Part shown: piece by piece, positions 1 to 64,000 of the stretch | Numbering within the stretch: position 1 is the stretch's first letter | How the letters are laid out: each line of letters starts with the position of its first letter | NCBI RefSeq assembly: GCF_030651595.1 | Contig: NZ_JAUSCH010000084.1 | Coordinates: forward strand, 1,338 to 65,337 | Direction of reading: 5' to 3' | Length of the DNA: 64,000 nt | DNA from: Candidatus Oleimmundimicrobium sp. | GTDB lineage: Bacteria > Actinomycetota > Aquicultoria > UBA3085 > Oleimmundimicrobiaceae | Notes under the pieces: generated by a model | The model's input: only the letters and a program-made list of their open reading frames with translations | What the model was told of the DNA's origin: nothing | Database searches by the model: none | Made by a program: the position numbers and the translations under genes

Positions 1-1
1 A

Positions 2-238
2 GAAGTACTTAAATCTTTTGAAAATATAATTCAAAAAGCAAATGTAAAATATATTTTTTTAAGCTATAACAATGAAGGTTTAATGACAGAAGAAGAAGTA
101 AAAACAATTATGTCTAAAAGAGGTAAATATGGGATATTCAAAAAGGAATATAGCAGGTTTAAGGCAGATAAAACAGAAAATAGAAACCATACAGCAAATT
201 CAGTAGTTGAGTATTTACATTATGTTGAATGCAAATAA
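2..238 (+). CDS. 3' end of a D12-class (Dam-like) N6-adenine DNA methyltransferase, truncated by the window edge
   Basis: Frame 2 reads EVLKSFENIIQKANVKYIFLSYNNEGLMTEEEVKTIMSKRGKYGIFKKEY...VEYLHYVECK*. The ...SYNNEG...S.RGK... pattern resembles the Dam C-terminus (VLISNHDT...RRSISSNGGTRK). TAA stop at 236-238. Confidence 0.55.
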   Translation, partial: EVLKSFENIIQKANVKYIFLSYNNEGLMTEEEVKTIMSKRGKYGIFKKEYSRFKADKTENRNHTANSVVEYLHYVECK

Positions 239-632
239 GGAGTTTTGAAAAATGGAATTCACCCCCAGCCCCTCTTCCATTTTTCAAAACAAAAAAATCA
301 AATACAATAATAAAAAGCCCACCAAAAACGGAATAATATGGATAAATTTTTCAAAAATACGCAAGGCACGTTGCACTCTCACTCCGCTATCGCTCCGTTC
401 GGCTCGCCTAACACAGTATATGCGGTTCCGCTACGCTTCACCCAAATTGCTCCGCAACTTAAGATATGCCGATACGTTATCTGAAATTGCGTTTTTTAAC
501 AGAAGGGCAAAAATACTTAAATTCAAGACAGTTTTCCTAAATAAAACAAAAGCATCAAGTTCTTAATCTCGATATTTCAAAAGAACGTCAAAAACAAGCC
601 CCGATCCTTTATTCTTTTTCGTATTTTAATAG

Positions 633-2612
633 CTATCGACCGATGTTCGTTTCTTTTTCTTTAACTAGACGGGAGAGTTCTTCGGCCTCGAGTTCTTCCA
701 GCTTTATGTATTCGCCACCACAGGCGTTCGCTAAATCTTTGGCAAGCCCGAGGTTTAGGAAATCGTTTTCAGTGTCGATAACCAAGCTTTTTATTTTTGC
801 TTCGGCGATCCTTTCCGCGATTTCCCTGGCTTCCTCAACGGCATTTTTTTCGTTTATGGAGACGTTTGCTTTCCCGTCGGTTATTAACACCATAAGAGGA
901 AGGGTTTTCTTGTTCTTGGCCAGTTCCTTCTCAAAGGTTTCAAGAGCCAGGGTCAATCCGTGGGCTAAAGGGGTCTTTCCTCCCGTGGGAAGCTTTTTGA
1001 GATAATTTTGAGCGTTCTCAACGTTATCCGTTAACGGAAGCAGAAGCTCCGCGCCCTTTCCCCTGAAAGTTATAAGTCCAACCTTATCTCGTCTTTGGTA
1101 GGCATCAACGAGGAGCGAAAGGACGGCTCCTTTCGCAGCCACCATTCTCTCTTTTGCGCCCATGGAGCCGCTGGCATCGGTCACAAAGAGCATGGCTGAA
1201 CCAACTTTCTTTTCCCGCACCTTCTGGCGCAAATCCGATTTCTCTATTTTTAAACCGGCTTCCCCGTTTTTCTTTCCACCATTTCTGATGGCGGCAGCTC
1301 GTATCGTTGCATCGAAGGCGATGTCGGTTGTTTTGTCTTTTGGGATGACGCTTCGAACATATCTCCCCGATTTTGACTCCGTGACGCTTTTTGCTCTTCT
1401 TCCTCCGGTTGCGCGGGGGATCTTATCTTTTGGAATTTTGATTTCCTTCGTTTTAAAAGGGGCGCCAACGTCAAAAGTTTTTGAAGATGAACCATCCGGA
1501 ACCCCCTCTTGCTTTTCTTGATTTTCCGACGGTTCTTGCGGTTTTTCTTGCTCTTGCTCGGGCTTGCTTTGGTTTTCCTTATGCTTTTCGATGGTTTGCT
1601 CCAGCTTTTCCTGGTCCAACTTCTGCTCCTCAAAAGGCTTTCTCTTCATCCTGTGAGGCAGGGCGAGCTCAGCGGCTTCTTTCACATCTTTCTCGGTTAC
1701 TTCCCTTCTTTGATGAAAGGCGGCGATAGTTTTAGCCGTCTTCATCATCACGATGTCGGCTCTGTGTCCGTGCACGCCCATCTCCACGCAGATTTCGGCT
1801 ATTAAGTGCAGCATATCGTCGGATATCTCTGTCTTAGGCAGGAGTGCTTCGGCGGCCAGGACTTGACGGCGCAAATTTTCTTGAGTGTCTTCCCAGCGAT
1901 GGCCGAAGGAATGGGGGTCGTTTTCATAGCTCATTCGCCTCTTAATTATCTCCACCCTTTCTTTTGTATCGTTTATGCCCTCGACTTCGACACAGAGGGC
2001 GAACCTGTCCAAAAGTTGTGGCCTTAAGTCTCCTTCTTCGGGGTTCATCGTTCCCACCAGTATAAAGTGGGCAGGGTGGGAGAATGAGACACTTTCCCTC
2101 TCGACGGTGTTGACTCCCATTGCGGCGGAGTCCAGCAGGATGTCAACTATGTGGTCATCGAGCAGGTTCACCTCGTCAACATAAAGGAAGCCGCGGTGGG
2201 AGTCCGCCAGAATCCCCGGCTCAAAACGTTTTTCGCCATGTTTTATCGCATGCTCTATATCAAGAGTTCCTACTACTCTATCCTCCGTGGCATTGATGGG
2301 GAGGGTAACCACCTTCATTTTCCGGTTGGAGAGGGGCAGTTTGTCTTCAATTAGCTTTTTTTCAAGACAGTGGGGGCACATTTCTGCTTCAGTGTGAGGG
2401 TTACAGCCAAAGGGGCAGCCCTCGACCACTTCTATTTCGGGCAAAAGGTCGGCAAGAGCGCGAACGGCGGTTGATTTGGCAGTTCCTTTTTGGCCCTTGA
2501 TGAGTACCCCGCCGAGCTTGGGGTTAATGACATTTAAAATCAGGGCCTTTTTCATCTTATCCTGTCCCACAATTGCGGTGAAGGAATATACTTTACCAGC
2601 TAAACAACTCAT
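633..2612 (-). CDS. Fused ChlI/ChlD-type chelatase subunit (AAA+ ATPase plus acidic/Pro-rich linker plus C-terminal VWA/MIDAS)
   Basis: Walker A GQKGTAKST and a Cys-rich insert CPFGCNPHTEAEMCPHC. Middle linker rich in KPQEPSENQEKQ. C-terminal VWA with DASGSM MIDAS. Adjacent to a CobN homolog. Confidence 0.85.
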   Translation of the reverse strand: MSCLAGKVYSFTAIVGQDKMKKALILNVINPKLGGVLIKGQKGTAKSTAVRALADLLPEIEVVEGCPFGCNPHTEAEMCPHCLEKKLIEDKLPLSNRKMKVVTLPINATEDRVVGTLDIEHAIKHGEKRFEPGILADSHRGFLYVDEVNLLDDHIVDILLDSAAMGVNTVERESVSFSHPAHFILVGTMNPEEGDLRPQLLDRFALCVEVEGINDTKERVEIIKRRMSYENDPHSFGHRWEDTQENLRRQVLAAEALLPKTEISDDMLHLIAEICVEMGVHGHRADIVMMKTAKTIAAFHQRREVTEKDVKEAAELALPHRMKRKPFEEQKLDQEKLEQTIEKHKENQSKPEQEQEKPQEPSENQEKQEGVPDGSSSKTFDVGAPFKTKEIKIPKDKIPRATGGRRAKSVTESKSGRYVRSVIPKDKTTDIAFDATIRAAAIRNGGKKNGEAGLKIEKSDLRQKVREKKVGSAMLFVTDASGSMGAKERMVAAKGAVLSLLVDAYQRRDKVGLITFRGKGAELLLPLTDNVENAQNYLKKLPTGGKTPLAHGLTLALETFEKELAKNKKTLPLMVLITDGKANVSINEKNAVEEAREIAERIAEAKIKSLVIDTENDFLNLGLAKDLANACGGEYIKLEELEAEELSRLVKEKETNIGR

Positions 2613-2632
2613 TTATTGTCCTCCTCGTTTAT

Positions 2633-3382
2633 TTACTCAAAACCTTTTTCAAAGGTGCGCATACATAAGATTATCATACTCAAGGCAAATGATATCAGAA
2701 TCAATAAGATCAAACCGCAGCCCGATATGTTCCCGGTGAGCATTATTTTTCTTGAGATGTCGATGATGTAAGTGACCGGATTTATTGATGCCACACATCG
2801 CAACCATGCCGGCATCTTGTCCAAAGGCATCAGGGCCGAACTGGCCAAGAAAAGCGGCAAGCTAACTAAGCTTATAATTGCACCGAAACCGTGCAAATCG
2901 GCCACCTTGAAGGCGATAAATATTGAAAGGGCCGAGAGGCCCATGGCAAAGAAGAGGGCGCATCCAAATACCAGTAGAAGACCGGCAAGACCACCTTCCA
3001 TTCTCGCGCCGAGAATCCACGCGGTGGCAAGGACGGCCGAGAGATGAATCATTCCCTTGCTCATGGCCGCCGTAATTTTGCCCATGGCTATCACCGGCCG
3101 CGGAGTGGGGGTTGCGAATATCTTCTTTAAGTAACCGTAGATTTTGTCGGCCGAGGTGAGCAAGCCGCTTTGAAGTGAGGGCATCATGACGGACATCACC
3201 ATTATGCCGGGAGTTACATAATCCAAATACCTTCCTGAATTTGTTGACATGGGCAAAGAGCCGAGCACCGCCAACCAGGCGACGGGGCCGACTATTGAGG
3301 CAATTAAGTTTATTTTGAGTCTAAATAATATCTTGATATCGCGTTTACAGATTTTTATGAAGGCATTAAACAACAACATCAC
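2633..3382 (-). CDS. ABC-2 type transporter permease
   Basis: 249 aa, about 6 predicted TM helices. Overlaps the upstream ABC ATPase stop by 4 nt. Confidence 0.7.
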   Translation of the reverse strand: MMLLFNAFIKICKRDIKILFRLKINLIASIVGPVAWLAVLGSLPMSTNSGRYLDYVTPGIMVMSVMMPSLQSGLLTSADKIYGYLKKIFATPTPRPVIAMGKITAAMSKGMIHLSAVLATAWILGARMEGGLAGLLLVFGCALFFAMGLSALSIFIAFKVADLHGFGAIISLVSLPLFLASSALMPLDKMPAWLRCVASINPVTYIIDISRKIMLTGNISGCGLILLILISFALSMIILCMRTFEKGFE

Positions 3383-4377
3383 CCTCTCATTAGCTTTCTT
3401 ATAATTTTTTTGTGTTTTCTGGCCTCTTTGGGGCTTGGGCTCTCTTCGGTATCACCCGTGTATTTGATGAACACCTCGTCCAAGCCGGCTTGCTTCATCA
3501 AAACCGAGTTGATGGTGATTTCCTTTGAAGTCAAAACTTGCATGACCTCAGGCAAGAACTTGTCGCCCTCTTCCACTATTAGCTCCATTTCCGTTTCAAC
3601 GCATTTTTTGCTTTTAATTTTTTCCATTCCTTCCAGCGCTTCAGAAGCTTTCTCCACGTCCTCTTTCTCTATACGTATTCTAATTACATCTCCTCCAATT
3701 TGATTGGACAACGTGCTTGGGGAGCCCGAGCAAACGATTTTTCCCTTGGTGATTATGGCTACCCTGTCGCAAAGCGCCGCTGCTTCGTCCATGTAATGGG
3801 TGGTGATAAAGAAGGTAACCTTTTTTTCTTCTTTCAACCTGAGGATGAATTCCCATATCTTATGGCGGGCGGTGACGTCCAGGCCGATGGTGGGCTCATC
3901 CAGGAAGACGACTTCCGGTTGATGGATGAGAGCTTGAGCTAACTCCAGCTTTCTCTTCATTCCGCCGGAGTAAGTGGCTGCGGGATTATCCGCGACCTTA
4001 GAAAGTTCGAAGAATTTGAGGAAGTAATCCATCCTCTGCTTTCGTTTGGCGGGAGGTATGCCGTAAAGGGAGCCGAAGAGATCCAAGCTTTCCCGCGCCG
4101 TGAGAGCATCATCCACAGCCAATCCTTGAGGCACGTAACTTATGTGTTTTCTTACCTTGCGAGCCTCTTTTGCTATATCGAATCCACAAACCGATGCCTT
4201 TCCCCCGCTTTGTTTGAGCAGGGTGGTGAGCATGAGCACCGTGGTGGTCTTTCCCGCGCCATTGGGTCCGAGCAAACCAAAAGCTTCACCTCTTGGGATT
4301 TCGAGGTCGACATCATCTACCGCCAGGTTGCCGTCATAGTATTTGGTTAGTTCCCTTGCTTCAATTATTTTATCCAA
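3379..4377 (-). CDS. ABC transporter ATP-binding protein (DrrA-like, with C-terminal extension)
   Basis: Walker A GPNGAGKTT, signature YSGGMKRKL, Walker B VVFLDEPT. Confidence 0.85.
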   Translation of the reverse strand: MDKIIEARELTKYYDGNLAVDDVDLEIPRGEAFGLLGPNGAGKTTTVLMLTTLLKQSGGKASVCGFDIAKEARKVRKHISYVPQGLAVDDALTARESLDLFGSLYGIPPAKRKQRMDYFLKFFELSKVADNPAATYSGGMKRKLELAQALIHQPEVVFLDEPTIGLDVTARHKIWEFILRLKEEKKVTFFITTHYMDEAAALCDRVAIITKGKIVCSGSPSTLSNQIGGDVIRIRIEKEDVEKASEALEGMEKIKSKKCVETEMELIVEEGDKFLPEVMQVLTSKEITINSVLMKQAGLDEVFIKYTGDTEESPSPKEARKHKKIIRKLMRG

Positions 4378-4383
4378 TTGAGC

Positions 4384-5943
4384 TTATCCTCCACCATGCA
4401 ATTTTTTCTTTAACCTCTTCATTTTTTCTCCCCAGTCTTCGACCTCATCCATCGTAATTACGTCCACCGCTCCTCCTTGAAATTCGCCCTGGACGTCGCC
4501 GATTTTATCCTCCATCCAGCCCTCAATTTCCAGGTAAGTCTGTTTAAGTTGTTGCAGGACTTCGGGGTCGGCTTCCCATAGGTCCCTTTGTTCGGCCTCC
4601 AGAAGTCTTCGACCCACCTCCTCCAGGGCCCAGGGATTGTTTTCTTCAAAAAATTTCCGGTTTTCTTCATTCAATACGAATGTCTTGGCGATGTCATCGA
4701 ATATCCAATCGTCGACCTGTTCGGTGGTCGCTTCCCATCCGTAGACCCTACCTATTCTTTTGGAGATATCACCGGCTCCTTTGTAGCCATGACGCTTCAT
4801 TCCCTCGATCCATTTTGGGTTGAGAAGCTTTGTCCGCACTACGCGCCTAATTTCATCGGCCAAATCCCTTACTTCGATCTTGGCAGGGTTTCTTGTGTCG
4901 CCATAGTAGGTTTTTACCTCTTTCCCCGAGGCATTTTTAGCCGCTGCCGTCAGTCCTCCTTGATAAGAGAAATAGCAACAGCAGCCAAACAAGTCATATT
5001 CGTCGGTGACCGTCTTATTATAGGTCAAATCAACCGACTTGAGCTGTTTGAAGAAGGTTTCATGGGATTCTTTTCCAAACATCTCCTTGCCGTAGGCGTA
5101 GCCGCTCCAATAGGTAAAGATATCTGCCAGGTCCTCTTCCTCTTTCCACGCGCTGGCGTAGACGGCAAGATTTACGCCGGAGCCGTAGGTTCCCGGTCGG
5201 CTGCCGAAGATGCGGGAGGTAGCCTCCCTCCATGCCTGGGGGTCGGAGGGAGGAGAGCCGTCGAGTTGCTCGAGGGCGTGTTTGCGGACGAAGTTGAGCT
5301 CCAATGGTTCATCCAGCGAGGCAACCGCCGTTATTGCCTCGTCCAGATACTCCATGATATTGGGAAAGCAATCCCGGGTTATGCCTCCGATGCGGATGGT
5401 CACGTCTATTCTGGGTCGGCCGAGCTCTTCCAAGGGAATTATCCGAAAACCCTTCACCCGGCCGTTGCTCAGCCACTTCGGCTCCACGCCCAAAAGATAG
5501 AGAATCTGTGATACTTCTTCGCCGTCTGACCACATAATGTCGGTGCAGAAGAGTATCATGCCGCAGTTTTCGGGCATATTCCCCGTGTCCGCCACGTATT
5601 TTTCGATTAAACTGTTTGCAAGGCTTCTGCCCACTTTCCAGGCGGCCTTGGTAGGTATCTTGTATGGGTCGAGGGAGTAAAAGTTTCTTCCGGTGGGAAG
5701 AATGTCTGCTCTCCCTCGGGTGATAAGTCCCGAGGGCCCGCTTTCAATGTAGCCGCCGGAAAATCCGTGAAGAAGACTTTCAATTTCTTTTGAGGCGTCT
5801 ATTCTGGCTGAGATGTCCAAAACTTTCGACTTTAGAACCGAGAGTTTTTCGAGTGCTTCGGGATTGACAAACCTGTCGCCCAGGATGCACCCGGCAAGGT
5901 TTTTTAATTCCCTTAACTCTTGCGGGCTTAATTTTGTTTCCAT
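4384..5943 (-). CDS. cobN: CobN/Mg-chelatase H family chelatase, C-terminal 519-aa segment, in frame with the upstream segment
   Basis: Same frame as 5944..8304. It is separated from that ORF only by TAA followed directly by ATG. Combined length of about 1305 aa matches CobN/ChlH. Confidence 0.7.
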   Translation of the reverse strand: METKLSPQELRELKNLAGCILGDRFVNPEALEKLSVLKSKVLDISARIDASKEIESLLHGFSGGYIESGPSGLITRGRADILPTGRNFYSLDPYKIPTKAAWKVGRSLANSLIEKYVADTGNMPENCGMILFCTDIMWSDGEEVSQILYLLGVEPKWLSNGRVKGFRIIPLEELGRPRIDVTIRIGGITRDCFPNIMEYLDEAITAVASLDEPLELNFVRKHALEQLDGSPPSDPQAWREATSRIFGSRPGTYGSGVNLAVYASAWKEEEDLADIFTYWSGYAYGKEMFGKESHETFFKQLKSVDLTYNKTVTDEYDLFGCCCYFSYQGGLTAAAKNASGKEVKTYYGDTRNPAKIEVRDLADEIRRVVRTKLLNPKWIEGMKRHGYKGAGDISKRIGRVYGWEATTEQVDDWIFDDIAKTFVLNEENRKFFEENNPWALEEVGRRLLEAEQRDLWEADPEVLQQLKQTYLEIEGWMEDKIGDVQGEFQGGAVDVITMDEVEDWGEKMKRLKKKLHGGG

Positions 5944-8304
5944 TTAGCTCACCTTTCCTTCGTGTGCAAGAAACTCCCCAATGAACTTCTTTGAGTGTCC
6001 CTGAGTCTCTTCGAGTATTTCACCATAAGTTTTGCCGAAACCTTCGTGGTATTCAGCCGGATTATTTATTGCAAAGCTATAGTCTAAACCCATGAGCTCG
6101 AAGATTGTCTTTCGCATGGAGAATTCCTCATCTGAGTCATAACGGAGGATGGAATTTATGAATTCCACTCGGGCGTTGCTTTGAGGGAATTCTCCGAAGA
6201 CGTGCATGCCGTCTTGAATTTGGGTCTCTCTTAAGCGAGTTAAAACTTCGTGAGCCTGTTTGACGATTTCATCGAAGGACCCTTCTCCATGAATACCTTT
6301 TTCCTCGATCCCTATCTCTTTCTCCAATTTGGACGCCTTTATTTTGTCCACGATGAGGTGCTCCAGGGCATGAGCGCGAGCCGGATCGGTGATTTTAGCC
6401 TGGTTGTATTCGGCCAAATATCCTTCCAACTCCTTTAAGCTTTCGTAGAGACCGCTTTCGGTCATCACCGTCTGCATGTGGTCGATCAGCGTGGCGTAAC
6501 TTCTTCGCTTGGCGATGGTCCCCTCCGGCGGATTGTCGGCATTGTATATGTAGAGATGGGGAAGAGTACCGATTCCTATATCGGGATAACAGGAATCGGA
6601 AAGCCCTACCGCCTTTCCGGGCAAAAACTCCAAATTACCGTGGGTTCCCACGTGCACCACCACATCCGCTTCCCAGATCTCTTCCAGGTATCTGTAGGTG
6701 GCCAGATATTGATGGGTGGGAGGGCATTCGGGGTCGTGAAGTATCTTGCAGACCTGTCCGTCGCAGCGCGCCCCATAACACCCTCGTTTGGGTTGGACAC
6801 AGACCATAACATTTCCGTATTCTACCCCCGTGAGCACGATTTTTCCTTCATAAACCATGCCTTCACCGGGCGGCTCTCCCCAGGTGGAGGTCATTTTCTC
6901 TCTCACTTCTTCCGGCAACTTGTTCCACCACACCAGATATTTATCCAAGGAGAGGAGGGTGTGCGCCCCGCCCTTTGCAACTATCTCCTCTATGGGAGTC
7001 CATCTGAATTCGGAGATGGCTTTTCTCTCCATGATGGTCTCGATTAACTCTTTCCCGTTAGGGGGGTTTTTTTCGACCTTGTATCCTTGCTCTTTCATCT
7101 TTTGCATGATTTTAGCCACGCTTTCCAGAGTGTCCAAGTGTGCCCCACTGCCCACTGTGGCCTCCACGCTGGCGCAAGGGTTATTGTGCAGAACGAAGAC
7201 CACCTTCCGTTCTTGAGGCGGTTTTCTTCGGAGGCGCATCCATTTCTTGGCCCGCTCGACAATGTGATTGACCCGCTCCGGGATGGGCATATATTGTTCG
7301 AGAGTAACCCCGGTTTCCTCGTCGCTTGCTCTTGTTTGAACCCCGATTACCAGCGGCTCAATTATTCCATCAAATTCGGGCATGGCCACCGACCAGACTA
7401 TGTTTTCGGCAAGACCTTGAGCATCGGCTCTCCACTCCTCTTCGGTTTTGCGGTAAGAAACCAGGGGGTCAATGACCGGGACATCCAGTTTTTTAAGCAG
7501 TTCTACGCCTGCCTCCGCGCGGCCGATATCGGAACCTTCCGGCAGGGTTACCAGAAAGAAAGATTGCAAGTTGAGCAAGATATCGACGACCGATTTATCA
7601 TCTTTTGTCAGAAAAGCGGGAATTACCACATCATTTCCTTTGGCTCCCAGCTCATTTTCCTTAAAACCGTGAGAAAAGACAGGTATGATGTTGACATTCC
7701 TGTTTTCAAATTCACGAATAAGGGCATTCTCCACTTCGAGGTTTCCGTTTATCCAGTAAGAGCGATAAAAGAGGATACCCGCGGTGGGGTAGGAGGGGTC
7801 GAATTTCTTGTACCACTTAAGATAACTCTCAAGGTTGTCAAAGTGCGATGAGGCGTCGGGATGATAAATTCCCTGCCATGGCGTTTCTTGGAGCGGCTTA
7901 ACCTCCACCTCGATATCGAGAACCTCGCGGGCGATATAGGATAACAGGCTTTTCATGTTTTCCAGACCGTCGGTTACCAGATATTTATAGGCCGTGGCCA
8001 CTATCTCGGTGTTCACGGTGGAAAGACCCCAAAGAGACGGGTCGTGACCGAAAGAGACGGTGGGGGCGACCTTTCTAATTTTTTCGATTTCGGGGAGCAT
8101 CTCGCTCCAGACTTCGTTTGTGGTTGGATAAAGGAGGAGAACATCCGCCTCTTGTCGCAAATACTCCAGAAACTCTTCTCTTACCGGTTCATCCTCCAAG
8201 TCGCGCATGGAGCGGAGCTCAAGCTGTACGAAATCGAGCTCCTTGCTTGCTTGAACGAGTGTGGAAACGTGGCTTCCCCACATGATGGAGCCCACTTTTA
8301 TCAT
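5944..8304 (-). CDS. cobN: CobN/Mg-chelatase H family chelatase, N-terminal 786-aa segment
   Basis: CobN-like N-terminal region (MIKVGSIMWGSHVSTLVQASKELDFVQLELRS...). Ends at an in-frame TAA at 5944-5946, immediately followed by the continuing ORF. Confidence 0.7.
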   Translation of the reverse strand: MIKVGSIMWGSHVSTLVQASKELDFVQLELRSMRDLEDEPVREEFLEYLRQEADVLLLYPTTNEVWSEMLPEIEKIRKVAPTVSFGHDPSLWGLSTVNTEIVATAYKYLVTDGLENMKSLLSYIAREVLDIEVEVKPLQETPWQGIYHPDASSHFDNLESYLKWYKKFDPSYPTAGILFYRSYWINGNLEVENALIREFENRNVNIIPVFSHGFKENELGAKGNDVVIPAFLTKDDKSVVDILLNLQSFFLVTLPEGSDIGRAEAGVELLKKLDVPVIDPLVSYRKTEEEWRADAQGLAENIVWSVAMPEFDGIIEPLVIGVQTRASDEETGVTLEQYMPIPERVNHIVERAKKWMRLRRKPPQERKVVFVLHNNPCASVEATVGSGAHLDTLESVAKIMQKMKEQGYKVEKNPPNGKELIETIMERKAISEFRWTPIEEIVAKGGAHTLLSLDKYLVWWNKLPEEVREKMTSTWGEPPGEGMVYEGKIVLTGVEYGNVMVCVQPKRGCYGARCDGQVCKILHDPECPPTHQYLATYRYLEEIWEADVVVHVGTHGNLEFLPGKAVGLSDSCYPDIGIGTLPHLYIYNADNPPEGTIAKRRSYATLIDHMQTVMTESGLYESLKELEGYLAEYNQAKITDPARAHALEHLIVDKIKASKLEKEIGIEEKGIHGEGSFDEIVKQAHEVLTRLRETQIQDGMHVFGEFPQSNARVEFINSILRYDSDEEFSMRKTIFELMGLDYSFAINNPAEYHEGFGKTYGEILEETQGHSKKFIGEFLAHEGKVS

Positions 8305-8331
8305 TTTCTCATTCTCCTTTCAAATTATTTT

Positions 8332-9225
8332 TTACAGGACCTTTCCTGCCAGCTGATATATCTGTCTTAAAGAAGACGAATAAAATATCTCGTTTATATA
8401 AAGCAAATACATTATTTTAACCGCGGCTACCGCCAAACTTCCCGAGATTGCTCCTCCCGTAATTAGAAAATCGCTGAATTTATATCGGAGGTCTCTTAAG
8501 TGGCTTCGGGGAGCCGTTGGGTTAAACGCTCTACTCTCTATGGATAGTGCCAGGGTGCTTGCCCGGCGGACGGAGTTTGCCAAGATGGGGCGCAAGGTGG
8601 AGATGGCCGTTTTAAGTGAAGAGAATATTCCCACCTTGGTGGGTTTAAAACCTTTCAGTCTTTCCACAGCAATCACCGTCTTGGTCTCGGTAAGCACCGT
8701 AGGTATGAACCTTAAAGCGGTTATCGTCATGAAAGCGAAATTGTAAGGGATTTTTAACTTCACCAACCCCGTGAGCAAATCACGGGGCTCGGTGGTCCAG
8801 CATGTGAGCAACCCCAGGCAAATCATCGAAGAGAAGCGCAGCGCTTGAACGGCGCCATGGATGAAACCCTCCCGGTAGATGTAAAGCCCATCGGTTATGG
8901 CTCCCAAAATGGGCGTCTTTGAGGAGATGAGGACGAAAATTATTGTTCTGGGATGCCCCGCGTAGAACAGGGCCTGGCTGAACATCGCTCCCCACATTCC
9001 CAAAATCACGAAGATGGCCAACAGCCTTACCTTGTCCCAGGGCAGTTTGGCGAATATGCAAGATGAAATGGCGACCACAAATAGGATAAAGAGCGATTTC
9101 GGTTTGTCGAGACTAACCGCAAGAATCGACGCGCAGAGCAAGAAAATTATCTTTGCCCGGGGGTCGATTCGATGGATGAACGTTTTTTTTATGGATGGTT
9201 GGATCAGTGAGGCGGTATTAAACAT
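8332..9225 (-). CDS. ECF transporter transmembrane (T) component, CbiQ/EcfT family
   Basis: 297 aa polytopic membrane protein with an EcfT-like profile. Overlaps the upstream EcfA gene. Confidence 0.7.
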   Translation of the reverse strand: MFNTASLIQPSIKKTFIHRIDPRAKIIFLLCASILAVSLDKPKSLFILFVVAISSCIFAKLPWDKVRLLAIFVILGMWGAMFSQALFYAGHPRTIIFVLISSKTPILGAITDGLYIYREGFIHGAVQALRFSSMICLGLLTCWTTEPRDLLTGLVKLKIPYNFAFMTITALRFIPTVLTETKTVIAVERLKGFKPTKVGIFSSLKTAISTLRPILANSVRRASTLALSIESRAFNPTAPRSHLRDLRYKFSDFLITGGAISGSLAVAAVKIMYLLYINEIFYSSSLRQIYQLAGKVL

Positions 9226-10901
9226 TTGAGCGCATCCTCCAGTTCTTCTACCATAAAGATTGACTCAAGGCCCAGTTTTTTGGCGATGTGGTAAGAGTCG
9301 GGGGCGCTTAAGTTTGCTCGGCGCAAGATGTCTTCCTGTTCAAAAACACTTTCCGGCGAACCTTGAGCTATAATTTCTCCCTTATCCATAACCAAGATGG
9401 TATCGGCGTATCGTATCGCTGTTTGGACATCGTGGGTGCAAAAGACGACGGTCTTTCCCCCGTCCTTTGGGATCAAGTAGGCCATCATCTCTTCAATGTG
9501 GATTCTATCTTGTCCTGTGGTGGGTTCGTCTAAGAGAATTAACTTCGGTTGCATCGAAATGATGGAAGCCACGGCAGTCCGAAGCCTTTGGCCTCGGCTT
9601 AAAGCAAGGGGACAGTCGGCCATTAATTTCCCGATGGACATTGCCTCCAAAGATTGCCTGGCTAGCTCATCTGCCTTTTCCAAATGGAGATTCTGGGGAC
9701 CAAACATCGCTTCACCCCAAACGGTATCAGAAAGAAGCATAAGGTCTGGATTTTGGAATACCACTCCCACCTGGTTTGCTAAAGAGTAGGGGTTAATTTT
9801 GCAAGTGTCCGCGTTAAACACCCCAATCCTTCCCGAAGACGGCTTAAGTATGGCTGCCAAGTGAAGAAGAAGGGTGGTTTTGCCGGAGCCGTTGCTTCCC
9901 ATGAGGGCTACTACTTCACCTTCCCTGATGCTTAGGTCGATATTTTTGAGAACACACTCTCCCTTCTTCGAATAAGAGAAAGAAACATCTTTTGCTGAGA
10001 CGACCTCATTCCCCAGCCTCCGGGGAGGCCGATCGCGGCTAACGCTCGTTACTTTTTTAAGGAAGTCGTTTTCGATTCTACCTCGCACCGTCTCTATCGC
10101 TTGTTTGCTTGTCAACGGTCTTTCCGGGAAACCGAGAGCGAAGAAGAGTTTAATGGGCTCAGGGACCCTCAGGCCCAGATTTTCGAATATCTCGAGCTTG
10201 GCAAAAGCTTTCCCGGTGGGCTCATCGAGAACCAATTCCCCTTCATCCATCACGAGGATGCGGGAGGCCATATGCGCTATCTCGTGAATTCTGTGCTCGA
10301 CCAAAATCACCGTGATGTTTTGCTCCACGTTGAGCCGCTTTATGATGTCTAAAACTTCTTTGGCTCCCACGGGGTCCAATTGGCTTAGAGGTTCATCCAA
10401 AGCGAGGATGCGGGGCTCCATGGCCAGAACCGATGCTATGGCCACCCTTTGCTTTTGTCCTCCCGAAAGAGTGCCTATCTGAGCTTGACGCAGGTTTTTC
10501 ATACCCACTTTCCGAAGAGCCAAGTCGATGCCTCTATCTATTTCGTTTTTACCAAGGCACAGATTTTCCAGGCCGAAGGCCACTTCGTCCTCGATGACGG
10601 TTGAAAAGAGCTGGTCGTCTGGACTTTGGAAAACCATGCCTACTTGTTTGCAAATGTCTTGCATCTCGGCGGTATTGGTATCCAAGCCGTTTACTTTAAC
10701 GGTTCCCTCCATCTTCCCTCCCGATTGATGAGGGATGATGCCGTTTAAGGTTTTAAGCAAAGTGCTCTTGCCACAACCCGTGGGGCCCGTAAGCAGCACA
10801 AACTCCCCTGGCTGAACGCTCAAGTTAATTCCTTTAATAGTCAGTTTTTCTCTGCCCGCGTATGTGAATTTTAAATTGTCAATGGATAAAGAACCTCTCA
10901 T
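9204..10901 (-). CDS. ECF transporter ATPase with duplicated ABC domains (fused EcfA-EcfA', CbiO-like)
   Basis: Two Walker A motifs (GPTGCGKST, GSNGSGKTT). Two signature motifs (LSGGQKQR, LSRGQRLR). Two Walker B motifs. Confidence 0.85.
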   Translation of the reverse strand: MRGSLSIDNLKFTYAGREKLTIKGINLSVQPGEFVLLTGPTGCGKSTLLKTLNGIIPHQSGGKMEGTVKVNGLDTNTAEMQDICKQVGMVFQSPDDQLFSTVIEDEVAFGLENLCLGKNEIDRGIDLALRKVGMKNLRQAQIGTLSGGQKQRVAIASVLAMEPRILALDEPLSQLDPVGAKEVLDIIKRLNVEQNITVILVEHRIHEIAHMASRILVMDEGELVLDEPTGKAFAKLEIFENLGLRVPEPIKLFFALGFPERPLTSKQAIETVRGRIENDFLKKVTSVSRDRPPRRLGNEVVSAKDVSFSYSKKGECVLKNIDLSIREGEVVALMGSNGSGKTTLLLHLAAILKPSSGRIGVFNADTCKINPYSLANQVGVVFQNPDLMLLSDTVWGEAMFGPQNLHLEKADELARQSLEAMSIGKLMADCPLALSRGQRLRTAVASIISMQPKLILLDEPTTGQDRIHIEEMMAYLIPKDGGKTVVFCTHDVQTAIRYADTILVMDKGEIIAQGSPESVFEQEDILRRANLSAPDSYHIAKKLGLESIFMVEELEDALKCLIPPH

Positions 10902-10910
10902 TTAAAACAC

Positions 10911-12827
10911 CTATTCCATAATTTTTCTTAAACTGAATCCCAATCTTGTTCCCACCAAGGCACCCACCAAAGTGTATAAGAAGCCATCGATTACCGCGTA
11001 GGCATGAACGTACCAGGTCGTATAGTAAAGTCTGTATAAAAATATCGTGGTGCCGAAATTTATGTAAACGGAAAGGGTATCGGCCAACGCACAGGCAATT
11101 CCCACCGTGGCGAGAACACGCCATCTCTTTTCCGCGCCGATATCCGTCAGAATGCCGTTTTTCCTGGTCACGCCAAAGAGATATAGGGTGGTCTCGAGCA
11201 AAAAAATCAGAGATGCTTTCCACATGAGGGTGACGGGGCTAAAATTGCCGAGCACCACTCCCCCTAAAAGAAAACTTACACCCAAAGCGAGGGTCACCAC
11301 TCCCGGCCTGGGAATGAGGACCACAAGAGACATGATGAGAGCGTAAAGAATAATTTCATAAAAGATTCCTGTGATTAAGAAGCTAAAGGGGCCCAGGATG
11401 GCATGGAGGAAGTCCCAAAGGAGGGTGCCGGGCACATTGACCGTAATGAAAGTGGCCGTGCCAAAAAGAGCTATTATTACCAGCCATTTGGTCTTAAATC
11501 TTTTAAAAAATGCCTTTTGACAAATCATAAGATACCCAAGTCCCATCACTGTGATTAAAAAAGCTGCGAGAGTGATGAGCCCTGGGACCGGGTTTCTGGT
11601 GATGACATCGATCTCTTTTTGTTTTTTAGAGATGGCCTTGTCTGTCCCGAATATTTTAATTTCGCTCTCCAAAATATATTTACCCCCTAAGACCTCGGCC
11701 ACATCGACATAGATGGGAAAGGTTACTTTTTCTTCCGATTTCCCGGTCACCGAAACCACGGCGTAACTTACTCCCGTGCCGCCGCTTTTGGTGGAGGGAA
11801 CCCGAAAAGCCCGGGCTATCTTTTTTGTCTTGGGGTCCAGTACTTTGGATGTTACAAGAAAGACCACGTTATCTTGATTTTCATTTCTGACCGTGGTGGT
11901 GGCAAAAGCAAGAGGATGCTCGAGATAATCAATCTCTTTATCATCAGTTTTAAGTATTCTTTTTAAGAAATTGTTACCATCCACGCTTAAGGCCAGAGTA
12001 TTTTCCTTCTTACGAGAATCAAAATCTCCCTCGTCATCGGTGGGTACTTTGATTCCAGCTATATGAGCCAGGCCTTCAGCCTCTTTTAAAGAGATTACGC
12101 GCAGTTCTTTTTCTTTTTGGAACCGCGTGATTTTGTACTCGCCGTTTATCGTTTCCGCGACGGTGGCTTCTCCCCCGATTTTGTAAATGCCTGCAGCGAG
12201 AGTGGACGGCACTTCAAATTCCAGCAATTCGTTGAAGTTATCAAATTCTGTTACCAGCTTGCACTCGGCCGTGAGGATGTGACCTTCTTTTGTCTCTTTT
12301 GTCTCAAAAATTGAGGGTGTTCGAATCGGCTTGAACTCTTTAGGTAGAGTCAATTTAACGCTTGCTTGCAGGGGGTTGCCGGAGTAACTTTCTAAAAAAA
12401 CGGTGGCCGTGACCATGCTTCCTTTGACAACAAGGCTTCTCTCGTCGCTTTCCCCCGTCCCATAGGGGGCCTGAATAGAGAATTTAGCAACGGAGGTCGG
12501 CTTGGCTGGAGATTTTAACTCCTTTTCTATCATATCTCCGTTCTTGAGATTGATTTGGAATAAGTAAGACCGAGCCTCCTCCCAATCAAGAAAGAGGATG
12601 ACTTGTTTTGAGACTTCCGAATCGATGGTGGCCATGGTTATGAGCGAGCCATCCTGGTCAAAGACGCTCACCGAGGATATTGGGGTTTCCCTCGAAAGCT
12701 CAATTACGGCCCTATGGTGTCCAAACTCAATGGTTTTTATTTTTAAATCTTTCTCCTCTTTACCCCGGCAACCCGAAACCAAAAAGACAACCAGAGCTAA
12801 AATGAGGATTGTTTTGAGTTTTCTCAC
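10911..12827 (-). CDS. Large membrane lipoprotein: lipobox, about 400-aa extracytoplasmic domain, then a C-terminal block of about 6 TM helices (possible ECF substrate-capture/S-component-like protein)
   Basis: N-terminus MRKLKTILILALVVFLVSGC (lipobox). Beta-rich soluble domain. C-terminal hydrophobic helices (ITLAAFLITVMGLGYL...). Co-oriented and adjacent to EcfA/EcfT. Confidence 0.5.
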   Translation of the reverse strand: MRKLKTILILALVVFLVSGCRGKEEKDLKIKTIEFGHHRAVIELSRETPISSVSVFDQDGSLITMATIDSEVSKQVILFLDWEEARSYLFQINLKNGDMIEKELKSPAKPTSVAKFSIQAPYGTGESDERSLVVKGSMVTATVFLESYSGNPLQASVKLTLPKEFKPIRTPSIFETKETKEGHILTAECKLVTEFDNFNELLEFEVPSTLAAGIYKIGGEATVAETINGEYKITRFQKEKELRVISLKEAEGLAHIAGIKVPTDDEGDFDSRKKENTLALSVDGNNFLKRILKTDDKEIDYLEHPLAFATTTVRNENQDNVVFLVTSKVLDPKTKKIARAFRVPSTKSGGTGVSYAVVSVTGKSEEKVTFPIYVDVAEVLGGKYILESEIKIFGTDKAISKKQKEIDVITRNPVPGLITLAAFLITVMGLGYLMICQKAFFKRFKTKWLVIIALFGTATFITVNVPGTLLWDFLHAILGPFSFLITGIFYEIILYALIMSLVVLIPRPGVVTLALGVSFLLGGVVLGNFSPVTLMWKASLIFLLETTLYLFGVTRKNGILTDIGAEKRWRVLATVGIACALADTLSVYINFGTTIFLYRLYYTTWYVHAYAVIDGFLYTLVGALVGTRLGFSLRKIME

Positions 12828-12911
12828 AAGCCTCCAACCTCTTCATGTTAAAAGAAATTGAGAGAAGAGGAAATGGATATGATGGTTCCTCTTCTCTCAA
12901 AATGGGTCGCG

Positions 12912-14612
12912 CTACCTAACGAAATGGATTTTGTGATTTCCGCTTATGCTCTTATCTTCCATTTGAATCGGTGCCTCAATTGCGGCAATACTCTCTCCGT
13001 TGTTTGAAATTGTGGCAATGGCGCAGATGCCCTCCATGGGATAGAACCAGCACAATTTGTTGCTAGCGTTGCCTTCCTTTGTTAAGTCGAAGCACTGCAC
13101 GCCGGCCATGTCTTTGTTTTGACTTACCCAGTCATGAGCTACCCCAACCACCATGTATCGATTATCTTGAGAGAATAGCGGACAACCGATTTTTCCCTCG
13201 GCCTTCCATTTCCACTGAAGTTTCCCTTCGTTGGAATAGGCAAATATGGTTGTGGCGTCCGGATGAACCGCGGGCGGTGTACCGGAACATTTTGTCTTAT
13301 CCGCGGAGTAAGTGACGCTGGTGGCAAAGATGGCGTTGCCCTCATTGTCCACGTGAGTGCCGTTGCCATAGGCATAAATGGGAACCCCGCTTACCTCCTG
13401 AATCTTGGAAATTTCCTTCATCCACACGAGCTTGAGCTCGCCGGTCTCTTTTGCTTTAGTTAAGTCGAAGAGAAATCCTCTTCCATCTCCTGCCATGGCC
13501 GTGAAATGATTGCCGTCTGGAGAGATGCAGATACCATCCCAAATTCCCACGAATTTAAAGTACGGCTCCAGGGCATCGACCTTGTAGACGGCCATTTCCT
13601 TTCCGGTTTCTCCATTTAAGAGACGGACTGTGCCATCGGGATATTTTTCCTGAACCATGCCGTAGTTCCAGCTCTGATTGACGAACATCACCTTGTTTCC
13701 ATCCGGGGTGGCTACCACCTTCGGTACGCCTGTATCCATGGGTTCGTCTTCTGGGAACCGCCACTTTGTTTTGCCGGACTCCACATCAAACGCGTAGATG
13801 AAGCACTTGGTTTTGTAAACGGTTACCTCTTTGTCTTCCACCATCTTATTTTCTTTTTGTTTCAGTTGTCCCGCGGCGAAAGCCGTATCTCCTGAAACGG
13901 TCAGACTATAAATCATGGGGCGGTAGTACCAGTAGCTGTCGGTGCTCGTTCCCACGTCCTCTGATACTTTATATTTCCAAAGCTCTTCACCGGTTTTGGT
14001 GTTGAAAGCATAAAGATAACCATCGGCGCTTGCTTCGCCAGCGAGAAGTATCTCGCCGTTGCTAGAGAAAGCAACCTTTTTGCCGACTCCGTCGGGAACC
14101 TGGTAGTCCCAGAGCTTCTTTCCGGCGTTGTCGAAGACGTAGAACTTCCCGTCGAAACCCGCTATCGCGATATATTTTCCATCCGGCGAGACAATTGTTT
14201 CCTCAGAAGGGACGCCTTGCCAATCTCCTATCTGAGGAAGTTCTTCCAGGGAACCAAGTTTTGCTTCCCCGAGTTTATAGGCGGAAGGTTTCTTTGGAGA
14301 CTCGGTTTCTTGGGTTATCACGCCTTCCTCTGATTTTATTGTGATGGCGCATTTCTCATTTGGTTCCCATTCGAAGGAGGCCAGTATGGTCTTTGTGTTT
14401 GGCTGAGTGAAATCAACCTTTTTGTCGGCTACTTTAACTTCTGAGACATCGCGCGCTTCGCTTAAAACAAGAACTGCTCCCATTCTGGTAAACAGGGCCG
14501 ACTCTAATTTTGCGACATCCTTCTTTCCCGAACAGCCGCTTAGAAGGGGCATGATGAAGGCCACAGAAAGTATAATGCCGATTATTTTTGCCAATCTTTT
14601 TTTATATTTCAC
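12912..14612 (-). CDS. PQQ-like beta-propeller repeat lipoprotein
   Basis: Lipobox LLSGCSG. Recurring blade motifs (FDNAGKKLWDYQV, FNTKTGEELWKYKV, FDVESGKTKWRF, NEGKLQWKWKA). Confidence 0.7.
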   Translation of the reverse strand: MKYKKRLAKIIGIILSVAFIMPLLSGCSGKKDVAKLESALFTRMGAVLVLSEARDVSEVKVADKKVDFTQPNTKTILASFEWEPNEKCAITIKSEEGVITQETESPKKPSAYKLGEAKLGSLEELPQIGDWQGVPSEETIVSPDGKYIAIAGFDGKFYVFDNAGKKLWDYQVPDGVGKKVAFSSNGEILLAGEASADGYLYAFNTKTGEELWKYKVSEDVGTSTDSYWYYRPMIYSLTVSGDTAFAAGQLKQKENKMVEDKEVTVYKTKCFIYAFDVESGKTKWRFPEDEPMDTGVPKVVATPDGNKVMFVNQSWNYGMVQEKYPDGTVRLLNGETGKEMAVYKVDALEPYFKFVGIWDGICISPDGNHFTAMAGDGRGFLFDLTKAKETGELKLVWMKEISKIQEVSGVPIYAYGNGTHVDNEGNAIFATSVTYSADKTKCSGTPPAVHPDATTIFAYSNEGKLQWKWKAEGKIGCPLFSQDNRYMVVGVAHDWVSQNKDMAGVQCFDLTKEGNASNKLCWFYPMEGICAIATISNNGESIAAIEAPIQMEDKSISGNHKIHFVR

Positions 14613-14926
14613 GCAGATTGCGCTCCTTTCAAGTTTTTATTTACATTAACAACATTGCAAGCTTAAGTCCGAATTTAGCTTTTTGATTTTCACCTCCTTG
14701 GTAAACAAAACAGTTTTCGATAATTGTTGCCAAATAAAAAGACCACAAAAATCTCATCCAGCTTTTGAGCCGGGTAAGACCTTCGTGGCCTAATTTCGGA
14801 AAAAGTTCTAATTTACAAAGCTGCAACCTTCGGGTTGCTCTATAATAAGTTAGACAAATTAATAGCATAATTTTAAAAAGATTACAATGTTTTATTCAAC
14901 GATACTGCTTCGTCAGAATTTTTTAA

Positions 14927-16132
14927 ATGCGTGATTGGGGAGTTGAAGTGGAGAACAAAGGAAGAGATTTTTTGATTCCCGGGATAAAAAAGAACGTCTT
15001 CGTTTTAGGGTTAGTGAGCTTATTTACCGATATAAGCAGCGAGATGATATATCCTCTCGTGCCAATTTTTCTAACCAGTGTTTTGGGAGCGCCGGTTGCT
15101 GTCGTTGGTTTAATTGAGGGCGTTGCGGAGAGCACCGCGAGCATTTTGAAGACCTTCTCCGGCTGGCTTTCGGATAAATACGAGAAAAGAAAACCGTTTG
15201 TTCTGGGAGGGTATTCTCTTTCCGCTCTTGGAAAACTTCTTTTAAGCGTGGCTTTCGTCTGGCCCACGGTTTTAACGGCTCGCTTTGTGGACCGCTTGGG
15301 CAAAGGAGTTAGAACCTCAGCGAGGGATGCTCTTATTGCTGATGAAACTGATTCTATTAATCGGGGCAGAGCCTTTGGTTTTCATCGGGCGATGGATACA
15401 ACCGGCGCGGTTATCGGGCCACTAATTGTCTTAATCTTAATGGCTGTTTTAAAAGAACAATATCGATTGATTTTTTTGCTTTCTTTCTTTCCGGCTGTCT
15501 TAGGTGTTGCTCTTCTCTTTTTCTTTGTGAAAGAGAAAAAAAGACAAACTTTTAGCTCAAAAGAAGCTCCTCGTTTAAGCTTGGCCGGCTTTGACAAGAA
15601 TTTTAAAATGCTTCTTTTAATCGTGGTTGTTTTTGGGCTTGGCAACTCCAGCGATGTTTTTCTGATTTTAAGAGCAAAAAATCTAGGCCTTTCGGCTACC
15701 TTGGTTGTTTTAGCCTACGTTCTTTACAATGTAGTTTACGCATCTTTTTCGATGCCGGCCGGCATTCTTTCTGATAGGGTGGGAAGAAAAAAGCTAATGG
15801 TTGGCGGTTTTCTAATATTTTCCGGAGTTTATTTTGTCCTCGCGTTTATATCTAAATCCGTTTATATTTGGCCGCTTTTTGCCATATATGGTTTGTATAT
15901 TGCAGCCACAGAGGGTGTGAGCAGGGCTTTGGTAACTGACATGGCAGGGCCGGAGAATAAGGGTACGGCACTAGGGCTTTATCATACAGCGGTGGGGTTG
16001 GTAACATTTGCGGCCAGCTTGATTGCCGGCTTGCTCTGGACATACATTAATCCGTCGGCGCCTTTTATCTACGGCGGTTTAACATCATTATTAGCCGCAA
16101 TTTTATTTATTCTTTTTATGCCACTTGAGTAA
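14927..16132 (+). CDS. MFS transporter
   Basis: About 12 TM helices. MFS-like motif GRKKLMVGG. Confidence 0.75.
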   Translation: MRDWGVEVENKGRDFLIPGIKKNVFVLGLVSLFTDISSEMIYPLVPIFLTSVLGAPVAVVGLIEGVAESTASILKTFSGWLSDKYEKRKPFVLGGYSLSALGKLLLSVAFVWPTVLTARFVDRLGKGVRTSARDALIADETDSINRGRAFGFHRAMDTTGAVIGPLIVLILMAVLKEQYRLIFLLSFFPAVLGVALLFFFVKEKKRQTFSSKEAPRLSLAGFDKNFKMLLLIVVVFGLGNSSDVFLILRAKNLGLSATLVVLAYVLYNVVYASFSMPAGILSDRVGRKKLMVGGFLIFSGVYFVLAFISKSVYIWPLFAIYGLYIAATEGVSRALVTDMAGPENKGTALGLYHTAVGLVTFAASLIAGLLWTYINPSAPFIYGGLTSLLAAILFILFMPLE

Positions 16133-16220
16133 TTTTTTCATGTCGGGGCAGGTGAATTTTTGTTTTGTTTGTGCTATCTTTTTGTTAAAGTATCCTCTTT
16201 TGGGTGGTGTAAAAATCTAG

Positions 16221-18020
16221 GTGGCTTATATTTCTCTTTATAGAAAATATCGACCTCAAACACTTGAAGAAGTGGTTGGCCAAAAACATATAACCCACAC
16301 GCTTTCCAATGCGGTTAAGCATAATAAAATATCTCATGCTTATTTATTTTGCGGTCCAAGGGGAACGGGGAAAACGAGTGTAGCTAAAATCTTGGCTAAG
16401 ATGCTCAATTGTAAAAATGGTCCCACCCCCACCCCTTGCAATAAATGCGAAGCTTGTAATCAGATTAACAATGGGAGCTTCCTTGATGTTTTTGAAATAG
16501 ATGCTGCTTCAAATCGGGGAATTGATGAGATCCGCGATCTTAAAGGAAAGATTAACTTTTCACCCACCGAAGGCTATATGAAGGTCTACATAATTGATGA
16601 AGTGCACATGCTCACCCCTGAAGCGTTCAACGCGCTTCTTAAAACATTAGAAGAACCTCCTTCTCATGTAATTTTTGTTCTAGCCACAACGGAGCCACAC
16701 AAAGTTTTATCTACAATTTTATCTCGCTGTCAGCGTTTTGATTTTAGGCGAATTCTTACATCTGATATGGTGGCAAGATTGTTATTTGTGGCTGAAGCTG
16801 AAGGGATTAACGCGGAAGAAACCGCGCTAACCTTAATCGCGAAACATGCTCAGGGTAGTTTACGAGATGCTCTGGGTACGTTAGACCAGCTATCTTCCTT
16901 TATTGGGAAAAATATAAAAACTTGTGATGTAACTACTTTATTGGGGATGTTTGATACGGAACTCCTTTTTGATGTTGTAGAAACATTGTATAAAAGAGAT
17001 ACGGCCTCTACTTTTGAATATGTTGAAAAACTGATTGCAAGCGGCAGGGACCCTAAGCAGTTTACTAAGGATTTAATTGAATATATTCGGGCACTTTTTA
17101 TAATTAAAAACACCGAAACAGCAAACGAAATAATCAATGTAACGCCCGAAGTTTTTGCTAAGATGGAAAACCAGGCTGTTCGTTTTCAGAACACTGAGCT
17201 TATGCGATTTTTAGATGTTTTAAGCACATCTCACAGTCAAATGCGTTGGAATCCCGATGTGAAGCTGGTTTTGGAGATGACCTTGGTGAAACTTACAAGG
17301 CCGGAAACAAATTCATCTATTGATGGGTTGCTTTGCCGGGTTGAGAAGCTTGAAAGATTAATTGAAGGGCAAAAGATTGGAGTTGCCAAAGAGAAAAAAG
17401 AGAGCTTGAATATAGAAAAAGGTGTGGAATCTGCTTCAACTGAAGAAAAGAAAAAAATTGAGCATGTATGCGTTAAAAGTCAAAATGAACACGAGAAATT
17501 GGAGAAGGCGGAGGAGAAAAGGAGTAAAAAACCGGATGATACCGGTTTAAAGTCAGAAAGTGTAAAAGAGAAGAAAGAAGATAAAGAAGCCAAGTGCCAG
17601 AAATCTAATGTGGCCGGTAGTTCTAGAGATACTGATAAAGCAAAACGTGCCTGGCCGGTTGTTTTAGATAAAGTTAAAAAGAAAAAGATATCTACCTATG
17701 CCTTATTGCTTGAATGTCAGCCGGCTGAACTTGAGAATTCAAAATTAACTCTTAAATTTAATCGAAACGCGGGTTTTCATAAGAGCGAAATTGAAAGGCC
17801 TCAAAACTTTAGACTGGTGCGAGAATCTTTGGAAGAAGTTTTGGGTTTTAAGATTAAGATGAATTGTGTTTTGGATGTGGGCGGAGAATCAATTAAAGCA
17901 GAAGCAAAAAAGGAAGATGAGATGTTGGATAGAGAAAATATCGTTGATTTGTTGCAGCGAGATTTTGACGCGGAGATAACCGAGGAAAATGTTGTTGATG
18001 AAAAAGGGGATATTAAATAA
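16221..18020 (+). CDS. dnaX: DNA polymerase III subunit gamma/tau
   Basis: YRPQTLEEVVGQ, GPRGTGKTS, zinc module CNKCEACNQI, DEVHML. Confidence 0.95.
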   Translation: MAYISLYRKYRPQTLEEVVGQKHITHTLSNAVKHNKISHAYLFCGPRGTGKTSVAKILAKMLNCKNGPTPTPCNKCEACNQINNGSFLDVFEIDAASNRGIDEIRDLKGKINFSPTEGYMKVYIIDEVHMLTPEAFNALLKTLEEPPSHVIFVLATTEPHKVLSTILSRCQRFDFRRILTSDMVARLLFVAEAEGINAEETALTLIAKHAQGSLRDALGTLDQLSSFIGKNIKTCDVTTLLGMFDTELLFDVVETLYKRDTASTFEYVEKLIASGRDPKQFTKDLIEYIRALFIIKNTETANEIINVTPEVFAKMENQAVRFQNTELMRFLDVLSTSHSQMRWNPDVKLVLEMTLVKLTRPETNSSIDGLLCRVEKLERLIEGQKIGVAKEKKESLNIEKGVESASTEEKKKIEHVCVKSQNEHEKLEKAEEKRSKKPDDTGLKSESVKEKKEDKEAKCQKSNVAGSSRDTDKAKRAWPVVLDKVKKKKISTYALLLECQPAELENSKLTLKFNRNAGFHKSEIERPQNFRLVRESLEEVLGFKIKMNCVLDVGGESIKAEAKKEDEMLDRENIVDLLQRDFDAEITEENVVDEKGDIK

Positions 18021-18063
18021 AATTAGCAGTTAAAACATTATTCTTAAAGGAGAGATAACATTT

Positions 18064-18372
18064 ATGGACATTGGTAAATTAATGAAGCAAGCTAAAAAAA
18101 TGCAGCAGGAAATGGTCAAAATTCAAGAAAAATTGGCTGACGAACGGATTGAGGCGAGCGCCGGAGGTGGAGCTGTTAAGGTTGTTGTAAACGGGAAGCA
18201 GGAATTGCTTGATATAAAAATTGACCCCAGCGTTGTGGACCCTGATGATATAGAGATGCTTCAAGATTTAGTGCTTGCCGCTGCCAACGAAGCTCTTCAG
18301 CAAAGCAGGGATTTGGCCGCGCAAAGAGTTAATAGTGTTACGGGTGGCATGGGCATACCGGGCTTGACATAA
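18064..18372 (+). CDS. ybaB: Nucleoid-associated protein YbaB/EbfC
   Basis: 102 aa, MKQAKKMQQEMVKIQEKL.... Conserved dnaX-ybaB synteny. Confidence 0.9.
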   Translation: MDIGKLMKQAKKMQQEMVKIQEKLADERIEASAGGGAVKVVVNGKQELLDIKIDPSVVDPDDIEMLQDLVLAAANEALQQSRDLAAQRVNSVTGGMGIPGLT

Positions 18373-18847
18373 TATGGCAAATGCCTGCCCGCCTCCCCGC
18401 CTGCCTACGCCTATGATGCCGTTAGGCATTGGCGGGCAGGTGGCGGGGCAGATGGCTGATGGCAGATGGCATATAGAAAAAGAAGGGTAAAGGAAAAGTC
18501 AAAAGTCAACAAAGCTGGTGGCTTATGGCTGATAGCAGATGGCAAACAGGGTATGGAGTGTTGTAATAAGACCAGCAATCTGGCCGACAAACTACTGACT
18601 TCCCACCAAGAGACTACCGACTGATTAGTAGAGGATAAAGGGTAAAGGATTAAGCGGTAAGGATTAAGAAGCAAGTTGGAAATGTACAGGAGATTAAGTT
18701 GTGATTAGGTAGTAATTAAGTAGAGATTAAGAATAAGACCATTAATTTCAATGAATTACAATAAATTTCAATTAATTTCAAAGCAACTGAAGCCTAGTGT
18801 TTGAAGTCTGATTTATGCAAATTGTTAATGGTTAAAGGAGTGATTTT
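18373..18847. repeat. Intergenic insertion built of tandem degenerate heptamers plus a GC-rich imperfect hairpin; it separates ybaB from recR
   Basis: Heptamer runs GCAGATG GCTGATG GCAGATG, GCTTATG GCTGATA GCAGATG, GGATAAA GGGTAAA GGATTAA GCGGTAA GGATTAA, and AGTCAAA AGTCAAC. A block ccagcaatctggccgacaaactactgacttcccaccaagagactaccgactgat shares about 85% identity with 58232-58288. Confidence 0.7.
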
Positions 18848-19444
18848 GTGTATTATGCGGCCCCGGTTGCAGTTTTAATTGAAGAGTTAACAAAACTACC
18901 GAGCATTGGGCCAAAGTCTGCTCAAAGGCTGGCCTTTTATCTTTTGAAAGTTTCTCCTGAGAGTGCTAAAAATTTGGCTGATGCCATCATAAACGTTAAA
19001 GATAAAGTTGGGTTCTGCAAGATTTGTTTCAATATAACCGAAGAGGATACATGCGAAATGTGTCTTGATTTTGAAAGAGATGATTCATTGCTCTGCATAG
19101 TTGAAGAACCGCAAGATATCGTTGCTTTGGAAAAAACGTGCAGTTTTAAGGGGCGCTATCATGTTTTAGGAGGAGCCATTTCTCCTATAGATGGGATAGG
19201 TCCTGAGGATTTAAAGATACACGAATTACTGAATCGCTTGAAAGACGGAAAGGTTCAAGAGATAGTCGTTGCTACAAATCCTAATATTGAGGGAGAGGCT
19301 ACAGCGATGTATATCGCCAAACTAGTTAAGCCTTTTGGAATTAGAGTTACTAGAATAGCTAGTGGGTTACCTGTTGGAGGAGATTTGGAATATGCGGACG
19401 AGGTTACTTTAAGTAAGGCGTTAGAAGGAAGAAGAGAGATGTGA
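18848..19444 (+). CDS. recR: Recombination protein RecR
   Basis: Zinc finger [16 protein letters not shown]. Toprim region. GTG start. Confidence 0.9.
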
Positions 19445-19485
19445 ACCAAAAAAACTAAAAACTAACCGTTGACCGCAACAAATCG

Positions 19486-19520
19486 ACCGCTTATTGAAAA
19501 TTAGCGGTTTTTATATTTTA
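19486..19520 (+). terminator. Rho-independent terminator after recR
   Basis: accgct-(11 nt loop)-agcggt followed by TTTTATATTTT. Confidence 0.6.
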
Positions 19521-19582
19521 TTTGAAGTATATTTTTTGGGTATTTTAAAAAACAAAACATGGAAAAGTAAAGAGGTGAAGTA

Positions 19583-20155
19583 GTGGAAAAATGTACTGAG
19601 ATTAGATGGCATGCTCGAGGTGGCCAAGGGGCAGTTACGGCTGCTAAGTTTTTAGCAGAAGTGGCACTTGCCAGCGGAAAAAATATCCAGGCTTTTCCAG
19701 AATACGGCCCGGAAAGAATGGGGGCTCCTATTCAGGCATTTACTAGAATAGCATCTTCCCCGATTACCCTTTATTGTTCTGTAGAAAATCCTGGCATAGT
19801 GGTAGTTTTAGATGAAACTTTATTGGATGTTGTTAAGGTTACCAAGGGTTTATTGGATGATGGCATAATTTTGGTAAATACCAACAATAATCCAGCAGAA
19901 GTAAGAAAAAAATTAGGCATAAAAAGTGGGAAAATTTATACAGTTAACGCAACCGCGATAGCAGTAGATACATTAGGCAAACCAATTCCCAATACTCCAA
20001 TGATTGGCGCGCTCATAAAAGTTACAGATATGGTCCCTCTTGAAGTTATAACTCGTCATTTTGCCGAGTCTTTTAGCAAAAAGTTTAATCAAAAAATTCT
20101 CGAAGGGAATATAGAAGCAATTAAGCAAGCTTATGAGAAGGTGAGGGGCGAATGA
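19583..20155 (+). CDS. porC: 2-oxoacid:ferredoxin oxidoreductase gamma subunit
   Basis: 190 aa, PorG/POR-gamma family. First gene of the four-gene gamma-delta-alpha-beta arrangement. Confidence 0.85.
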   Translation: MEKCTEIRWHARGGQGAVTAAKFLAEVALASGKNIQAFPEYGPERMGAPIQAFTRIASSPITLYCSVENPGIVVVLDETLLDVVKVTKGLLDDGIILVNTNNNPAEVRKKLGIKSGKIYTVNATAIAVDTLGKPIPNTPMIGALIKVTDMVPLEVITRHFAESFSKKFNQKILEGNIEAIKQAYEKVRGE

Positions 20156-20427
20156 AAGATTGGCAAGCAAATAAACTTTTACCTGGCGGAATTATTCCTA
20201 AAAGCGGTACAGCAAAAGAGTATAAAACTGGGGGTTGGCGCTCGAAAGCTCCTAAATGGAATGAAGAAAAATGCAAGCAGTGTTTAATTTGTTGGATATC
20301 GTGTCCTGAGGGTGCAGTATTGGTAAAAGATGGTAAAGTCAGGGGCATAGATATGGATTATTGCAAAGGGTGTGGAATTTGTGCCACGGAGTGTTCTTTT
20401 GATGTGATTAAAATGGTGGAGGGGTAG
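20152..20427 (+). CDS. porD: 2-oxoacid:ferredoxin oxidoreductase delta subunit (two 4Fe-4S ferredoxin motifs)
   Basis: CKQCLICWISCP and CKGCGICATEC motifs. Confidence 0.85.
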   Translation: MKDWQANKLLPGGIIPKSGTAKEYKTGGWRSKAPKWNEEKCKQCLICWISCPEGAVLVKDGKVRGIDMDYCKGCGICATECSFDVIKMVEG

Positions 20428-21645
20428 GTGAAGATTATGAGCAAAAAGAGAATTGTGGCTACAACAGGCAACGGGGCTGTAGCTGAAGCGATGAGGCAGA
20501 TAAATCCAGATGTTCTTAGTATTTATCCCATAACTCCCCAAACTGCCATTGTTGAGGGTTTTTCAAAGTTTGCCGCCAATGGTTTGGTTGATACGGAGTG
20601 TGTGACTGTGGAAAGCGAACATTCATCCATGAGCAACTGCATAGGCGCTTCCGCCGCGGGGGCTCGTGTTATGACGGCAACCTCTTCTCAGGGGTTAGCT
20701 TTGATGCATGAGATGCTCTATATTGCATCCGGGATGCGGCTTCCAATTGCGATGTTTAATGTCAACAGGGCTTTGAGTGCCCCAATTAACATTCACTGTG
20801 ACCACAGTGATAGCATGGGGGCAAGAGATACGAGCTGGATACAAATTTATTCCGAGGATGCTCAGGAAGCGTATGATAATACTATTCAAGCAATACGTAT
20901 TGCTGAAGACAGAAGAGTTTTACTCCCTATAATGGTGAATATGGATGGTTTTATCATAAGCCATGGGATTCAGAAGGCGGAGTTTATTGAAGATAAAGAA
21001 GTTAAAAATTTTGTTGGAGAGTATAAACCACTTATGCCTCTTTTAGATATTGATAATCCTGTAACCTACGGGCCATTTGATGGTCTTGGCGGTTTTTTTA
21101 TGGAACACAAGAAAAATCAAGCCGATGCAATGGAAAGAGCAAAGAGCGTTATTTTAGAAGTGGCTGATGAGTTTGCCAAAGTTTCTGGCAAAAAATACGG
21201 TTTTTTTGAAGAATATATGCTTGACGATGCGGAAGTTGCTATTATTACTTTAAATTCTTCGGCTGGGACTACGAAGCACATGGTAAATGAACTTCGAGCT
21301 AAAGGGCTTCCGGTGGGATTGCTTAAGCTTAGAGTTTTTAGACCCTTTCCTACAGAAGAGCTTGCCAACGCTTTAAAACATTTAAAAGCGGTGGCTGTTC
21401 TGGACAGAGCACTATCTTTTGGGTCAGTCGGTCCACTCTTTAGTGAAGTTAAGGCCACTCTTTTTGATTTAGAGGTTAGACCAAAGGTGATTAACTTTAT
21501 ATACGGTCTGGGAGGAAGAGAGTACACGTTGCATGATGCAAAGAGAGTATTTGATGTACTAATGGATATTGCAAAGACCGGAAAAGTTGAAAAGAATTTT
21601 GATTACCTTGGGCTTAAAGAAGTGGAGGTATTAACATGGAGATAA
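20428..21645 (+). CDS. porA: 2-oxoacid:ferredoxin oxidoreductase alpha subunit
   Basis: 405 aa POR alpha. Confidence 0.85.
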   Translation: MKIMSKKRIVATTGNGAVAEAMRQINPDVLSIYPITPQTAIVEGFSKFAANGLVDTECVTVESEHSSMSNCIGASAAGARVMTATSSQGLALMHEMLYIASGMRLPIAMFNVNRALSAPINIHCDHSDSMGARDTSWIQIYSEDAQEAYDNTIQAIRIAEDRRVLLPIMVNMDGFIISHGIQKAEFIEDKEVKNFVGEYKPLMPLLDIDNPVTYGPFDGLGGFFMEHKKNQADAMERAKSVILEVADEFAKVSGKKYGFFEEYMLDDAEVAIITLNSSAGTTKHMVNELRAKGLPVGLLKLRVFRPFPTEELANALKHLKAVAVLDRALSFGSVGPLFSEVKATLFDLEVRPKVINFIYGLGGREYTLHDAKRVFDVLMDIAKTGKVEKNFDYLGLKEVEVLTWR

Positions 21646-22556
21646 AAGATTTGACGGAAAAGAAAGAAAGACTCACCTCCGGGCATAGGCTCTGTGCCGG
21701 TTGCGGGGCACCAATTGTGGTTAGACAAATTCTTATGGGAACAGACGAACCAGTAGTCGTTGCTTGCGCCACCGGGTGTCTTGAGGTGTCAACCACAATA
21801 TATCCCTCAACTGCATGGGATGTACCATACATTCACTCCGCTTTTGAGAATGCGGGGGCAACAATTGGCGGCGTAGAGGCTGCTTATCGGTCTCTAAAGC
21901 GTCAAGGAAAATTGGATAAAGAGATAAAGTTTATCGCCTTTGGCGGCGACGGCGGGACTTACGATATCGGTTTTCAATCCCTTTCAGGGGTGCTGGAGCG
22001 TGGTCACAATATAGTTTATGTATGCTATGATAACGGCGCTTACATGAACACAGGCATTCAACGTTCAAGCGCAACCCCAAGAGGGGCCTGGACCACTACT
22101 TCTGAGGTAGGAAAGGTTCAACCGGGCAAGAAGCAAAATCGCAAAAATTTGACCGCTTGTGTTGCTGCGCACGATGTTCCTTACGTAGCTCAGGCATCTC
22201 CCGCTTTTTGGAAGGATTTAGTAAGAAAATCAACAAAGGCTTTTGAAGCTGATGGTCCCGCATTCTTAAATGTGATTGCCCCTTGTCCGCGCGGATGGCG
22301 ACATCCTTCCGACCAAACTCTTAGAATAGCAAAACTTGCCGTGGAAACTTGTTTTTGGCCCTTATATGAAGTTGAAAATGGCGAGTGGAAGTTAACCTAT
22401 AAACCCAAAGAGAAAAAGCCCTTAGTTGAATGGTTTAAAACCCAAGGAAGATTCAAGCATCTCTTTAAACCTGAAAATGAGCACCTTCTTGAGGAACTTC
22501 AGGAAAAAGTAGACAAAGATTGGGAGAAACTCCTTAAGCTTTGCGGAGAAGCATAA
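21636..22556 (+). CDS. porB: 2-oxoacid:ferredoxin oxidoreductase beta subunit (TPP-binding)
   Basis: CAGCG and GDG TPP motif (FGGDGGTYDIG). Confidence 0.85.
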   Translation: MEIKDLTEKKERLTSGHRLCAGCGAPIVVRQILMGTDEPVVVACATGCLEVSTTIYPSTAWDVPYIHSAFENAGATIGGVEAAYRSLKRQGKLDKEIKFIAFGGDGGTYDIGFQSLSGVLERGHNIVYVCYDNGAYMNTGIQRSSATPRGAWTTTSEVGKVQPGKKQNRKNLTACVAAHDVPYVAQASPAFWKDLVRKSTKAFEADGPAFLNVIAPCPRGWRHPSDQTLRIAKLAVETCFWPLYEVENGEWKLTYKPKEKKPLVEWFKTQGRFKHLFKPENEHLLEELQEKVDKDWEKLLKLCGEA

Positions 22557-22582
22557 GATATTGTTACATAAAAATGTTAAAC

Positions 22583-22620
22583 AAAACCCCCGTACTAAAT
22601 GCCGGGGGTTTTGTTTATTT
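22583..22620 (+). terminator. Rho-independent terminator after porB
   Basis: aaacccccg-tactaaatgc-cgggggttt followed by a T-run. Confidence 0.7.
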
Positions 22621-22791
22621 AAAAGACAAATTTTGTTGGATAATTAAATTATGCTTAAATTGTAAGAGACTTAAGCTCGTTGCCGATTACCACGCTTTTT
22701 TCAAACATCCAATTAAGTAATTAAGTAAAGTTGTTTTACCTCTTGCAAGTTGTTAGAATAGGATAAATCTTTAAGTAAGGTAGGTTATCTT

Positions 22792-24006
22792 TTGGGTATA
22801 ATTGTTCAGAAATATGGTGGAAGCTCAGTTGCCAATGCCGAGCGAATAAAAAACGTAGCTAAGCGCGTAATTAAAACCAAGAAACAAGGAAACGCCGTAG
22901 TAGTAGTAGTCTCTGCTTTGGGAGATACGACTGATACTCTTTTAAAGATGGCTTACGAGATAACTCCCGCGCCGCCTGAGAGGGAACTCGATATGCTTTT
23001 GGCCACAGGAGAGCAGGTATCGGTAGCGCTTCTCAGTATGGCGATTTACTCTTTAGGATATCAAACCATCTCTCTTACCGGCCAACAAGTTGGTATTGTT
23101 ACAGATGCGGTTCACACTAAAGCAAAAATTTTAGATATCCGCTCCGAGCGCATTTTAAAAGCAATTAAAGAGGATAAAATAGTTATTGTTGCTGGTTTTC
23201 AAGGGGTTACCGTAGATAATAACATAACTACTTTGGGCCGGGGTGGTTCGGACACCACAGCGGTTGCTCTTGCCGCAAAACTTAAGGCGGATATCTGTGA
23301 GATATATACTGATGTTGATGGAGTTTATACTGCTGATCCGCGCATAGTCCCAAACGCTTTTAAAATTTTCAAGTTATCTTTTGATGAGATGTTGGAAATG
23401 GCAGCAACTGGAGCGAAGGTTTTGCAGGCGAGATCCGTGGAGTTTGGCCGAAACCACAATGTTAATATTCACGTTCGCTCAAGTTTTTCAGAGGAGCCGG
23501 GCACGTTGATTAAGGAGGCAGATGAAACTATGGAAAAAGCCATAATAAGTGGGATTACGCACGACATTGATGAAGCTAAAATTACAATTTTGGGTGTTCC
23601 CGATAGACCAGGTATTGCCGCAAAAGTTTTTAGAGTTTTAGCCGATGCTAACGTGAATGTCGATATGATTATTCAAAATGTTAGTGAAAAAGGTTGTACG
23701 GATATATCCTTTACTGTCGTAAAAAACGATTTGGCCAAAGCGAAAGATGTAGTTGATAAAGTAGCTGTTGAGCTTAAAGCAAGAGGCACAGCTTGCGATG
23801 AGGGAATAGCGAAAATCTCCTTAATTGGAGCCGGCATGAGAACTCATCCGGGGGTTGCCGCCGATATGTTCTCGGTTTTGGCTGAGAACAATGTAAACAT
23901 TGAGATGATAAGCACGTCTTCAATTAAGATATCATGTGTTATTAATGAGAAAGATATGAATTTGGCTGTGAAGGCTCTACATGACAAGTTTTGTTCGGGT
24001 AAATAA
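22792..24006 (+). CDS. lysC: Aspartate kinase
   Basis: [11 protein letters not shown]-terminus. Two C-terminal ACT domains. TTG start. Confidence 0.9.
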
Positions 24007-24140
24007 TAGATAGCCGATAGCGTATGGCTGATGGCTAAAAACCAGTTAGAAGTCAAAAAAACAGATGGCTATTTTTTAGTTTTTTTATTTACTATTAACT
24101 GTGGACTAACAACTAAGAACTAAACCGGAGGGAAGAAAGA
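24007..24140. repeat. Heptamer-repeat intergenic element downstream of the lysC stop
   Basis: GCCGATA GCGTATG GCTGATG GCTAAAA immediately after the stop, plus an AGTCAAAAA word shared with 18.49 kb. Confidence 0.5.
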
Positions 24141-25157
24141 GTGAAGGAATACAATGTAGCGATAGTTGGAGCCACTGGCGTGGTGGGCGAGGAAATGCGC
24201 AAAGTGCTTGAGCAAAGGGAGTTTCCTGTAAAAGAACTCAAGCTGCTTGCCTCTGCCAGATCGGCGGGACATCGTTTAACTTTTAAGAGAGCAGGCATAA
24301 TTGTTGAGGAGCTGACTAAGGATTCCTTCAAAGGGATTGATATCGCTCTGTTTTCAGCAGGAGGCTCTGTGAGCAAGGAATTTGCTTCTTACGCTGTAAA
24401 AGCGGGGGCAGTTGTCATTGATAACAGCAGCGCATTTCGAATGGATAAAGATGTTCCTTTGATAGTTCCGGAAGTAAATCCGGATGATGTGAAAACCCAC
24501 AAAGGAATTATCGCCAATCCAAATTGTTCCACGATACAGATGGTTGTCGCGCTTAAGCCGCTTTACGATAAATCCAAGATTAAACGAATAGTTGTCTCAA
24601 CATATCAGGCTGTCTCCGGTACGGGCAAAGAGGCCATCGAGGAACTTTTGAGTCAGTCAAAAAAGATAATTTTGGGAGAAAACGAGATAGAGGCAGATGT
24701 CTATCCTCATCAAATAGCTTTTAATCTTCTTCCTCAAATTGATGTCTTTTTGAAAAATGATTACACTAAGGAAGAAATGAAAATGGTCAATGAGACCCAA
24801 AAAATTATGGGCGATCCAAACATTGGGATATCGGCAACGTGTGTCAGAGTTCCCATCCTTATATCTCACTCTGAAGCGGTAAATATTGAAACCGAGAAAA
24901 AGATTTCTTCTTCGGAAGCTAAGGAAATTTTAAAGAATGCTCCCGGGGTTGAAGTTATTGATGAACCCAAAAATTGTGTTTATCCCATGCCCATTTTTGC
25001 TGTGGGCAAGGATGCTTGTTATGTTGGGCGCATTCGTGAGGATGAATCAATTAAAAATGGCCTCAACCTTTGGATTGTATCCGACAATTTGCGTAAGGGA
25101 GCTGCTTTAAATGCTGTCCAGATTGCGGAAATTTTGGTAAAGCGCAAACTTCTTTAA
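24141..25157 (+). CDS. asd: Aspartate-semialdehyde dehydrogenase
   Basis: NVAIVGATGVVG and active-site NCSTI. Confidence 0.9.
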   Translation: MKEYNVAIVGATGVVGEEMRKVLEQREFPVKELKLLASARSAGHRLTFKRAGIIVEELTKDSFKGIDIALFSAGGSVSKEFASYAVKAGAVVIDNSSAFRMDKDVPLIVPEVNPDDVKTHKGIIANPNCSTIQMVVALKPLYDKSKIKRIVVSTYQAVSGTGKEAIEELLSQSKKIILGENEIEADVYPHQIAFNLLPQIDVFLKNDYTKEEMKMVNETQKIMGDPNIGISATCVRVPILISHSEAVNIETEKKISSSEAKEILKNAPGVEVIDEPKNCVYPMPIFAVGKDACYVGRIREDESIKNGLNLWIVSDNLRKGAALNAVQIAEILVKRKLL

Positions 25158-25171
25158 TCTCTCTTTAAGGC

Positions 25172-26089
25172 TTGGTTGATATGCAACATGAAGATAGGTT
25201 TATTTTAGCTGGAAGAGCTGCTCGCTTAGGCATTTATGGCAACTTGGGGCTGGCCTTTATAAAGTTGTTTGCCGGTATTGTTGGTAGAAGCCAGGCCGTT
25301 ATAGCGGATGCGGTTAATACGCTTTCAGATATTATTACGGATGTTGTGACCATTTTGAGTTTGAAGATTGCGAAGAAGCCAATTGACACCAAACACCCAT
25401 ATGGCCACGGTAAAGTGGAAGCAATTTCCGCGTTTCTCGTTGGGTTATTTATTATAGTAACTGGTGTTTTTATTCTTTTCTCCGCAGCTCGTTCAGTCTT
25501 CACCCACTCATATGTAAAACCTGAATTGATAGCGTTACTTGCTGCTTTTTTGACTGTTTTAGCCAAAGAGAGAATGTTCCGTTATGTTTACAAGATAGGC
25601 AGAGAGATAAACAGTCCCGCGGTGATGGCTAAAGCGCGAGACCATCGCTCAGATGTTTTAGCCTCTTTTTCGGTTATAGTTGGTGTAACTGCCGCAAGGT
25701 TGGGTTATCCTATTTTTGATCCCATTGCTGCTGGTCTTGTCTCCTTTTTTATAATTAGAATTGGTTATTTTGCATTATTAAATGCTTCTCGTCAGCTCAT
25801 GGATACCTTACCCGAGGAATCAACTTTAAGAGAGATTACTTTAATTTCTGAGGAAATCAAAGGGGTTGAGCATGTGCATGAGGTTAAAGCGCGTTATGCC
25901 GGCCAATTTTTACTTGTGGACATAAAAGTTGAAGCTGACCCAAAAATTACTGTGGCCAAAGGGCATGATATCGCGGTCGAAGTAAGACGAAGAATAATGA
26001 AAAAAATGGACAATGTTGATGATGTGTTGGTACACATTAATCCATACAGAAAACATTTACCGCACAATCACCCGGGGACCACTGATTAG
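25172..26089 (+). CDS. Cation diffusion facilitator family transporter
   Basis: 6 TM helices plus a C-terminal cytoplasmic domain, CDF-like. Confidence 0.8.
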   Translation: MVDMQHEDRFILAGRAARLGIYGNLGLAFIKLFAGIVGRSQAVIADAVNTLSDIITDVVTILSLKIAKKPIDTKHPYGHGKVEAISAFLVGLFIIVTGVFILFSAARSVFTHSYVKPELIALLAAFLTVLAKERMFRYVYKIGREINSPAVMAKARDHRSDVLASFSVIVGVTAARLGYPIFDPIAAGLVSFFIIRIGYFALLNASRQLMDTLPEESTLREITLISEEIKGVEHVHEVKARYAGQFLLVDIKVEADPKITVAKGHDIAVEVRRRIMKKMDNVDDVLVHINPYRKHLPHNHPGTTD

Positions 26090-26131
26090 TTATTTATTAA
26101 ACGTTAAAGAAGACAAGAGAGGGTTTTTAAA

Positions 26132-26596
26132 ATGTACATTGGGGTTATTGGCTCAGGCCAATGTGATAATAAAACGGCCAAGATTGCTTATGAGATTGGG
26201 AGAAATATAGCCAAAAAAGGCGGCATTTTAATTTGTGGAGGGCTGGGTGGCGTAATGGAAGCTGCTTGTAAAGGAGCTAAAGATGCGAGAGGTTTATCGG
26301 TTGGGATTTTACCTTCTAAAACCAGGAAACACGCAAACCCTTTTATTGACATTGCCATTCCCACCGGTATGTCGGAGGCGCGTAACGCGCTTGTGGTTAG
26401 GGCTTCGGACGCGGTTATAGCTGTGGGAGAAGAGTTTGGCACTCTTTCAGAGATAGGGCTTGCCCTAAAAATGAATAAGCCCGTTGTGGGGATAGGTACT
26501 TGGGAATTGAGCAAAGAAGGAAAGCCAATTGAGTCAATTATTCTTGTTAAAGGTCCCTTTGAGGCGGTTGAAGAGGTTTTTCGCCTTGTTCGCTAA
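26132..26596 (+). CDS. TIGR00725/LOG-like (SLOG Rossmann) family protein
   Basis: MYIGVIGSGQCD...ILICGGLGGVMEAACKGA pattern. Confidence 0.7.
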   Translation: MYIGVIGSGQCDNKTAKIAYEIGRNIAKKGGILICGGLGGVMEAACKGAKDARGLSVGILPSKTRKHANPFIDIAIPTGMSEARNALVVRASDAVIAVGEEFGTLSEIGLALKMNKPVVGIGTWELSKEGKPIESIILVKGPFEAVEEVFRLVR

Positions 26597-26675
26597 AGAT
26601 CGGTTGTTCTTTTTACTTTGGTTTACTGTGAATTATTTTCAGACCATTTCTCCGATGGTATAATAAGGCTGGGTT

Positions 26676-27176
26676 TTGAAGGGCATCTTTGTGGTTGGAA
26701 GGAAATATATGAGAACAAGTGTAGATGTTCACAATGTTCTTAGCGAGAAGAATATTCCTTACGAAATCATTCCTATTTCTTGCTCAATATCATCTGCCGG
26801 GAGGATGGCGGAGGTTTTAAACCTTTCTCCCTTCGAAGTTGTTAAGTCCATTCTTTTTATGACCGATGGTGAGCCAATATTGGCAATTTTATCTAGCGAA
26901 AAAAAGATTTCTTACAAGAAACTGAAAAAGGCCACTCTTATTTCAAACTTACGGCTTGCTACTCTTCAAGAACTTATAGATATTACAGGTTACATGCCTG
27001 GCGCGACTCCACCTGTTGCTCACAAAGTCTCGATACGCACGGTTATAGATGATGATTTAAAAACGCAAAATGTCATTTATACTAGCGCGGGCGAACTGAA
27101 CGCTGTTCTTAAAATGAAGGTTTTTGATTTAAAAAAAATAACATGTGCCAAGGTTTATGATTTAACAAAAGATTAG
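26676..27176 (+). CDS. YbaK/ProX-like aminoacyl-tRNA deacylase domain protein
   Basis: 166 aa with YbaK-like topology (my reading; no diagnostic motif checked). Confidence 0.55.
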   Translation: MKGIFVVGRKYMRTSVDVHNVLSEKNIPYEIIPISCSISSAGRMAEVLNLSPFEVVKSILFMTDGEPILAILSSEKKISYKKLKKATLISNLRLATLQELIDITGYMPGATPPVAHKVSIRTVIDDDLKTQNVIYTSAGELNAVLKMKVFDLKKITCAKVYDLTKD

Positions 27177-27274
27177 GGTTTTGGAAGTTTCAAGGGAACT
27201 AATATTTTTTTGAACTCGTCATAGCAATATGATGTTATGGTTTATGTAGAAAGCAAAAACATTGAGGATATATT

Positions 27275-29053
27275 ATGGAACCCATAAAAATTATAGAGAG
27301 CTATCCTGACAAATGTAAAGAGTGTTATAGCTGTATTCGCTCATGTCCCGTTAAGAGTATAAAGATAAGCAATGGTTGCGTTGAGGTTCTGGACGAAACA
27401 TGTATATATTGTGGTGAATGCGTAATAGTTTGTTCTCAAGGAGCGTTGGTATATAAAGACAGTATTCAACGCGCATATCGTATTGCCAACAAAAAAAAGA
27501 AAGCTGTTGCAATTTTATCTCCCGAATGCCTGGCCGCTTTCCCCTCAATTGGTTCAACTGAAATTGCTGCCGGGCTCATAAAACTTGGCTTTGATGCCAT
27601 TGAAGGGACTATCTTGGGGGAAGAACTTGTGGCCGCGGAATATAAGAAGATTTTGAGTCAAGCTGAAGATTTTCCAATGATTCGCTCCACGTGTCCTGTT
27701 GTTACAAACTTAATAGAAAAATATTTTCCTAATCTTATCCCATATCTTGCCCCTGTTGTGTCGCCAATGATTGCCCAAGGCCGTCTTTGTAAAGAGTTAT
27801 ATGAAGGGGCTTATACAGTCTATGTAACCTCGTGTGTTGCTCAAAAGGCCGAAGCAATGGATGAACCCATCGCAGACGCTATTGATACAGTGATAACATT
27901 CTCCGAGCTCAAGAAGATGTTTGAAGATGCGGAGATTGATCTTAAATTATTATCCGAGGCGAAATTGGAGCCGGTTGAGCGCGTTTTGCGGGTGGATTCC
28001 TTGCCAGGGGGATTGCCTCGACAATTTATGGCTAAAATGAGCACAATCAACCGTAACCTTAAGACAGCAAGGGGTGTGCAGGAAACGCATGCTTTAGCGG
28101 AGGCTTTAAACGAGGGTGAGATTCGAGCAAATTTTGTGGATGTTTTAAATTGTAAGGGTTGTATTGATGGGCCGGTGATGAGGAATGGTTTAGCTAACGG
28201 GAGAAGCTTATATCTTTTAAAGAATCAAATACAGCAAAGTTATAGAAGAGAGAGAAAAAAGATGGGGTGGGTTAACCCATCTGAGATACTCCCTAATTTA
28301 CCAAAAATAAATTTGAGGAGAACTTTTACCGATAAAACAATTCCCTTGGTTTCTCCCGCAAAAGAAGAACTGAAAAAATTACTGGCGGAGGCGGATATTT
28401 TTACTCCTGAAGATGAGCTTAACTGTGGTGCTTGTGGATACAAAACATGTGTTAAAAATGCAAGCGCCATATATCAAGGGGTCACTAACTGGAGCACATG
28501 TTTCCCGTATCAAAAAAAACTCATGGTTCAAATAAAAGAAAACGCGGAAAAAATATCCATGGTTGACGCAGTTACCGGGTTGCTCAATCATTATGGATTT
28601 ACTCGTACTCTTAAAAAAGAAGCAAAAAGAGCTCATCGGTATGGCTCGGCACTTTCAATCATAGTTCTTGACATCGATCGGTTTAAATTAATAAACGATA
28701 CCTATGGTCATGTAAGAGGAGATGAGGTTCTAAAATCTGTAGCAAAAATATTATGTAGCAATTTGCGTGAAACGGATTTTGTTGCTCGTCAAGGAGGAGA
28801 TGAATTTACAGTAATTTTGCCACAGATTGAAAAAACGGAAGCTTTCGCGGTTGCGGAAAAGCTACGTTGCAAAACCGAAAATTTTAATTTTATATTTGAG
28901 AAAAAACGCATTCCTATAACCTTAAGTCTCGGAGTTGCTTCTCTTCCCCAAGGGGAAAAAGATCCCTTGTTTTTATTTGATATGGCGGATAAAGCCATGT
29001 ACCAAGCTAAAAAAACCGGACGCAACAAAACATGTATCGCTAAAGATATTTAG
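27275..29053 (+). CDS. Sensory [FeFe]-hydrogenase-like (HydS-type) protein fused to a GGDEF diguanylate cyclase domain
   Basis: Two 4Fe-4S motifs (CKECYSCIRSCP, CIYCGECVIVCS). H-cluster motifs STCPV, TSCVAQKAE and NCKGCIDGP. Cx2Cx4Cx16C (CGACGYKTC-16-C). GGDEF with I-site RETD and A-site GGDEF. Confidence 0.75.
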   Translation: MEPIKIIESYPDKCKECYSCIRSCPVKSIKISNGCVEVLDETCIYCGECVIVCSQGALVYKDSIQRAYRIANKKKKAVAILSPECLAAFPSIGSTEIAAGLIKLGFDAIEGTILGEELVAAEYKKILSQAEDFPMIRSTCPVVTNLIEKYFPNLIPYLAPVVSPMIAQGRLCKELYEGAYTVYVTSCVAQKAEAMDEPIADAIDTVITFSELKKMFEDAEIDLKLLSEAKLEPVERVLRVDSLPGGLPRQFMAKMSTINRNLKTARGVQETHALAEALNEGEIRANFVDVLNCKGCIDGPVMRNGLANGRSLYLLKNQIQQSYRRERKKMGWVNPSEILPNLPKINLRRTFTDKTIPLVSPAKEELKKLLAEADIFTPEDELNCGACGYKTCVKNASAIYQGVTNWSTCFPYQKKLMVQIKENAEKISMVDAVTGLLNHYGFTRTLKKEAKRAHRYGSALSIIVLDIDRFKLINDTYGHVRGDEVLKSVAKILCSNLRETDFVARQGGDEFTVILPQIEKTEAFAVAEKLRCKTENFNFIFEKKRIPITLSLGVASLPQGEKDPLFLFDMADKAMYQAKKTGRNKTCIAKDI

Positions 29054-29196
29054 TGATAGTGGGTGGCATATGGCTGATAGCAGATGGCGAATAGCATATG
29101 GCTGATGCTTGCCCGCCGCTGGTGGGGCTCTAATGGCAGATGGCAAATAGGTAAATGAAACTCTCCACTCCCGACTAACAGAATTAAACTGGAAGG
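29054..29196. repeat. Heptamer-repeat intergenic element downstream of the HydS-GGDEF stop
   Basis: GCATATG GCTGATA GCAGATG GCGAATA GCATATG GCTGATG, then a GC-rich segment tgcccgccgctggtgggg, then GCAGATG GCAAATA. Confidence 0.6.
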
Positions 29197-29664
29197 GTGG
29201 ATTTTTTGAAAACTGAGATTGTTGTATCTTCCGGTGGTGTAATTTTTAGAAAAATTAATAGTAGAGTAGAAATTGCAATTACCTCAAGAAGTGATAAAGA
29301 GGGAGATGTTTGGTGTTTGCCCAAGGGTTTGGTTGAAAAAGGCGAAAAGTTTACAGATACTGCTATTCGGGAAATTAAAGAAGAAACGGGCCTAATGGGT
29401 AAAGTTATCGCGAAGCTCGGCGAAATAGAGTATTGGTTTTATTGGGGGGCGCCTAAGACGAGGTATCATAAGTTTGTTCATTTTTATCTGATGGAATACG
29501 TTAACGGAGATATTTGTGAGCATGATTTTGAGGTTAAAGAAGTTAAATGGGCTTCAATAAAAGATGCAATTTCAATGTTGTCTTACAAGAGCGAAATTGA
29601 GATAATCAAAAAGGCCGAGATTATTTTAACTAAAAAAAGGAATGCTAAGAACATTTTTTCTTAG
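29197..29664 (+). CDS. NUDIX hydrolase
   Basis: Nudix box GLVEKGEKFTDTAIREIKEETG. Confidence 0.85.
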   Translation: MDFLKTEIVVSSGGVIFRKINSRVEIAITSRSDKEGDVWCLPKGLVEKGEKFTDTAIREIKEETGLMGKVIAKLGEIEYWFYWGAPKTRYHKFVHFYLMEYVNGDICEHDFEVKEVKWASIKDAISMLSYKSEIEIIKKAEIILTKKRNAKNIFS

Positions 29665-29691
29665 GGGTAGACCACACATTTTTTTAGTACA

Positions 29692-30297
29692 TCAAAAGAG
29701 AAATAGCGAGATTATGCAGCTTACAAAAACAACATAGATGGGTTCTACGTCGAAACAAGCCAAAGCTATAAGCGAACCGCCAAAAATGCTCCCCGTTTTA
29801 ATATCGACCAAGTTTATTTTGCTAAAATTCAGGGCAATTGCAGCCAGCATTCCTATTACCGACGCGACTACTCCTCCAAAGAAGGCCTGCAACGATTTCA
29901 AGTTTTTGACCCGCTTGTGTTGTTTGGCGAGGATGATTATTAAAAAAGCGGACGGCAAAAGCATTGAAATAGTTGCAAAAAATGCCCCCGGAATTCCCGC
30001 AACCAGAAATCCCACAAAAGTGGCCAAGATTATCACTGGCCCCGGAGTTACCTGTGCGAAAATGATAGCTGCCGCAAATTGTGCCGGGGTGAGCCAGTTG
30101 TATCCCTCAACCACTTCTTTTTGTATGAATGGTATGATGGTGTAGCCGTTTCCAAAGGCTATGGTCCCAATTTTTAGGAACGTAAAATTTAATTTAGCTA
30201 ACAAGGGTGCAGAGAATCCTAAAACGATGAGAACTAAACTGATAGCAGTCGCCATAATTTTTAACTTTTTTCTCAACTTTTGTTTGCCGGTGGGCAT
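29692..30297 (-). CDS. Chromate transporter ChrA family, short-chain half
   Basis: 201 aa membrane protein of the ChrA family (about 6 predicted TM helices). Overlaps and pairs with the adjacent 186-aa half. Confidence 0.7.
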   Translation of the reverse strand: MPTGKQKLRKKLKIMATAISLVLIVLGFSAPLLAKLNFTFLKIGTIAFGNGYTIIPFIQKEVVEGYNWLTPAQFAAAIIFAQVTPGPVIILATFVGFLVAGIPGAFFATISMLLPSAFLIIILAKQHKRVKNLKSLQAFFGGVVASVIGMLAAIALNFSKINLVDIKTGSIFGGSLIALACFDVEPIYVVFVSCIISLFLF

Positions 30298-30833
30298 GGC
30301 TTTTCCTCCAACACGTAAAATATCAAACCCAACATTCCCGCCAGGAATATAAGCAAAAACAAATTGGTTTTTAGAAAATAAAGGGCAAAGAAGGTGAACA
30401 AGGCGATAACTGCTTCCCTTTTTCTTTTTATTGTGGATTTTGATAAATTTACCAAGGCATCTATGATTAGGGCTACAACTACAGCGTTCAGCCCCCTTAA
30501 AATTGAGCTTATGAAGGAAACTTCTTGGAAGTGAAGGTATCCTATCGCGAGGAATATCATAAGGGTGAAAGCTGGCAAGATGAAAGCCGATATAGCAATA
30601 ATTGCCCCGGACAATCCCCCTAAATTGTATCCTATGTAGACAACCAAAGATGTACTCGTTGACCCGGGCACAATTTGTGCTAAAGCAAGACCCTCGTTAA
30701 ATTGATTTCTCGATATCATCTTTTTCTTTTTTACAAGTGTTTCTTCAATGTGCGCGATGGCAACCATTCCGCCAAAAGCACCGAGACCGATTTTGAAGAA
30801 TGATTTGAAAATATCCTTTAGCTTAATATCCAA
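30273..30833 (-). CDS. Chromate transporter ChrA family, short-chain half
   Basis: 186 aa membrane protein, ChrA-like (about 6 predicted TM helices). Confidence 0.7.
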   Translation of the reverse strand: MDIKLKDIFKSFFKIGLGAFGGMVAIAHIEETLVKKKKMISRNQFNEGLALAQIVPGSTSTSLVVYIGYNLGGLSGAIIAISAFILPAFTLMIFLAIGYLHFQEVSFISSILRGLNAVVVALIIDALVNLSKSTIKRKREAVIALFTFFALYFLKTNLFLLIFLAGMLGLIFYVLEEKPCPPANKS

Positions 30834-30901
30834 GATTTGCCTCCGAGCAAATAGATACGAAATATTGTATAATAATACAACTTATAATTCGAGGATAAAG
30901 C

Positions 30902-32227
30902 ATGATTGTTAAACACATAAAACACTTTGAAACAAATAAATTAAAACATCAGGTTGTGGCGATAAGTATATTTGTAGGCTTTGTTGTCATGTCTTTTTGT
31001 TGGGGGCTATCTTATTTCGAGGGAGTATTTGAGAAATGGAGCCCGATTATACTAGGGTCTTTTGTGGCATTTATGACATCGGTGATTTTAAAGGTTTGGG
31101 CGGTAAAAGGAGAATTTGAGCATTCCAAGGCCGTATATTCACATCAGATTTTTGAGATAGCAAGCGCTACTTTGCCATATCTTCGAACTGGCCTAAATGA
31201 AAAATCAGCTGGTGAAGTTGCAAGAATATTGATAAAAAATATCGACGCAATGGCGGTCGCTCTTACAAATTTAACAACAATATTGGCTTTCTCCGGGGCA
31301 GGAGAGGATCACCATCAGGCAGGTGGATTAATTTTAACAGAGGCAACTAAAGAGGTTTTGAAATACAACGAAGCGAGGGTGTTAAAGAGCAAAAAAGAAA
31401 TAGGCTGTCCTGTTTCCAATTGCCCGTTAAGCGCGGCCATAGCTGTCCCTTTGGAATTGAGAAATAAAGTAGCCGGTGCTTTAAAATTCTATTATTCTGA
31501 TAAAGAAGAATTAACTGAAAGTAGAATAACGTTTACCGAAGGTTTAGCTAAATTGTTGAGCACTCAACTGGAACTCTCAGAAATTGACAGACAAGAAGGG
31601 CTTGCTTGTAAAGCTGAACTCAAAGCATTGCAAGCTCAAATAAACCCTCATTTTCTTTTTAATACCTTAAATACTATTGCCAGCTTGTGTAGAACTGACT
31701 CAAAAAAGGCCAGAAAGCTCATAATCCAATTTGCTGATTTTTTTAGAAAATCGCTTGAACGAGATTCGGATTTAGTTACTTTGGAGGAGGAAATAGACTA
31801 TCTCAACACATACTTGCTCTTAGAAGAAGCTCGGTTTGGAAAGAATCTCCAAATATTAGAAGATGTAGATAAAGAAGTTTTAGGAATTAAAATACCATTT
31901 CTAATTATTCAACCTCTGGTTGAAAACGCAATTAAGCATGGAGGGACATTATGGGGACATATTAAAGTAAAAATAGCCGCAAAAATTTACAATTCAGAAG
32001 TAATAATTCAAGTGTGCGATAATGGAAAAGGTATTAGTGAGAAAAACCTGAGCAAAATTTTATCTCCGGGGTTTGGTAAAGGAACAGGGATAGGTTTAAG
32101 TAATGTAAATGAAAGGTTAAAAAGTCTTTATGGCGAAGAATATGCATTGGAAGTAACGAGTACAAAAAACAAAGAGACCAAGGTTGTAATACATATTCCT
32201 ATAACAGGAGAGAACGATGAAGATTAA
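30902..32227 (+). CDS. Sensor histidine kinase, LytS/YehU family (TM plus GAF-like plus His_kinase/HATPase)
   Basis: NPHFLFNTLN H-box. ATPase G-boxes near the C-terminus. N-terminal TM helices. Confidence 0.8.
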   Translation: MIVKHIKHFETNKLKHQVVAISIFVGFVVMSFCWGLSYFEGVFEKWSPIILGSFVAFMTSVILKVWAVKGEFEHSKAVYSHQIFEIASATLPYLRTGLNEKSAGEVARILIKNIDAMAVALTNLTTILAFSGAGEDHHQAGGLILTEATKEVLKYNEARVLKSKKEIGCPVSNCPLSAAIAVPLELRNKVAGALKFYYSDKEELTESRITFTEGLAKLLSTQLELSEIDRQEGLACKAELKALQAQINPHFLFNTLNTIASLCRTDSKKARKLIIQFADFFRKSLERDSDLVTLEEEIDYLNTYLLLEEARFGKNLQILEDVDKEVLGIKIPFLIIQPLVENAIKHGGTLWGHIKVKIAAKIYNSEVIIQVCDNGKGISEKNLSKILSPGFGKGTGIGLSNVNERLKSLYGEEYALEVTSTKNKETKVVIHIPITGENDED

Positions 32228-32960
32228 AGCATTAATAGTTGACGATGAAGCTCCAGCTCGCTCAGAACTTAGATATATGTTGCAGGAAACAAGCGATGTC
32301 GAAGTGGTTGGCGAAGCGGCAAATGCTGATGAGGCAATTAAACTTATAAAAGCCCTAAATTATGACGTAGTTTTTGTGGATATTCAGATGCAGGGATTAA
32401 CCGGTCTGCAATTGGCTGAAATTACTAAGGAGCTTTCATTACCACCGGCAGTTGTCTTTGTTACCGCTTATGGAGAATATGCGGTAAAAGCATTTGAGCT
32501 TAATGCTCTCGATTATTTGGTTAAACCATTTGAGGAAAAACGCCTTGTCCAAACTATAGAGAAAGTCTCTCGATATAAAGCAAGCCTCGAAGGACTCGAG
32601 CATAAAAAGAAAATCAAAAGCGGGAAGGCAGAATTAGATCTCTTGCCTGTGCAAGAGAATGATAAAACAATTTTGATTTCGATTGATAATATAGTTTATA
32701 TCCATGCCCAAAACGAGCGAATCTTTGTTCATGCGACAGGCGGTGTTTATTCTACTTCTTTTAATTTAAAAGAGTTGGAATCTCGTTTTTCAAACAGAGG
32801 ATTTTTTAGAACTCATCGAAGTTACCTTGTTAACATCTATAAAGCTAAAGAAATTATACCGATGTTTCATGGAAGTTTTATCTTGCGCCTTTCGGGAGAA
32901 ATTAAAGTTCCGGTTAGTCGAAGAAAAGCTTCGGAGTTAAAATCAATTTTAGGTATGTAA
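32217..32960 (+). CDS. LytTR-family response regulator
   Basis: Receiver domain (IVDDE, phospho-acceptor VDIQM) plus a LytTR DNA-binding domain. Confidence 0.85.
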   Translation: MKIKALIVDDEAPARSELRYMLQETSDVEVVGEAANADEAIKLIKALNYDVVFVDIQMQGLTGLQLAEITKELSLPPAVVFVTAYGEYAVKAFELNALDYLVKPFEEKRLVQTIEKVSRYKASLEGLEHKKKIKSGKAELDLLPVQENDKTILISIDNIVYIHAQNERIFVHATGGVYSTSFNLKELESRFSNRGFFRTHRSYLVNIYKAKEIIPMFHGSFILRLSGEIKVPVSRRKASELKSILGM

Positions 32961-33112
32961 GCTTAAAATCCATACCGGTAAATGCATTATTTTGGCCACT
33001 TACCTTCAAATTTGTATCGTTGAGGGCAAAGTGGTTGTTATTTTTAAGAGGTCAAACTAAAATAATCTAATCTATAGTTGCTTTTGTTTACTAATTAAAG
33101 GGGGACATTATT

Positions 33113-34807
33113 GTGAAGACCGATTTGGAAATTGCACAAGAAGCAAAGCTTAGGCCAATCGAGGAAATTGCTAGAAGCCTTGGTTTAACAGAAGACGAAA
33201 TTGAACTATATGGTAAATACAAAGCTAAAACAGATCTGGGTGTTTTAAGCAGATTAAAAGATAAGCCCAACGGCAAATATATTGATGTTACCGCTATTAC
33301 GCCAACTCCACTGGGAGAAGGCAAGACAGTAACAACAATCGGGCTCTCCCTTGGATTAAATGCAATCGGCAAGAAAGTAATGACATGTATAAGGCAACCC
33401 TCTCTGGGCCCTGTCTTTGGCATCAAAGGCGGAGCAGCCGGTGGTGGCTATTCTCAAGTTTTGCCTATGGAAGATTTCAATTTGCATTTCACGGGCGATG
33501 TTCATGCTGTAAGTCTTGCGACAAATTTGCTAGCAGCCTTTATCGATAATCATATTCTTAAAGGGAACAAGCTAAATATCGATCCGCACACCATTAGTTG
33601 GAACAGAGTCGTTGATATAAGCGACAGAGCTTTACGCAATATAGTTATTGGATTGGGCGGTAAAGTTAACGGTATTCCAAGAGAGGCCGGTTTCGATATA
33701 TCCGTTGCCTCAGAAGCTATGGCAATCCTTGCTCTGGCTAGTGATTTAAAAGATTTGCGCGAGCGTCTTGGTCGAATAGTTTTTGCTTTTACTTATGATG
33801 GAAAACCAGTGACGGCTGAGGAGTTAAAGTGTGCCGGTGCAATGGCTGTTCTAATGAAAGATGCAATAAAACCAACCCTTATTCAAACGACAGAAAATAC
33901 TCCATGTCTTGTGCATGCCGGGCCTTTTGCCAACATTGCGCATGGCAATAACTCAATAATTGCTGATAAAATTGCTTTAAAACTGGCAGATTACGTGGTC
34001 ACGGAAAGCGGTTTCGGGGCTGATTGCGGAGCCGAAAAATTTATGGATATTAAGTGTCGGGTAAGTGGCTTAAAGCCAGACTGCGTGGTCGTTGTTGCCA
34101 CAGTTCGGGCACTGAAGATGCACAGTGGTAAATTTGAAGTTGTTGCCGGAAGGCCGCTTGATCCGGCTCTAACCAGAGAAGATTTGGATTCTCTCTCCAA
34201 GGGTATTGAGAATTTAGAAGCGCACATCGAGAGTTTGAAGAATTTTGGGGTGCCAATAGTCGTTGCTGTCAACAAATTTGCAACTGATACCGAGAAAGAA
34301 ATAAATTTTATACGCGAGCGAGCAATAGCTGCCGGAGCCGAGGACGCTATTAAAAGTGAAGTTTGGGCTAAAGGTGGAGAAGGTGGAAAAGAGCTTGCGG
34401 AAGCGGTTGCAAAAGCTTGTGAAAAGCCATCGAATTTTAAATTTCTTTATCCTGACGATGTCTCAATTAAAGAGAAAATTGAAACTATTGCAACTAAAAT
34501 ATATGGTGCGGCCGGAGTCGACTTTTCACCTATCGCAGAAAAGAAAATCAAATTATATGCTGAATATGGATGGGACAAGTTCCCAATTTGTATGGCTAAA
34601 ACACACCTTTCGCTATCTCATGATCCCATGTTAAAAGGAAGACCGCGCAACTTCCGGTTGCCAATTAGAGATATTCGCCCATCAGTTGGTGCCGGTTTCT
34701 TGTATCCGTTGTGTGGTGATATGAGGACAATGCCGGGACTTCCCTCTGTCCCTGCGGGAACAAAAATTGATATTGACGAAAATGGCAAGATAGTTGGTTT
34801 ATTTTAA
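33113..34807 (+). CDS. fhs: Formate--tetrahydrofolate ligase
   Basis: DLEIAQEAKLRPIEEIA, PTPLGEGKTVTTIGL. GTG start. Confidence 0.95.
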   Translation: MKTDLEIAQEAKLRPIEEIARSLGLTEDEIELYGKYKAKTDLGVLSRLKDKPNGKYIDVTAITPTPLGEGKTVTTIGLSLGLNAIGKKVMTCIRQPSLGPVFGIKGGAAGGGYSQVLPMEDFNLHFTGDVHAVSLATNLLAAFIDNHILKGNKLNIDPHTISWNRVVDISDRALRNIVIGLGGKVNGIPREAGFDISVASEAMAILALASDLKDLRERLGRIVFAFTYDGKPVTAEELKCAGAMAVLMKDAIKPTLIQTTENTPCLVHAGPFANIAHGNNSIIADKIALKLADYVVTESGFGADCGAEKFMDIKCRVSGLKPDCVVVVATVRALKMHSGKFEVVAGRPLDPALTREDLDSLSKGIENLEAHIESLKNFGVPIVVAVNKFATDTEKEINFIRERAIAAGAEDAIKSEVWAKGGEGGKELAEAVAKACEKPSNFKFLYPDDVSIKEKIETIATKIYGAAGVDFSPIAEKKIKLYAEYGWDKFPICMAKTHLSLSHDPMLKGRPRNFRLPIRDIRPSVGAGFLYPLCGDMRTMPGLPSVPAGTKIDIDENGKIVGLF

Positions 34808-34825
34808 AAAGAAAAGAGTATTTAA

Positions 34826-36745
34826 ATGAAATATAAGGTGATCTTCTATCCGGATAATATCCAGATTAAGGTGGAAGAAGGAGAAAACCTTCTCCGCGCC
34901 GCTATGATTGCTGGAGTTTGTCTAAATGCTTCCTGTGGGGGAGACGGAACTTGTGGAAAATGTCGGGTGATTATCGAAAAAGGTATTGTTGAACAACAAT
35001 CAACCGGCAGATTAACAACAAAAGAAATTGAACAGGGTTATGTGCTGGCCTGTCTTTCTAAGGTTGGAAGTGATTTAGAGGTGAGAATTCCTTCCGAATC
35101 TCGCTTGGGGAAATTTATTGAAAGAAAAGCCCCCTCTGCTTCGCACATGCTGATTGCGCGGGGTTGGGAGGAGTATCTCTCAAGTTGGAAGATGTCCCCC
35201 CCGGTTCAAAAGTTTTATATTGAGATGTCCCCACCCAGCTTAGACGATAACACGGACGATTTGCGAAGAATAAAGCGCACTTTAAGCAAAACTCATGGTT
35301 TAAAAGAGGAAGTGGACATCGATCTTTCAATCTTAAAATATATGGTCCGGATTCTTAGGGAGGCAAATTGGCGAGTTACGGTAACTTTAGTTGAATTTGA
35401 TTCTCATACTAAGATTATCAAAATTGAAGCCGGGGATACTACCGGGAAGAACTATGCCGTAGCTGTAGATATCGGGACAACCACCATTGGCGCCCGTTTA
35501 ATAAATTTAAGTAAGCAAGTGGCTGGGGCTCAGGGTTCCAAATATAATGCTCAAGCTAGTTGTGGAGCAGATGTAATTTCAAGGATGATTTTTTCTTGTA
35601 AAAAAGACGGGCTTGTTAAATTGCAGTCGTTAGTTGTGGATACAATAAGCGAGCTTATAGCGGAATTAGTGAGTAAAGCAGGAATCGAATTTTCCGATAT
35701 TTCTTGTTTAATTCTAGCCGGCAATACAATTATGACTCACCTGTTTTTTGGGTTAAGTCCCAAATATATAAGAGAAGCTCCTTATATTCCTACTGCGACG
35801 AATTTTCCCTGGATTAAAGCGAAAGACTTTGGGATGAATATCTTTGAAGAAGTCTATGCTTATTGTTTCCCCTGTGTTGCCAGTTATGTTGGCGGGGACG
35901 TGGTGGCCGGCGTTATTGCTTCGGGGATGTCTCGTTCAAATAAGTTAACGTTATTTATAGATGTTGGGACTAACGGGGAGATTGTTTTAGGGAATGCCGA
36001 TTGGTTGCTTGCTTGTTCTTGTTCAGCTGGTCCTGCTTTTGAGGGAGGCGGCGTCAAACATGGCATGAGAGCGATCAAGGGGGCTATCGAGCAAATTCGC
36101 ATCGACAGAAATACTTATGAACCAATGATTTTAACTATTGGGCAAACAAAGCCCGTTGGTATTTGTGGGTCTGGTCTCATTGATGCTTTAGCTGAGATGT
36201 TTTTAAGCAAAATAGTGGACCAAAGAGGCAAAATAAATGTGAACATTGACTGTCCGAGAGTTAGAGAAGGGGAGCATCGCCCCGAGTATGTTTTAGTGTG
36301 GGCGAATGAAACCGCTAACGGTAAGGATATAGTAGTTACAGAAGTAGATATTGATAACTTAATAAGGGCAAAAGCGGCCATTTTCGCCGGGATAAGTGTT
36401 TTATTGGAGAGTGCCAACGTAAATGCATCAGATATTGAAGAGATTTTTATTGCCGGTGCTTTTGGCAACTATCTTGAAATTGAGCGGGTTCAAGTAATAG
36501 GTCTTTTGCCTGAATGTCCGTTTGAGAAGGTGAAGTTTGTAGGTAATGGTTCTCTTGCCGGGGCAAGCCTCGGTTCGCTGTCGAAAGAAATTTTATTGGA
36601 GGCAAAAGAGGTGGCTGAGAAGATGGCTTATGTGGAGTTAAGCGCTGATGCTAAGTTTATGGATAAATATATTTCAGCTTTATTTTTGCCTCACACGAAT
36701 ATAGAATTATTTCCGACAGTGATGAAAGAGTTAAAAAATAAGTAA
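34826..36745 (+). CDS. Corrinoid activation/regeneration protein (RACo-type: N-terminal 2Fe-2S ferredoxin plus ASKHA ATPase)
   Basis: CGGDGTCGKCRV plant-type ferredoxin motif. Large ASKHA/DUF4445 domain. Sits in the acs cluster. Confidence 0.8.
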   Translation: MKYKVIFYPDNIQIKVEEGENLLRAAMIAGVCLNASCGGDGTCGKCRVIIEKGIVEQQSTGRLTTKEIEQGYVLACLSKVGSDLEVRIPSESRLGKFIERKAPSASHMLIARGWEEYLSSWKMSPPVQKFYIEMSPPSLDDNTDDLRRIKRTLSKTHGLKEEVDIDLSILKYMVRILREANWRVTVTLVEFDSHTKIIKIEAGDTTGKNYAVAVDIGTTTIGARLINLSKQVAGAQGSKYNAQASCGADVISRMIFSCKKDGLVKLQSLVVDTISELIAELVSKAGIEFSDISCLILAGNTIMTHLFFGLSPKYIREAPYIPTATNFPWIKAKDFGMNIFEEVYAYCFPCVASYVGGDVVAGVIASGMSRSNKLTLFIDVGTNGEIVLGNADWLLACSCSAGPAFEGGGVKHGMRAIKGAIEQIRIDRNTYEPMILTIGQTKPVGICGSGLIDALAEMFLSKIVDQRGKINVNIDCPRVREGEHRPEYVLVWANETANGKDIVVTEVDIDNLIRAKAAIFAGISVLLESANVNASDIEEIFIAGAFGNYLEIERVQVIGLLPECPFEKVKFVGNGSLAGASLGSLSKEILLEAKEVAEKMAYVELSADAKFMDKYISALFLPHTNIELFPTVMKELKNK

Positions 36746-36748
36746 TAA

Positions 36749-37519
36749 GTGGTGAGCTTGATGGCTTTTACGATAGCAGTTGCGGGCAAAGGCGGCACAG
36801 GAAAGACGACGATAAGTGCTTTGATAATTAAATATTTACTTGAAAAGAAAATGACTCCGATTTTAGCGGTGGACGCTGATGCTAATTCCAATTTGAATGA
36901 AGTTTTGGGTGTTAAAGTGATAAATTCCATCGGTGAGGTAAGGGAAGAGATAACTAAAAATGTTAACTCAATTCCAACCGGGATGTCTAAAGATGCTTAT
37001 CTGGAACTAAAAATTCAAGAAATTTTAGTTGAGGCATCGGGATTTGATTTGTTGGCCATGGGCCGACCCGAAGGCCCTGGTTGCTACTGTTACGTAAATA
37101 ATATTTTACGGCGATACATGGATATACTGGCGAAAAATTATAGTTACGTAGTTATGGATAATGAAGCCGGAATGGAGCATTTAAGCAGACGAACAACCTA
37201 TGAAGTGGATCATCTTTTGTTGATTTCGGATACAAGCCCTCGAGCAATTCGGGCGGCGGCTAAAATTAGAGATTTAGTCAAAGAACTTGAGCTTAAAGTT
37301 GAAGAAACACATTTGATAATAAATCGTGTCCCTAAAGAGGGGCTGAGTCCCATTTTAAAGGAGGAGATAGATAAGTTGAACCTTAATCTTTTAGGAACTC
37401 TTCCATTAGATGAGCAGATTTTAGAGATGGATTTAAAGAAAAGGCCGATTTTGGAATTGCCCGGTGGTTCTTGTGCTTTTCGAGCAATTTCCGGGCTTAT
37501 TGAGAAGCTTAATTTTTAA
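36749..37519 (+). CDS. cooC: CooC/AcsF-type Ni-insertion ATPase
   Basis: P-loop AVAGKGGTGKTT. MinD/CooC family. Confidence 0.85.
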   Translation: MVSLMAFTIAVAGKGGTGKTTISALIIKYLLEKKMTPILAVDADANSNLNEVLGVKVINSIGEVREEITKNVNSIPTGMSKDAYLELKIQEILVEASGFDLLAMGRPEGPGCYCYVNNILRRYMDILAKNYSYVVMDNEAGMEHLSRRTTYEVDHLLLISDTSPRAIRAAAKIRDLVKELELKVEETHLIINRVPKEGLSPILKEEIDKLNLNLLGTLPLDEQILEMDLKKRPILELPGGSCAFRAISGLIEKLNF

Positions 37520-37539
37520 AACTGAAAGGGGAGCACTAA

Positions 37540-38388
37540 ATGTCAGCAAAAATTATTGATGGTAAGGCCATCGCCGCCTCAATACGACAAGATATGGTAG
37601 ACGAAGTAGCCCAATTGAAAAAGGAGGGTATTACGCCGGGGTTAGCTGTTGTCATTGTTGGAGATGATCCCGCTTCTAAGGTTTATGTTGGTCAAAAGGA
37701 AAAGGGTTGCGCCCAAGTTGGCATTTATTCAGAAAAATATGCTTTGCCGGCAGATACTTCTGAGGAAGAATTACTGGCTTTAGTTAGTAAATTAAACATA
37801 GATGACAAGATAAATGGAATATTAGTTCAGCTTCCATTACCCAAACAAATTGATGAAAAAAAGATTCTTTACGCCATTAGTCCGGTAAAAGATGTGGATG
37901 GTTTTCATCCGGAAAATATTGGGAAGCTGGTTATAGGAGAAGATGCTTTTCTTCCCTGTACTCCACACGGAATAATGGTCTTGCTTAAACACGCCGGAAT
38001 AGATTTGAGGGGAAAAGAAGCGGTGGTTGTTGGGAGGAGCAACATTGTTGGAAAGCCGATTTCACTTATGTTGTTATCGAAAAGCGCGACAGTTACTATC
38101 TGTCATTCAAAGACAAAAGATTTGAGTTTTCATACTAAGAGGGCAGATGTGCTTGTGGCCGCAGTGGGCAAACCGGAGATGATAAAGGGCGAAATGGTTA
38201 AAGATGGGGTTATCGTTATAGATGTTGGGGTAAATCGATTAGAGAGCGGAAAGCTTGTTGGTGATGTGGAGTTTGAAAGTGTGAGCAAAAAAGCTTTAGT
38301 CATTACTCCGGTTCCGGGTGGAGTTGGACCAATGACGATAACGATGCTTTTAAAGAACACAATTAAAGCAGCGAAAATGCAGGCATAA
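37540..38388 (+). CDS. folD: Bifunctional methylene-THF dehydrogenase/methenyl-THF cyclohydrolase
   Basis: 282 aa FolD family with CTPHG motif. Confidence 0.9.
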   Translation: MSAKIIDGKAIAASIRQDMVDEVAQLKKEGITPGLAVVIVGDDPASKVYVGQKEKGCAQVGIYSEKYALPADTSEEELLALVSKLNIDDKINGILVQLPLPKQIDEKKILYAISPVKDVDGFHPENIGKLVIGEDAFLPCTPHGIMVLLKHAGIDLRGKEAVVVGRSNIVGKPISLMLLSKSATVTICHSKTKDLSFHTKRADVLVAAVGKPEMIKGEMVKDGVIVIDVGVNRLESGKLVGDVEFESVSKKALVITPVPGGVGPMTITMLLKNTIKAAKMQA

Positions 38389-38441
38389 AGCTGTAGAAAA
38401 ATTTAAAAAATTTAATTTTGAATTTTGAAAGGAGATATAAG

Positions 38442-39380
38442 ATGGTATTTCAAGCACCGGTAGATACGTATCAAGGGAAGGTTCGTGAAGTTACTGTGGG
38501 CAAGGAAGGCAGTCAGGTAGTGGTTGGTGGAGAGACCACGCTCCCATTTTATTTTTTTGAGGGAGAGATGCCAAGACGGCCGGTTATAGCCATGGAGATT
38601 TATGACGCGGCTCCAAATAATTGGCCAAGTGCTGTCGTTGAGCCATTTAAAGATGTATTAAATGACCCCATTGCTTGGGCCAAAAAGTGTCAGGATGAGT
38701 ATGGGGCGGATATGATTTGTTTACGACTTGTTAGCACTGACCCAAATGGTGAAAATCGAGATCCTGCAAATGCCGCAGAAACCGTTAAAGCTATCTTGGG
38801 AGCGATTTCCATTCCTTTATGTGTTTATGGAAGTGGTAATGCTGAGAAAGACGGAGAGGTTTTAAAGAAAGTTGCTGAGGTTGCTGAGGGGAACAGAGTA
38901 ATACTTGGTCCTTCACAAGAAGATAACTACAAATCGATAACGGCTGCGGCTATTGGTTATAAGCATAATGTTTCAGGACTTTCTCCAATAGATGTGAATA
39001 TGGCCAAGCAATTAAATATATTGATGACCCAACTAGGTTTAGACGCGGGCAGATTAGTGATGGACCCAAGCGGCGCGGCTTTGGGCTACGGGCTGGAGTA
39101 TGTCTACTCGATTACTGAGAGATTGAGACTTGCAGCTTTACAACAAAATGATGGAATGACCCAAATGCCGACATTATGTGATTTTGGCAGAGAAGTTTGG
39201 AAGGCCAAGGAAGCAAAAACGGAAGATGAGCCAAGCTGGGGAGACCCGGAAAAGAGAGGGATTCTCTGGGAGTTTATGACAGCAGCCAGTATGTTGATTG
39301 CCGGAGGAGACATCTTGATTATGAGGCACCCCGAAGCGGTTAAATTAACAAAGAAATTCATTGATGAATTGATGAGCTAA
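38442..39380 (+). CDS. acsD: Corrinoid iron-sulfur protein small subunit (CODH/ACS delta)
   Basis: TIM-barrel AcsD/CdhD family. ATG at 38442 has an AGGAG RBS; the 38418 ATG would place that RBS inside the ORF. Confidence 0.8.
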   Translation: MVFQAPVDTYQGKVREVTVGKEGSQVVVGGETTLPFYFFEGEMPRRPVIAMEIYDAAPNNWPSAVVEPFKDVLNDPIAWAKKCQDEYGADMICLRLVSTDPNGENRDPANAAETVKAILGAISIPLCVYGSGNAEKDGEVLKKVAEVAEGNRVILGPSQEDNYKSITAAAIGYKHNVSGLSPIDVNMAKQLNILMTQLGLDAGRLVMDPSGAALGYGLEYVYSITERLRLAALQQNDGMTQMPTLCDFGREVWKAKEAKTEDEPSWGDPEKRGILWEFMTAASMLIAGGDILIMRHPEAVKLTKKFIDELMS

Positions 39381-39393
39381 CTGGAGGAATATA

Positions 39394-39909
39394 ATGTCTA
39401 ATTGCGTTTGCGGGGCCAAAAAAGAAGAGAAAAAAATTCAAGTAAACGTAAATGACGTTCGTAAATTATTGAAAAAATATGAAGAGAAAAAGGGAGTGCT
39501 TGTGCATGCCCTTCAAGACGTTCAAAAAGAATTTGGTTTTTTGCCTGAGGAAGCGCTCAAAGTCATTGCTGAAGTAATGGACTTATCTTTGGCTCACGTT
39601 TATGGAGTTGCCTCGTTTTACGCGCATTTTTATTTTACTCCGCGAGGCAAAAATATAATTAAAGTTTGCACGGGCACGGCCTGTCATGTTCGCGGTTCGA
39701 AGGTGATTCTTGAGGGATTAGAAGAAGAACTTGGCATAAAAGCTGGCGAGACGACCGATGACTTTGAGTTCACGCTTGAAACAGTAAGTTGTGTGGGCTG
39801 TTGCGCGCTTGCTCCCGTTGTGGTGGTAAATGAAGAAGTTTCAAGAGAGAAAAATTCGAAGAAGATAATCGCAATTCTTAAAAATAAAAAGGAAGAGAAT
39901 GATGAGTAA
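39394..39909 (+). CDS. NuoE/HndA-like thioredoxin-fold [2Fe-2S] subunit
   Basis: CTGTACH...C cluster motifs. 24-kDa family. Confidence 0.85.
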   Translation: MSNCVCGAKKEEKKIQVNVNDVRKLLKKYEEKKGVLVHALQDVQKEFGFLPEEALKVIAEVMDLSLAHVYGVASFYAHFYFTPRGKNIIKVCTGTACHVRGSKVILEGLEEELGIKAGETTDDFEFTLETVSCVGCCALAPVVVVNEEVSREKNSKKIIAILKNKKEENDE

Positions 39910-41797
39910 GTTTAAAAGCTCTAAAGAGCTAAGTGTTTTGCGAAAAAAAATATGTGACGAAAGAGCAAAACAAAAAAAGACAATAGTTCGAGTTTGCAAC
40001 GGGACTGGTTGTCGTGCTTCTGGCGCGCAGAAGGTTGTTGAAGCTTTTAAAAAAGAGGCTACCAAGCAAGGCGTTGATTTTGAGATAAGGCCAACGGGCT
40101 GCCAGGGTTTATGTGAAAAAGGCCCTCTTGTAATTGTAGAGCCCTTAGATGTTTTTTATCAAAAGGTTGATCCGTTTGATGCGGCAAAGATAATTGATCT
40201 TACTATAAATCGCGGCAAAGTTATTGATCGGCTGCAAGTGGTTGATCCTGTTACGGGAGAGCTTGCTGTTAAAGAAGAGGAAATTTCCTTCTATGGCAAA
40301 CAGCAACGCGTAGTTTTAAGAAATTGTGGCCACATTGATCCCACTAACATAGAGGATTATATAGCAATTGGGGGCTATGAGGCGTTGGTGAAAATTTTAA
40401 ATGATATGACGCCGGAAGAAGTGATAGAAGAGGTTAAGAAATCTAATTTAAGAGGTCGAGGTGGGGCAGGTTTTCCTACGGGAAGAAAGTGGGAAGGCGG
40501 TCGAAGAACAAAGAGTGACGTGAAATATATTGTTTGCAATGGTGACGAAGGGGACCCGGGAGCCTTTATGGATAGAAGTGTTTTAGAGGGTGACCCCCAC
40601 TCTGTTATTGAAGGCATGATAATAGGGGCTTATGCTCTGGGCAATTGTAAAGAGGGATTTATATATGTAAGACAAGAATACCCTTTGGCGGTCGAGAACT
40701 TAACAGTGGCGATTAATCAAGCGAGGGAGCTTGGTCTTTTGGGCGAGAATATACTTGGGAGCGGTTTTGATTTTGATTTGGAAATAAAACGTGGAGCAGG
40801 AGCTTTTATTTGTGGAGAGTCGACAGCACTTATGTTTTCTATTGAGGGCAAAAGAGGGATGCCTCGAACTACTCCTCCTCGTTCTGTGGGAAAAGGACTA
40901 TGGGATAAGCCCACAGTGTTAAATAATGTTGAAACCTTCGCTAATATTCCTCCAATAATAATTAAGGGAGCAGACTGGTTTCCCTCTATAGGCACAAAGG
41001 GCTCTCCGGGAACCAAAATATTTGCTCTGACCGGAAAAGTGAAAAACACTGGTCTTATTGAGGTTCCTATGGGAATAACTATTCGGGAAATTGTCTATGA
41101 TATAGGTGGCGGTATTTTAGGCGACAAAGAGTTTAAAGCTGTTCAGACAGGAGGACCGAGTGGCGGTTGTCTTCCAAAAGAATATCTGGATTTACCCGTT
41201 GATTTTGATTCATTAACAGAAGTTGGAGCCATGATGGGCTCCGGCGGGCTTGTTGTGATGGATGAGTCCAATTGCATGGTGGAAATTGCAAGGTATTTTC
41301 TCTCTTTTACTCAGGTGGAATCTTGCGGGAAGTGCCCGCCTTGCAGAATTGGAACATATGAGATGCTTGAGATTTTAAACAGAATCGTTGAAGGGAAAGG
41401 CGAAGAGGGTGACATAGAGCGTTTGGAAAGCATCGGCAAACATATTCAGAAAACTGCTCTATGTGGTCTAGGTAAGAGCGCGCCCAATCCTGTGCTTTCA
41501 ACCATTAAATATTTTAGGGATGAGTATGAAGCCCACATAAGGGATAAATATTGTCCGGCTGGGCAATGTACAGCACTTGGCCATTATCAAATAAACGAGG
41601 AGGATTGTCTCCTTTGCGGTCTATGTAAAGAGGTGTGTGCTTATGACGCGATTACAGAAGAGCGAAACAGGTTCTATATCGATTTATCATACTGTCAAAA
41701 GTGCGGAGCTTGTATAGGGGTTTGTCCGACCGGTTGTGTTGTGAGACAGTTTGAACGAAAATCCACTCCTACTGGTAAGCAGGAGGTGGCTACATGA
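39899..41797 (+). CDS. NuoF/HndC-like NAD(P)H-binding FMN/Fe-S subunit with an N-terminal 2Fe-2S domain and two C-terminal 4Fe-4S domains
   Basis: GRGGAGFPTG; CGKCPPC N3 motif; C-terminal CLLCGLCKEVC and CQKCGACIGVC. Confidence 0.85.
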   Translation: MMSKFKSSKELSVLRKKICDERAKQKKTIVRVCNGTGCRASGAQKVVEAFKKEATKQGVDFEIRPTGCQGLCEKGPLVIVEPLDVFYQKVDPFDAAKIIDLTINRGKVIDRLQVVDPVTGELAVKEEEISFYGKQQRVVLRNCGHIDPTNIEDYIAIGGYEALVKILNDMTPEEVIEEVKKSNLRGRGGAGFPTGRKWEGGRRTKSDVKYIVCNGDEGDPGAFMDRSVLEGDPHSVIEGMIIGAYALGNCKEGFIYVRQEYPLAVENLTVAINQARELGLLGENILGSGFDFDLEIKRGAGAFICGESTALMFSIEGKRGMPRTTPPRSVGKGLWDKPTVLNNVETFANIPPIIIKGADWFPSIGTKGSPGTKIFALTGKVKNTGLIEVPMGITIREIVYDIGGGILGDKEFKAVQTGGPSGGCLPKEYLDLPVDFDSLTEVGAMMGSGGLVVMDESNCMVEIARYFLSFTQVESCGKCPPCRIGTYEMLEILNRIVEGKGEEGDIERLESIGKHIQKTALCGLGKSAPNPVLSTIKYFRDEYEAHIRDKYCPAGQCTALGHYQINEEDCLLCGLCKEVCAYDAITEERNRFYIDLSYCQKCGACIGVCPTGCVVRQFERKSTPTGKQEVAT

Positions 41798-42315
41798 GCA
41801 GTGATGGTTGCCCGGTCTTGATAGTACTTGAATTTCTAAAGGGATTTGCCCGAGATAAGATGTGTGGCAAGTGTCTGCCCTGCATGTTTGGAACAGCGCA
41901 GATGGTCGATGTTTTAGAGAGGATTACAAATGGAAAAGGAGAAGAAGAAGATATGGCTCTGCTTGATGAAATATCTTCTTCTATCGTGGATACTGCTCGA
42001 TGCAAACTGGGTAAGGACGCGGCTACTTTTGTAAAGGACTCATTGTCCGCATCTAAAAGTGAGTATGAAGAGCATATAAAGGACAAGTATTGCGCTCATA
42101 AATCTTGTGAGATTATTGTGAACTACCAGATAAACCCAGAGAAGTGTACGATGTGTGGAGCTTGCAAAGAGGTTTGCTCCAAAGATGCAATCATCGGTGA
42201 GAAGATGGTTTCTTATCTTTCGGACAACAAACCTTATTATATTAAAAATAAAAAGTGCACCAAATGTGACGAGTGTTTGGCCGTATGTGAAGCCGGTGCT
42301 ATAGAAATTGTTTAA
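41794..42315 (+). CDS. Small Fe-S protein paralogous to the C-terminal third of the preceding NuoF-like subunit (N3-like CGKCLPC plus two 4Fe-4S ferredoxin motifs)
   Basis: Colinear similarity to NuoF-like residues about 460-630: CGKCLPCMFGT vs CGKCPPCRIGT; EYEEHIKDKYC vs EYEAHIRDKYC. Confidence 0.6.
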   Translation: MSSDGCPVLIVLEFLKGFARDKMCGKCLPCMFGTAQMVDVLERITNGKGEEEDMALLDEISSSIVDTARCKLGKDAATFVKDSLSASKSEYEEHIKDKYCAHKSCEIIVNYQINPEKCTMCGACKEVCSKDAIIGEKMVSYLSDNKPYYIKNKKCTKCDECLAVCEAGAIEIV

Positions 42316-42332
42316 CTAAAGGAGGAGAAAAA

Positions 42333-44882
42333 TTGAGTGAGCAAGTCACTGTAACGATAAATGGAAAAGAAGTAAAGGTTCCCGAAGGAGTTTTCATCAT
42401 TCAGGCGGCCAAGATGGCGGGGATAGATATACCCCATCTCTGTTATTGTGAATGCCTGCCCAGCACGGGGTCGTGCAGAGTTTGTTTGGTTGAAGTTGAG
42501 GGGATAAAGGGGTTGGTTGCCTCATGTGCTCGAAAAGTTAAGGATGGAATGGTGATTGCCACTGATACAGAAAAGATCCGGGAAGCCAGACGTTTTGTTC
42601 TTGAATTAATACTTTCAAATCATCCCGGCGATTGCATGAGTTGCGATAAAAACGGTGCTTGTGAGCTTCAGAAATACGCATACGAGCTTGGCATTGAGAA
42701 AACAAGTTTCTTGATGAAAGATCCCGGTTACGAGATAGATAAAAGCAATCCTTTTATAGAGAGGAATTACAATCTCTGTATTTTGTGCGGACGGTGTGTG
42801 GGAATCTGCAAAACGCAGGGGGCAGATATCATAGATTTTATAAAGCGAGGCATGATTACCAAGGTGGCAACCCCGTTGGATAAGCCCTTGCAGGAATCGG
42901 GCTGTGATTTTTGTGGAAGCTGTCTCGCGGTTTGTCCTGTTGGCGCGTTACTCGAGGTCGACAGGCGTTTTCGTGGGCGAGAATGGGAAATGAAAGAGAC
43001 AAGAACAGTCTGCTCTTATTGTGGCTGTGGTTGTGACCTTGTATTTGGCATCGTGGATGGGCAGATTATGAGAGCAACCGGCGAGGGCCTGGGAGATTTT
43101 CTCTGCGCGAGAGGCAGATTTGGATGGGATTTTGTAGAAAGCCCTAAGCGAATTACAAAACCTTTGATTAAAAAAGACGGGGTTTTAACCGAAAGCACCT
43201 ACGAAGAGGCCTTTGGGTTTGTAGCAGAACGTCTTCTTGATATAAAGAAAGCCCATGGGGCAGATAGCGTTGGCGGCTTTATCGGCGCGGGGAACACAAA
43301 CGAGGTTGCTTACTTATTCCAAAAGTTTTTAAGGGCCGGTATCGGGACGAACAACATCGATAGCTCCGCCAGACTTCTCGGTTTCCCCGCCTTAGTTGAT
43401 TTATATGAAGCGTTGGGAGACGGAGCTGTTGTCTCAATGAAAGATGTTGAGGAAGCCGATGCTCTCTTGCTCGTAAACGCGGATGTTACGGTGGCCTATC
43501 CTCGTGTGGGTGTAGCCGTAAAGAGAGCGCTTTCAAGCGGAGCGAAGTTGGTAACCATAGATGCCAGAAGAACGAAAATTTCCGAGAAAGCCGATATATA
43601 TATTCAGTCAAAGGTCGGCTCCGACGAGTTTGTCTTAAGTGGGCTTTTGAAAGAGTTACTTGACGGTAAAATTTACGATGAAGAATTCGCCAAGAAGTGC
43701 GAGAAATTTGAAGACTTAAAGAAATCTCTTGGCAAATTGAAGATGGAAACGGTAGAAAGAGAGTCGGGAATTTCTAAAGATGTTTTGAAGGAAGCCGCAA
43801 AACTTTATAGCGAAGGGAAGAAGGCGGTCATAATCTTTGGGGCCGAAACGGCAAGCCCTCAAACCATGGAATTGATTGCCGATATCTCACTTCTAACAGG
43901 TAGAACTAGAGCGAGCGTTCTCCCGTGCCTCCTCTCTTCTAATCTGCGAGGCACGGTTTACATGGGAGCTTTGGCCGAATTTTATCCGGGTGTAAGAAAA
44001 ATAGATGAAGCCAGGAACGATTTTGAGAAGACTTGGGGAGTTAAACTTCCTAAAAAGGCCGGGCTTTCTATTAAGGAAATGTTAGACGGAATGGGCTCAT
44101 CTATTCTTGGGATGTATATAGTTGGAGCGGATCCGGTTACTCAATTTCCTAACTCTTCCAGTGTGGCCAAGTCGCTCTCATCCTTAGACTTCCTGGTGGT
44201 CCAAGATACTTTTTTGACGGAAACCGCAAAGTTGGCCGATGTTGTGTTGCCAGGGATAACTTTAGCCGAGAGCAATGGAACCATTGTTAATATGGAATAT
44301 CGAACGAAAGAGGTTAGGGCAGTTATTGAACCTTTGGCCGAAACTGATTGGAAGACGGTAACCGCTTTGTCTAAAAGAATGAATTATACTATGGGCTACT
44401 CTTCTGAAAAGGAGATTGCCAAAGAAATAAAGTCTCTGGTTTTCGTTCCAAAGAAAATCGAAAGAGATACATATAGCTTTATCTTAGTGGAACCCAAGGT
44501 TTCTGGTGAAGAGCCCGATAAAAAATATCCTTATACTTTAATTGTTGGAGAAACAACATTTGGGTTTTATGATGGAGTTAGAACAAAAATTTCCAAACTA
44601 TCTGAACTTGAGCCAAATATGGGAGATTATGTTATTTTTAACTCAGACGATGCTGCGTTTTTGGGGCTTGAGGATGGTTGCAAGGTCACGGTTAAATCGA
44701 GACGGGGCAAGGTTACAACCTCGGCAAGGATACTTGATTTCTTACCCAAGGGGATGTTTTTTATGCCTAGTTGTCACCATAAACAAGGCGTTCTAGCGAG
44801 CGATAGCATAGATTTAAAATTAAAGAGCCCGCAAGATCAGTTAATTGCTGTAAGTGTTTCAAAAGAAGGAGTCGCCAAATGA
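42333..44882 (+). CDS. NuoG/FdhA-like Fe-S and molybdopterin-fold subunit lacking the catalytic Sec/Cys-His (non-catalytic formate dehydrogenase paralog)
   Basis: 2Fe-2S, His-ligated 4Fe-4S (HPGDCMSCDKNGAC), two 4Fe-4S and CSYCGCGC clusters. NNIDSSARLLGF replaces [11 protein letters not shown] of the true FdhA at 62773. Confidence 0.75.
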   Translation: MSEQVTVTINGKEVKVPEGVFIIQAAKMAGIDIPHLCYCECLPSTGSCRVCLVEVEGIKGLVASCARKVKDGMVIATDTEKIREARRFVLELILSNHPGDCMSCDKNGACELQKYAYELGIEKTSFLMKDPGYEIDKSNPFIERNYNLCILCGRCVGICKTQGADIIDFIKRGMITKVATPLDKPLQESGCDFCGSCLAVCPVGALLEVDRRFRGREWEMKETRTVCSYCGCGCDLVFGIVDGQIMRATGEGLGDFLCARGRFGWDFVESPKRITKPLIKKDGVLTESTYEEAFGFVAERLLDIKKAHGADSVGGFIGAGNTNEVAYLFQKFLRAGIGTNNIDSSARLLGFPALVDLYEALGDGAVVSMKDVEEADALLLVNADVTVAYPRVGVAVKRALSSGAKLVTIDARRTKISEKADIYIQSKVGSDEFVLSGLLKELLDGKIYDEEFAKKCEKFEDLKKSLGKLKMETVERESGISKDVLKEAAKLYSEGKKAVIIFGAETASPQTMELIADISLLTGRTRASVLPCLLSSNLRGTVYMGALAEFYPGVRKIDEARNDFEKTWGVKLPKKAGLSIKEMLDGMGSSILGMYIVGADPVTQFPNSSSVAKSLSSLDFLVVQDTFLTETAKLADVVLPGITLAESNGTIVNMEYRTKEVRAVIEPLAETDWKTVTALSKRMNYTMGYSSEKEIAKEIKSLVFVPKKIERDTYSFILVEPKVSGEEPDKKYPYTLIVGETTFGFYDGVRTKISKLSELEPNMGDYVIFNSDDAAFLGLEDGCKVTVKSRRGKVTTSARILDFLPKGMFFMPSCHHKQGVLASDSIDLKLKSPQDQLIAVSVSKEGVAK

Positions 44883-46840
44883 AAAAGCAAAGCAAAAACG
44901 AAGAAAGCAAGTTTTACCCTGCGGCAAGCACGCAAACCAGCTGCACGGCAAGCGCCAAAATGATAGATAAAGCTAAAAAGGACGGAGTAGAGACCGCTTT
45001 TGAAAGGGTTGCTTCTCTTAAGTCATGTTCATTTGGGGCGGGTGGGACGTGTTGCAGAATATGCTCAATGGGCCCTTGTAGAGTGACCGAGACGAGAACC
45101 GGAGTTTGTGGGGCCACCGCTTCTACGGTTGCGGCCAGAAATTTTGCTCGAATGATAGCCGCCGGCGCGGCCGCGCACTCAGATCATGCCAGAGAGGTTA
45201 TTTTCACTTTTATTGCTGCGGCGAAGGGTGAAGCGCCCGGTTATGAGATAAAAAATGAGACGAAGTTGCATGCTTTGGCTAAAATTTTTGATATCAATAT
45301 AGAGGGTAAGGATAAAAACCGGATAGCTTTGGAGTTGGGCGAGAAAGCTCTTGCTGAGATGGGGAAACAGCAAGGTGAGATAACTCTTGTAAAGCAGGCT
45401 CCGAAGAAAAGGCAGGAGCGTTGGAGAAAAGAAGGCATATCTCCTCGCGGGGTGGACCGCGAGATAGTGGAAACAATGCATCGAACTCACATGGGGGTCG
45501 ATCAAGATTATAAAAACATCTTGCTTCATGGTTGCCGAACTTCTTTGGCCGATGGTTGGGGTGGCTCTATGATAGCAACAGAATTACAGGATGTCCTCTT
45601 TGGCACCCCTGTTCCAGTCAGGTCAAAGGTAAATTTAGGAGTCCTTAAAGAGAATCAAGTTAACGTAATAATTCACGGTCATGAGCCGTTGCTTTCTGAG
45701 ATGATTGTCACGGCGGCAAGGGACCCTGAGCTGATTGAGGAGGCCAAAAAGGCGGGCGCTAAGGGCATAAATATTGCCGGCATATGTTGTACGGCAAATG
45801 AGCTTTTGATGCGCAAAGGTGTTCCGGTAGCCGGTAACTTTCTCCAACAAGAGCTGGCTATCTGTACCGGCGCAGTCGATGCCATGGTTGTTGATGTTCA
45901 ATGTATCATGCAGTCGTTACCCACCGTGGCTAAATGTTATCACACTGAGGTAATTACTACTTCGGCGAAGGGAAAAATTTTGGGTGCCACCCATATGGAA
46001 TTTGATCATCACAAAGCGCCGGAGGTAGCAAAAGATATCGTCAGGCGGGCAATTAAAAATTATCCCAAGAGAGGCAAGGTTGATATTCCCAAGGAAGAGA
46101 TCGAGCTCATTGCGGGTTTTTCTCACGAGACCATAAAGTATTTGCTTGGCGGGCGGTTCCGCGCCTCTTATGGTCCGTTAAACGATAATATAATCAACGG
46201 CAGGATAAAAGGGGTTGTGGGTGTCGTGGGATGCAACAACCCTCGGGTTAAACACGATTATGTACATACCACGGTGGTTAAAGAGCTCATCGCAAACAAC
46301 GTGCTCGTTCTGGTTACCGGGTGCGCCGCGATAAGCTGCGCGAAAGAAGGACTGCTCATTCCCGAAGCCGCTGAGCTTGCGGGCGCCGGTTTGCGGGAGG
46401 TTTGCGAGGCAGTAGGTATTCCTCCCGTGCTTCATTGCGGTTCATGCGTGGACAACAGCCGAATTCTCATGGCCGCTTCGGAAATAGTTAAAGAGGGCGG
46501 TCTCGGCGAAGACTTAGATGAAATTCCGGCCGCGGGTTGCGCCCCCGAGTGGATGAGTGAGAAAGCCGTAGCCATCGGCCAGTATTTTGTTTCAAGTGGA
46601 GTTCCGGTTGGTTTTGGTGTTTCTTTTCCGACGACCAATAGCGAGGTGTTATCCAATTATCTTTTTAAAGAGATTGAGGAGACAACGGGCGGCAAGTGGT
46701 TTTACGAGCCCGATCCCGTTGAGATGGCTAAGATATTAATTAAAAATATAGATAAAAAGAGAAAAGCTTTGGGGATAGATCGTGAGAAAGAGAGGGTGCT
46801 TTACGATATGGAAATGAGGAGGGATCTGGAAATTGTCTAA
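44879..46840 (+). CDS. acsA: Carbon monoxide dehydrogenase catalytic subunit (C-cluster)
   Basis: CSFGAGGTCCRICSMGPCRV N-terminal cluster motifs. CooS/AcsA family. Confidence 0.9.
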   Translation: MKKQSKNEESKFYPAASTQTSCTASAKMIDKAKKDGVETAFERVASLKSCSFGAGGTCCRICSMGPCRVTETRTGVCGATASTVAARNFARMIAAGAAAHSDHAREVIFTFIAAAKGEAPGYEIKNETKLHALAKIFDINIEGKDKNRIALELGEKALAEMGKQQGEITLVKQAPKKRQERWRKEGISPRGVDREIVETMHRTHMGVDQDYKNILLHGCRTSLADGWGGSMIATELQDVLFGTPVPVRSKVNLGVLKENQVNVIIHGHEPLLSEMIVTAARDPELIEEAKKAGAKGINIAGICCTANELLMRKGVPVAGNFLQQELAICTGAVDAMVVDVQCIMQSLPTVAKCYHTEVITTSAKGKILGATHMEFDHHKAPEVAKDIVRRAIKNYPKRGKVDIPKEEIELIAGFSHETIKYLLGGRFRASYGPLNDNIINGRIKGVVGVVGCNNPRVKHDYVHTTVVKELIANNVLVLVTGCAAISCAKEGLLIPEAAELAGAGLREVCEAVGIPPVLHCGSCVDNSRILMAASEIVKEGGLGEDLDEIPAAGCAPEWMSEKAVAIGQYFVSSGVPVGFGVSFPTTNSEVLSNYLFKEIEETTGGKWFYEPDPVEMAKILIKNIDKKRKALGIDREKERVLYDMEMRRDLEIV

Positions 46841-49034
46841 GATTATCGCTTCGGCTGCCATAAGGGGCGCCCACAAGATAGCCAAGAGGGCGGAAGAAAA
46901 TCTTAAGGGAGCTTTAGAGAAATATGGACCCGACAAAAAGGTGGAGTTTCCAAACACGGGGTATTATCTGCCCGTGATTTATGGAATTACCGGGATGGCG
47001 GTTTCCACCCTTGGAGACATGGAGAAGGTTTTGGCATATTCCAAAAGCTTGCTTCCGCCTGTTCCGTCAGAGAAAGTCTGGCTACCGTATCTGGCTCCCG
47101 CTTTGGATGCGGGAATGGCGACACTTTTTATGGATGAAATTATTGAGGCAATTAAGTATGTGGAGTCTCCTCCTTATACTGTGTCATCTAAACCAACGGA
47201 TAGCAATCTTTGGTTGGGTGCGGCCGATGATGTGATAATGAGAGAAAGAGGAGTTGAATTTGTTGATGGTTCAGCACCGGGTTTTGCCGCGTGTGTTGGA
47301 GCAGCACCTACAAATGAAATAGCGGTAAAAATAGCACGAGAACTTCAAGAAAAAAATATCTATGTCTTTATGTCAGCTTCAACTGATGGAAAAAACATGG
47401 CTGAGCAACTTAAAGAAGAAGGCGTTCAGATGGGATGGGAAACCCGTCTGGTTCCCTTTGGTAAAGATGTTACCGCGACCGTCTTTTCCGCGGGGTTTGC
47501 AACTCGCGCCGCGCTTTCTTTTGGCGGAGTTAAACCCGGAGATTTTAGGAAAGTGTTACTCTACAACAAAAATAGGATTTTTGCCTTTGTTCTGGCTTTA
47601 GGAGAGGTCGATGATGAAAAATATGCTCAAGCGGTGGGAGCTGTAAATTTTGGTTTTCCAACTATTGCTGATACTAATATTCCTCAAATTCTCCCAACAG
47701 GAGTTTGTACTTACGAGCATGTTGTGTCAAATGTTCCCCACGATAAATTAGTAGAAAGAGCAATTGAAGTAAGAGGGCTTAAGGTTCAGGTTACCAAGAT
47801 TGATATTCCCGTTTCTTTTGGCTCTGCTTTTGAGGGAGAAAGAATTAGAGGGGAAGATACCTACGTAGAATTTGGTGGAACAAAGACACGTGCCTTTGAA
47901 TTCTTGAGGATGAAAGAGATGGATGAGGTGGAAAATGGCAAAATCGAGGTAGTTGGCAAAGATATAGACGAAATCAAGGAGGGCGAACGGCTTCCTCTTA
48001 GTATAGTAATAGATGTTGCTGGTAGAAAAATGCAGGAAGATTTCGAATCAGTTTTAGAAAGACAAGTTCACCATATGATTAATGGTGCTGAAGGTATATT
48101 TCATATGGGGCAGCGCGATATCATCTGGGTAAGGGTTAGTAAGAAAGCTAAAAATGTTGGCTTTAAATTTCATCATTTTGGGAAGATACTTATCGCGAAG
48201 CTTGCCGCGGATTACCCCGCAATTGTGGATAAGGCTCAAGTTACAATCTACACCGATCTTGAAAAGGTTGACCAGATGTTGGAGGAAGCTCGAAAAGCAT
48301 ACCATCACAGGGATGAAAGGGTGCGGGGGATGACCGATGAGAGCGTTGATACTTTTTATTCCTGTACCTTATGTCAGAGTTTTGCTCCAAACCACGTCTG
48401 CATAATTACTCCCGAGAGATTAGGGCTTTGTGGGGCGTATAACTGGCTTGATGGCAAGGCAGCCTATGAGATTAATCCGACGGGGCCTAACCAGCCGGTT
48501 AAAAAAGGTGAAACGATAGATGCAGTTAAAGGTCAATGGAAAAATGTCAATGAGTTTGTCTTTACGAAATCTAATCAGTCTCTTGAGCATTTCAACGCCT
48601 ATTCTATGATGGAGGATCCAATGACTTCGTGTGGTTGTTTCGAGTGCGTGGTGGCGGTTCTCCCAACGACTAACGGGATCATGATAGTAAATAGGGAGTT
48701 TCCCGGAATGACGCCCTGCGGAATGAAATTTTCAACCTTAGCTGGGACCGTAGGTGGTGGTGTCCAGCTTCCCGGGTTTATCGGGATAGGCCGTCAATAT
48801 ATAATGAGCAAGAAATTTATTTCTGCCGATGGGGGTTTAAAGAGGATTGTCTGGATGCCTAAGGAGTTGAAGGATACTCTTCGTTCGGAATTTCAAAAAC
48901 GTGCAGAAGAAGAAGGTGACCCTAATTTCATCGATAAGATTGCCGATGAAACAGTGGGAACTACTGAGGAAGAAGTTCTGGCGCATATGCAGAAAGTTGG
49001 ACATCCGGCCTTAGAGATGTCCCCAATGTTCTAA
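46833..49034 (+). CDS. acsB: Acetyl-CoA synthase (A-cluster) subunit
   Basis: 733 aa. A-cluster CGC in MTSCGCFECVV. Confidence 0.9.
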   Translation: MSKIIASAAIRGAHKIAKRAEENLKGALEKYGPDKKVEFPNTGYYLPVIYGITGMAVSTLGDMEKVLAYSKSLLPPVPSEKVWLPYLAPALDAGMATLFMDEIIEAIKYVESPPYTVSSKPTDSNLWLGAADDVIMRERGVEFVDGSAPGFAACVGAAPTNEIAVKIARELQEKNIYVFMSASTDGKNMAEQLKEEGVQMGWETRLVPFGKDVTATVFSAGFATRAALSFGGVKPGDFRKVLLYNKNRIFAFVLALGEVDDEKYAQAVGAVNFGFPTIADTNIPQILPTGVCTYEHVVSNVPHDKLVERAIEVRGLKVQVTKIDIPVSFGSAFEGERIRGEDTYVEFGGTKTRAFEFLRMKEMDEVENGKIEVVGKDIDEIKEGERLPLSIVIDVAGRKMQEDFESVLERQVHHMINGAEGIFHMGQRDIIWVRVSKKAKNVGFKFHHFGKILIAKLAADYPAIVDKAQVTIYTDLEKVDQMLEEARKAYHHRDERVRGMTDESVDTFYSCTLCQSFAPNHVCIITPERLGLCGAYNWLDGKAAYEINPTGPNQPVKKGETIDAVKGQWKNVNEFVFTKSNQSLEHFNAYSMMEDPMTSCGCFECVVAVLPTTNGIMIVNREFPGMTPCGMKFSTLAGTVGGGVQLPGFIGIGRQYIMSKKFISADGGLKRIVWMPKELKDTLRSEFQKRAEEEGDPNFIDKIADETVGTTEEEVLAHMQKVGHPALEMSPMF

Positions 49035-49138
49035 TCAGCCCCCAGCATCCAGCCACCAGGGGCCAGAAGTATTACGTATTGCCTGGAAGCTGACGACTGA
49101 TAGCTGGTAGCTAAAATCGACTAAAAGGAGATTTATGT
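49035..49138. repeat. Heptamer-repeat intergenic element between acsB and acsC
   Basis: GCTGACG ACTGATA GCTGGTA GCTAAAA preceded by a GC-rich cagcccccagcatccagccaccagggg. Confidence 0.45.
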
Positions 49139-50482
49139 ATGGCTTTAACTGGACTTGATATTTATAAAAAATTACCTCAAAAAAATTGTGGTGAATGTGG
49201 GATACCTACTTGTCTCGCTTTTGCTATGAAACTTGCGGTGGGGCAGACACAGTTGGATGCGTGTCCATATGTTTCCGAGGAGACTAAAACTGAATTATCC
49301 GAAGCTTCGGCTCCCCCCATACGTCTTATCACAGTGGGCACGGGCGACAAAGCTTTAAAGATTGGGGAGGAAGCTGTGCTCTTCCGTCACGAGAAGACTT
49401 TTTATCACCAACCGGGTCTGGCAATTCTTGTTGACGATGGAATGGATGAAGCAGTGATTGATGAAAAACTTGCGCAGTTAAAAAGCTCTCAATTTGAGAG
49501 AGTAGGCCAGTTTCTTCGAGCTGATTTGGTGGCCGTTAAATCATCTTCAAATGATTCGGCTAAATTTGTGACGCTTGTTAAAAAAGCTATGGGAACCGAG
49601 TTCCCACTGGTATTAATTAGTGAAAACTCTGAAATAATGAAGGCCGCTCTTTCAGTTTGTGTTCAAACTAAACCTCTTCTTTATGCGGCAAATGAAAACA
49701 ATTTTGAGCAGATGGCCGCTCTTGCTAAAGAGAGCAATTGTCCGTTGGTGGTTGCGGCTAAAGATCTTGGGGCTCTTTCTGACTTAGTAGAAAAAGTAAC
49801 AGCTAAAGGAGTTAAAGATATAATTCTTGATCCTGGCTCAAGAACAATAAAAGATAGTTTGAAGGATGCAGTATTTATAAGGCGAGCAGCCTTAAAGAAA
49901 AAATTTAAACCTCTTGGCTACCCAATTATTACTTTTCCTTGTGAAATGTATGACGACCCTTATATGGAAGCAGTGGCTGCCGGGGTTGGGATAATGAAAT
50001 ATGCGGGAGTTATCGTGGTTAGCGATCTTGAATCCTGGAAGGCACTTCCTTTGTATGTTTTGCGCCAAAACATCTACACCGATCCTCAAAAACCCATGCA
50101 AATTGACGAGGGGATTTATCCTATTGGAGAGCCAGATGAAAATTCGCCCGTGCTTCTTACCACAAATTTTTCCTTAACTTATTTTACTGTTTCGGGTGAG
50201 GTGGAGGCCAGTAAGGTTTCATCCTGGATTTGCATAATGGACGTAGAAGGATTATCTGTTTTAACTGCTTGGGCTGCCGGTAAGTTTATACCTGAAAATA
50301 TTGGTCCGTTTATGAAGCGTTGCGGAATTACCGACAAAGTTAAACATCGCAAGATAGTAATCCCGGGATATGTGGCTCAGATAAGTGGGGAGTTGGAGGA
50401 AGAGCTTCCTGATTGGGAAATACAAGTTGGACCGCGAGAAGCCGGGGATATACCATCCTATCTTAAAAACTGGAGCGCTTAG
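49139..50482 (+). CDS. acsC: Corrinoid iron-sulfur protein large subunit
   Basis: N-terminal CGECGIPTC...C 4Fe-4S motif. TIM plus B12-binding architecture. Confidence 0.85.
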   Translation: MALTGLDIYKKLPQKNCGECGIPTCLAFAMKLAVGQTQLDACPYVSEETKTELSEASAPPIRLITVGTGDKALKIGEEAVLFRHEKTFYHQPGLAILVDDGMDEAVIDEKLAQLKSSQFERVGQFLRADLVAVKSSSNDSAKFVTLVKKAMGTEFPLVLISENSEIMKAALSVCVQTKPLLYAANENNFEQMAALAKESNCPLVVAAKDLGALSDLVEKVTAKGVKDIILDPGSRTIKDSLKDAVFIRRAALKKKFKPLGYPIITFPCEMYDDPYMEAVAAGVGIMKYAGVIVVSDLESWKALPLYVLRQNIYTDPQKPMQIDEGIYPIGEPDENSPVLLTTNFSLTYFTVSGEVEASKVSSWICIMDVEGLSVLTAWAAGKFIPENIGPFMKRCGITDKVKHRKIVIPGYVAQISGELEEELPDWEIQVGPREAGDIPSYLKNWSA

Positions 50483-50502
50483 CCTCAACAAATCTAAAAG
50501 GA

Positions 50503-51570
50503 ATGGGCGATATGAGCTTAAAAGATGTGGCCATTATTGGTGGAGGTGTTGCCGGCATAAGTGCGTCCTTGGTCTTAGCCGATATTGGTTTTGCGGTTCA
50601 CATAATTGAAAGGGACGTTCAACTGGGTGGGCATGCGGTAAATTTTGCCTGTAAAGCTACGGATAAATGCAGTAAGTGTCTGGTCTGTTTAGCTGACGAG
50701 CTTGTCCTAAAAGCATTTCAACATCCTAAAATAAAAGTTTTAACTGGCTCTGAGGTGACGTCTTTTTCGGGCAAATCTGGGAATTTTGAGCTGCAAATTT
50801 CTCAAGCTATCGGAGAAGAGTCGCTTTTTAAAGAACTGATATTAAAAGTTGGAGCCGTTGTTATTGCCACGGGTTTTATGCCTTTTAATGCGGAAGAGAA
50901 AAAGGAATACGGGTATGGCAAATATAAAAATGTAATTACTGCTCTGGAACTTGAGAAAGACTTGCGTCTAACCGGAAAAGTTTTGAGGCCCACCGATGGA
51001 GCAATCCCAAAGAAAATTGCTTTTTTCCAGTGCGTCGGGAGCAGAGATGAGAGTATAGGCCGGGGCTATTGTTCTAAAGTGTGTTGTCCGTATGCGCTTA
51101 GACTTTCAAAGCTCATTAAATCGGAAATTCCTGAATCGGATGTTACGATTTTTTATATGGATGTTCAACCAGCGGGCAAATGTTTTAATAAATTTCGCCA
51201 GGAGTGCGAGGAGCTTGGGATACATTTTGTGAGAAATCTGCCCTCAAAAGTTTACGGTTATGTTGATTCGGATTTTCTGCGGGTTAAAAGCTTAAGTGGT
51301 GATAAGGGCGAGGTTGTTCAAAATGAATTTGATCTCGTAGTTTTGTCTGTTGGGATGTCTCCCCAGAGCGATGCAAGGTTTTTGGCCGATACTTTTGGGG
51401 TCAGTCTCGATAGATACGGATTTTTTGAGGGACAGGGATTTCGGGTTAACCTTTCGAATGTTCCCGGAATTTTTCTTGCCGGAGCGTGTCAGGGACCGAA
51501 AGACATCGAAGAGTCAATAGTTCACGGAAAAGCAGCAGCAGTAGAAGTTGCCAGGATGTTGAGGGTGTAA
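50503..51570 (+). CDS. hdrA: HdrA-like FAD-dependent oxidoreductase (N-terminal module)
   Basis: AIIGGGVAGISASL FAD fingerprint. Cys-rich CKATDKCSKCLVC. HdrA-like. Confidence 0.65.
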   Translation: MGDMSLKDVAIIGGGVAGISASLVLADIGFAVHIIERDVQLGGHAVNFACKATDKCSKCLVCLADELVLKAFQHPKIKVLTGSEVTSFSGKSGNFELQISQAIGEESLFKELILKVGAVVIATGFMPFNAEEKKEYGYGKYKNVITALELEKDLRLTGKVLRPTDGAIPKKIAFFQCVGSRDESIGRGYCSKVCCPYALRLSKLIKSEIPESDVTIFYMDVQPAGKCFNKFRQECEELGIHFVRNLPSKVYGYVDSDFLRVKSLSGDKGEVVQNEFDLVVLSVGMSPQSDARFLADTFGVSLDRYGFFEGQGFRVNLSNVPGIFLAGACQGPKDIEESIVHGKAAAVEVARMLRV

Positions 51571-53195
51571 TGGAAAAGGAAGTTTCCAAAATAGGCATAT
51601 TTATTTATGACTGTGAAAGTAAGCTTAAGAACATTTTAAGCACCGATGAAGCATGCTCAAAACTTGAGGGTTTAGGATTTGTTTGTTTTAAAAGTCTTAC
51701 TCCGCGTTTTACCGAAGTAATGTGTGATTTTGAAAAATATTTAAAGGATAACGAGGTTTCTAAGATAGTAGTTGCCGGTTGCAACCCTCGCCCCAAAAAA
51801 CAAATTTTTAAAAACTCTTTAAAAAAAATGGGCCTGAATCCTTATTTGGTGAACTTTGTCAATCTTAATGAAGTAATTGGTTATAAAGAGAAAAAGAGAG
51901 CCACAGAAAAAGCCGTTAATTTAGTAGTTCGGGCAGCGAAATGGATTAAGATGCAGGAACCTATTGGGACTCAAAAAGTTTTGTTAAATCAAAAAGTTCT
52001 TGTTCTCGGAAGTGGAATTGCCGGGATTGAAACAGCTCTTATTTTAGCCGAAGGGGGTTTGGACACGATTTTAATAGAAGAAACCTCTCATCTCGGTGGG
52101 GGAGCGGTTGCGATTGAAAACCTAAAAAGTCTTGTCGAGAGCAAAATCGAGGCGCTAACTAACGAAAAAAAAGTAAGGATTATTAATTCCTCATATTTAG
52201 TTGATTTGAATGGCCACGCAGGAAAATTTATTGCAAGAGTTGATGGTAAGCAAAAATTGACGGTTGAAGTTGGAGCAATTGTTGTCGCAACTGGGTATAA
52301 ACCGATTTTGCCTGTTCAAGAGCTTGGTGAAAATCCTGACTCTTTGATTATCGGGCAGAAAGATATGGGGAATAGATTGTCCTTAGGTAAAAATATACCT
52401 CAGCGTGTCTGTTTTTTAATCGATTTAGTCGATGAAGATTTAAAGATATCGACTCAGGCTCTTTTGAAGCAAGCTTTAACTGTTAAAGAAAAGTTTGGTT
52501 CTGACGTAATTTGTTTTTGCAGAGATTTAAAAGTTTCGTTTGATGGTGGGGAGGAGTTGTATAAGAAAGCTCGGGAAGCCGGCGTATTGTTTTTTAAGTA
52601 TGCTGAAAAACCAGAAATTAAGCTTTCATACAACACTGTTGAAGTTCATTTAATAAACGAAGATTACCCTTACGAAAAATTGATTTTTGAAAGCGATTTA
52701 TTAGTTGTGGGCGAGAAGGCAGTACCTGGTAAAAAATTTGAAGAGTTAGCTAAATTGCTCTCGGTTAATCTTGATTCAAAGGGATTCTTTCAAGAGGAAA
52801 ACGTGAAACTGTTGCCTACATTTTCCTCTAAGCGTGGGGTATTTTTTGTCGGTGGATGTCGTTTTCCACAAAATATAGAAGAGACGTTTTCCGAAGCAAG
52901 GGGCACGGCGGGAGAGGTTCTCTCGTTTCTATCAAAAGGAGAAATTGAACTGGATTTAACATCCGCGAAAATAAATCCGGATAAGTGTGTTCTTTGTCTT
53001 ACTTGTATTAGAACTTGCCCTCATGGAGCGATAGTTGTTGATTATGAAGAAGAAACGGCAAAAGTGATTCCGCTGGCCTGCCAATCGTGTGGGATATGCG
53101 CGAGTGAATGTCCCGTTATGGCCATAGAGCTTCCTCTTTATACCAATGCTCAAATTATCGGGCAGTTAAGTGATGTGGTAGGTGAAGCGGGTTGA
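51570..53195 (+). CDS. hdrA: Second HdrA-like FAD oxidoreductase with an MvhD-like N-terminal region and C-terminal 2x[4Fe-4S] ferredoxin
   Basis: VLVLGSGIAGIETAL; C-terminal CVLCLTCIRTCP and CQSCGICASECP. Start chosen at ATG 51570 (MEKEVSK); the ORF track extends upstream to 51486. Confidence 0.65.
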   Translation: MEKEVSKIGIFIYDCESKLKNILSTDEACSKLEGLGFVCFKSLTPRFTEVMCDFEKYLKDNEVSKIVVAGCNPRPKKQIFKNSLKKMGLNPYLVNFVNLNEVIGYKEKKRATEKAVNLVVRAAKWIKMQEPIGTQKVLLNQKVLVLGSGIAGIETALILAEGGLDTILIEETSHLGGGAVAIENLKSLVESKIEALTNEKKVRIINSSYLVDLNGHAGKFIARVDGKQKLTVEVGAIVVATGYKPILPVQELGENPDSLIIGQKDMGNRLSLGKNIPQRVCFLIDLVDEDLKISTQALLKQALTVKEKFGSDVICFCRDLKVSFDGGEELYKKAREAGVLFFKYAEKPEIKLSYNTVEVHLINEDYPYEKLIFESDLLVVGEKAVPGKKFEELAKLLSVNLDSKGFFQEENVKLLPTFSSKRGVFFVGGCRFPQNIEETFSEARGTAGEVLSFLSKGEIELDLTSAKINPDKCVLCLTCIRTCPHGAIVVDYEEETAKVIPLACQSCGICASECPVMAIELPLYTNAQIIGQLSDVVGEAG

Positions 53196-53611
53196 CGAAG
53201 AGAGATTTTAAGCCAAAAATAACCGTTTTTTGTTGTGAGCACTCTGGATTACTATCGGCTGATATGGCAATTGAGTCTGGGTTTGTTTATCCGGAGAGAG
53301 TGCGCGTGATAAAGGTTCCATGCTCAGGAAAGATTGAAATCATTCACATCATGAGGGCATTGGAAGAAGGCGATGGTGTTGTGATTTATGCTTGTCACAA
53401 AGAAGCCTGTCAATTTTTGAGGGGAAACTTAAGAGCTGAAGCAAGGTTAGCTTATATAAAAAATATTTTGAAAGAAATTGGTATTGAAGAAGAAAGGGTA
53501 CAGATGCATTACTTGGCCCCTTCCAATGGGGCTAAGTTTACACAAACACTGTCTACTTTTTATGAAGATTTAAAAAGTTTGGGGCTCAATACCGGGAGGG
53601 CGGAAGAATGA
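53192..53611 (+). CDS. mvhD: MvhD-like (methyl-viologen-reducing hydrogenase delta) subunit
   Basis: VFCCEHSG...VPCSGKIE...YACHKEAC. Confidence 0.85.
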   Translation: MTKRDFKPKITVFCCEHSGLLSADMAIESGFVYPERVRVIKVPCSGKIEIIHIMRALEEGDGVVIYACHKEACQFLRGNLRAEARLAYIKNILKEIGIEEERVQMHYLAPSNGAKFTQTLSTFYEDLKSLGLNTGRAEE

Positions 53612-54276
53612 TTGTTGGAGAAAGAAAGCCGATACAAGAAATTCTTAATATGATTGCTGAACATAACAAAATTCTTATTGCCGGATGCGGTACCTGTGCT
53701 GCTATCTGTATGGCAGGTGGCGATAAAGAGGTAAGCATTCTTGCGTCAACCATAAAAATGGCGAGAAATAAGGAAGGAAAGCCAATTGAAATATTGGAAC
53801 ACATACCTCTTCGCCAGTGTGAGTGGGAATTTGTCGACGAGTTAAAAGATAAAATTGAATCTTGTGATGCTGTTCTCTCGATGGCTTGTGGAATTGGCGT
53901 CCAGACTATTGTAGAACGTTTTCCAAAAGCTATTGTGTATCCTGCTGTTAATACTACCTTTTTAGGTTTACCCGAGGAACAAGGGGTTTGGTCTGAACGG
54001 TGTGGGGCTTGTGGTAATTGCGTACTCGATAAAACCGGTGGAATTTGCCCCATCGTTAGATGTTCAAAAAGCTTATTAAATGGTCCCTGTGGTGGCTCTA
54101 AGGACGGAAAATGTGAAATTGACCCCGAGGTAGACTGTGCTTGGCAGCTTATTTACGATAGGTTGAAAACGCTTGGGAAACTCGATAATTTAGCTGAGAT
54201 ATTGCCGCCAAAAGATTGGTCAACCGGTCGAGATGGCGGACCAAGAAAGATTATAAGGGAGGATATGAAGCTGTGA
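53608..54276 (+). CDS. metV: Methylene-THF reductase small subunit MetV
   Basis: AGCGTCAAICMAGG N-terminal motif. C-terminal Cys-rich zinc-ribbon region. Confidence 0.8.
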   Translation: MIVGERKPIQEILNMIAEHNKILIAGCGTCAAICMAGGDKEVSILASTIKMARNKEGKPIEILEHIPLRQCEWEFVDELKDKIESCDAVLSMACGIGVQTIVERFPKAIVYPAVNTTFLGLPEEQGVWSERCGACGNCVLDKTGGICPIVRCSKSLLNGPCGGSKDGKCEIDPEVDCAWQLIYDRLKTLGKLDNLAEILPPKDWSTGRDGGPRKIIREDMKL

Positions 54277-55190
54277 AATCGGGAAGTAATCTTGAGAAAA
54301 TTTTAAGTGCTGGAAATTTTGCGGTGACCGCCGAGCTTGGGCCTCCCAAAAGCGCTGATGCTGAAGTTGTTTACAAGAAAGCTGATAGTTTAAAAGGTTG
54401 TGCCGACGCGGTAAATATAACCGATTGCCAGACGGCGATAGTTCGAATGTCATCAATTGCTGTCGGAAGCATGTTAGTATCGAGGGGTATCGAACCAATA
54501 GTCCAAATGACCTGCCGGGACAGGAACCGCATTGCGATACAGAGCGACATTTTGGGCGCTTCGGCTTTAGGGGTAAAGAATCTTCTCTGTCTCACCGGGG
54601 ACCATCAAAAATTTGGCAATCATCCCCAGTCAAAAAATGTCTTTGATTTAGATTCTATTCAACTTATTAAGATGGTTAAGGATATGAGGGACGAAAAGAA
54701 ATTTCAATGCGGGGAAGAGTTGAAAGTGGAGCCTCGTTTCTTTATAGGGGCGGCCGAGAATCCATTTTCCGATCCCTTTGAATTTAGAGCGCTACGTCTT
54801 GCAAAGAAAGTCGACGCCGGAATCGACTTTGTTCAGACGCAAATTGTTTATAACGTTGAAAAGTTTTCAAAGTGGATGGAAATGGTTCGGGAGCTTGGCC
54901 TCCACGAGAAAGTTTTTATACTTGCCGGAGTGGCTCCTTTGAAATCTGCAGGTATGGCTAAATATATGAAGAACAATGTGCCGGGGATGGATGTTCCCGA
55001 CAAAATTGTTGAGCGGATGACCGCTGCCGGAAAAGAAAAAGCTAAAGAAGAAGGCGTAAACATTTGCGTAGATATTATCAATCAAGTTAAAGAGATAAAA
55101 GGTGTGGCGGGCGTACACATTATGGCTATTGAGTGGGAAGAGATTGTGCCGGAGATAGTTGCGAAGGCGGGGTTTTTGCCAAGGCCTTAA
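54273..55190 (+). CDS. metF: 5,10-methylenetetrahydrofolate reductase
   Basis: MetF family (...LEKILSAGNFAVTAELGPPK...). GTG start overlapping the metV stop, with an RBS aagggagga. Confidence 0.85.
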   Translation: MKSGSNLEKILSAGNFAVTAELGPPKSADAEVVYKKADSLKGCADAVNITDCQTAIVRMSSIAVGSMLVSRGIEPIVQMTCRDRNRIAIQSDILGASALGVKNLLCLTGDHQKFGNHPQSKNVFDLDSIQLIKMVKDMRDEKKFQCGEELKVEPRFFIGAAENPFSDPFEFRALRLAKKVDAGIDFVQTQIVYNVEKFSKWMEMVRELGLHEKVFILAGVAPLKSAGMAKYMKNNVPGMDVPDKIVERMTAAGKEKAKEEGVNICVDIINQVKEIKGVAGVHIMAIEWEEIVPEIVAKAGFLPRP

Positions 55191-55448
55191 ATAAAAGGGG
55201 TCAGTCCCAGTCCTCAGCTGCCAGGAAAAATATAAGAGCAGAGAGCAGAAAATAAGGTAACGGATAAAAGGGGAAAGTCAAAAAGGGACAACTCTAAGCC
55301 GTCATTGCGAGGAGCAAGGCGACGAAGCAATCTCATAAATAGCGGATGGTTGAAAGTTAAAAGAGCATAGAATATAGCAAAAACTAGCAAACAAACCATC
55401 TAATTAACTATTAAATATCGGCTACAAACTTAGAAATGGAGTTTCTCA
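55191..55448. repeat. Intergenic element between metF and hdrC, homologous in two blocks to 58106-58260
   Basis: cagtcccagtcctcagctgccagg...agagcagagagcagaaaata and atagaatatagcaaaaactagcaaacaaacc, versus cagctcccagtcgtgagctgccagc...atagagcagagagcgagcagaatat and atagaatatagagtatagcaaaaccagcaatctggcc. Confidence 0.6.
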
Positions 55449-56003
55449 ATGAGAGAAATAGCAAAAATAGATACAACATTTGCAGAACAAATAAAAAATG
55501 AGTGTGGCGAGAATGTTTATTCTTGTTATCAATGCAAGAAATGTACGCTTGGGTGTCCTACAGCTTATGCTATGAGATATAAACCACATCAGCTAATTGA
55601 GGCTATCCAATTGGGACAGAAGGATTTGGTCTTGAAGGACCAGTCGATATGGCTTTGTCTTTCGTGTCAAACGTGCATGGCGCGCTGTCCTCAAAATCTT
55701 GATTTTGTTAAGGTGGCCGATGCTGCAAGGATAATAGCGCAACGTGAAGGATTTAAGATACCGGTACCTGAAATAGCTGCTTTTAACAGTTCTTTCCTTT
55801 CTCTCGTGGAGCGGTTTGGGCGTATTTATGAAATTGGTTTGGTAATGTTAATTAAGTTAAAAACTAAACAGATTATGAAAGATATGGCAATGGGGTTGCC
55901 TCTATTTTTTAAGGGTAAGTTTAGCTTTTTACCTCACAAGGTCGAAAATATAAGTGCAGTACGAAGAATTTTTAGAAATACGAAAGAATTGGAGCAGAAA
56001 TGA
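55449..56003 (+). CDS. hdrC: Heterodisulfide reductase subunit C-like (2x 4Fe-4S)
   Basis: CYQCKKCTLGCP and CLSCQTCMARCP. Confidence 0.85.
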   Translation: MREIAKIDTTFAEQIKNECGENVYSCYQCKKCTLGCPTAYAMRYKPHQLIEAIQLGQKDLVLKDQSIWLCLSCQTCMARCPQNLDFVKVADAARIIAQREGFKIPVPEIAAFNSSFLSLVERFGRIYEIGLVMLIKLKTKQIMKDMAMGLPLFFKGKFSFLPHKVENISAVRRIFRNTKELEQK

Positions 56004-56872
56004 AATATGGTTTATATCCCGGTTGTTCATATAGGGGGACGGCTAGGGAGTTTGGAGAATCGATAGATGCCACTTGCAGCGCGCTTAATCTCGATGTGAA
56101 AGAACTCGAGGATTGGGTTTGCTGTGGGGCGTCTTCCGCTCACAATACTTCACACCTGCTGGCGACGGTTTTACCTTTACACACTTTAATTTCTGCTCGC
56201 GAAGCTGGCTTCGAGAAATTATTGGCGCCGTGTATTGCTTGCGCCTGGCGACTTAAGACTGCCATCAAAGAGATTGAAACGGATGAAAAGTTGAGAATGA
56301 AAGCTGAAAAAGTTATTGGCAAGAAATATGAAGGCGGGATCGATGTTTTTAATATAGTCGAATTTTTTACAAAAGAAATTAAGCTGGAAAAGATAAAAAA
56401 AGCAGTAAAGAAACCATTAAAAGATTTAAGGGTCGTTTGCTATTACGGGTGTATGCTTACTCGGCCTCCAAAAATTGCTAATTTTGATGTGGTTGAAGAC
56501 CCCCGGAGTCTTGACAATATAATGAAAATTTTAGGGGCAGAAAGTTTAGATTGGCCGTATAAAACGGAGTGTTGCGGGGTAAGCTTTGCCTTGAGCAGAA
56601 CGGATGTTGTTATTAAACTCTGTCATGATTTATTAGAGGAGATAAAGAAGCTTGAAGTGGATATGGTTGTTGTAGCTTGTCCTCTTTGTCAAACAAATCT
56701 TGACACGAGACAAAAGGAGATTGAAAAGAAATATAATACCAAATACGGCATACCTATAGTGTATTTTACTCAACTCATGGGCCTTGCGTTGGGGAAAACC
56801 CCCGAAGATGTTGGTTTAAAACGTCTTACGGTTAATCCTTTCCCGGTCCTAAAAAAGAAGGGAATTTTATAG
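56000..56872 (+). CDS. hdrB: Heterodisulfide reductase subunit B-like (two CCG domains)
   Basis: CCG-domain Cys pattern (CCGASSAH..., CPLCQTNLD). Confidence 0.85.
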   Translation: MKYGLYPGCSYRGTAREFGESIDATCSALNLDVKELEDWVCCGASSAHNTSHLLATVLPLHTLISAREAGFEKLLAPCIACAWRLKTAIKEIETDEKLRMKAEKVIGKKYEGGIDVFNIVEFFTKEIKLEKIKKAVKKPLKDLRVVCYYGCMLTRPPKIANFDVVEDPRSLDNIMKILGAESLDWPYKTECCGVSFALSRTDVVIKLCHDLLEEIKKLEVDMVVVACPLCQTNLDTRQKEIEKKYNTKYGIPIVYFTQLMGLALGKTPEDVGLKRLTVNPFPVLKKKGIL

Positions 56873-57934
56873 ATGGAATTTAAACCCAGTTGTCTCCCAA
56901 TGGCTGTTGGAAGCATGCCACATATGGATGCAGTTAAAGCATGCGAGGTAATTTTAAAATATACTCCTCAGATACCGGCATGGCCCCAACTTCCCAACCT
57001 TTCTTTTAAAGAAAACATGTGTACTCAAGTTTCAGAGGGTATGCCGGCAGTAAAAATAGATGAAGAGAAAAAGAAAATTTATCTGGACGCAGGGGACAAT
57101 TTAACTTGGAAGCTTGAGCAATTTTATGAAAAGTTCTTGGCTGAAGACCTCGACTATTTTGAAATATCTGCTGATTATGCTCGAGGGTTTCATGTCATGT
57201 TTGACACATTAAAAAAACACCTGCCAAGCAATTTAGTTATTCTTAAAGGGCAGTTAACGGGTCCAATCAGCTTTGGTTTGACGGTTACAGACCAAAATAA
57301 ACAAGCTGTTCTCTATAATGATTTTTTAAGGGATGCAATTATAAAAACACTTATGATGAAGGCCAAATGGCAGGAGAGGCAATTTAAGAAATTATCTGCC
57401 AACACAAAAACCATTATCTTTTTTGATGAACCGTATCTTCAGTCTTATGGTTCAGCTTATATAAAATTAAATAAGGATGAGGTCGTATCTTATCTAAACG
57501 AGTGTTTTTCTGCAGTTGAAGGTCTTTGTGGTGTTCATTGTTGCGGTCGAACCGACTGGAGCATTTTGATGGAAACCAATGTTAATATTATAAGTTTCGA
57601 TGCGTATGACCATACTGAAAGCGTAGCTCTTTATCCCAAAGAACTAAATAAATTTTTAAATAGAGGAGGAGTTCTTGCCTGGGGGATAGTGCCGTCTACT
57701 TATCCAACTCCGGATGCAATAGCGAAAGAGACCTTGGATAGCATTCTTAACCGGTTTGAAGAGAAAATTCAGTTATTGGTTGACAAAGGAATAGATAAAA
57801 TGAATCTTCTTGAAGCAAGCTTAATTACTCCAAACTGCGGCGCGGGCTCAATGACGGAAGAATTGGCGGAAAAGAGCATCAGATTAACTTCAGAGCTTTC
57901 TTTAGCTTTAAGAGAAAGATATTTTGGCAGATAG
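56873..57934 (+). CDS. Core-MetE-like zinc methyltransferase (cobalamin-independent methionine synthase C-terminal domain family, short form)
   Basis: GPISFGL; IIFFDEPYLQSYGS (compare IQIDEPAL); VHCCGR (His-Cys); ITPNCGAGS (compare PDCGLK). 353 aa. Confidence 0.6.
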   Translation: MEFKPSCLPMAVGSMPHMDAVKACEVILKYTPQIPAWPQLPNLSFKENMCTQVSEGMPAVKIDEEKKKIYLDAGDNLTWKLEQFYEKFLAEDLDYFEISADYARGFHVMFDTLKKHLPSNLVILKGQLTGPISFGLTVTDQNKQAVLYNDFLRDAIIKTLMMKAKWQERQFKKLSANTKTIIFFDEPYLQSYGSAYIKLNKDEVVSYLNECFSAVEGLCGVHCCGRTDWSILMETNVNIISFDAYDHTESVALYPKELNKFLNRGGVLAWGIVPSTYPTPDAIAKETLDSILNRFEEKIQLLVDKGIDKMNLLEASLITPNCGAGSMTEELAEKSIRLTSELSLALRERYFGR

Positions 57935-58374
57935 CAGATAGCAGATGGCAGATAGCAGATGGCAGATGGTTAGAGGTTGAACCCTTCTCTCCCTCCCCCT
58001 TGACGGGGGAGGGTTGGGGTGAGGGTGAAGGAGCTGATAGCTATTAGTTATTGGTCTTTATGTTTTAGTTTTTGGCTAACGGCTAAAGTTTAGGGTATAG
58101 GGTAATGGGGAAAGGGTATTCAGCTCCCAGTCGTGAGCTGCCAGCTTTCAGGGAAACTAAAAATATGAGTACGGAGCATAGAGCAGAGAGCGAGCAGAAT
58201 ATGGAGTATAGAATATAGAGTATAGCAAAACCAGCAATCTGGCCAACAAACTACCGACTCCCCACTAAGAGACTACCGACTGATGGAGCAGAGAGCCGTT
58301 AGCTATCGAAGTTACCCAGTACGGGCCAGTATCTGGTAGGGCCGGGTTATCTATCGACGAAAGCGAGGATTTAA
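57935..58374. repeat. 440-bp intergenic element: (GCAGATR)x6 tandem heptamers starting inside the last codons of the upstream gene, a 9-bp perfect GC hairpin, and blocks homologous to 18.56 kb and 55.2 kb
   Basis: gcagata gcagata gcagatg gcagata gcagatg gcagatg at 57928-57969. ccctccccc-ttgac-gggggaggg at 57991-58013. GARTATA x4 near 58200. ccagcaatctggccaacaaactaccgactccccactaagagactaccgactgat matches 18563-18617. Confidence 0.75.
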
Positions 58375-59133
58375 ATGAAGATAGCAGTTACAGGTAAGGG
58401 CGGTGTTGGAAAGACAACCATCGCTGGAGCGCTTGCCAGATTGTATAATGATAAAGGTTATAAAGTTTTGGCGGTTGACGCTGATCCGGATGCTAATTTG
58501 GCCTCGGCTATTATTGGGGCGTCAAGATTACGGGAAAAAATTGTACCCATATCATATATGAAAAAACTGATTGAGGAACGTACGGGAGCAAAACTAGGCA
58601 CCATGGGAAGTTTTTTTAAGATAAATCCAAAAGTTGATGATATTCCTGAAAAGGTAGGGGTGAAGTTTTTAGGCATAAGGCTTCTGGTTTTAGGTGGAGT
58701 AGAAAAAGGGGGAAGCGGTTGCATCTGCCCCGAAAGTGCACTTTTGCGGAGTTTAATGAGAAATTTGCTTTTTGAGCGAGATGAAGTGGTTGTCATGGAT
58801 ATGGAAGCGGGTATTGAACACTTAGGAAGAGGAACTGCCGAATCGGTGGATGCTTTTATCGTTGTAGTCGAACCCGGCCTTCGCAGCATAGAGACCGCGA
58901 AGTCGATAAGAAGTCTTGCCAAAGACATAGGCATCAAAAAAGTTTTTCTGGTGGTAAACAAGGTTAGAGATGGTGAGAAGAAGCGTATAGAAGAAAAAAT
59001 AAAAAAAGAAATTCCCGATGTACCTATAGTGGGGTGGCTAAGCGAGAACAGCAAAGTTCGTCTTGCTGATATTGAGGGAAAATCGGCTTACGACCTCGAT
59101 AAGTTATTTGTAAAAGAGATTGATTCTCTTTGA
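58375..59133 (+). CDS. cooC: Second CooC/AcsF-family Ni-insertion ATPase
   Basis: P-loop VTGKGGVGKTT. MinD/CooC family. Only about 30% identical to the 36749 copy. Confidence 0.8.
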   Translation: MKIAVTGKGGVGKTTIAGALARLYNDKGYKVLAVDADPDANLASAIIGASRLREKIVPISYMKKLIEERTGAKLGTMGSFFKINPKVDDIPEKVGVKFLGIRLLVLGGVEKGGSGCICPESALLRSLMRNLLFERDEVVVMDMEAGIEHLGRGTAESVDAFIVVVEPGLRSIETAKSIRSLAKDIGIKKVFLVVNKVRDGEKKRIEEKIKKEIPDVPIVGWLSENSKVRLADIEGKSAYDLDKLFVKEIDSL

Positions 59134-59194
59134 GAAGAAGTTGAAGAGGCCATGGGCCGGAAGATATAAATTATTTTTAAGAAGGAGGATTTAG

Positions 59195-59710
59195 ATGGCA
59201 TGTCAGTGTAAGTGCGGGAAGTCGAGTGGTGAAAAACTCAATCTCTCTGAAATTTCTGATATTATTGAAAGATATAAAGATTATCCCGGGGCAACTATCC
59301 CGTTACTTCAAGAGATTCAGAAAAGGTTCGGTTATCTTTCTGAAGATGTTTTAGACTATGTTTCTGAGGCCACGGGGATTCAGTTGAGTCAGCTTTACGG
59401 CGTAGCCACTTTCTACCCGCAGTTTTCTCTTATTCCGGTGGGGAAGAACGTGATTTCAGTATGTCAAGGGACAGCTTGTCACGTGAGCGGGGCGAAGAAA
59501 ATAACAGAAGCATTGGCCGATGAATTGGGTATTGAAGAAGGCGAGACCACTCATGATCGGCAGTTTACTTTGAGATCAGTTGCCTGTTTGGGAGCTTGTA
59601 GTCTTGCTCCCGTTATGAGAATGAATGATGAAACCTACGGACGGCTAACGCCCAAAATGGTTCGAGAAATAATACGCAACATAAAAACTAAAAATAAGTC
59701 GATTAATTAA
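59195..59710 (+). CDS. NuoE/HndA-like [2Fe-2S] subunit (second copy)
   Basis: CQGTACHVSG...C motifs. Confidence 0.85.
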   Translation: MACQCKCGKSSGEKLNLSEISDIIERYKDYPGATIPLLQEIQKRFGYLSEDVLDYVSEATGIQLSQLYGVATFYPQFSLIPVGKNVISVCQGTACHVSGAKKITEALADELGIEEGETTHDRQFTLRSVACLGACSLAPVMRMNDETYGRLTPKMVREIIRNIKTKNKSIN

Positions 59711-59725
59711 AAACAGGAGGTTTAG

Positions 59726-60505
59726 ATGTTAATAATTGGAGAAAAAATTAATGTTATGTCAATGACTATAGGCCCTGCCATGAAAAATCGAGATCCCAAG
59801 CCAATTCAAGATTTAGCGGTTGCTCAAGTTGAAGCTGGCGCTAATGTTTTAGACATAAACATTGGACCAGCACGTAAGAACGGTGCGGAAATAATGGAAT
59901 GGGTTGTGAAGACCGTTCAGGATGCGGTCGATGTAATGCTTTGTTTGGATACTACCAACGCGGAAGCGATGGAAGCAGGGTTGAAGGTTTGTAAGAAACA
60001 GCCAATTATAAATTCTGCTTCCGGGGAGCCCAATAGGCTTGAAACAATGATGAGTTTGGCTGCAAAGTATGAGGCTAACGTAATTGGATTAACTATGACT
60101 GAGACGGGCATTCCGCGAGACGCAAATGAAAGATTAGCAATAGCCGTTGATATTATGACGAAAATGGCTGAAAAAGGAGTCCCAATGGAGAATCTTTACC
60201 TGGACCCATTGATTCTTCCGGTTGCTGTTGCTCAAGAGCAAGCTCAGGAAGCAATTGAAGCGATAAAGATGTTTAGGCAGTTAAATGACCCTCCGATTAA
60301 AACGGTTGTCGGATTAAGCAATATTTCGAATGGAGCACCTGCTGAAACTAAGCCGCTTTTGGATAGAACATATCTTACCATGCTTGCAACTGTTGGACTG
60401 GATGCGGCAATTGCCGATCCTTTTGATAAGGAATTAATGGATGCAGTTAAAACAGTGAGGATATTAAGAAATGAAGTTCTTTACTGTCACTCTTATCTGG
60501 ATTAG
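59726..60505 (+). CDS. acsE: Methyl-THF:corrinoid iron-sulfur protein methyltransferase (pterin-binding, DHPS-like)
   Basis: 259 aa pterin-binding barrel (LIIGEKINVMS..., DINIGPA...). AcsE/MtrH family. Confidence 0.75.
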   Translation: MLIIGEKINVMSMTIGPAMKNRDPKPIQDLAVAQVEAGANVLDINIGPARKNGAEIMEWVVKTVQDAVDVMLCLDTTNAEAMEAGLKVCKKQPIINSASGEPNRLETMMSLAAKYEANVIGLTMTETGIPRDANERLAIAVDIMTKMAEKGVPMENLYLDPLILPVAVAQEQAQEAIEAIKMFRQLNDPPIKTVVGLSNISNGAPAETKPLLDRTYLTMLATVGLDAAIADPFDKELMDAVKTVRILRNEVLYCHSYLD

Positions 60506-62311
60506 GTGAAATTTATGGCTAAAGGAAAACAAACCAAGGTTTTTATATGCACGGGGACGGGCTGTGTTTTAAGCGGTTCTGAAAAAGTAAAAACTGCTTT
60601 TAAGAACGAGCTTAAGAAACGAAAAATTTTGGAAATTGATATTGTTCAGACCGGTTGTCATGGTTTTTGTCAACAGGGCCCAATCGTTGTTATCCAGCCT
60701 ACGGGGGTTTTTTATCCGAGAGTATCTGTGGAAAATGTTCCTCGCATCGTCGAAGAGCATTTGGTTGGGGGCAAAGTTGTTGAGGACTTGCTTTATGAAG
60801 ATTCATTGACGAACAAAAAAATTCCTCTTTATAAGGATATAAATTTTTATAAAAAGCAAAACAGAATTGTTCTTCGGAACTGTGGCTTAATCGATCCCGA
60901 AAATGTAGATGATTATATTGAACATGGGGGTTATAAAGCTTTTAAAAAAGTTTTAAGCGAGATGGCTCCCGAAGATGTAGTCGAAGAAATTAAGGCTTCG
61001 GGCTTAAGGGGTCGCGGTGGAGCCGGGTTTCCCACCGGGCTTAAATGGGATTTTGCCCGAAAAGCCTCCGGTGATATAAAGTACATAATTTGTAATGCTG
61101 ATGAAGGGGATCCCGGAGCTTTTATGGACAGGAGTGTTTTGGAAGGCGATCCGCATAGCATTCTGGAAGGAATGATGATTGCTGGTTACGCTATCGGGGC
61201 TACTGAGGGATACATTTATGCTAGGGCTGAATATCCCTTAGCCGTTAAAAGATTAAGAATTGCCGTTGAGCAAGCCAGGAAGAAAGGTTTTTTGGGCAAG
61301 AATATTTTGGGCAGTTCTTTAAATTTCGAGATTAAGATAAAAGAAGGAGCCGGTGCTTTTGTTTGCGGGGAAGAGACAGCTCTTATGGCTTCAATTGAGG
61401 GCAAAAGGGGAATGCCCCGCATTCGTCCGCCTTTTCCGGCTCAATCCGGTCTTTGGGGGAAGCCCACCAACATCAATAACGTTGAAACACTTGCAAATAT
61501 TGCCTGGATAATAACAAATGGGGCCGACAAATTTGCGGCTATTGGAACAGGCAAGAGTAAAGGCACCAAGATTTTTGCAATTACAGGCAAAGTTAAGAAT
61601 GGCGGATTGGTTGAGGTTCCCATGGGGACAACTCTTAGAGATATAATATTCGACATTTGTGGCGGGATAAAGGAAGATAAGGAATTTAAAGCGGTTCAGA
61701 TAGGTGGCCCATCCGGCGGATGCCTTCCGGCTAAATTTCTCGATATATCAATAGATTACGAGTCTCTAACTGAGACAGGAGCTATTGTGGGTTCCGGCGG
61801 GATGGTTGTTATGGATGAGAGCTCCTGCATAGTGGATTTAGCGAAATACTTTTTGGCTTTTACTCAGAAAGAATCATGTGGGAAGTGTGTCCCTTGCCGT
61901 ATTGGAACGAAGCGAATGTTTGAGATGCTTCAACGGATGACCAGGGGGGAAAGTAGTGAGGAGGAAATTGTTCTCTTAGAACAGTTAGCTCAAGATGTTA
62001 AGGTTTCGTCGCTCTGTGGTTTGGGGCAAACAGCTCCCAATCCGGTGCTTACAATGCTTAAATATTTTCGCGAAGAGTTTGAGGAGCATGTTAAAGAAGG
62101 AAAATGTCGAGCAGGAGTGTGTTCCGAGCTTATTGCCTATGTTATTAAAGAGAATGTTTGTAAGGGTTGTGGTGTTTGTAAAAAACACTGTCCGGTGGGT
62201 GCTATAAGCGGGGAAAAGAAACATCCGCACGAAATAGATATCGAGAAGTGTGTAAAATGTGGCATTTGTATGCAACACTGCCCATTTGATGCAATATATA
62301 TTGCAAAGTAA
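60506..62311 (+). CDS. NuoF/HndC-like subunit (second copy) with an N-terminal 2Fe-2S domain and C-terminal 2x[4Fe-4S]
   Basis: GRGGAGFPTG; CGKCVPC; CKGCGVCKKHCP; CVKCGICMQHCP. The start may instead be ATG 60515 (MAKGKQ). Confidence 0.85.
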   Translation: MKFMAKGKQTKVFICTGTGCVLSGSEKVKTAFKNELKKRKILEIDIVQTGCHGFCQQGPIVVIQPTGVFYPRVSVENVPRIVEEHLVGGKVVEDLLYEDSLTNKKIPLYKDINFYKKQNRIVLRNCGLIDPENVDDYIEHGGYKAFKKVLSEMAPEDVVEEIKASGLRGRGGAGFPTGLKWDFARKASGDIKYIICNADEGDPGAFMDRSVLEGDPHSILEGMMIAGYAIGATEGYIYARAEYPLAVKRLRIAVEQARKKGFLGKNILGSSLNFEIKIKEGAGAFVCGEETALMASIEGKRGMPRIRPPFPAQSGLWGKPTNINNVETLANIAWIITNGADKFAAIGTGKSKGTKIFAITGKVKNGGLVEVPMGTTLRDIIFDICGGIKEDKEFKAVQIGGPSGGCLPAKFLDISIDYESLTETGAIVGSGGMVVMDESSCIVDLAKYFLAFTQKESCGKCVPCRIGTKRMFEMLQRMTRGESSEEEIVLLEQLAQDVKVSSLCGLGQTAPNPVLTMLKYFREEFEEHVKEGKCRAGVCSELIAYVIKENVCKGCGVCKKHCPVGAISGEKKHPHEIDIEKCVKCGICMQHCPFDAIYIAK

Positions 62312-62332
62312 GCTTTTTGAAAGGAGTTTCCC

Positions 62333-62761
62333 ATGATTGTTAAAGATATTATGACTAAGGGAGCTGCATCAATTTATCCGGATGCTACCGCTAAAGAAGC
62401 AGCAAACGTAATGAAGAAAAAGAAAGTAGGCTCGCTTTTGGTCGTCGATGACGAAGAACTTCTTGGGATAATTACCGACAGAATGATAGCAACTGAGGTT
62501 GTTGCCGTTGGTTTGGATATCAAGAAGACCAAAGTGAGAGATTTCATGCATGAGAGTGTTGTCTCAGTTTCTCCGGAAATGGAGGCGGCAAAGGCCGCTA
62601 AATTGCTTGAGGAGTTGGAGATAAGGTATTTGCCGGTAACGGTCAACGGAAAAGTTGTCGGGATGCTTTCTCTCTCTGATATAGCGAATTTTATCAGGGA
62701 TTTTATCAGCTGCATATTAATTGAGGTTGGAGCCCGAGTTACAAAAAGAAAAGAAGAGTAA
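62333..62761 (+). CDS. CBS domain pair protein
   Basis: 142 aa with two CBS motifs. Confidence 0.7.
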   Translation: MIVKDIMTKGAASIYPDATAKEAANVMKKKKVGSLLVVDDEELLGIITDRMIATEVVAVGLDIKKTKVRDFMHESVVSVSPEMEAAKAAKLLEELEIRYLPVTVNGKVVGMLSLSDIANFIRDFISCILIEVGARVTKRKEE

Positions 62762-62772
62762 ACGGAGGAAGT

Positions 62773-64000
62773 ATGCCTAAGATAAGTTTGACGATTAATG
62801 GCAAAAAAGTTGTGTCCGAATCGGGCCAAACTATACTTGAGGTTGCTAAGGAAAATGGCATAAGAATTCCTACTCTTTGCCATGATCCGAGACTTAAGCC
62901 CTATGGGGCTTGCCGGGTTTGTCTTGTCGAAGTCGAGGGGGCAAGAAATTTTTTGCCTGCTTGTGCAACTAAAGTTACAGATGGAATGGTTGTAAATACA
63001 GACACGATTCCGCTTTATGAAATAAGAAGAACCATAGTTGAGCTGCTTCTTTCTGATCATGAACTAAGTTGCATAACGTGTGAAAGCGCAGGCCAGTGTC
63101 AGCTTCAAGATTTGGCTTATGAGTTGGGGATAGAAGAGAATCGTTTTAAGGGAGAAAAACATGCTTATACCGTCGAGGATTATAATCCTTTAATTGAGAG
63201 GGATTTAAATAAATGCATCCTCTGTGGTCGTTGTGTTCGTATCTGTGAAGAGGTTCAACAGAATAAGATATATACCTTTGCGAATCGAGGATTCGATACC
63301 ATAGTTACAACTCCTTATGACAGGTCGCTTATTGAAACAAAATGCGAGCTTTGCGGACAGTGCGTATCTACGTGTCCAACAGGAGCCTTAACTGAGAAGA
63401 TGAGCAGGTATAAGGGGCGAATTTGGGAGATAGAAAAAGTAAAGACAATTTGCCCTTACTGTGGTTGCGGTTGTGAACTTGAGCTTCAGGTTAAAGATGG
63501 TGAAATAGTTCGTGTCTCAGCTGATGTCGAAAGCGGAGCGAATAAGGGAAATACTTGCGTAAAAGGCCGTTTTGGTTATGATTTTGTGAATCACTCTGAT
63601 AGACTCACCTCCCCTCTAATCCGAAAAGACGGGAAGCTGGTAGAAACATCTTGGGATGAGGTCATACGGACTGTTGCAAACAAATTTTCTGAGATTAAAA
63701 AGAAGCACGGCCCCGACGCAATTGCTGGTCTTTCCTCAGCAAAGTGTACCAATGAAGAAAATTATCTGATGCAGAAGTTTATGAGGGCGGTGATTGGCAC
63801 AAACAATATCGACCATTGTGCCCGGTTGTGACACGCTCCAACGGTGGCCGGTCTGGTCAAAGCATTTGGAAGCGGAGCGATGACAAATTCTATCGCCGAT
63901 ATACACGAAGCTGATGTAATTTTAGTTATCGGTTCAAATACTACGGAAAACCATCCGGTAATTGCTCTTGAGATGAAGAGGGCGGTATCTGATTTTGCCA
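62773..64000 (+). CDS. fdhA: Formate dehydrogenase catalytic subunit, selenocysteine-containing (UGA at 63832-63834), continuing past the window end
   Basis: 2Fe-2S, 4Fe-4S and CPYCGCGC motifs. [20 protein letters not shown] matches FdhF VDCCARV-U-HGPSVAGL. The frame stays open to the window end after the TGA. Confidence 0.85.

Follow-up and report, generated by a model that had tools for sequence, protein, structure and literature searches.

By definition, ECF transporters operate independently of extracytoplasmic binding proteins. Dedicated (group I) systems of the YkoEDC and MptD type encode EcfT and a duplicated, fused A-A' ATPase together with their own membrane substrate-capture subunit, and the S subunits of NikMNQO and CbiMNQO have an outward-facing N terminus and seven transmembrane (TM) helices, as in structure 4M58. 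Accessory extracytoplasmic components, NikK and NikL, occur in some Nik systems (PMC11247825). The Bacteroides BtuB-BtuG(-BtuH) loci and the hmu heme operon (HmuY-HmuR-HmuS) each bring together a capture protein at the surface or in the periplasm, a TonB-dependent receptor (TBDR), a TonB/ExbBD-type energizer, and a member of the CobN family; the capture protein BtuG is a propeller, and B12 loci of this kind are riboswitch controlled (PMC6143338, PMC10404256, PMC12583661, PMC6460266). HmuS is membrane anchored, faces the periplasm, and is ATP independent (PMC12583661). In the CobN-ChlID cobaltochelatase, the Rodionov-type alternative to CobNST, a CobN-family large subunit is combined with ChlI/ChlD-type AAA+/VWA partners (PMC9227772); the function of such CobN homologs in anaerobes and archaea has been stated to be unknown (PMC12583661).

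The operon described here lies in a 64-kb stretch of DNA, referred to below as the window. The open reading frame (ORF) listing and profile matches define it as a minus-strand unit running from 14612 down to 633, with nine ORFs, listed in operon order after the elements of the leader:

14870..14899, minus strand: promoter-like site TTGAAT-18-TAAAAT (consensus scan, 9 of 12 positions matched; weak)
14732..14796, minus strand: leader terminator hairpin (predicted stem and U-run; models R1 and R2)
12912..14612, minus strand: beta-propeller lipoprotein, 566 aa (PQQ_2, 2.4e-19; lipobox LLSGC)
10911..12827, minus strand: p638, 638 aa, putative S component (lipobox LVSGC; AlphaFold model; context)
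9204..10901, minus strand: fused EcfA-EcfA' ATPase, 565 aa (two ABC_tran domains; TIGR04520/TIGR04521)
8332..9225, minus strand: EcfT (CbiQ family) transmembrane coupling subunit, 297 aa (PF02361; solved EcfT chains)
5944..8304, minus strand: CobN N-terminal part, 786 aa (PF02514 positions 1-656; NF004646)
4384..5943, minus strand: CobN C-terminal part, 519 aa (PF02514 positions 676-1089; NF004646)
3379..4377, minus strand: ABC ATPase of a DrrA-like ABC-2 exporter, 332 aa (ABC_tran; DrrA1-3_C)
2633..3382, minus strand: ABC-2 permease, 249 aa (ABC2_membrane, 1.6e-26)
633..2612, minus strand: ChlI-ChlD fusion (AAA+ module and VWA domain), 659 aa (TIGR02442)

The first four co-directional ORFs, recognized in an earlier note on this DNA, were confirmed; however, that note had confined the operon to 6.3 kb, and the real unit is about 14 kb, because each gene abuts or overlaps the next as far as 633. 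The window also encodes FTHFS, RACo, CODH, ACS, and CdhD, which bears out the corrinoid-dependent context described earlier; the CODH/ACS is nickel dependent.

The fused ATPase carries two ABC_tran domains (5.6e-60) and matches TIGR04520 (ECF_ATPase_1) at 1.1e-136 and TIGR04521 at 1.8e-129, while EcfT matches PF02361 (CbiQ) at 7.2e-28 and, over residues 15 to 253, the solved EcfT chains 4HZU and 4HUQ at 3e-15. As judged from these sequence matches, the proposed ECF-type importer module is confirmed, with a bona fide EcfT and a fused EcfAA' encoded, as in YkoEDC and MptD-type systems, beside a membrane protein of their own; no second candidate S component was found in the module of the window.

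The lipobox, ectodomain, and C-terminal helix bundle previously noted in p638 stood, except that the hydrophobic helices between aa 412 and 637 number seven rather than about six in an AlphaFold model (pLDDT 93.5, pTM 0.82), as one linker helix and a six-helix core. The same model shows the ectodomain as three beta-sandwiches (30-105, 114-245, and 254-409) and gives the core the size of an S component and likewise its N-in/C-in topology. Profile and PDB sequence searches yielded zero Pfam, NCBIfam, or PDB sequence matches for p638, which founds a family so far without a name (448 representatives, about 450 clusters), present in 328 of 185,579 species genomes. Weak matches to PF09819, the YkoE-type family, appeared in 8 of the 136 members scanned (39 TM domains and 97 full or partial proteins), weak matches to PF09605 appeared in 3 of the 97 full or partial proteins, and one member carries the NCBI name MptD-family putative ECF S component. 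Genomic context, topology, and this weak likeness of the core to YkoE and MptD (PF09819 and PF09605/TIGR02185) suggest that the six-helix core is a putative S component. As an S candidate, p638 departs from YkoEDC and MptD-type systems in its length of about 640 aa, in its signal, which is cleavable or lipidated, in the extracytoplasmic beta-sandwiches that take up about 400 aa, and in one additional TM helix; moreover, the window system co-encodes an extracytoplasmic propeller protein. Profile comparisons with NikM and with CbiM, CbrT, and BtuM, the three S-component families singled out by the earlier note, detected no homology to p638, which also differs from NikM and CbiM in having neither an N-terminal MHIPDG-type metal-binding end nor a conserved His. 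The TM core is the best-conserved region of p638, and conserved residues are E545, R599, W605, Y606, and Y618.

The N-terminal ~107 aa of the propeller protein are 31% identical to the N terminus of p638 (E 1e-8) and form a beta-sandwich domain shared by the two proteins. Propeller orthologs adjoin p638 homologs in about 75 of 80 loci. The p638-propeller-Ecf arrangement is more than chance, since p638 and a propeller gene are neighbors in nearly all of the 80 related loci and EcfAA'T adjoins p638 in all non-Poribacteria loci; the cluster is therefore conserved in distant relatives, a point on which the earlier proposal had been made to depend. CobN and ChlI/D are adjacent in at least 11 p638 loci, and a TBDR and/or TonB-ExbBD is found in L005, L009, L010, L011, L014, L017, L031, L037, L045, L049, L054, and L063. 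In this combination of capture protein, receptor, energizer, and CobN-family protein, p638 loci resemble the Btu and hmu loci, but their inner-membrane step is an ECF module and not BtuFCD, and the window organism, from a monoderm-type phylum, lacks a TBDR. The suggested likeness of the propeller to B12-capture propellers held for architecture only: no BtuG chain was present among its PDB sequence matches.

Downstream, CobN and ChlI-ChlD were found as had been described, although not as directly consecutive single genes: CobN occupies two ORFs, separated by an in-frame TAA with an ATG immediately after, and the ABC-2 pair lies between. The N-terminal part (PF02514, 1.8e-211; NF004646, 986.8 bits) is 62% identical to the unsplit 1301-aa CobN of L001, the C-terminal part matches the same models (5.8e-189; 865.7 bits), and L002, L003, and L007 share the split. 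The fusion protein, whose N-terminal 340 aa are 65% identical to the stand-alone ChlI proteins of L001, is the ATPase partner of CobN. TM prediction found no segment in CobN or ChlD, and in contrast to HmuS, the window CobN is cytoplasmic and has ChlI/D ATPase partners. The NCBIfam models matched are those of the Rodionov-type CobN-ChlID enzyme, from which the window system differs in its host, a strict anaerobe with the Wood-Ljungdahl pathway, in lacking adjacent cob/cbi genes and a B12 riboswitch, in its split CobN, and in the position of CobN behind a nickel-regulon leader, alongside transporter and ABC-2 exporter genes. The ABC-2 ATPase (ABC_tran, 2.1e-30; DrrA1-3_C, 3.7e-6) recurs beside CobN or p638 in L001/L008, L031, L037, L049, L101, and L198.

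The leader contains a hairpin, GGCCACGAAGG...UUUGUGGUC-UUUUUAUU, about 120 nt ahead of the first start codon, with a long predicted stem followed by a U-run (leader folding z = -2.4). Because the next gene upstream is transcribed divergently, no transcript from that side is there for the hairpin to terminate; with the weak promoter-like site from the consensus scan, the 5' UTR would measure about 250 nt. The motif (consensus RCCAYGAAGG…YUCAUGGY-U6) precedes the window operon and those of L008, L009, L010, L014, and L017. Model R1 gives the window hairpin, one of its training members, 56 bits; R2, an independent model built solely on hairpins from metagenomes, recovers the relatives' hairpins at E values of 1e-7 to 3e-3 and gives the window hairpin, a diverged copy (CCACGAAGG / UUUGUGG), the top rank across all 64 kb (19.5 bits, E 0.037). 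Metagenome hairpins precede genes for LarB (7MJ0, 1.7e-73), LarC (2.2e-70), NikM (NikM2; 4M58 at 2.6e-81 versus 1e-12 for CbiM), YntA-type nickel-binding proteins (1e-103), CooT (PF10133, 1.9e-21), TonB systems, and CobN. Among 90 unique hairpins, a nickel marker was found for 23, TonB-system genes for 16, and CobN for 3, and 47 instances had no nameable gene; by guilt by association, we infer that the motif marks a nickel regulon.

With moderate confidence, we read the window operon as a dedicated (group I style) ECF-type importer of the nickel regulon, cotranscribed with a cytoplasmic class I chelatase. The system probably acquires nickel rather than vitamin B12, because the transcription unit that it shares with a CobN-type chelatase lies behind a hairpin found elsewhere ahead of nickel genes. 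The proposal of the earlier note, that propeller and ectodomain bind cobalamin, cobinamide, or Co2+, that the ECF module imports it, and that CobN-ChlID is a cobaltochelatase in B12 synthesis or salvage, fits the family better than the window and is for the latter a tentative possibility. Regulation splits the p638 family: cobalamin riboswitches (99 to 125 bits) stand directly before homologous operons of Sporomusa and further Negativicutes and of a Planctomycetota MAG, as in S. ovata L043 (riboswitch at 9421-9601, p638 at 9917), L049 (riboswitch, TBDR, p638), and L011, and likewise in 5/5 Poribacteria loci tested. The CobN-linked members, in contrast, have the terminator hairpin: the sought cobalamin riboswitch was absent from the window, even at E values up to 10, and from the seven CobN-linked loci searched (L008, L009, L010, L014, L017, L031, and L045). 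Cobalt or a corrinoid nevertheless stays in consideration because the window hairpin is a diverged copy, the regulon assignment is by association, the chelatase models are named for cobaltochelatase (ChlI-ChlD scores 839.7 bits against the TIGR02442 'putative cobaltochelatase' cutoff of 779.45), and, in a neighbor-joining tree, the window clade adjoins the riboswitch-controlled Negativicutes clade; the organism also depends on corrinoids. A CbiZ gene beside the cluster in L001/L008 points the same way, but in L008, the closest distant relative, it lies upstream of the leader and hence belongs to another transcription unit.

Import of bare Ni2+ or Co2+, with p638 binding the free ion like NikM/CbiM, the propeller acting as a periplasmic chaperone like NikK/CbiN, and CobN-ChlID consuming the ion for metal insertion, would agree with the metal regulons of the family, the NikM- and CbiM-like N-out, seven-TM topology of p638, the metallochaperone CooT in the same hairpin regulon, and an ectodomain loop, PxDxxGxxD, that could bind a cation. 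It is unlikely, however, given an alignment of 108 family members with no conserved His, Cys, or Met column, an hhalign probability against the NikM profile of 0.9%, no better than controls, and TBDRs and ~1000 residues of capture domains that would be unusual for a free ion. Very unlikely is a surface or envelope complex of p638 and propeller (e.g., a factor for anchoring or assembly) whose only tie to an ECF-like ATPase module would be use of it or shared regulation. Such a complex would suit Poribacteria, which keep p638 and propeller with Ecf genes absent within 10 kb, the Foldseek matches of p638, which are generic Ig-like arrays only, and the lack of a significant match of p638 to any S-component family. 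Yet no other S candidate accompanies EcfAA'T in the remaining loci, conservation peaks in the TM core, and control by riboswitch or metal regulon fits uptake; in group II ECF systems, the genes for S components routinely lie apart from the module.

For the nickel importer, we suggest that transcription would start ~65 nt upstream of the conserved terminator hairpin, which would stop transcription under nickel sufficiency and, via some factor, allow read-through under nickel limitation. The propeller lipoprotein and the p638 ectodomain, lipid anchored to the outside of the cytoplasmic membrane, might capture substrate jointly, and their shared N-terminal beta-sandwich may dock them to each other; the six-helix core would serve as the S component, with EcfT and EcfAA' driving transport. 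The substrate would most likely be nickel on an organic chelator rather than the bare ion, because the p638 family lacks conserved His/Cys, diderm relatives add a TBDR and TonB-ExbBD, and the partner enzyme is a tetrapyrrole-type chelatase. Split CobN and ChlI-ChlD could then spend ATP moving metal into or out of the carrier, as chelatase or dechelatase, and the carrier, once free of metal, may leave through the ABC-2 pair. Riboswitch-controlled sister branches would handle cobalt or corrinoids in the same way. As with NikMNQO and CbiMNQO, branches of the p638 family stand under nickel-related or cobalamin-riboswitch regulation, and a split into nickel and cobalt/corrinoid branches would parallel theirs.

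Nine minus-strand ORFs, abutting or overlapping one another, extend from position 14612 to 633 of the window:

12912-14612, minus strand: propeller lipoprotein, 566 aa (PQQ_2, 2.4e-19; lipobox LLSGC)
10911-12827, minus strand: p638, the 638-aa protein, without a Pfam family (lipobox LVSGC)
minus strand: fused EcfA-EcfA', 565 aa, two ABC_tran stretches (TIGR04520, ECF_ATPase_1, 1.1e-136; TIGR04521, 1.8e-129)
minus strand: EcfT, 297 aa (PF02361, 7.2e-28), CbiQ fold
5944-8304 and 4384-5943, minus strand: CobN, two ORFs, 786 and 519 aa
minus strand: DrrA-like ABC ATPase, 332 aa
minus strand: ABC-2 permease, 249 aa
633-2612, minus strand: ChlI-ChlD fusion, 659 aa (TIGR02442)

EcfT matched solved EcfT chains (3e-15) over residues 15-253, nearly its whole length. 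All parts of the four-gene ECF operon described in the earlier note were confirmed, but the transcription unit actually spans about 14 kb; CobN and ChlI-ChlD do follow downstream, as had been said, but CobN occupies two ORFs and the unit also includes an ABC-2 pair. The ECF genes thereby share a transcription unit with an ABC-2 exporter and with a class I chelatase that is cytoplasmic. An MFS transporter gene (14927-16132, plus strand; MFS_1, 9e-50) is divergent from the operon across a common 314-nt intergenic region, an arrangement kept in the related contigs L002 and L004. The window also encodes a Wood-Ljungdahl cluster (33113-53195, plus strand) with FTHFS, RACo, a NuoF-like protein, formate dehydrogenase, CODH, ACS, and CdhD. 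The corrinoid dependence attributed to the organism is borne out by RACo, CODH, ACS, and CdhD, and the gene set implies a high demand for nickel as well as corrinoids.

Exact protein identity assigns the window to Candidatus Oleimmundimicrobium sp. (Actinomycetota, Ca. Aquicultoria). RefSeq labels p638 a hypothetical protein, and the p638 query had no match in Pfam, NCBIfam, or PDB sequences; literature searches on the family returned nothing specific. An AlphaFold model built with 108 homologues (pLDDT 93.5, pTM 0.82) shows a signal/lipobox helix, three beta-sandwich domains (residues 30-105, 114-245, and 254-409), a transmembrane (TM) helix (414-435), and six more helices (446-637). The model agrees with the layout proposed earlier in its lipobox, ectodomain of about 400 aa, and six-helix core, but adds one TM helix (414-435). 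Because the ectodomain lies outside, this first helix carries the chain inward, so that both ends of the core (about 190 aa, N-in/C-in in the model) are cytoplasmic; ECF S components start and end on the cytoplasmic side. The TM core is the best-conserved portion of the protein; E545, R599, W605, Y606, and Y618 are near-invariant, as are Gly and Pro positions, and no column of the family alignment is dominated by His or Cys. In the ectodomain, a P-x-D-x-x-G-x-x-D loop (aa 262-270, window 12018-12044), with an invariant P262 and a G267 conserved at 98%, resembles calcium-binding loops of the dockerin/thrombospondin type.

Scans of single family members gave weak matches to PF09819 ABC_cobalt (8 of 136 members, best 2.2e-4), TauE (6 of 97), PF09605 Trep_Strep (3 of 97, best 0.0019), and TIGR02185 (MptD family; one match, E = 0.086), and the NCBI title of one Sporomusaceae member reads "MptD family putative ECF transporter S component." At the level of sequence, these matches may be said to converge weakly on S-component families; an NCBIfam scan of the family's TM domains gave noise only. 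The earlier note had named CbiM, CbrT, and BtuM as S-component families to be searched with the ectodomain and the TM domain, and no sequence-level homology to them was detected, either in a PDB profile search or by hhalign against NikM. The TM-domain profile A3 found nothing among PDB sequences at E up to 10, CbrT and BtuM included, and reached a probability of 0.9% with the NikM profile; probabilities were about 1% or below for a small ECF-S-like cluster, ExbB, and a Dpp-type permease. The full-length profile A2 retrieved only six unrelated PDB chains (E 0.3-1.4). No PDB match pointing to NikM/CbiM homology was found, with 4M58 and 5X3X in the library, and the N-terminal metal-binding end MHI(P/x)(D/E)G is absent, the N terminus of p638 consisting of the lipobox and ectodomain. 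With either model as query, Foldseek matched nothing in the PDB but tandem Ig-like arrays (e.g., integrin, transglutaminase, RbmA, and alpha-2-macroglobulin) and was uninformative about the TM core. Wherever a non-Poribacteria locus extends far enough, fused EcfAA' and EcfT adjoin p638, and no rival S candidate was found at these loci. We infer that p638 is the S component.

The propeller lipoprotein is a near-constant element, its gene adjoining a p638 homologue in nearly all of 80 loci, including the archaeal contig L006. With the propeller and the Ecf genes so regularly present, the gene cluster, whose conservation in relatives had been in question, is conserved, and the ECF module comes with two co-conserved partners, an extracytoplasmic propeller and an unnamed membrane protein whose topology is S-like. 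An N-terminal beta-sandwich is common to p638 (aa 26-110, window 12498-12752) and the propeller (aa 25-111, 14280-14540), at 31% identity over 107 aa (E = 1e-8), and might be a docking module; in p638 this first beta-sandwich is limited to the window lineage and some relatives, many relatives lacking it. The proposed likeness to B12-capture propellers is one of architecture: the protein carries propeller repeats and a lipobox, and no BtuG chain was found among its 35 PDB sequence matches.

An exhaustive profile search yielded 448 representatives of the p638 family, almost all full length; a word-indexed search returned five clusters only. In one-genome-per-species data, relatives are encoded on 328 stretches, mostly from Ca. 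Poribacteria; other carriers are Sporomusa ovata DSM 2662, S. acidovorans DSM 3132, other Negativicutes, Syntrophobacterales, a Planctomycetota MAG, and MAGs of Firmicutes and Methanosarcinales. CobN with ChlI and/or ChlD adjoins in the related loci L001/L008, L009, L010, L012, L013, L014, L017, L031, L043, and L045; L001/L008 and L037 also have the ABC-2 pair, and L031, L049, and L085 yielded just the gene for its ATPase. Diderm loci additionally carry a TonB-dependent receptor (TBDR) and/or ExbB-ExbD-TonB. The TBDRs of L017 and the riboswitch-controlled L049 matched CirA, PhuR, FecA, and BtuB with about the same strength, by way of the plug domain, and these matches do not discriminate the substrate. 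In L008, CbiZ and a CN-hydrolase lie immediately upstream. The Poribacteria unit consists of a 469-aa secreted, dockerin-bearing protein followed by p638 and the propeller, with no Ecf genes within 10 kb; the 469-aa protein, found in 60 loci, has a weak DUF5074 match.

Two kinds of leader element precede these operons. Cobalamin riboswitches (RF00174, 99-125 bits) lie upstream in several lineages, including S. ovata (9421-9601, with p638 starting at 9917), S. acidovorans, and three other Negativicutes loci; one Negativicutes order is riboswitch, TBDR, p638, EcfAA', EcfT, and propeller, and the Planctomycetota order is riboswitch, ExbB, ExbD, TonB, propeller, p638, EcfAA', and EcfT. All five loci tested from Poribacteria, which are sponge symbionts (L015, L018, L021, L024, and L030), have a compact unit with the riboswitch first (e.g., L021 8130-13638). 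In S. ovata, separate riboswitches also precede genes for a signal-peptide CbiK and a CobN-like protein. A cobalamin riboswitch upstream of the window operon, a search for which the earlier note had suggested, was not found: no Rfam family, RF00174 and the NiCo czcD motif included, reached its gathering score in the window, matches in 14400-15100 were at chance level only (E up to 10), and L008, L009, L010, L014, L017, L031, and L045 likewise had no Rfam match.

The window and several related loci carry instead a leader hairpin, located as follows:

window 14732-14796, minus strand: leader hairpin
L008 7830-7893 and about 7931-7991: leader hairpins
L009 4302-4364 and 5269-5337: leader hairpins
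L010 6258-6316 and 8175-8234: leader hairpins
L014 1986-2048 and 3162-3221: leader hairpins, with one more on the other strand
L017 1626-1681: leader hairpin, with one more on the other strand
L054 4198-4252: leader hairpin

The element, near the transcription start, consists of RCCAYGAAGG, a variable inner hairpin, YUCAUGGY, and a U-run (U6). In the window, whose 314-nt intergenic region shares 97% identity with the one in 91%-identity relatives, the leader folds as a long hairpin, then UUUUUAUU; since the upstream gene is divergent, the hairpin is the terminator of a leader. The window copy differs by a compensated stem change (CCACG…UGUGG). An inverted-repeat finder left the intergenic region blank because the hairpin has G-U pairs, and a promoter/terminator scan found terminators not above shuffled expectation. 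In these relatives, the hairpin precedes propeller-p638 operons, ExbB-ExbD-TonB, an outer-membrane protein, TBDR-CobN, and a DUF3842-CooT pair. These two small proteins lie directly behind it in L009 (4471-5217), L054 (4386-4808), and the metagenome loci L089, L094, L118, L151, and L183.

An exact-pattern scan of metagenomes located the hairpin on at least 120 stretches (L087-L206). The spacer between its arms, in the metagenome matches listed, is unimodal and variable (16-44 nt, mostly 22-29), a pattern that suits an RNA hairpin rather than a DNA operator; k-mer analysis of the same listed matches showed enrichment of a -35 box 38-110 nt upstream, this box only and no conserved aptamer. When the downstream ORFs were clustered and representatives tested against solved structures, targets included LarB (1.7e-73), LarC (2.2e-70), NikM2 (2.6e-81, versus 1e-12 for CbiM), and a match to the Yersinia nickel-binding protein YntA (1e-103). 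CooT, TBDR, ExbB/D, TonB, DUF3842, and CobN followed by the ABC-2 ATPase were also present downstream. Among the matches listed, 90 unique instances had at least 1 kb downstream; a nickel marker was present in 23 of these, TonB-system genes in 16, and CobN in 3, and in 47 there was no downstream match to any query protein. A covariance model built from the metagenome hairpins only recovered the leaders of L014, L009, L054, L010, L017, and L008 (E 1e-7 to 3e-3) and ranked the window copy first in the 64-kb window (19.5 bits, E = 0.037). Rfam 15 has no family for the hairpin, no paper describing it was found, and a search for nickel-uptake riboswitches returned nothing specific. Nickel functions are enriched among the genes downstream, as are TonB systems and CobN. 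The hairpin is a candidate for a new nickel-regulon leader. CooT was formerly annotated as a predicted RNA-binding protein, which makes it a candidate reader of the hairpin.

Members of the p638 family thus come under the control of either a B12 riboswitch or a hairpin that elsewhere targets nickel genes, and this bears on the cobalt or corrinoid capture first proposed for the window system. That proposal is favored by the sister branches with B12 riboswitches, but the window has no riboswitch and carries the leader hairpin of nickel genes instead. In a neighbor-joining tree, CobN-linked and riboswitch-linked clades are interleaved, and the window clade (window, L008, and L005) stands beside a riboswitch-controlled Negativicutes clade, which leaves some likelihood to cobalt or corrinoids here too. 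Our reading is that the window system would serve nickel and the riboswitch-controlled branches cobalt or corrinoids, the same split as between NikMNQO and CbiMNQO (PMC3945884). A chelated metal is a more likely substrate than a bare ion: p638 has no conserved His or Cys, its core conserves Arg and aromatic residues, diderm loci have TBDRs, the capture domains are large, and the partner is a chelatase of the tetrapyrrole type. CobN-ChlID would then act on what has been imported, and recycling of the ligand may fall to the ABC-2 pump.

PF02514 (CobN-Mg_chel) covers positions 1-656 in the first CobN ORF and 676-1089 in the second; the halves score 986.8 and 865.7 bits with NF004646 (CobN), each alone below the cutoff of 1468, and the ChlI-ChlD fusion scores 839.7 bits with TIGR02442 ("putative cobaltochelatase"), above cutoff. 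Halves and fusion together thus supply the full-length CobN-Mg_chel domain and the AAA+/VWA partner of a class I chelatase of the CobN/ChlH type. The halves are in the same frame, TAA being directly followed by ATG (window 5941-5946, minus strand). This split is kept in three contigs of the window lineage (L002, L003, and L007), and the L001 orthologue is one unsplit protein of 1301 aa. Recoding of the stop was rejected, the codon being TAA and neither TGA nor TAG. The fusion is the sole chelatase ATPase gene of the operon, with no separate chlI, and over its first 340 aa it shares 65% identity with ChlI proteins that stand alone. For small-subunit supply, fs-chlD is a comparison case (PMC9227772); a programmed frameshift in chlD was rejected here, the ORF being continuous (cf. 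PMC9227772). Whereas HmuS-type dechelatases are membrane-anchored, periplasm-facing, and without ATPase partners, the window CobN has a ChlI-ChlD partner and no TM segment in either half (maximum KD19, 1.32). Hallmarks of a B12-synthesis cobaltochelatase were not found at the operon, which has no RF00174 and no cob/cbi neighbors; the neighbors are transport genes. What CobN homologues do in anaerobes and archaea is explicitly treated as an open question in PMC12583661, and searches for a CobN-nickel link returned nothing specific. The Bacteroides btu and hmu loci follow a parallel diderm logic of capture protein, TBDR, TonB system, and CobN-family protein (PMC6143338, PMC10404256, PMC12583661, and PMC6460266); p638 loci differ in the inner-membrane route and in a CobN that is cytoplasmic and ATPase-partnered.

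We consider it rather doubtful that a novel nickel-leader RNA and a linked CobN-ChlI/D pathway harvesting metal from imported chelates will both prove real. If they did, the hairpin would be an undescribed, widespread, terminator-embedded leader governing nickel acquisition through lar, nikM, yntA-type ABC, cooT, and TonB systems, its reader being perhaps the metal itself or a small protein such as CooT or DUF3842. CobN-ChlI/D of anaerobes and archaea would then be nickel-regulated, ATP-driven chelatases or dechelatases acting on a metal chelate or metallo-tetrapyrrole, such as F430-like or corrinoid compounds from neighbors, with the p638/propeller ECF system importing the chelate and the ABC-2 pump recycling the empty ligand.

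To our knowledge, ECF transporters are textbook ABC importers that work without extracytoplasmic binding proteins. The p638 system works like a dedicated ECF importer but lacks this one class-defining feature; with its ectodomain of about 400 aa and its co-conserved secreted or lipidated propeller, it is a variant of the class, to which possibly a new regulatory RNA is attached. An S-like subunit with a 400-residue ectodomain and a constant propeller would change the picture of ECF transport, and the pairing would give a new model of substrate hand-over. CobN/ChlID inside a putative nickel-regulon transport operon makes an open question testable, and the hairpin, if confirmed, would represent a novel class of cis-regulatory element in nickel uptake and a practical marker for nickel-regulon annotation in Firmicutes-rich metagenomes. 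The supply of nickel and cobalt limits acetogens, methanogens, and their syntrophs, so that the p638 system bears on the metal economy of anoxic communities.

The system is present in two cultured strains, S. ovata DSM 2662 and S. acidovorans DSM 3132. In S. ovata (L043 7913-9397), a riboswitch followed by the CbiK chelatase gene lies immediately upstream of the riboswitch-controlled p638 operon; this CbiK bears a signal peptide and is therefore predicted to be periplasmic, and homologues are also found in L037 and L054. A Selenomonadales MAG (L010) has two complete system copies in tandem (546-6072 and 8347-21545), one in the Sporomusa-type order p638, EcfAA', EcfT, and propeller and the other in the window-type order with CobN, TBDR, and ChlI.

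Follow-up and report, generated by a model that had tools for sequence, protein, structure and literature searches.

A 475-nt spacer of heptamer arrays, hairpins and dispersed modules between ybaB and recR in Candidatus Oleimmundimicrobium

The DNA analysed here is a stretch of 64 kb, referred to as the window, from Candidatus Oleimmundimicrobium (Actinomycetota, Ca. Aquicultoria), a little-studied, deep-branching lineage; a search of the literature library on the genus name Oleimmundimicrobium found no paper. Within the window, ybaB and recR are separated by 475 nt of non-coding DNA (18373-18847, + strand). The recR product carries five of five RecR/Toprim domains and matches the NCBI RecR of Candidatus Oleimmundimicrobium sp. 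at 100% identity. Past the end of recR, a hairpin with a run of T behind it can be read directly in the sequence. Features of the spacer and of five further junctions are listed in Table 1.

Table 1. Features of the ybaB-recR junction and of the other 7-periodic spacers in the window
Feature	Position	Strand	Remarks
ybaB	18064..18372	+	upstream gene; 102 aa; Pfam YbaB_DNA_bd, E = 2e-35
ybaB stop codon TAA	18370-18372	+	
TGGCAAA heptamer, first	18375..18381	+	read in the sequence; 2 nt past ybaB stop
Small outer hairpin, left arm GCCTGCCCGCCTC	18383..18395	+	
GC-rich palindromic mini-element CCCGCCTGCCTACGCCTATGATGCCGTTAGGCATTGGCGGGCAGG, 45 nt	18396..18440	+	loop insertion in the small outer hairpin
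Small outer hairpin, right arm TGGCGGGGCA	18441..18450	+	
T[A/G]GC[A/T]GA array 1	18447..18476	+	TRF period 7, 3.6 copies
GGGTAAAGGAAAAGTCAAAAGTCAAC module, AAAAGTC x 2.3	18487..18511	+	TRF
T[A/G]GC[A/T]GA array 2	18519..18546	+	repeat family, 73 nt 3' of array 1
Dispersed block, 58 nt, C-rich, unstructured	18568..18625	+	repeat finder
GG[A/G]T[A/T]AA array	18628..18668	+	TRF periods 7 and 14
AT-rich 11-nt repeat ATTAAGTAGTA x 3.5	18693..18731	+	TRF
AT-rich 10-nt repeat AATTTCAATA x 3.8	18744..18781	+	TRF; three AATTTCAA copies at 18745-18783
recR ribosome-binding site AAAGGAG and GTG start	18834..18850	+	alignment of window, L086, L089 and L091
recR	18848..19444	+	downstream gene; 198 aa; Pfam RecR_HhH, RecR_ZnF, Toprim_4, RecR_C
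Spacer after lysC	24007..24140	+	z = 6.5; T[A/G]GC[A/T]GA array abuts stop
Spacer after HydS-GGDEF	29054..29196	+	z = 4.7; T[A/G]GC[A/T]GA arrays around empty small hairpin
Spacer after acsB	49035..49138	+	z = 5.5; CCAGCnn heptamers; acsB by Pfam
Spacer after metF (MTHFR)	55191..55448	+	z = 3.7; modules common to 57935-58374
Spacer 5' of cooC	57925..58374	+	after 353-aa gene ending at 57934; z = 10.3 (57935-58374)

The junction is abnormally long. For comparison, approximate ybaB-recR distances were taken from 48 unrelated Actinomycetota/Bacillota loci; their median was about 69 nt, and the longest was 208 nt. This agrees with the first-pass annotation of this DNA, although its statement that dnaX, ybaB and recR are usually contiguous was too strong, since tens of bases separate ybaB and recR in many bacteria. 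Because RecR is too conserved, a RecR scan of genome contigs yielded only distant loci (≤65% identity, other classes), which were used as negative controls; close relatives were obtained by protein search and exact-protein look-ups.

Periodicity was measured as lag-7 identity and compared with 1000 dinucleotide shuffles. The ybaB-recR spacer reached 0.412 compared with 0.267 ± 0.021 in the shuffles (z = 7.0), and none of the 1000 shuffles scored as high. The long 7-periodic gap first described is therefore real, and all heptamer strings quoted for it were located: GCAGATG GCTGATG GCAGATG at 18448-18468, AGTCAAA AGTCAAC at 18497-18510 and GGATAAA GGGTAAA GGATTAA GCGGTAA GGATTAA at 18633-18667. 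The three AATTTCAA copies counted among the heptamers are also present, but TRF assigns them a period of 10 nt, not 7. Altogether six junctions in the 64 kb are 7-periodic, namely ybaB-recR and five other same-strand ones. All 56-nt segments of the window with a lag-7 identity of at least 0.55 were intergenic or straddled a stop codon, with none inside gene bodies. Per 10 kb, the window contains 134 nt of 7-nt periodic DNA compared with 11 nt in 1.33 Mb of control loci, a 12-fold difference; among lags of 5 to 11, none but lag 7 was comparably enriched in the window over these loci. The 7-nt periodicity of the window is confined to intergenic DNA, and no coding stretch shows it. Spacers with a terminator or between divergent genes (14613-14926, 22557-22791 and 32961-33112) showed no periodicity (z about 0).

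The heptamer units fall into several families, T[A/G]GC[A/T]GA, GG[A/G]T[A/T]AA, CCAGCnn, AGAGCAG and ACTAAnn, which vary by junction. Of the 15 intergenic arrays of T[A/G]GC[A/T]GA, 14 have the orientation of the genes beside them, an orientation that is confounded with the replication strand, and about half begin no more than 11 nt past the upstream stop codon. The arrays are thus not placed at random, which hints at selection or a targeted process and weighs against mostly neutral DNA. Since 7-nt periodic DNA is 12-fold denser in the window than in the controls, and since the relatives L086, L089, L091 and L095 contain it while L093 and Ca. Aquicultor secundus (L094) lack it, repeat mosaics of this kind typify the Candidatus Oleimmundimicrobium lineage.

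Within the ybaB-recR spacer, the heptamer next to the ybaB stop is the remnant of a stop-proximal T[A/G]GC[A/T]GA array interrupted by hairpins, for which TATGGCTGATGCTTGCCCGCC at 29097-29117 served as comparison. Array 1 matches arrays at 29065, 24024 and 57926. The GGGTAAAGGAAAAGTCAAAAGTCAAC module resembles GGGGAAAGTCAAAAAGGGAC at 55268-55288; the GG[A/G]T[A/T]AA family recurs at 58091-58119 and, 3' of the 58-nt block, in L096 and L100; and a module like the ATTAAGTAGTA repeat lies 5' of this block in L100. Arrays of period 7 were called by TRF at 18447-18471, 18494-18509, 18632-18668 and 57925-57969.

The same kinds of repeat follow the stop codons of lysC, HydS-GGDEF, acsB, metF and the 353-aa gene upstream of cooC, much as had been noted before. 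What had been taken for one repeat family proved to be several heptamer families, and a "Dam fragment" at the left edge of the window dropped out of the series: no heptamer array follows the stop codon (235-237) of the frame that enters there, and the frame has no Pfam match. In the lysC spacer, ACTAAnn heptamers stand just 5' of the next ribosome-binding site. The orthologous acsB spacer in L097 is about 500 nt long. The spacer 5' of cooC contains a GC hairpin, several heptamer families and a second copy of the 58-nt block (58227-58284), and its six-unit TGGCAGA/TAGCAGA array provides the stop codon of the upstream gene.

The GC-rich imperfect palindrome that had been reported was found at 18383-18450, with a fold of -47.9 kcal/mol (z = -3.8). 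It is a composite, and the 45-nt element forms its inner stem. The uninterrupted small hairpin, GCCTGCCCGCCTCTGGCGGGGC, occurs in the conspecific strain L001 and also 3' of the acsB stop in L097, and a variant is found at 29107-29128 in the window. The 45-nt element is absent from L001, with unambiguous boundaries; this empty site sets its ends at CCCGCC... and ...GGCAGG and reveals no duplication at the insertion site. Near-identical copies are present at the orthologous site and at a second locus (18040) in L086 and twice in L100, where one of them interrupts the 58-nt block. In total, three independent sites and two orthologous or composite copies were counted in about 250 kb examined. Because of this presence/absence polymorphism with unique boundaries and the copies at unrelated sites, the element is the only demonstrably discrete insertion in the spacer. 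Neither end carries a GTAG or CGTC tetranucleotide; a minus-strand GTAG is found 9 nt inside the element.

The 58-nt block at 18568-18625 is 91% identical over 58 nt to its copy at 58227-58284 (repeat finder). A near-identical block of about 55 bp had already been described and was recovered with a small offset in coordinates (18571-18625 and 58230-58284, 92.7% over 55 nt). It is not a chance word, as the window has two copies of its 21-nt core where 0.00 are expected. The block is weakly 7-periodic (ACTACTG ACTTCCC ... ACTACCG ACTGAT), has a GC skew of -0.31 and a fold z of +0.9, and is the sole unstructured patch of the spacer with more C than G. Its core was found in seven metagenome loci, comprising sites 5' of argH-like and acsC-like genes, a gatA-gatB-like junction and ybaB-recR; the argH-like (argininosuccinate lyase) label comes from the N-terminal translation. 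The block is thus present at a minimum of five different junctions. Part of the acsB-acsC spacer of L097 matches a 143-nt module at 58167-58309 with 91.6% identity. From junction to junction, the small hairpin, the T[A/G]GC[A/T]GA array, the block and the GGGTAAA array are combined differently. Scans of viral contigs with the hairpin element and with the 58-nt block gave no matches and hence no sign of a phage vector.

Comparison with strains and relatives showed how the spacer varies. Across the relatives and the window, ybaB-recR gaps of 0, 34, 84, 183, 379, 434 and 475 nt were observed; class-level relatives have 0 (L095) and 34 nt (L093), and L089 has 84 nt. The graded series from 0 to 379 nt indicates that the spacer grew within the lineage, and the steps from 84 to 475 nt contradict the single 475-bp insertion of the first-pass annotation. 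The ribosome-binding site and start of recR are the only part of the spacer kept in all of window, L086, L089 and L091. Strain L002 lacks 14 nt in array 2 and strain L001 has 14 nt (two extra units) in array 1; L086 differs by +7 nt from the window spacer. The decamer array is shorter by 10 nt in L001 and by 30 nt in L086, and a deletion in L086 removes exactly the 73 nt between arrays 1 and 2, matching the array spacing. All indels between close relatives are explained by repeats, with the 45-nt hairpin element as a discrete insertion.

Unexpectedly, the spacers of the window and L086, a different species, are 96.8% identical over 372 nt, compared with 75-85% for the flanking genes, in which 49% of 4-fold sites differ. 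The modules are therefore young, either mobile or laterally exchanged. About the first 25 nt past the ybaB stop are more diverged than the core (5 mismatches). The L086 version was found in three independent assemblies, L086, L087 and L088 being in agreement. A comparison of seven proteins (pairwise aligner) places the window nearer to L091, whose spacer is different. Within the species, about 4 substitutions in 430 nt (0.9%) were counted in the spacer compared with 0.2% for the rest of the locus, a rate that rests on only these four or so changes and argues against strong constraint.

Heptamer arrays have been known from cyanobacteria for more than 30 years and were later noticed also in Xanthomonas, giant sulfur bacteria and some Bacteroidetes; the cyanobacterial units include STRR1 (CCCCAGT), STRR2 (TTGGTCA) and STRR3 (CAACAGT). 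To our knowledge, neither a mechanism nor a function of such arrays has been established. MITEs include Nezha, RUP, ERIC and the Correia elements. Intergenic heptamers have been described in Calothrix and Nostoc, with GGGGA(T/C)T in Nostoc, GGGAATC in Xanthomonas and TAACTGA in Beggiatoaceae (PMC4692102, PMC4679880). In Beggiatoaceae, the TAACTGA repeats stand just 5' of ribosome-binding sites and a translational role has been proposed (PMC4679880). In Nostoc, heptamer repeats of the recO upstream region changed reporter expression, and regulation of recF by heptamer repeats was proposed (bioRxiv 10.1101/2022.06.06.494920). Polymerase slippage favoured at 7 nt is a proposal that PMC4692102 attributes to Mrazek (2007).

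The closest analogues of the spacer are the cyanobacterial STRR heptamers and the REP/BIME mosaics. With the former it shares head-to-tail 7-nt units, 2-6 or more per array, that are only intergenic and enriched at many loci, several unit families per genome, length steps of unit multiples between close strains, and arrays that overlap stop codons or adjoin start codons on the 5' side. It differs in the host phylum, a deep-branching, anaerobic, Wood-Ljungdahl member of the Actinomycetota, and in its unit sequences, which are not the named STRR1-3 or TAACTGA units and show only a loose likeness to them (CCAGC/CCCAGT at 49036 and 55205, ACTGAT/ACTAAC). Moreover, the Oleimmundimicrobium arrays are short and highly degenerate, have palindromic insertions and dispersed non-tandem modules between them, and are joined into spacers of 100-500 nt that hold the 7-nt register over hundreds of bases.

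REPs and BIMEs are known from Enterobacteria and Pseudomonas; some REPs are nested in small target palindromes, and an insertion within a smaller palindrome was reported for GTAG-23 of Thermomicrobium roseum (PMC3733652, PMC3116915). A GTAG or CGTC tetranucleotide at one end is a REP hallmark (PMC3733652). Like a REP, the 45-nt element is a GC-rich imperfect palindrome within the range of 20-45 nt, extragenic, between same-strand genes and near the upstream stop, multicopy, near-identical, polymorphic in presence and nested in a smaller palindrome. Unlike a REP, it lacks the GTAG/CGTC end, and no RAYT transposase (IS200/IS605-type) was seen in the sequence covered, which comprised the 64-kb window and loci of 20 kb or less; the Pfam lists of the fetched loci contain no Y1_Tnp domain. 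The mosaic arrangement with other short motifs in probably transcribed spacers is BIME-like, whereas the partner motifs are heptamer arrays instead of S, L, s, l and r motifs. The modules also resemble MITEs in being non-autonomous, dispersed and intergenic, 60-150 nt long, probably transcribed together with neighbouring genes, and similar across related species. Unlike MITEs, which are units of 70-300 nt with terminal inverted repeats and target-site duplications, the 58-nt block and the 143-nt module have neither of these terminal features, and module order is shuffled.

The spacer is thus a known kind of bacterial repeat DNA, here unusually young and exchangeable and in a little-studied actinobacterial lineage. 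The heptamer phenomenon now extends to an uncultured, anaerobic, acetogenic-type actinobacterial lineage, and this wider distribution argues that it arises repeatedly or spreads. The junction is tractable, as it offers a single housekeeping site with graded states, a dated 45-nt insertion and modules much younger than the genes.

Probably, the gap is a lineage-typical mosaic of non-coding repeat DNA built by slippage, palindrome insertion and module dispersal. It is regarded as non-coding because it has no Rfam family at threshold, no Pfam match for internal ORFs and stop codons in all three frames. By slippage, the tandem arrays would gain and lose 7-nt units, and 10-11-nt units in the AT-rich part, which would give rise to several heptamer families and to length differences between strains. 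The GC-rich REP-like 45-nt element has inserted into the small hairpin's loop, just 3' of the ybaB stop. Dispersal is deduced from the block at five or more junctions and from the 143-nt module at differing junctions between species; the 58-nt block, the 143-nt module and the small hairpin may move between junctions and related species by recombination or another mobility mechanism, although no transposase, terminal inverted repeat or target-site duplication was identified. Such DNA would be mostly selfish or neutral and be tolerated only between same-strand genes, where there is no promoter or terminator to disrupt. A consensus scan made no promoter or terminator call inside the spacer on the gene strand; the single terminator-like call (18393-18376) is on the opposite strand, and scan totals were near the shuffle expectation. 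The spacer is probably transcribed with the operon. As the ancestral ribosome-binding site is kept at the 3' edge, recR should still be translated. By analogy with REPs, the hairpin of -48 kcal/mol beside the ybaB stop likely acts on the mRNA, where it would protect the upstream dnaX-ybaB message and uncouple the expression of recR.

Less well supported is the idea that arrays and block are cis-elements of a post-transcriptional system and kept by selection, which we consider unlikely. Tandem 7-nt RNA sites would be bound by a cold-shock or S1-type OB-fold protein, or the C-rich block by Rho, and the bound protein would govern how strongly dnaX-ybaB is expressed relative to recR. The strand bias (14/15) and stop adjacency of T[A/G]GC[A/T]GA speak for this idea, as does the block as sole unstructured C > G patch, and ACTAAnn/ACTGAnn-type heptamers just 5' of ribosome-binding sites are placed like TAACTGA in Beggiatoaceae (PMC4679880). 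The reporter effect of heptamers at Nostoc recO is a precedent (bioRxiv 10.1101/2022.06.06.494920), and the 97% identity of the spacer across species with flanks of about 80% could reflect purifying selection instead of recent exchange. However, the spacer tolerates indels of 14, 30, 45 and 73 nt among close relatives, the substitution rate within the species looks neutral, and the heptamer families differ between junctions. In addition, the spacer of L091, the nearest relative by proteins, is a different one, that of L089 measures just 84 nt, and no such spacer is found in L095 or L093. GGA motifs are not enriched (8 observed compared with 11 expected), and a CsrA sponge was rejected for this reason.

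Quite unlikely, in our view, is an active process that writes, copies and moves cassettes in 7-nt register, or else a conserved code at the RNA level that a dedicated binding protein would read in steps of 7 nt. If true, either would explain the stop adjacency, the strand bias and the 7-nt register over 400 nt, as well as the 97% identity of the spacer next to a synonymous difference of 49%. A cassette-writing process would place copies just 3' of stop codons, between junctions and between species, in this lineage and perhaps in all heptamer-rich bacteria.

Very unlikely is a MITE-like composite element comprising the whole spacer of about 380-475 nt, inserted site-specifically between ybaB and recR, independently in the window and L086 species. 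Near-identical spacers between diverged flanks in two species would fit such an element, modules recur at other junctions, and L089, which keeps only stop-proximal heptamers and the ribosome-binding-site region, resembles an empty site. Nevertheless, the spacer edges have no terminal inverted repeats or target-site duplication; the inverted-repeat list has no entry that joins one end to the other in the spacer, the 58-nt block or the 143-nt module. Neither the 64-kb window nor any fetched locus contains a second full-length copy, and at other junctions the modules occur in different combinations and orders. The greater divergence of the first 25 nt or so past the stop (5 mismatches) likewise speaks against such an element. 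Homologous replacement via the 3' end of ybaB and a 28-nt segment with the ribosome-binding site and start fits the same data.

That the spacer hides a small protein gene or a structured non-coding RNA is most improbable. ORFs of 52 aa (+), 87 aa (-) and 53 aa (-) overlap it and its hairpin is very stable, but none of the three ORFs matched Pfam, and indels of 10, 14, 45 and 73 nt would break any frame. Rfam 15 gave no match to known structured RNA families at gathering thresholds in the whole window; at E ≤ 1 the spacers matched only sub-threshold, generic hairpin-shaped families (miRNA and CRISPR-repeat models). A scan for tRNA and tmRNA found nothing. The fold of the whole spacer is not significant (z = -1.67, 8/100 shuffles as stable), and the sequence consists of repeats common to other spacers. 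Such repeats enlarge the 'intergenic' DNA, which might be taken for regulatory RNA.

An assembly artefact, with repeats collapsed or mis-joined in a metagenome-assembled genome, is hardly credible: short-read contigs of the same organism do break inside the repeats (L084, L085, L087, L088), but the join is found in independent assemblies of other samples, L001 spanning it with only repeat-unit differences and L002 covering most of it, and the L086, L087 and L088 versions agree. The repeats thus break short-read assemblies of Oleimmundimicrobium-type genomes.

The ybaB–recR gap of Oleimmundimicrobium is best explained as a mosaic intergenic repeat region. The first-pass annotation had described tandem heptamers plus a hairpin splitting this junction, and every string it quoted from the gap was found in the sequence. 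The simplest reading of the locus is a dnaX–ybaB–recR operon with a 475-nt intercistronic spacer, across which the genes are probably co-transcribed. Within the spacer a consensus scan called no promoter-like or terminator-like site on the gene strand and one terminator-like site on the opposite strand. After recR, a hairpin followed by a T-run (19484-19520; GACCGCTTATTGAAAATTAGCGGTTTTTATATTTTATTT) resembles an intrinsic terminator, which the scan missed because its loop measures 11 nt; the recR–por spacer holding it is 81% identical in the related locus L086. The encoded RecR is 100% identical to an NCBI protein of Candidatus Oleimmundimicrobium sp. (Actinomycetota, class Ca. Aquicultoria, order Ca. 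Subteraquimicrobiales), a genus name of which a literature search found no mention. The Wood-Ljungdahl genes in the window (acsB, CODH, CdhD, MTHFR) fit the assignment to Ca. Aquicultoria.

Features of the ybaB–recR locus and embedded modules (window coordinates)
Feature	Position	Strand	Remarks
dnaX	16221-18020		just upstream of ybaB
ybaB	18064-18372	+	Pfam
Intercistronic spacer	18373-18847		475 nt, between ybaB and recR
Small GC hairpin			arms GCCTGCCCGCCTC/TGGCGGGGCA; houses the 45-nt element in its loop
45-nt palindromic element	18396-18440		in the loop of the small GC hairpin
58-nt block	18568-18625		C-rich, predicted unstructured
58-nt block, second copy	58227-58284
143-nt module	58167-58309		upstream of cooC
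recR	18848-19444	+	Pfam

Lag-7 identity, the fraction of bases matching the base 7 nt away, was 0.412 in the spacer against 0.267 ± 0.021 in 1000 dinucleotide-preserving shuffles (z = 7.0). The spacers behind lysC (z = 6.5), the HydS-GGDEF gene (4.7), acsB (5.5), metF (3.7) and the gene ending at 57934 (10.3), where repeats had also been noted, bore that description out. Repeats reported behind a 'Dam fragment', a left-edge reading frame without a Pfam match, could not be reproduced. The approximately 395 nt after the stop codon of this frame (stop 235-237; 238-632) start C-rich (ACCCCCAGCCCCTCTTCC) and show no 7-nt periodicity, and their sole ORF (104 aa, 252-566) has no Pfam match. Three spacers containing a terminator or separating divergent genes gave no lag-7 signal (z about 0). 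Pooled intergenic DNA of the window peaked at lags 7, 14 and 21, and pooled coding DNA showed the 3-nt codon period only. Strong periodicity is restricted to intergenic DNA: 56-nt windows with a lag-7 identity of 0.55 or more were all intergenic or straddled a stop codon, with none inside gene bodies. Their coverage was 134 nt per 10 kb here and 11 nt per 10 kb in the controls, 1.33 Mb of unrelated Actinomycetota and Bacillota loci; none of the other lags between 5 and 11 was enriched to a comparable extent. Among relatives, L095 carries 356 nt of heptamer arrays per 10 kb away from its tight ybaB–recR junction, and the L093 and L094 loci have no heptamer arrays.

Laid out in rows of seven, the repeats keep their register over long stretches, for about 400 nt in 57920-58340. 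The spacers consist of short degenerate arrays of differing heptamer families (T[A/G]GC[A/T]GA, GG[A/G]T[A/T]AA, CCAGCnn, AGAGCAG/ATAGAGT and ACTAAnn/ACTACCG) joined end to end. In the window and relatives, 14 of 15 intergenic T[A/G]GC[A/T]GA arrays point the same way as the genes beside them; about half start no more than 11 nt after the upstream stop codon, which the array at 57925 supplies itself. Three non-tandem modules, namely the small GC hairpin, the 45-nt palindrome and the 58-nt block, are embedded in the ybaB–recR spacer. The small hairpin is unbroken in the conspecific strain L001 and behind the acsB stop codon in L097, and a variant occurs at 29107. The block has a GC skew of -0.31, the remainder of the spacer being G-rich. 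Its reported duplication was confirmed (92.7% identity over 55 nt, 18571-18625 versus 58230-58284) at coordinates shifted by a few bases, and it is no chance word, since its 21-nt core occurs twice in the window versus 0.00 times expected. In its 3' third the spacer is rich in AT and carries tandem repeats with periods of 11 and 10 nt. The AATTTCAA copies, listed earlier among the heptamers, are present with a period of 10 nt instead of 7. Only the final 20 nt or so (AAAGGAG ribosome-binding site, GTG start) are conserved in all relatives.

The hairpin at 18396-18440 is an inserted element. L001, whose RecR is the same and whose aligned 6.4-kb locus matches the window at 99.7%, reads GCCTGCCCGCCTC|TGGCGGGGCA without the 45 extra bases of the window; the boundaries are unambiguous. 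Near-identical copies occur in L086 at the orthologous site and at an unrelated one (18040). L100 also carries two: one, at a further locus, again sits within the small hairpin, and the other, whose central loop is different yet still self-complementary, splits the 58-nt block that L096 and L098 keep intact. No target duplication was visible at the insertion, and neither end of the element shows GTAG or CGTC, the usual REP tags. In Thermomicrobium roseum, REPs have been found inserted into small GC palindromes (PMC3733652).

The spacer grew within this lineage. In order of decreasing RecR identity to the window, the gap measures 434 nt in L001 (100%), 379 nt in L086 (84%), 84 nt in L089/L090 (82%), 183 nt in the L091 group (80%), 0 nt in L095 (77%), 34 nt in L093 (73%) and 219 nt, not 7-periodic, in L094 (Ca. 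Aquicultor secundus; 72%). At 48 control loci the approximate gap had a median of 69 nt and never exceeded 208 nt. Repeats account for all indels among close relatives. T[A/G]GC[A/T]GA arrays differ by -14 nt in strain L002 and by +14 nt in L001, L086 shows a +7 nt difference, the decamer array varies by -10 and -30 nt, and the 45-nt element is itself one indel. A 73-nt deletion in L086 equals the start-to-start spacing of two T[A/G]GC[A/T]GA arrays. Which junction is inflated varies by species: L086 has expanded junctions at 13712-14122 (411 nt) and 17949-18400 (452 nt), and acsB–acsC in L097 (reverse complement, 1686-2185) measures about 500 nt versus 104 nt in the window. Four short-read contigs (L084, L085, L087, L088) end about 38 nt past the ybaB stop codon or within the 58-nt block; the mosaics thus systematically fragment genome assemblies of this lineage.

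Unexpectedly, the ybaB–recR spacer appears much younger than its flanking genes. Between the window and L086 it matches at 96.8% across 372 aligned nt, versus 80.6% for ybaB, 80.2% for recR, 78.2% for dnaX, 75-83% for the por genes and 61-87% for other spacers. Fourfold degenerate sites differ at 219 of 447 positions (49%), synonymous differences continue right up to the spacer, and identity rises sharply at the gene ends. Three independent assemblies contain the L086 version with its diagnostic differences, which rules out a chimera. In a concatenation of seven proteins the window comes nearer to L091 (83.0%), whose spacer differs, than to L086 (81.3%). Between the window and L001, about 4 substitutions in 430 nt (0.9%) versus 0.2% in the rest of the locus give, on these small counts, no sign of strong constraint on the spacer. 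Modules also recur at other junctions. The 143-nt module is 91.6% identical to part of the acsB–acsC spacer of an L091-type species whose coding flanks are 77-84% identical. In metagenomes the 58-nt block lies upstream of acsC-like genes and of genes labelled argH-like (argininosuccinate lyase) by their N-terminal translation, and also at a gatA–gatB-like junction and at ybaB–recR. The viral contigs scanned held no copy of the 45-nt element or the block.

In the chief alternative, arrays and block would be selected binding sites at the RNA level. We regard this as unlikely and retain it because of the strand bias of the arrays, their placement close to stops and starts and the spacer identity across species. 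Such a role has been proposed, without proof, for TAACTGA repeats in Beggiatoaceae (PMC4679880), and a similar one, likewise unproven, for the heptamers that precede recF and recO in Nostoc (bioRxiv 10.1101/2022.06.06.494920). For the mosaic repeat region that we favour, growth would proceed by 7-nt (and 10-11-nt) slippage; polymerase slippage has been proposed to explain intergenic heptamer repeats (PMC4692102). A small REP-like palindrome has inserted into the mosaic, and larger modules would disperse or be exchanged between junctions and between related species. The mosaic would be tolerated between same-strand genes, and it leaves the ancestral recR ribosome-binding site intact. Recombination through two conserved stretches, the 3' end of ybaB and a 28-nt segment with the ribosome-binding site and start, may have replaced the spacer laterally, and the -48 kcal/mol hairpin by the ybaB stop might stabilise mRNA or uncouple expression in the manner of a REP.

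Bacterial intergenic DNA is already known to be enriched in heptamer repeats; described cases are the heptanucleotides of Calothrix/Nostoc, Xanthomonas GGGAATC, Nostoc GGGGA(T/C)T and the TAACTGA unit of Beggiatoaceae, Cyanobacteria and Bacteroidetes (PMC4692102, PMC4679880). The arrays described here differ in host lineage and unit sequences. The palindromic element and the mosaic organization most resemble REP/BIME mosaics and REPINs, although the 45-nt element lacks the REP end tag. Unlike these known systems, heptamer arrays are combined here with nested palindromes and dispersed modules. The main value of the locus lies in a young, exchangeable spacer and a graded series of states at one housekeeping junction.

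Further arrays were seen in relatives. L095, from a different genus, has CAACTAA arrays and their reverse complement TTAGTTG (2530-2718 and 3323-3402), a long inverted pair enclosing a small gene with a 23S_rRNA_IVP domain. The gene-free 364-1531 of L091 (about 1.1 kb) holds arrays in both orientations, including CAACTAC CAACTAT AAACTGT TAACTGA, whose last unit is the Beggiatoaceae heptamer. In the window, a second, unrelated GC-rich hairpin (57985-58030; TCTCCCTCCCCC TTGAC GGGGGAGGG TTGGGGTGAGGG; -35.8 kcal/mol, z = -2.8) lies within the heptamer-rich spacer that precedes cooC and had no further copy in the sequences compared. The GTCATTGCGAGGAGCAAGGCGACGAAGCAATC motif occurs once, in the spacer after metF (55301-55332), and has a weak fold (z = -0.4); strings much like it turn up repeatedly between genes in several unrelated phyla. 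Genes switch from all-minus to all-plus at a 314-nt divergent spacer (14613-14926), and about 1-2 kb downstream, at 15-17 kb, a negative GC skew gives way to a strongly positive one (+0.2 to +0.3); the switch could be replication-origin-proximal or just a coding-strand effect. Finally, 27275-29053 encodes a 592-aa protein joining a [FeFe]-hydrogenase-like sensory domain (Fe_hyd_lg_C plus Fe-S clusters) to a GGDEF diguanylate cyclase, an architecture also conserved in L086 and L093.

Follow-up and report, generated by a model that had tools for sequence, protein, structure and literature searches.

Described sensory hydrogenases and comparable sensors

[FeFe]-hydrogenases of the HydS type are still referred to as putative sensors (PMC8924675; HydDB). 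They are defined by a cluster set consisting of two N-terminal [4Fe-4S] clusters and a C-terminal Cx2Cx4Cx16C motif, which has also been described in M2e/M2f sensory hydrogenases (PMC8163306). Within group C, HydDB distinguishes types linked to a His kinase (C1), an MCP (C2) and a PAS/phosphatase module (C3), and it lists no GGDEF-linked [FeFe] subtype. Sensory enzymes conserve the residues that hydrogen-bond the [2Fe] cofactor (PMC10055695). At the position of Cys299 (CpI numbering), sensory enzymes in HydDB carry Ala (~43 per cent), Cys (17 per cent), Pro (10 per cent) or Ser (10 per cent), and at the Met353 position Gly, Ser or Thr is the norm (PMC10055695).

TmHydS of Thermotoga maritima (group C/M2f, with PAS- and SpoIIE-linked kin in HydDB C3) has a PAS domain, has lost the proton-relay Cys299, carries Ala at that position, Gly at Met353 and Ser at Met497, and binds the H-cluster experimentally (PMC10055695). 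TamHydS of Thermoanaerobacter mathranii (group D/M2e), which is encoded beside a bifurcating hydrogenase, has four [4Fe-4S] clusters and a Cx2Cx4Cx16C tail without an output domain; it carries Ala137, Ser191 and Leu291 at the Cys299, Met353 and Met497 positions, respectively, and takes up [2Fe]adt (PMC8163306, PMC11803613). Both proteins bind a normal H-cluster though C299, M353 and M497 are lost (PMC8163306, PMC11803613, PMC10055695).

Among [NiFe]-hydrogenases, HydDB lists group 2c as 'diguanylate cyclase-linked (putative)', with a proposed logic, from H2 sensing to c-di-GMP, that resembles the one considered below, and describes its role as undetermined (PMC5037454). Because [NiFe] and [FeFe] enzymes belong to unrelated metalloenzyme superfamilies, the resemblance of group 2c is one of analogy and not of kinship. 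The globin-coupled DosC/DgcO (PDB 4zve family) likewise has a cofactor-bearing N-terminal sensor, in that case a heme-globin, and a helix that connects it to an I-site-containing GGDEF domain. In eukaryotes, Nar1/NARF (IOP1) have the H-domain fold and its cubane cysteines without a known [2Fe] subsite or HydEFG; they are cytosolic Fe-S assembly factors that have no known signalling output and retain the L2 Lys.

A hydrogenase-like sensor fused to a diguanylate cyclase

The stretch of DNA analysed here (the window, 64 kb) contains a complete ORF for a 592-aa protein (27275..29053; this and all other features described are on the + strand). As read from the sequence, a Shine-Dalgarno GAGG (27264..27267) lies 7 nt 5' of the ATG at 27275, and the stop codon is TAG. 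The product is identical to NCBI MDO8886244.1 / WP_308752405.1 of Candidatus Oleimmundimicrobium (Actinomycetota), which NCBI names "diguanylate cyclase". The fusion is therefore already public under that name, and it is the interpretation rather than the sequence that is new; we found no published description of an Fd-H-domain-GGDEF architecture in the literature.

Our analysis confirms that the gene encodes a genuine and conserved fusion, in which a hydrogenase-like iron-sulfur sensor is joined to a c-di-GMP-synthesising enzyme. A ferredoxin-like domain with two [4Fe-4S] motifs is followed by an H-domain, the Cx2Cx4Cx16C motif, a helix and a GGDEF domain. Pfam profiles agree with the domain order proposed in an earlier reading of the letters without database searches (the sequence-only reading), and the motifs that it had quoted (STCPV, TSCVAQKAE, NCKGCIDGP, CGACGYKTCVKNASAIYQGVTNWSTC, RETD and GGDEF) all lie where it had placed them.

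The ferredoxin-like domain (residues 11–58; 27305..27448; Pfam Fer4_10/Fer4, with Fer4_10 at residues 11–53) contains the two predicted 4Fe-4S motifs, each of the form CxxCxxCxxxC (C14/17/20/24 and C43/46/49/53), whose eight Cys are all invariant or at least 90 per cent conserved among 45 family members. The C-terminal motif CGACGYKTCVKNASAIYQGVTNWSTC (residues 384–409; 28424..28501) is an exact Cx2Cx4Cx16C formed by C384, C387, C392 and C409, is matched by Pfam PF04060 FeS (residues 382–410, E 4e-6) and has four Cys that do not vary across 45 sequences. In sequence, profiles and model, the protein has 16 invariant or near-invariant Cys whose arrangement fits four [4Fe-4S] clusters: two ferredoxin-like clusters at the N-terminus, a cubane on C140/C187/C293/C296 and one at the C-terminal Cx2Cx4Cx16C.

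The AF2 model of the 592-aa protein (pLDDT 91.2) resembles hydrogenases and GGDEF domains. In this model, DSSP assigns a linker helix to residues 410–428 (19 residues; 28502..28558), which starts after the last cluster Cys, C409, and leads into the GGDEF domain. The latter (residues 429–585; 28559..29029) is recognized by Pfam PF00990 (E 1e-45; 155.8 bits vs cut-off 23.8) and TIGR00254 (164.1 bits vs cut-off 37.4), and it aligns to PDB 3ign (E 5e-35; Foldseek TM 0.94) and to DosC (E 8e-31). As the sequence-only reading had it, A-site and I-site are both intact. In the A-site GGDEF (G507–F511; 28793..28807), G508 and D509 are invariant, and G507, E510 and F511 are at least 90 per cent conserved. 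The I-site RETD (R498–D501; 28766..28777), with R498 and D501 invariant, lies exactly five residues ahead of GG, which is the PleD arrangement. Residues D466, D468, N474, D475, D483, K579 and R583, which we take to be counterparts of the metal- and GTP-binding residues of PleD, are invariant or nearly so in the 45 family members. By its residues, the GGDEF domain looks catalytically competent and equipped with an I-site. Some members of the clade described below carry degenerate GGDEF motifs (TGDRF, GEDNF, DGDKF).

Relationship to HydS-type sensors

Homologs with the same architecture form a clade of 83 members, mostly from Actinomycetota, in a tree of the sensor module (hereafter the GGDEF clade). 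The architecture is not a product of chance, as every member of this clade has a GGDEF or degenerate GGDEF domain. The GGDEF motif follows the last cluster Cys at a distance of exactly 97 residues in all 15 clade loci measured. In a neighbor-joining tree reconstructed without bootstrap or the groups A–G reference set, the GGDEF clade comes out as sister to a 104-member clade of sensors with HK, sigma54 or PAS outputs. Both clades have the 2x[4Fe-4S] N-terminus and the Cx2Cx4Cx16C motif and lack C299, and identity to HK-fused sensors over the sensor module is ~36 per cent. On these sequence grounds, a relationship of the window protein to the putative sensory (HydS-type) [FeFe]-hydrogenases is supported. 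In the relatives, the Cx2Cx4Cx16C module stands before HisKA, PAS and sigma54-AAA outputs, which suggests that it serves as a common transmitter.

Like the window protein, HydDB C1 sensors (e.g. P0109 at locus L009), which fall on the sister side of the NJ tree, consist of 2x[4Fe-4S], an H-domain and Cx2Cx4Cx16C followed by an output domain, and their L3 is spaced C-x2-C, with Asp for E495 and Leu for M497. They differ in their HisKA/HATPase output and in keeping both Ser232 and Lys358. TmHydS has the same cluster complement and has likewise lost Cys299; the window protein, however, has GGDEF in place of PAS, Thr at both the C299 and M353 positions and Leu at M497. The PAS-type sequences that we sampled keep a canonical C-x3-C in L3 as well as S232 and K358, where the window protein has C-x2-C, Glu and Gln. 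With TamHydS, the window protein shares a hydroxyl residue at M353 (Thr185), Leu291 at M497 under the same residue number, the Cx2Cx4Cx16C tail and, as predicted, four [4Fe-4S] clusters (PMC8163306, PMC11803613). Unlike the heme-globin of DosC/DgcO, its sensor would be an iron-sulfur cluster chain housed in a hydrogenase fold.

The H-domain and its remodelled pocket

The H-domain (residues 75–300; 27497..28174) spans the whole of Pfam PF02906 Fe_hyd_lg_C (E 6e-44; 150.9 bits vs cut-off 22.1; profile positions 1–245 of 245). The predicted structure confirms the fold: DdH, HydABC HydA, CbA5H and CpI are the top Foldseek matches (E 1e-16 to 2e-19, probability 1.00). Residue equivalences were taken from the HMMER register of the window protein against CpI. 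The cubane ligands C300, C355, C499 and C503 of CpI correspond to C140, C187, C293 and C296, which are invariant in 45 family members.

The loop motifs around these ligands are altered. Instead of L1 TSCCP with its proton-relay Cys299, the protein has R137-S138-T139-C140-P141 (27683..27697; STCPV is residues 138–142), with C140 equivalent to C300 and with T139 and R137 at the C299 and T297 positions. The sequence-only reading was right that Thr replaces this Cys; its comparison with HydS-type hydrogenases needs correction, as Thr is not listed among the usual HydS residues (PMC10055695). In the L2 equivalent TSCVAQKAE (residues 185–193; 27827..27853), T185, C187, K191 and E193 correspond to M353, C355, K359 and E361; the motif was correctly located but lacks the Lys of MPCxxKxxE, with Gln190 at Cys+3 (the K358 position) and the Lys displaced to Cys+4. 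The L3 equivalent DVLNCKGCIDGP (28139..28174), in which D289, L291, C293 and C296 correspond to E495, M497, C499 and C503, contains NCKGCIDGP (residues 292–300) at the place given for it; nevertheless, it does not match ExMxCxxGCxxGGGQP, as it has Leu291 for Met497 and C-x2-C, one residue fewer than the C-x3-C of CpI and of PAS-type (TmHydS-like) sensors. NCBIfam hydrogenase models score below their cut-offs (FeFe_hydrog_B1, 162 vs 450; FeFe_hydrog_A, 86 vs 406).

Several of these traits are of the sensory type, namely the lost Cys299 (T139), a small or hydroxyl residue at M353 (T185) and a variable M497 (L291), and the sensory-type cluster set is likewise present. Others set the GGDEF clade apart. 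S82-P83-E84-C85 (27518..27529) aligns with CpI A230-P231-S232-V233, so that Glu84 stands in place of Ser232; Glu occupies this position in 74 of 76 GGDEF-clade sequences, compared to Ser in 34 of 37 HK-type and 7 of 7 PAS-type sensors. At K358, which is Lys in 35/37 HK-type and 7/7 PAS-type sensors, the GGDEF set (n = 76) has Arg (31), Ala (18), Lys (11), Gln (6), Asp (3) or Val (2). In CpI, Lys358 contacts, or binds, the distal CN ligand. Arg or Lys is found at the K358 position in 42/77 clade members, and with almost no exception Lys is kept at Cys+4. Constraint at P231 is looser in the GGDEF clade, which has Pro, Ser or Thr there (Pro in 34/37 HK-type and 7/7 PAS-type), and a Glu/Arg/Thr triad at the S232, T297 and C299 positions is near-invariant (74 of 75 complete clade sequences). 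Thr at the C299 position is a hallmark of the clade. The GGDEF clade is also an exception to the conservation of [2Fe]-hydrogen-bonding residues, with S232 changed to Glu84 and K358 to Gln190 in the window protein.

Genomic neighbourhood

The ORF is preceded by a gene with a YbaK/tRNA_edit domain (26676..27176; Pfam), which recurs upstream in loci L002, L005, L006, L011 and L012, and followed by a NUDIX hydrolase gene (29197..29664; Pfam), which recurs downstream in L005, L006 and L011. Further downstream, a LytS-type histidine kinase (GAF_3, His_kinase, HATPase) and a LytTR response regulator (30902..32960) are read as conserved neighbourhood only; at 13/16 GGDEF-clade loci, but at 0/72 other loci, a LytS-type gene lies in the vicinity. 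As the sequence-only reading had noted, the Wood-Ljungdahl genes lie ~4 kb downstream with the LytS/LytTR pair between: FTHFS, the first of them, begins 4,060 bp past the ORF stop.

An H-domain or NuoF-type gene lies within 10 kb at none of the 16 GGDEF-clade loci but at 58 of the 72 loci whose output is HK, PAS or of another type (Fisher p = 1e-9), although the 16 are not independent events because GGDEF-clade loci share ancestry and synteny. C1 sensors, in contrast, usually lie inside a NuoE-NuoF-HydA operon, as at L009 and L010. A HydEFG set is absent from the surroundings: the 64-kb window contains neither hydE/F/G nor catalytic HydA, and the 10-kb flanks of the 16 GGDEF-clade loci contain no hydEFG. 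A radical-SAM gene adjoining two homologs was considered as HydE/G and rejected; it is AmmeMemoRadiSam. HydB/C-type partners are not adjacent, no [NiFe] domain occurs in the 592-aa protein or the 64-kb window, and the NuoE/NuoF genes of the window go with molybdopterin formate-dehydrogenase-type subunits. We assume that relatives of the window organism are included among the Wood-Ljungdahl Actinobacteria clades that have been surveyed. In that survey, which covered three such clades, a recognised [FeFe]-hydrogenase together with HydEFG was found in one genome only (Merino et al. 2020; PMC7325909).

What the protein may sense

Because the changes affect residues by which the hydrogen-splitting metal centre is normally held, the protein may sense general cellular reducing power instead of hydrogen. 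Our preferred reading, in which we place about even confidence, is that of a [2Fe]-free multi-cluster iron-sulfur redox sensor controlling c-di-GMP synthesis. It would be a soluble sensor descended from putative sensory [FeFe]-hydrogenases that most likely lacks the [2Fe] subsite, and therefore H2-specific sensing. Low-potential carriers, most plausibly reduced ferredoxin in a Wood-Ljungdahl host, would pass electrons to and from the ferredoxin-like clusters at the protein surface. How far the cluster chain is charged, as read at the C-terminal cluster, would alter how the linker helices pack or register in a homodimer and would bring the two GGDEF domains into or out of a productive arrangement, so that c-di-GMP synthesis would track cellular reducing power, with output limited by RETD-mediated product inhibition. 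The clade-specific Glu84/Arg137/Thr139 triad would fill the former [2Fe] pocket and tune or shield the cubane.

Eukaryotic Nar1/NARF offer a possible precedent for an H-domain that retains its cubane cysteines as a plain Fe-S protein without the [2Fe] subsite. In favour of the preferred reading we also count the domain architecture with its cluster ligands; the remodelling of the pocket, confined to the GGDEF clade; the uncoupling of the loci from hydrogen metabolism (0/16 vs 58/72); the 64-kb window without maturases or HydA; the survey of Wood-Ljungdahl Actinobacteria, as host-lineage evidence (PMC7325909); and, for redox sensing, the coupling geometry given by the fixed 97-residue spacing and helix 410–428 between C409 and the GGDEF domain. 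Against it stand the strongly selected Glu/Arg/Thr triad, which would equally fit a re-wired, functional [2Fe] pocket, the Arg or Lys still present at K358 in 42/77 members, and the nearly invariant Lys at Cys+4. As TmHydS and TamHydS bind an H-cluster without C299, M353 and M497, motif divergence alone cannot exclude one, and missing gene linkage is expected where a sensor acts through a diffusible messenger and does not control a single operon.

The main rival, a genuine H2 sensor, is less probable. HydEFG from elsewhere in the genome would install [2Fe] on the C140/C187/C293/C296 cubane, and slow H2 oxidation would reduce the cluster chain, whose reduced C-terminal cluster would switch the GGDEF dimer; c-di-GMP would then report H2 partial pressure. 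CN binding would pass from Lys358 to Arg137, and protons would leave by way of Thr139/Glu84 instead of Cys299; an invariant basic residue at 137, precisely where K358 conservation is lost, resembles charge relocation. Yet Glu at S232 would adjoin the anionic CN ligand, Ala, Asp and Val are among the clade residues at K358, and the NCBIfam hydrogenase models are far under their cut-offs (162 vs 450 bits). The full H-domain, its four invariant ligands including the bridging-Cys position and the close kinship with accepted putative H2 sensors (~36 per cent identity to HK-fused sensors; sister in the NJ tree) argue for such a sensor, as do the sensory signature of lost C299 and M353 changed to Thr (PMC10055695), a Leu at M497 as in L291 of the H-cluster binder TamHydS (PMC11803613), and a host Wood-Ljungdahl metabolism to which H2 and formate are relevant. 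It would nonetheless be unusual to keep three maturases for a single sensor, hydrogenase and maturase genes are absent near the 16 loci and in the 64-kb window, and the surveyed Wood-Ljungdahl clades largely lack [FeFe]-hydrogenases or HydEFG (PMC7325909). We are likewise doubtful that the clade is a fourth, undescribed sensory [FeFe]-hydrogenase type, diguanylate-cyclase-linked, that keeps the H-cluster in a re-wired second coordination sphere and translates H2 partial pressure directly into a c-di-GMP output. Of the H2-sensing c-di-GMP synthase proposed in the sequence-only reading, the fusion of a hydrogenase-like sensor with GGDEF stands, whereas H2 sensing is unsupported as stated (S232 and K358 lost; 0/16 loci).

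Sensors of the FNR and NreB type operate by cluster loss. By analogy, O2, NO or ROS might destroy or convert a cluster, e.g. an exposed cubane at the former H-site or the C-terminal cluster, and an irreversible linker change would switch c-di-GMP in a stress or biofilm response of a strict anaerobe. Four Cys-ligated clusters beside an output helix, strictly anaerobic hosts (as their Wood-Ljungdahl genes indicate), a locus unlinked to hydrogenase genes and unusual O2 chemistry at the TamHydS H-site (PMC8163306) are compatible with this scenario; we consider it improbable, as every cluster is fully four-Cys ligated with no obviously labile site and the ferredoxin-like domain points to reversible electron exchange, though sequence does not separate oxidant sensing from the preferred reading. 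Very improbable, finally, is a catalytically relevant hydrogenase with an incidental GGDEF, or a decaying sensor half that leaves a constitutive cyclase. The H-domain fold is intact (Foldseek), and the degenerate TGDRF, GEDNF and DGDKF motifs of a few clade members imply that parts of the protein can drift. Catalysis, however, sits poorly with the loss of C299 and the proton path, the changed [2Fe] contacts and the lack of adjacent HydB/C-type partners, and decay with the fixed linker length and the invariance of 16 Cys and the E/R/T triad at 35–45 per cent identity across more than 75 proteins, which imply strong purifying selection on the sensor half.

Implications

The family is missed both by hydrogenase surveys filtered on L1–L3 motifs and by annotations that read only 'diguanylate cyclase'. 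It offers a natural comparison, in which a canonical sensor scaffold has its [2Fe]-contacting residues swapped for an invariant Glu/Arg/Thr triad, and because the output is enzymatic (GTP to c-di-GMP), redox- or H2-dependent signalling could be assayed in one tube. One outcome would be that an H-cluster can be held in a radically different pocket, a point relevant to hydrogenase engineering; the other, that bacteria have put the H-domain to new use as a simple Fe-S redox sensor, as eukaryotes did with Nar1. If the protein does sense H2, it would be the first of the sensory hydrogenases whose output is an enzyme activity that is easy to assay, and it would serve as a natural experiment on the extent to which the H-cluster pocket tolerates rebuilding; H2 would be read directly in Wood-Ljungdahl Actinomycetota that are otherwise without catalytic [FeFe]-hydrogenases. 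As a redox sensor, it would tie c-di-GMP control of lifestyle to the reducing-power status of acetogen-like subsurface Actinomycetota, a poorly known group.

Domain architecture and fold

The target gene (27275..29053, plus strand) encodes a protein of 592 residues and ends with a TAG stop codon; a Shine–Dalgarno GAGG can be read in the sequence 7 nt 5' of its ATG. Pfam profiles matched a 4Fe-4S dicluster domain (residues 11–53), a [FeFe]-hydrogenase large-subunit C-terminal domain (residues 75–300; E-value 6e-44, with the complete 245-position profile covered), a PF04060 'putative Fe-S cluster' motif (residues 382–410) and a GGDEF domain (residues 429–585; E-value 1e-45), the last of which is also assigned by NCBIfam. 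These matches bear out the ferredoxin-like, H-domain and GGDEF modules proposed in the sequence-only reading. The motifs that it quoted all lie where it placed them, the cysteines of the C-terminal motif are spaced precisely as Cx2Cx4Cx16C, and the GGDEF A-site is present with the RETD I-site five residues ahead of it. Among NCBIfam models, the H-domain is nearest to the monomeric group B1 model, yet it scores only 162 bits against a cut-off of 450. Promoter-like matches around the gene are weak. A single hairpin in the vicinity resembles a terminator and has a T-run; it is situated within the ORF, toward its 3' end (28949–28969, plus strand; 84 nt before the stop codon), and no comparable signal was found beyond the stop codon.

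An AlphaFold2 model built from 45 family members (pLDDT 91.2, pTM 0.75) confirms the expected H-domain fold. In Foldseek searches, residues 1 to approximately 440 of the model matched the solved [FeFe]-hydrogenases DdH, HydABC HydA, CbA5H and CpI (E-values of 1e-16 to 2e-19), and the last 165 residues matched GGDEF domains (TM-score of 0.94 to 3ign). The protein is securely predicted to be a four-cluster Fe-S sensor in a hydrogenase fold that drives a product-inhibited diguanylate cyclase.

On the output side, the GGDEF domain combines its A-site and I-site with conserved residues (acidic, Asn and basic) that serve to bind metal and GTP. In the model, the last cluster ligand (C409) directly precedes a helix (residues 410–428) that enters the GGDEF fold. 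In each of the 15 clade loci for which this spacing was measured, precisely 97 residues separate the last Cys from the GGDEF motif, despite 35–45 per cent identity. Because a Cx2Cx4Cx16C-type motif is also found upstream of every other output type in the relatives, the C-terminal Cys motif would act as a common transmitter, presumably coupled to the cyclase here via the rigid helix. Such coupling would resemble that of the helix-linked, phytochrome-linked cyclase 5llw, another Foldseek match, and the protein would work in the manner of cofactor-based sensor cyclases. GGDEF cyclases act as dimers, and dimerization of the window protein is assumed from this general biochemistry.

Distribution and phylogeny of hydrogenase–GGDEF fusions

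The window protein is identical to MDO8886244.1 and WP_308752405.1, which NCBI names 'diguanylate cyclase' from Candidatus Oleimmundimicrobium sp., a genus of the class Ca. Aquicultoria (Actinomycetota). Among the matches listed from a large protein collection, approximately 80 clusters share its architecture at 30–72 per cent identity. Most of them come from metagenome-assembled genomes (MAGs) of Actinomycetota (Aquicultor, Coriobacteriia and Rubrobacteridae); a small number carry a Firmicutes label. In the same collection, sensor modules of this type are also fused to HisKA/HATPase, PAS and sigma54-AAA outputs. GTDB species genomes were scanned with the shared Cx2Cx4C part of the C-terminal Cys motif as the key. 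More than 549 relatives from numerous phyla were returned, mostly histidine kinase (HK)- and PAS-type sensors; the 80 best genomes do not include that of Oleimmundimicrobium.

When 196 sensor-module sequences were arranged by neighbour joining (without bootstrap), the window protein fell into an 83-member clade, every member of which has a GGDEF or degenerate GGDEF domain. In this unbootstrapped tree, the sister clade has 104 members, which are HK, sigma54 and PAS fusions. Two further GGDEF fusions, P0034 and P0043, are nested among the HK sensors, apparently as domain swaps of independent origin; both retain the canonical Ser232 and Lys358 positions. We considered whether P0043 (L091 10001–11731), with its canonical pocket, might adjoin a hydrogenase and rejected this, as no hydrogenase is located nearby. 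Its neighbours are glutamine synthetase, glutamate synthase, thioredoxin and Rrf2-IscS-IscU genes.

Six members of the GGDEF clade (P0016, P0066, P0069, P0078, P0068 and P0044) have degenerate A-sites (GEDNF, TGDRF, DGDKF and GGDEY), and retain all eight H-site and C-terminal cysteines, the Glu/Arg/Thr triad described below and an RxxD I-site. Such proteins may serve as scaffolds or bind c-di-GMP instead of synthesizing it. In a divergent GGDEF subclade (P0095, P0103, P0108, P0114 and P0118), the Lys and Glu of the L2 motif are both lost (e.g. CLADGHAD), and P0108 has Trp instead of Cys at the C499 position; in this subclade, pocket decay goes a step further.

A remodelled active-site pocket

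We mapped the H-site residues using a HMMER alignment to CpI and a 120-sequence alignment. Residues S82, P83, E84, R137, T139, C140, T185, C187, Q190, K191, E193, D289, L291, C293 and C296 of the window protein correspond to CpI A230, P231, S232, T297, C299, C300, M353, C355, K358, K359, E361, E495, M497, C499 and C503, respectively, with one residue fewer than in CpI between C293 and C296. Across 45 diverse members, all sixteen cysteines (four as cubane ligands, eight in the ferredoxin-like domain and four in the C-terminal motif) are invariant or nearly so.

Several of the differences from CpI recur in characterized sensory enzymes. Such enzymes typically lack C299, and HydDB sensory sequences have approximately 43 per cent Ala, 17 per cent Cys, 10 per cent Pro and 10 per cent Ser at this position (PMC10055695); it is occupied by Ala131 in TmHydS and Ala137 in TamHydS, as opposed to T139 in the window protein. 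They also typically have a small or hydroxyl residue in place of M353, and their M497 position varies (PMC10055695); TamHydS has S191 and L291, compared to T185 and L291 here. The C-x2-C spacing of the L3 motif is common to all HK, sigma54 and GGDEF fusions in the 120-sequence alignment, where C-x3-C occurs only in PAS-only, TmHydS-like sequences. By this comparison, the C299 loss, T185, L291 and C-x2-C are ordinary for sensory enzymes.

The pocket around the [2Fe] cofactor is another matter. We take S232 and K358 of CpI to be contacts of the two CN ligands. Sensory hydrogenases keep the residues that hydrogen-bond the cofactor (Chongdar et al.; PMC10055695). The HK-type sequences have Pro at the P231 position and Ser at the S232 position in 34 of 37 cases each and Lys at the K358 position in 35 of 37, and all seven PAS-type sequences have all three residues. 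In the main GGDEF clade, the S232 position is Glu and the T297 position is Arg in 74 of 76 sequences each, the C299 position is Thr in 73 of 76, and the complete Glu/Arg/Thr triad is found in 74 of 75 full-length sequences. The P231 position is Pro, Ser or Thr in this clade, and the K358 position varies widely (n = 77; 32 Arg, 18 Ala, 10 Lys, 7 Gln, 3 Asp, 2 Val and others), with Gln in the window protein and a near-invariant Lys at Cys+4. Both independent GGDEF fusions lack the triad and have Ser and Lys-Lys instead.

Genomic neighbourhood

The window encodes cobaltochelatase and cobalt transport genes, dnaX, recR, 2-oxoacid:ferredoxin oxidoreductase (POR), aspartate kinase and semialdehyde dehydrogenase, together with a CDF transporter, LOG-like and YbaK-like genes, the target gene, NUDIX, chromate transporters and LytS/LytTR. 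It also holds a complete Wood–Ljungdahl cluster (FTHFS, RACo, CooC, FolD, AcsD, CODH, ACS, AcsC, AcsE, HdrABC-MvhD and MetVF). As the sequence-only reading had described, this cluster begins about 4 kb downstream: FTHFS (33113) starts 4,060 bp past the target stop codon, and a LytS-type kinase and a LytTR regulator are encoded in between. The maturases that it had suggested looking for nearby are missing, as there is no hydE, hydF, hydG or catalytic HydA gene within the 64-kb window. An Rfam search of the window returned zero matches of any family, and the window therefore has no c-di-GMP riboswitch.

The order YbaK–target–NUDIX–LytS/LytTR–FTHFS-RACo-CooC is repeated in Ca. Aquicultor and another MAG at 42–43 per cent protein identity. 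Coriobacteriia-like genomes lack the Wood–Ljungdahl genes and still carry LytS/LytTR a few genes downstream of the homolog. HK- and PAS-fused sensors are located within NuoE-NuoF-HydA operons. When neighbours within 10 kb were counted over all loci fetched, an H-domain or NuoF-type gene was found at 0 of 16 GGDEF-clade loci versus 58 of 72 loci with other outputs (Fisher test; P-value = 1e-9), and a LytS-type kinase at 13 of 16 versus 0 of 72 (P-value = 5e-13), although the GGDEF-clade loci are not independent events because they share ancestry and synteny.

In two Coriobacteriia-like loci (L007 11855–14245 and L008 11798–14112), a radical SAM gene follows the hydrogenase–GGDEF gene by approximately 10 bp or less. 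We considered it as a HydE/G candidate and rejected it, since it is AmmeMemoRadiSam (TIGR04337, 297–306 bits). The protein of 412–430 aa encoded after it has no Pfam or NCBIfam match, and a QueT gene is located immediately upstream. Several relatives (L002 3006–5291, L008 2236–4785 and L007 1975–3070) have, within this conserved neighbourhood, a HAMP-GAF-HD-GYP (HD_5) gene, likely a c-di-GMP phosphodiesterase, flanked by the POR and aspartate-kinase genes. The window lacks such a gene, 22556 and 22792 being just 235 bp apart.

What the sensor would read

The sequence-only reading had proposed a HydS-type sensory H-domain as a candidate sensor of H2 or redox state. The four-cluster sensor in a hydrogenase fold stands; the [2Fe] contacts and the linkage to hydrogenase genes are not kept. 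A published survey of Wood–Ljungdahl Actinobacteria covers clades that presumably include relatives of Ca. Oleimmundimicrobium. A recognized [FeFe]-hydrogenase with HydEFG was reported in only one genome of the surveyed clades (Merino et al.; PMC7325909). Since [FeFe] systems are reportedly scarce in related lineages, the contact residues are remodelled, the linkage to hydrogenase genes is lost and no maturases lie nearby, we lean, with about even confidence, toward a [2Fe]-free redox sensor. Its input would be the pool of low-potential electrons, with ferredoxin as the most plausible carrier.

The remodelling may alternatively represent the re-wired pocket of a true H2 sensor, which we regard as the main rival, though less likely. 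The Glu/Arg/Thr triad is strongly selected, a basic residue arises exactly where conservation of Lys358 is lost, characterized sensors tolerate large second-sphere changes, and a sensor that makes a messenger need not adjoin a hydrogenase operon; the unkept [2Fe] contacts and hydrogenase linkage weigh on the other side. That the protein senses oxidants through a labile cluster is unlikely, and a catalytic or decayed protein is highly improbable.

Other features of the window

The CobN cobaltochelatase is encoded on the minus strand (4384–8304) by two abutting ORFs, 5944–8304 (profile positions 1–656) and 4384–5943 (positions 676–1089). Only a TAA and the ATG that comes straight after it separate the two, and GGAAAGG stands a little way upstream. 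The arrangement could reflect either two genuine, translationally coupled genes or a nonsense mutation of recent origin. Two plus-strand sets of NuoE-like and NuoF-like genes (39394–44882 and 59195–63831) lie within the Wood–Ljungdahl cluster, each followed by a Fer2_4/NADH-G_4Fe-4S/molybdopterin subunit of the formate-dehydrogenase type; the second set extends past the window end. Their layout is like that of HydABC, but a formate-dehydrogenase module replaces the H-domain, which suggests that the coupled carrier here is formate, not H2.

Two ORFs have no Pfam match at E-value ≤ 1e-6: 10911–12827 (minus strand, 638 aa), which lies within the group of cobalt transport and chelatase genes, and 56873–57934 (plus strand, 353 aa), between HdrB and the second CooC in the Wood–Ljungdahl cluster. 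The first approximately 14 kb of the window has minus-strand genes, a G+C content of 0.47–0.50 and negative GC skew; from about 14–16 kb on, it has plus-strand genes, a G+C content of 0.38–0.45 and a strongly positive GC skew. This change, located just ahead of dnaX and recR, could mean a strand-bias turning point or a compositionally distinct cobalt-chelatase island.

Relation to known sensory hydrogenases

HydDB distinguishes three [FeFe] sensory subtypes, namely C1 (kinase-linked), C2 (chemotactic) and C3 (phosphatase-linked), and the only type that it names as diguanylate-cyclase-linked is [NiFe] group 2c. In full-text literature searches, we found no description of a [FeFe]-hydrogenase–GGDEF fusion; sequences of the GGDEF clade are already public, annotated merely as diguanylate cyclases. 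Going by the unbootstrapped tree, the clade is probably a sister lineage of group C1; its output is new and the signature of its active site distinctive. It departs from the sensory group as now described in two features, the conserved [2Fe] contacts and the hydrogenase linkage. The modularity of such sensors was already known, the specific H2 claim is a proposal, and the likeliest reading is a more ordinary redox sensor. The remodelling of the pocket is nevertheless a genuine surprise, and the fusion is real and conserved, offering a convenient assay for a question that the field still calls 'putative'.
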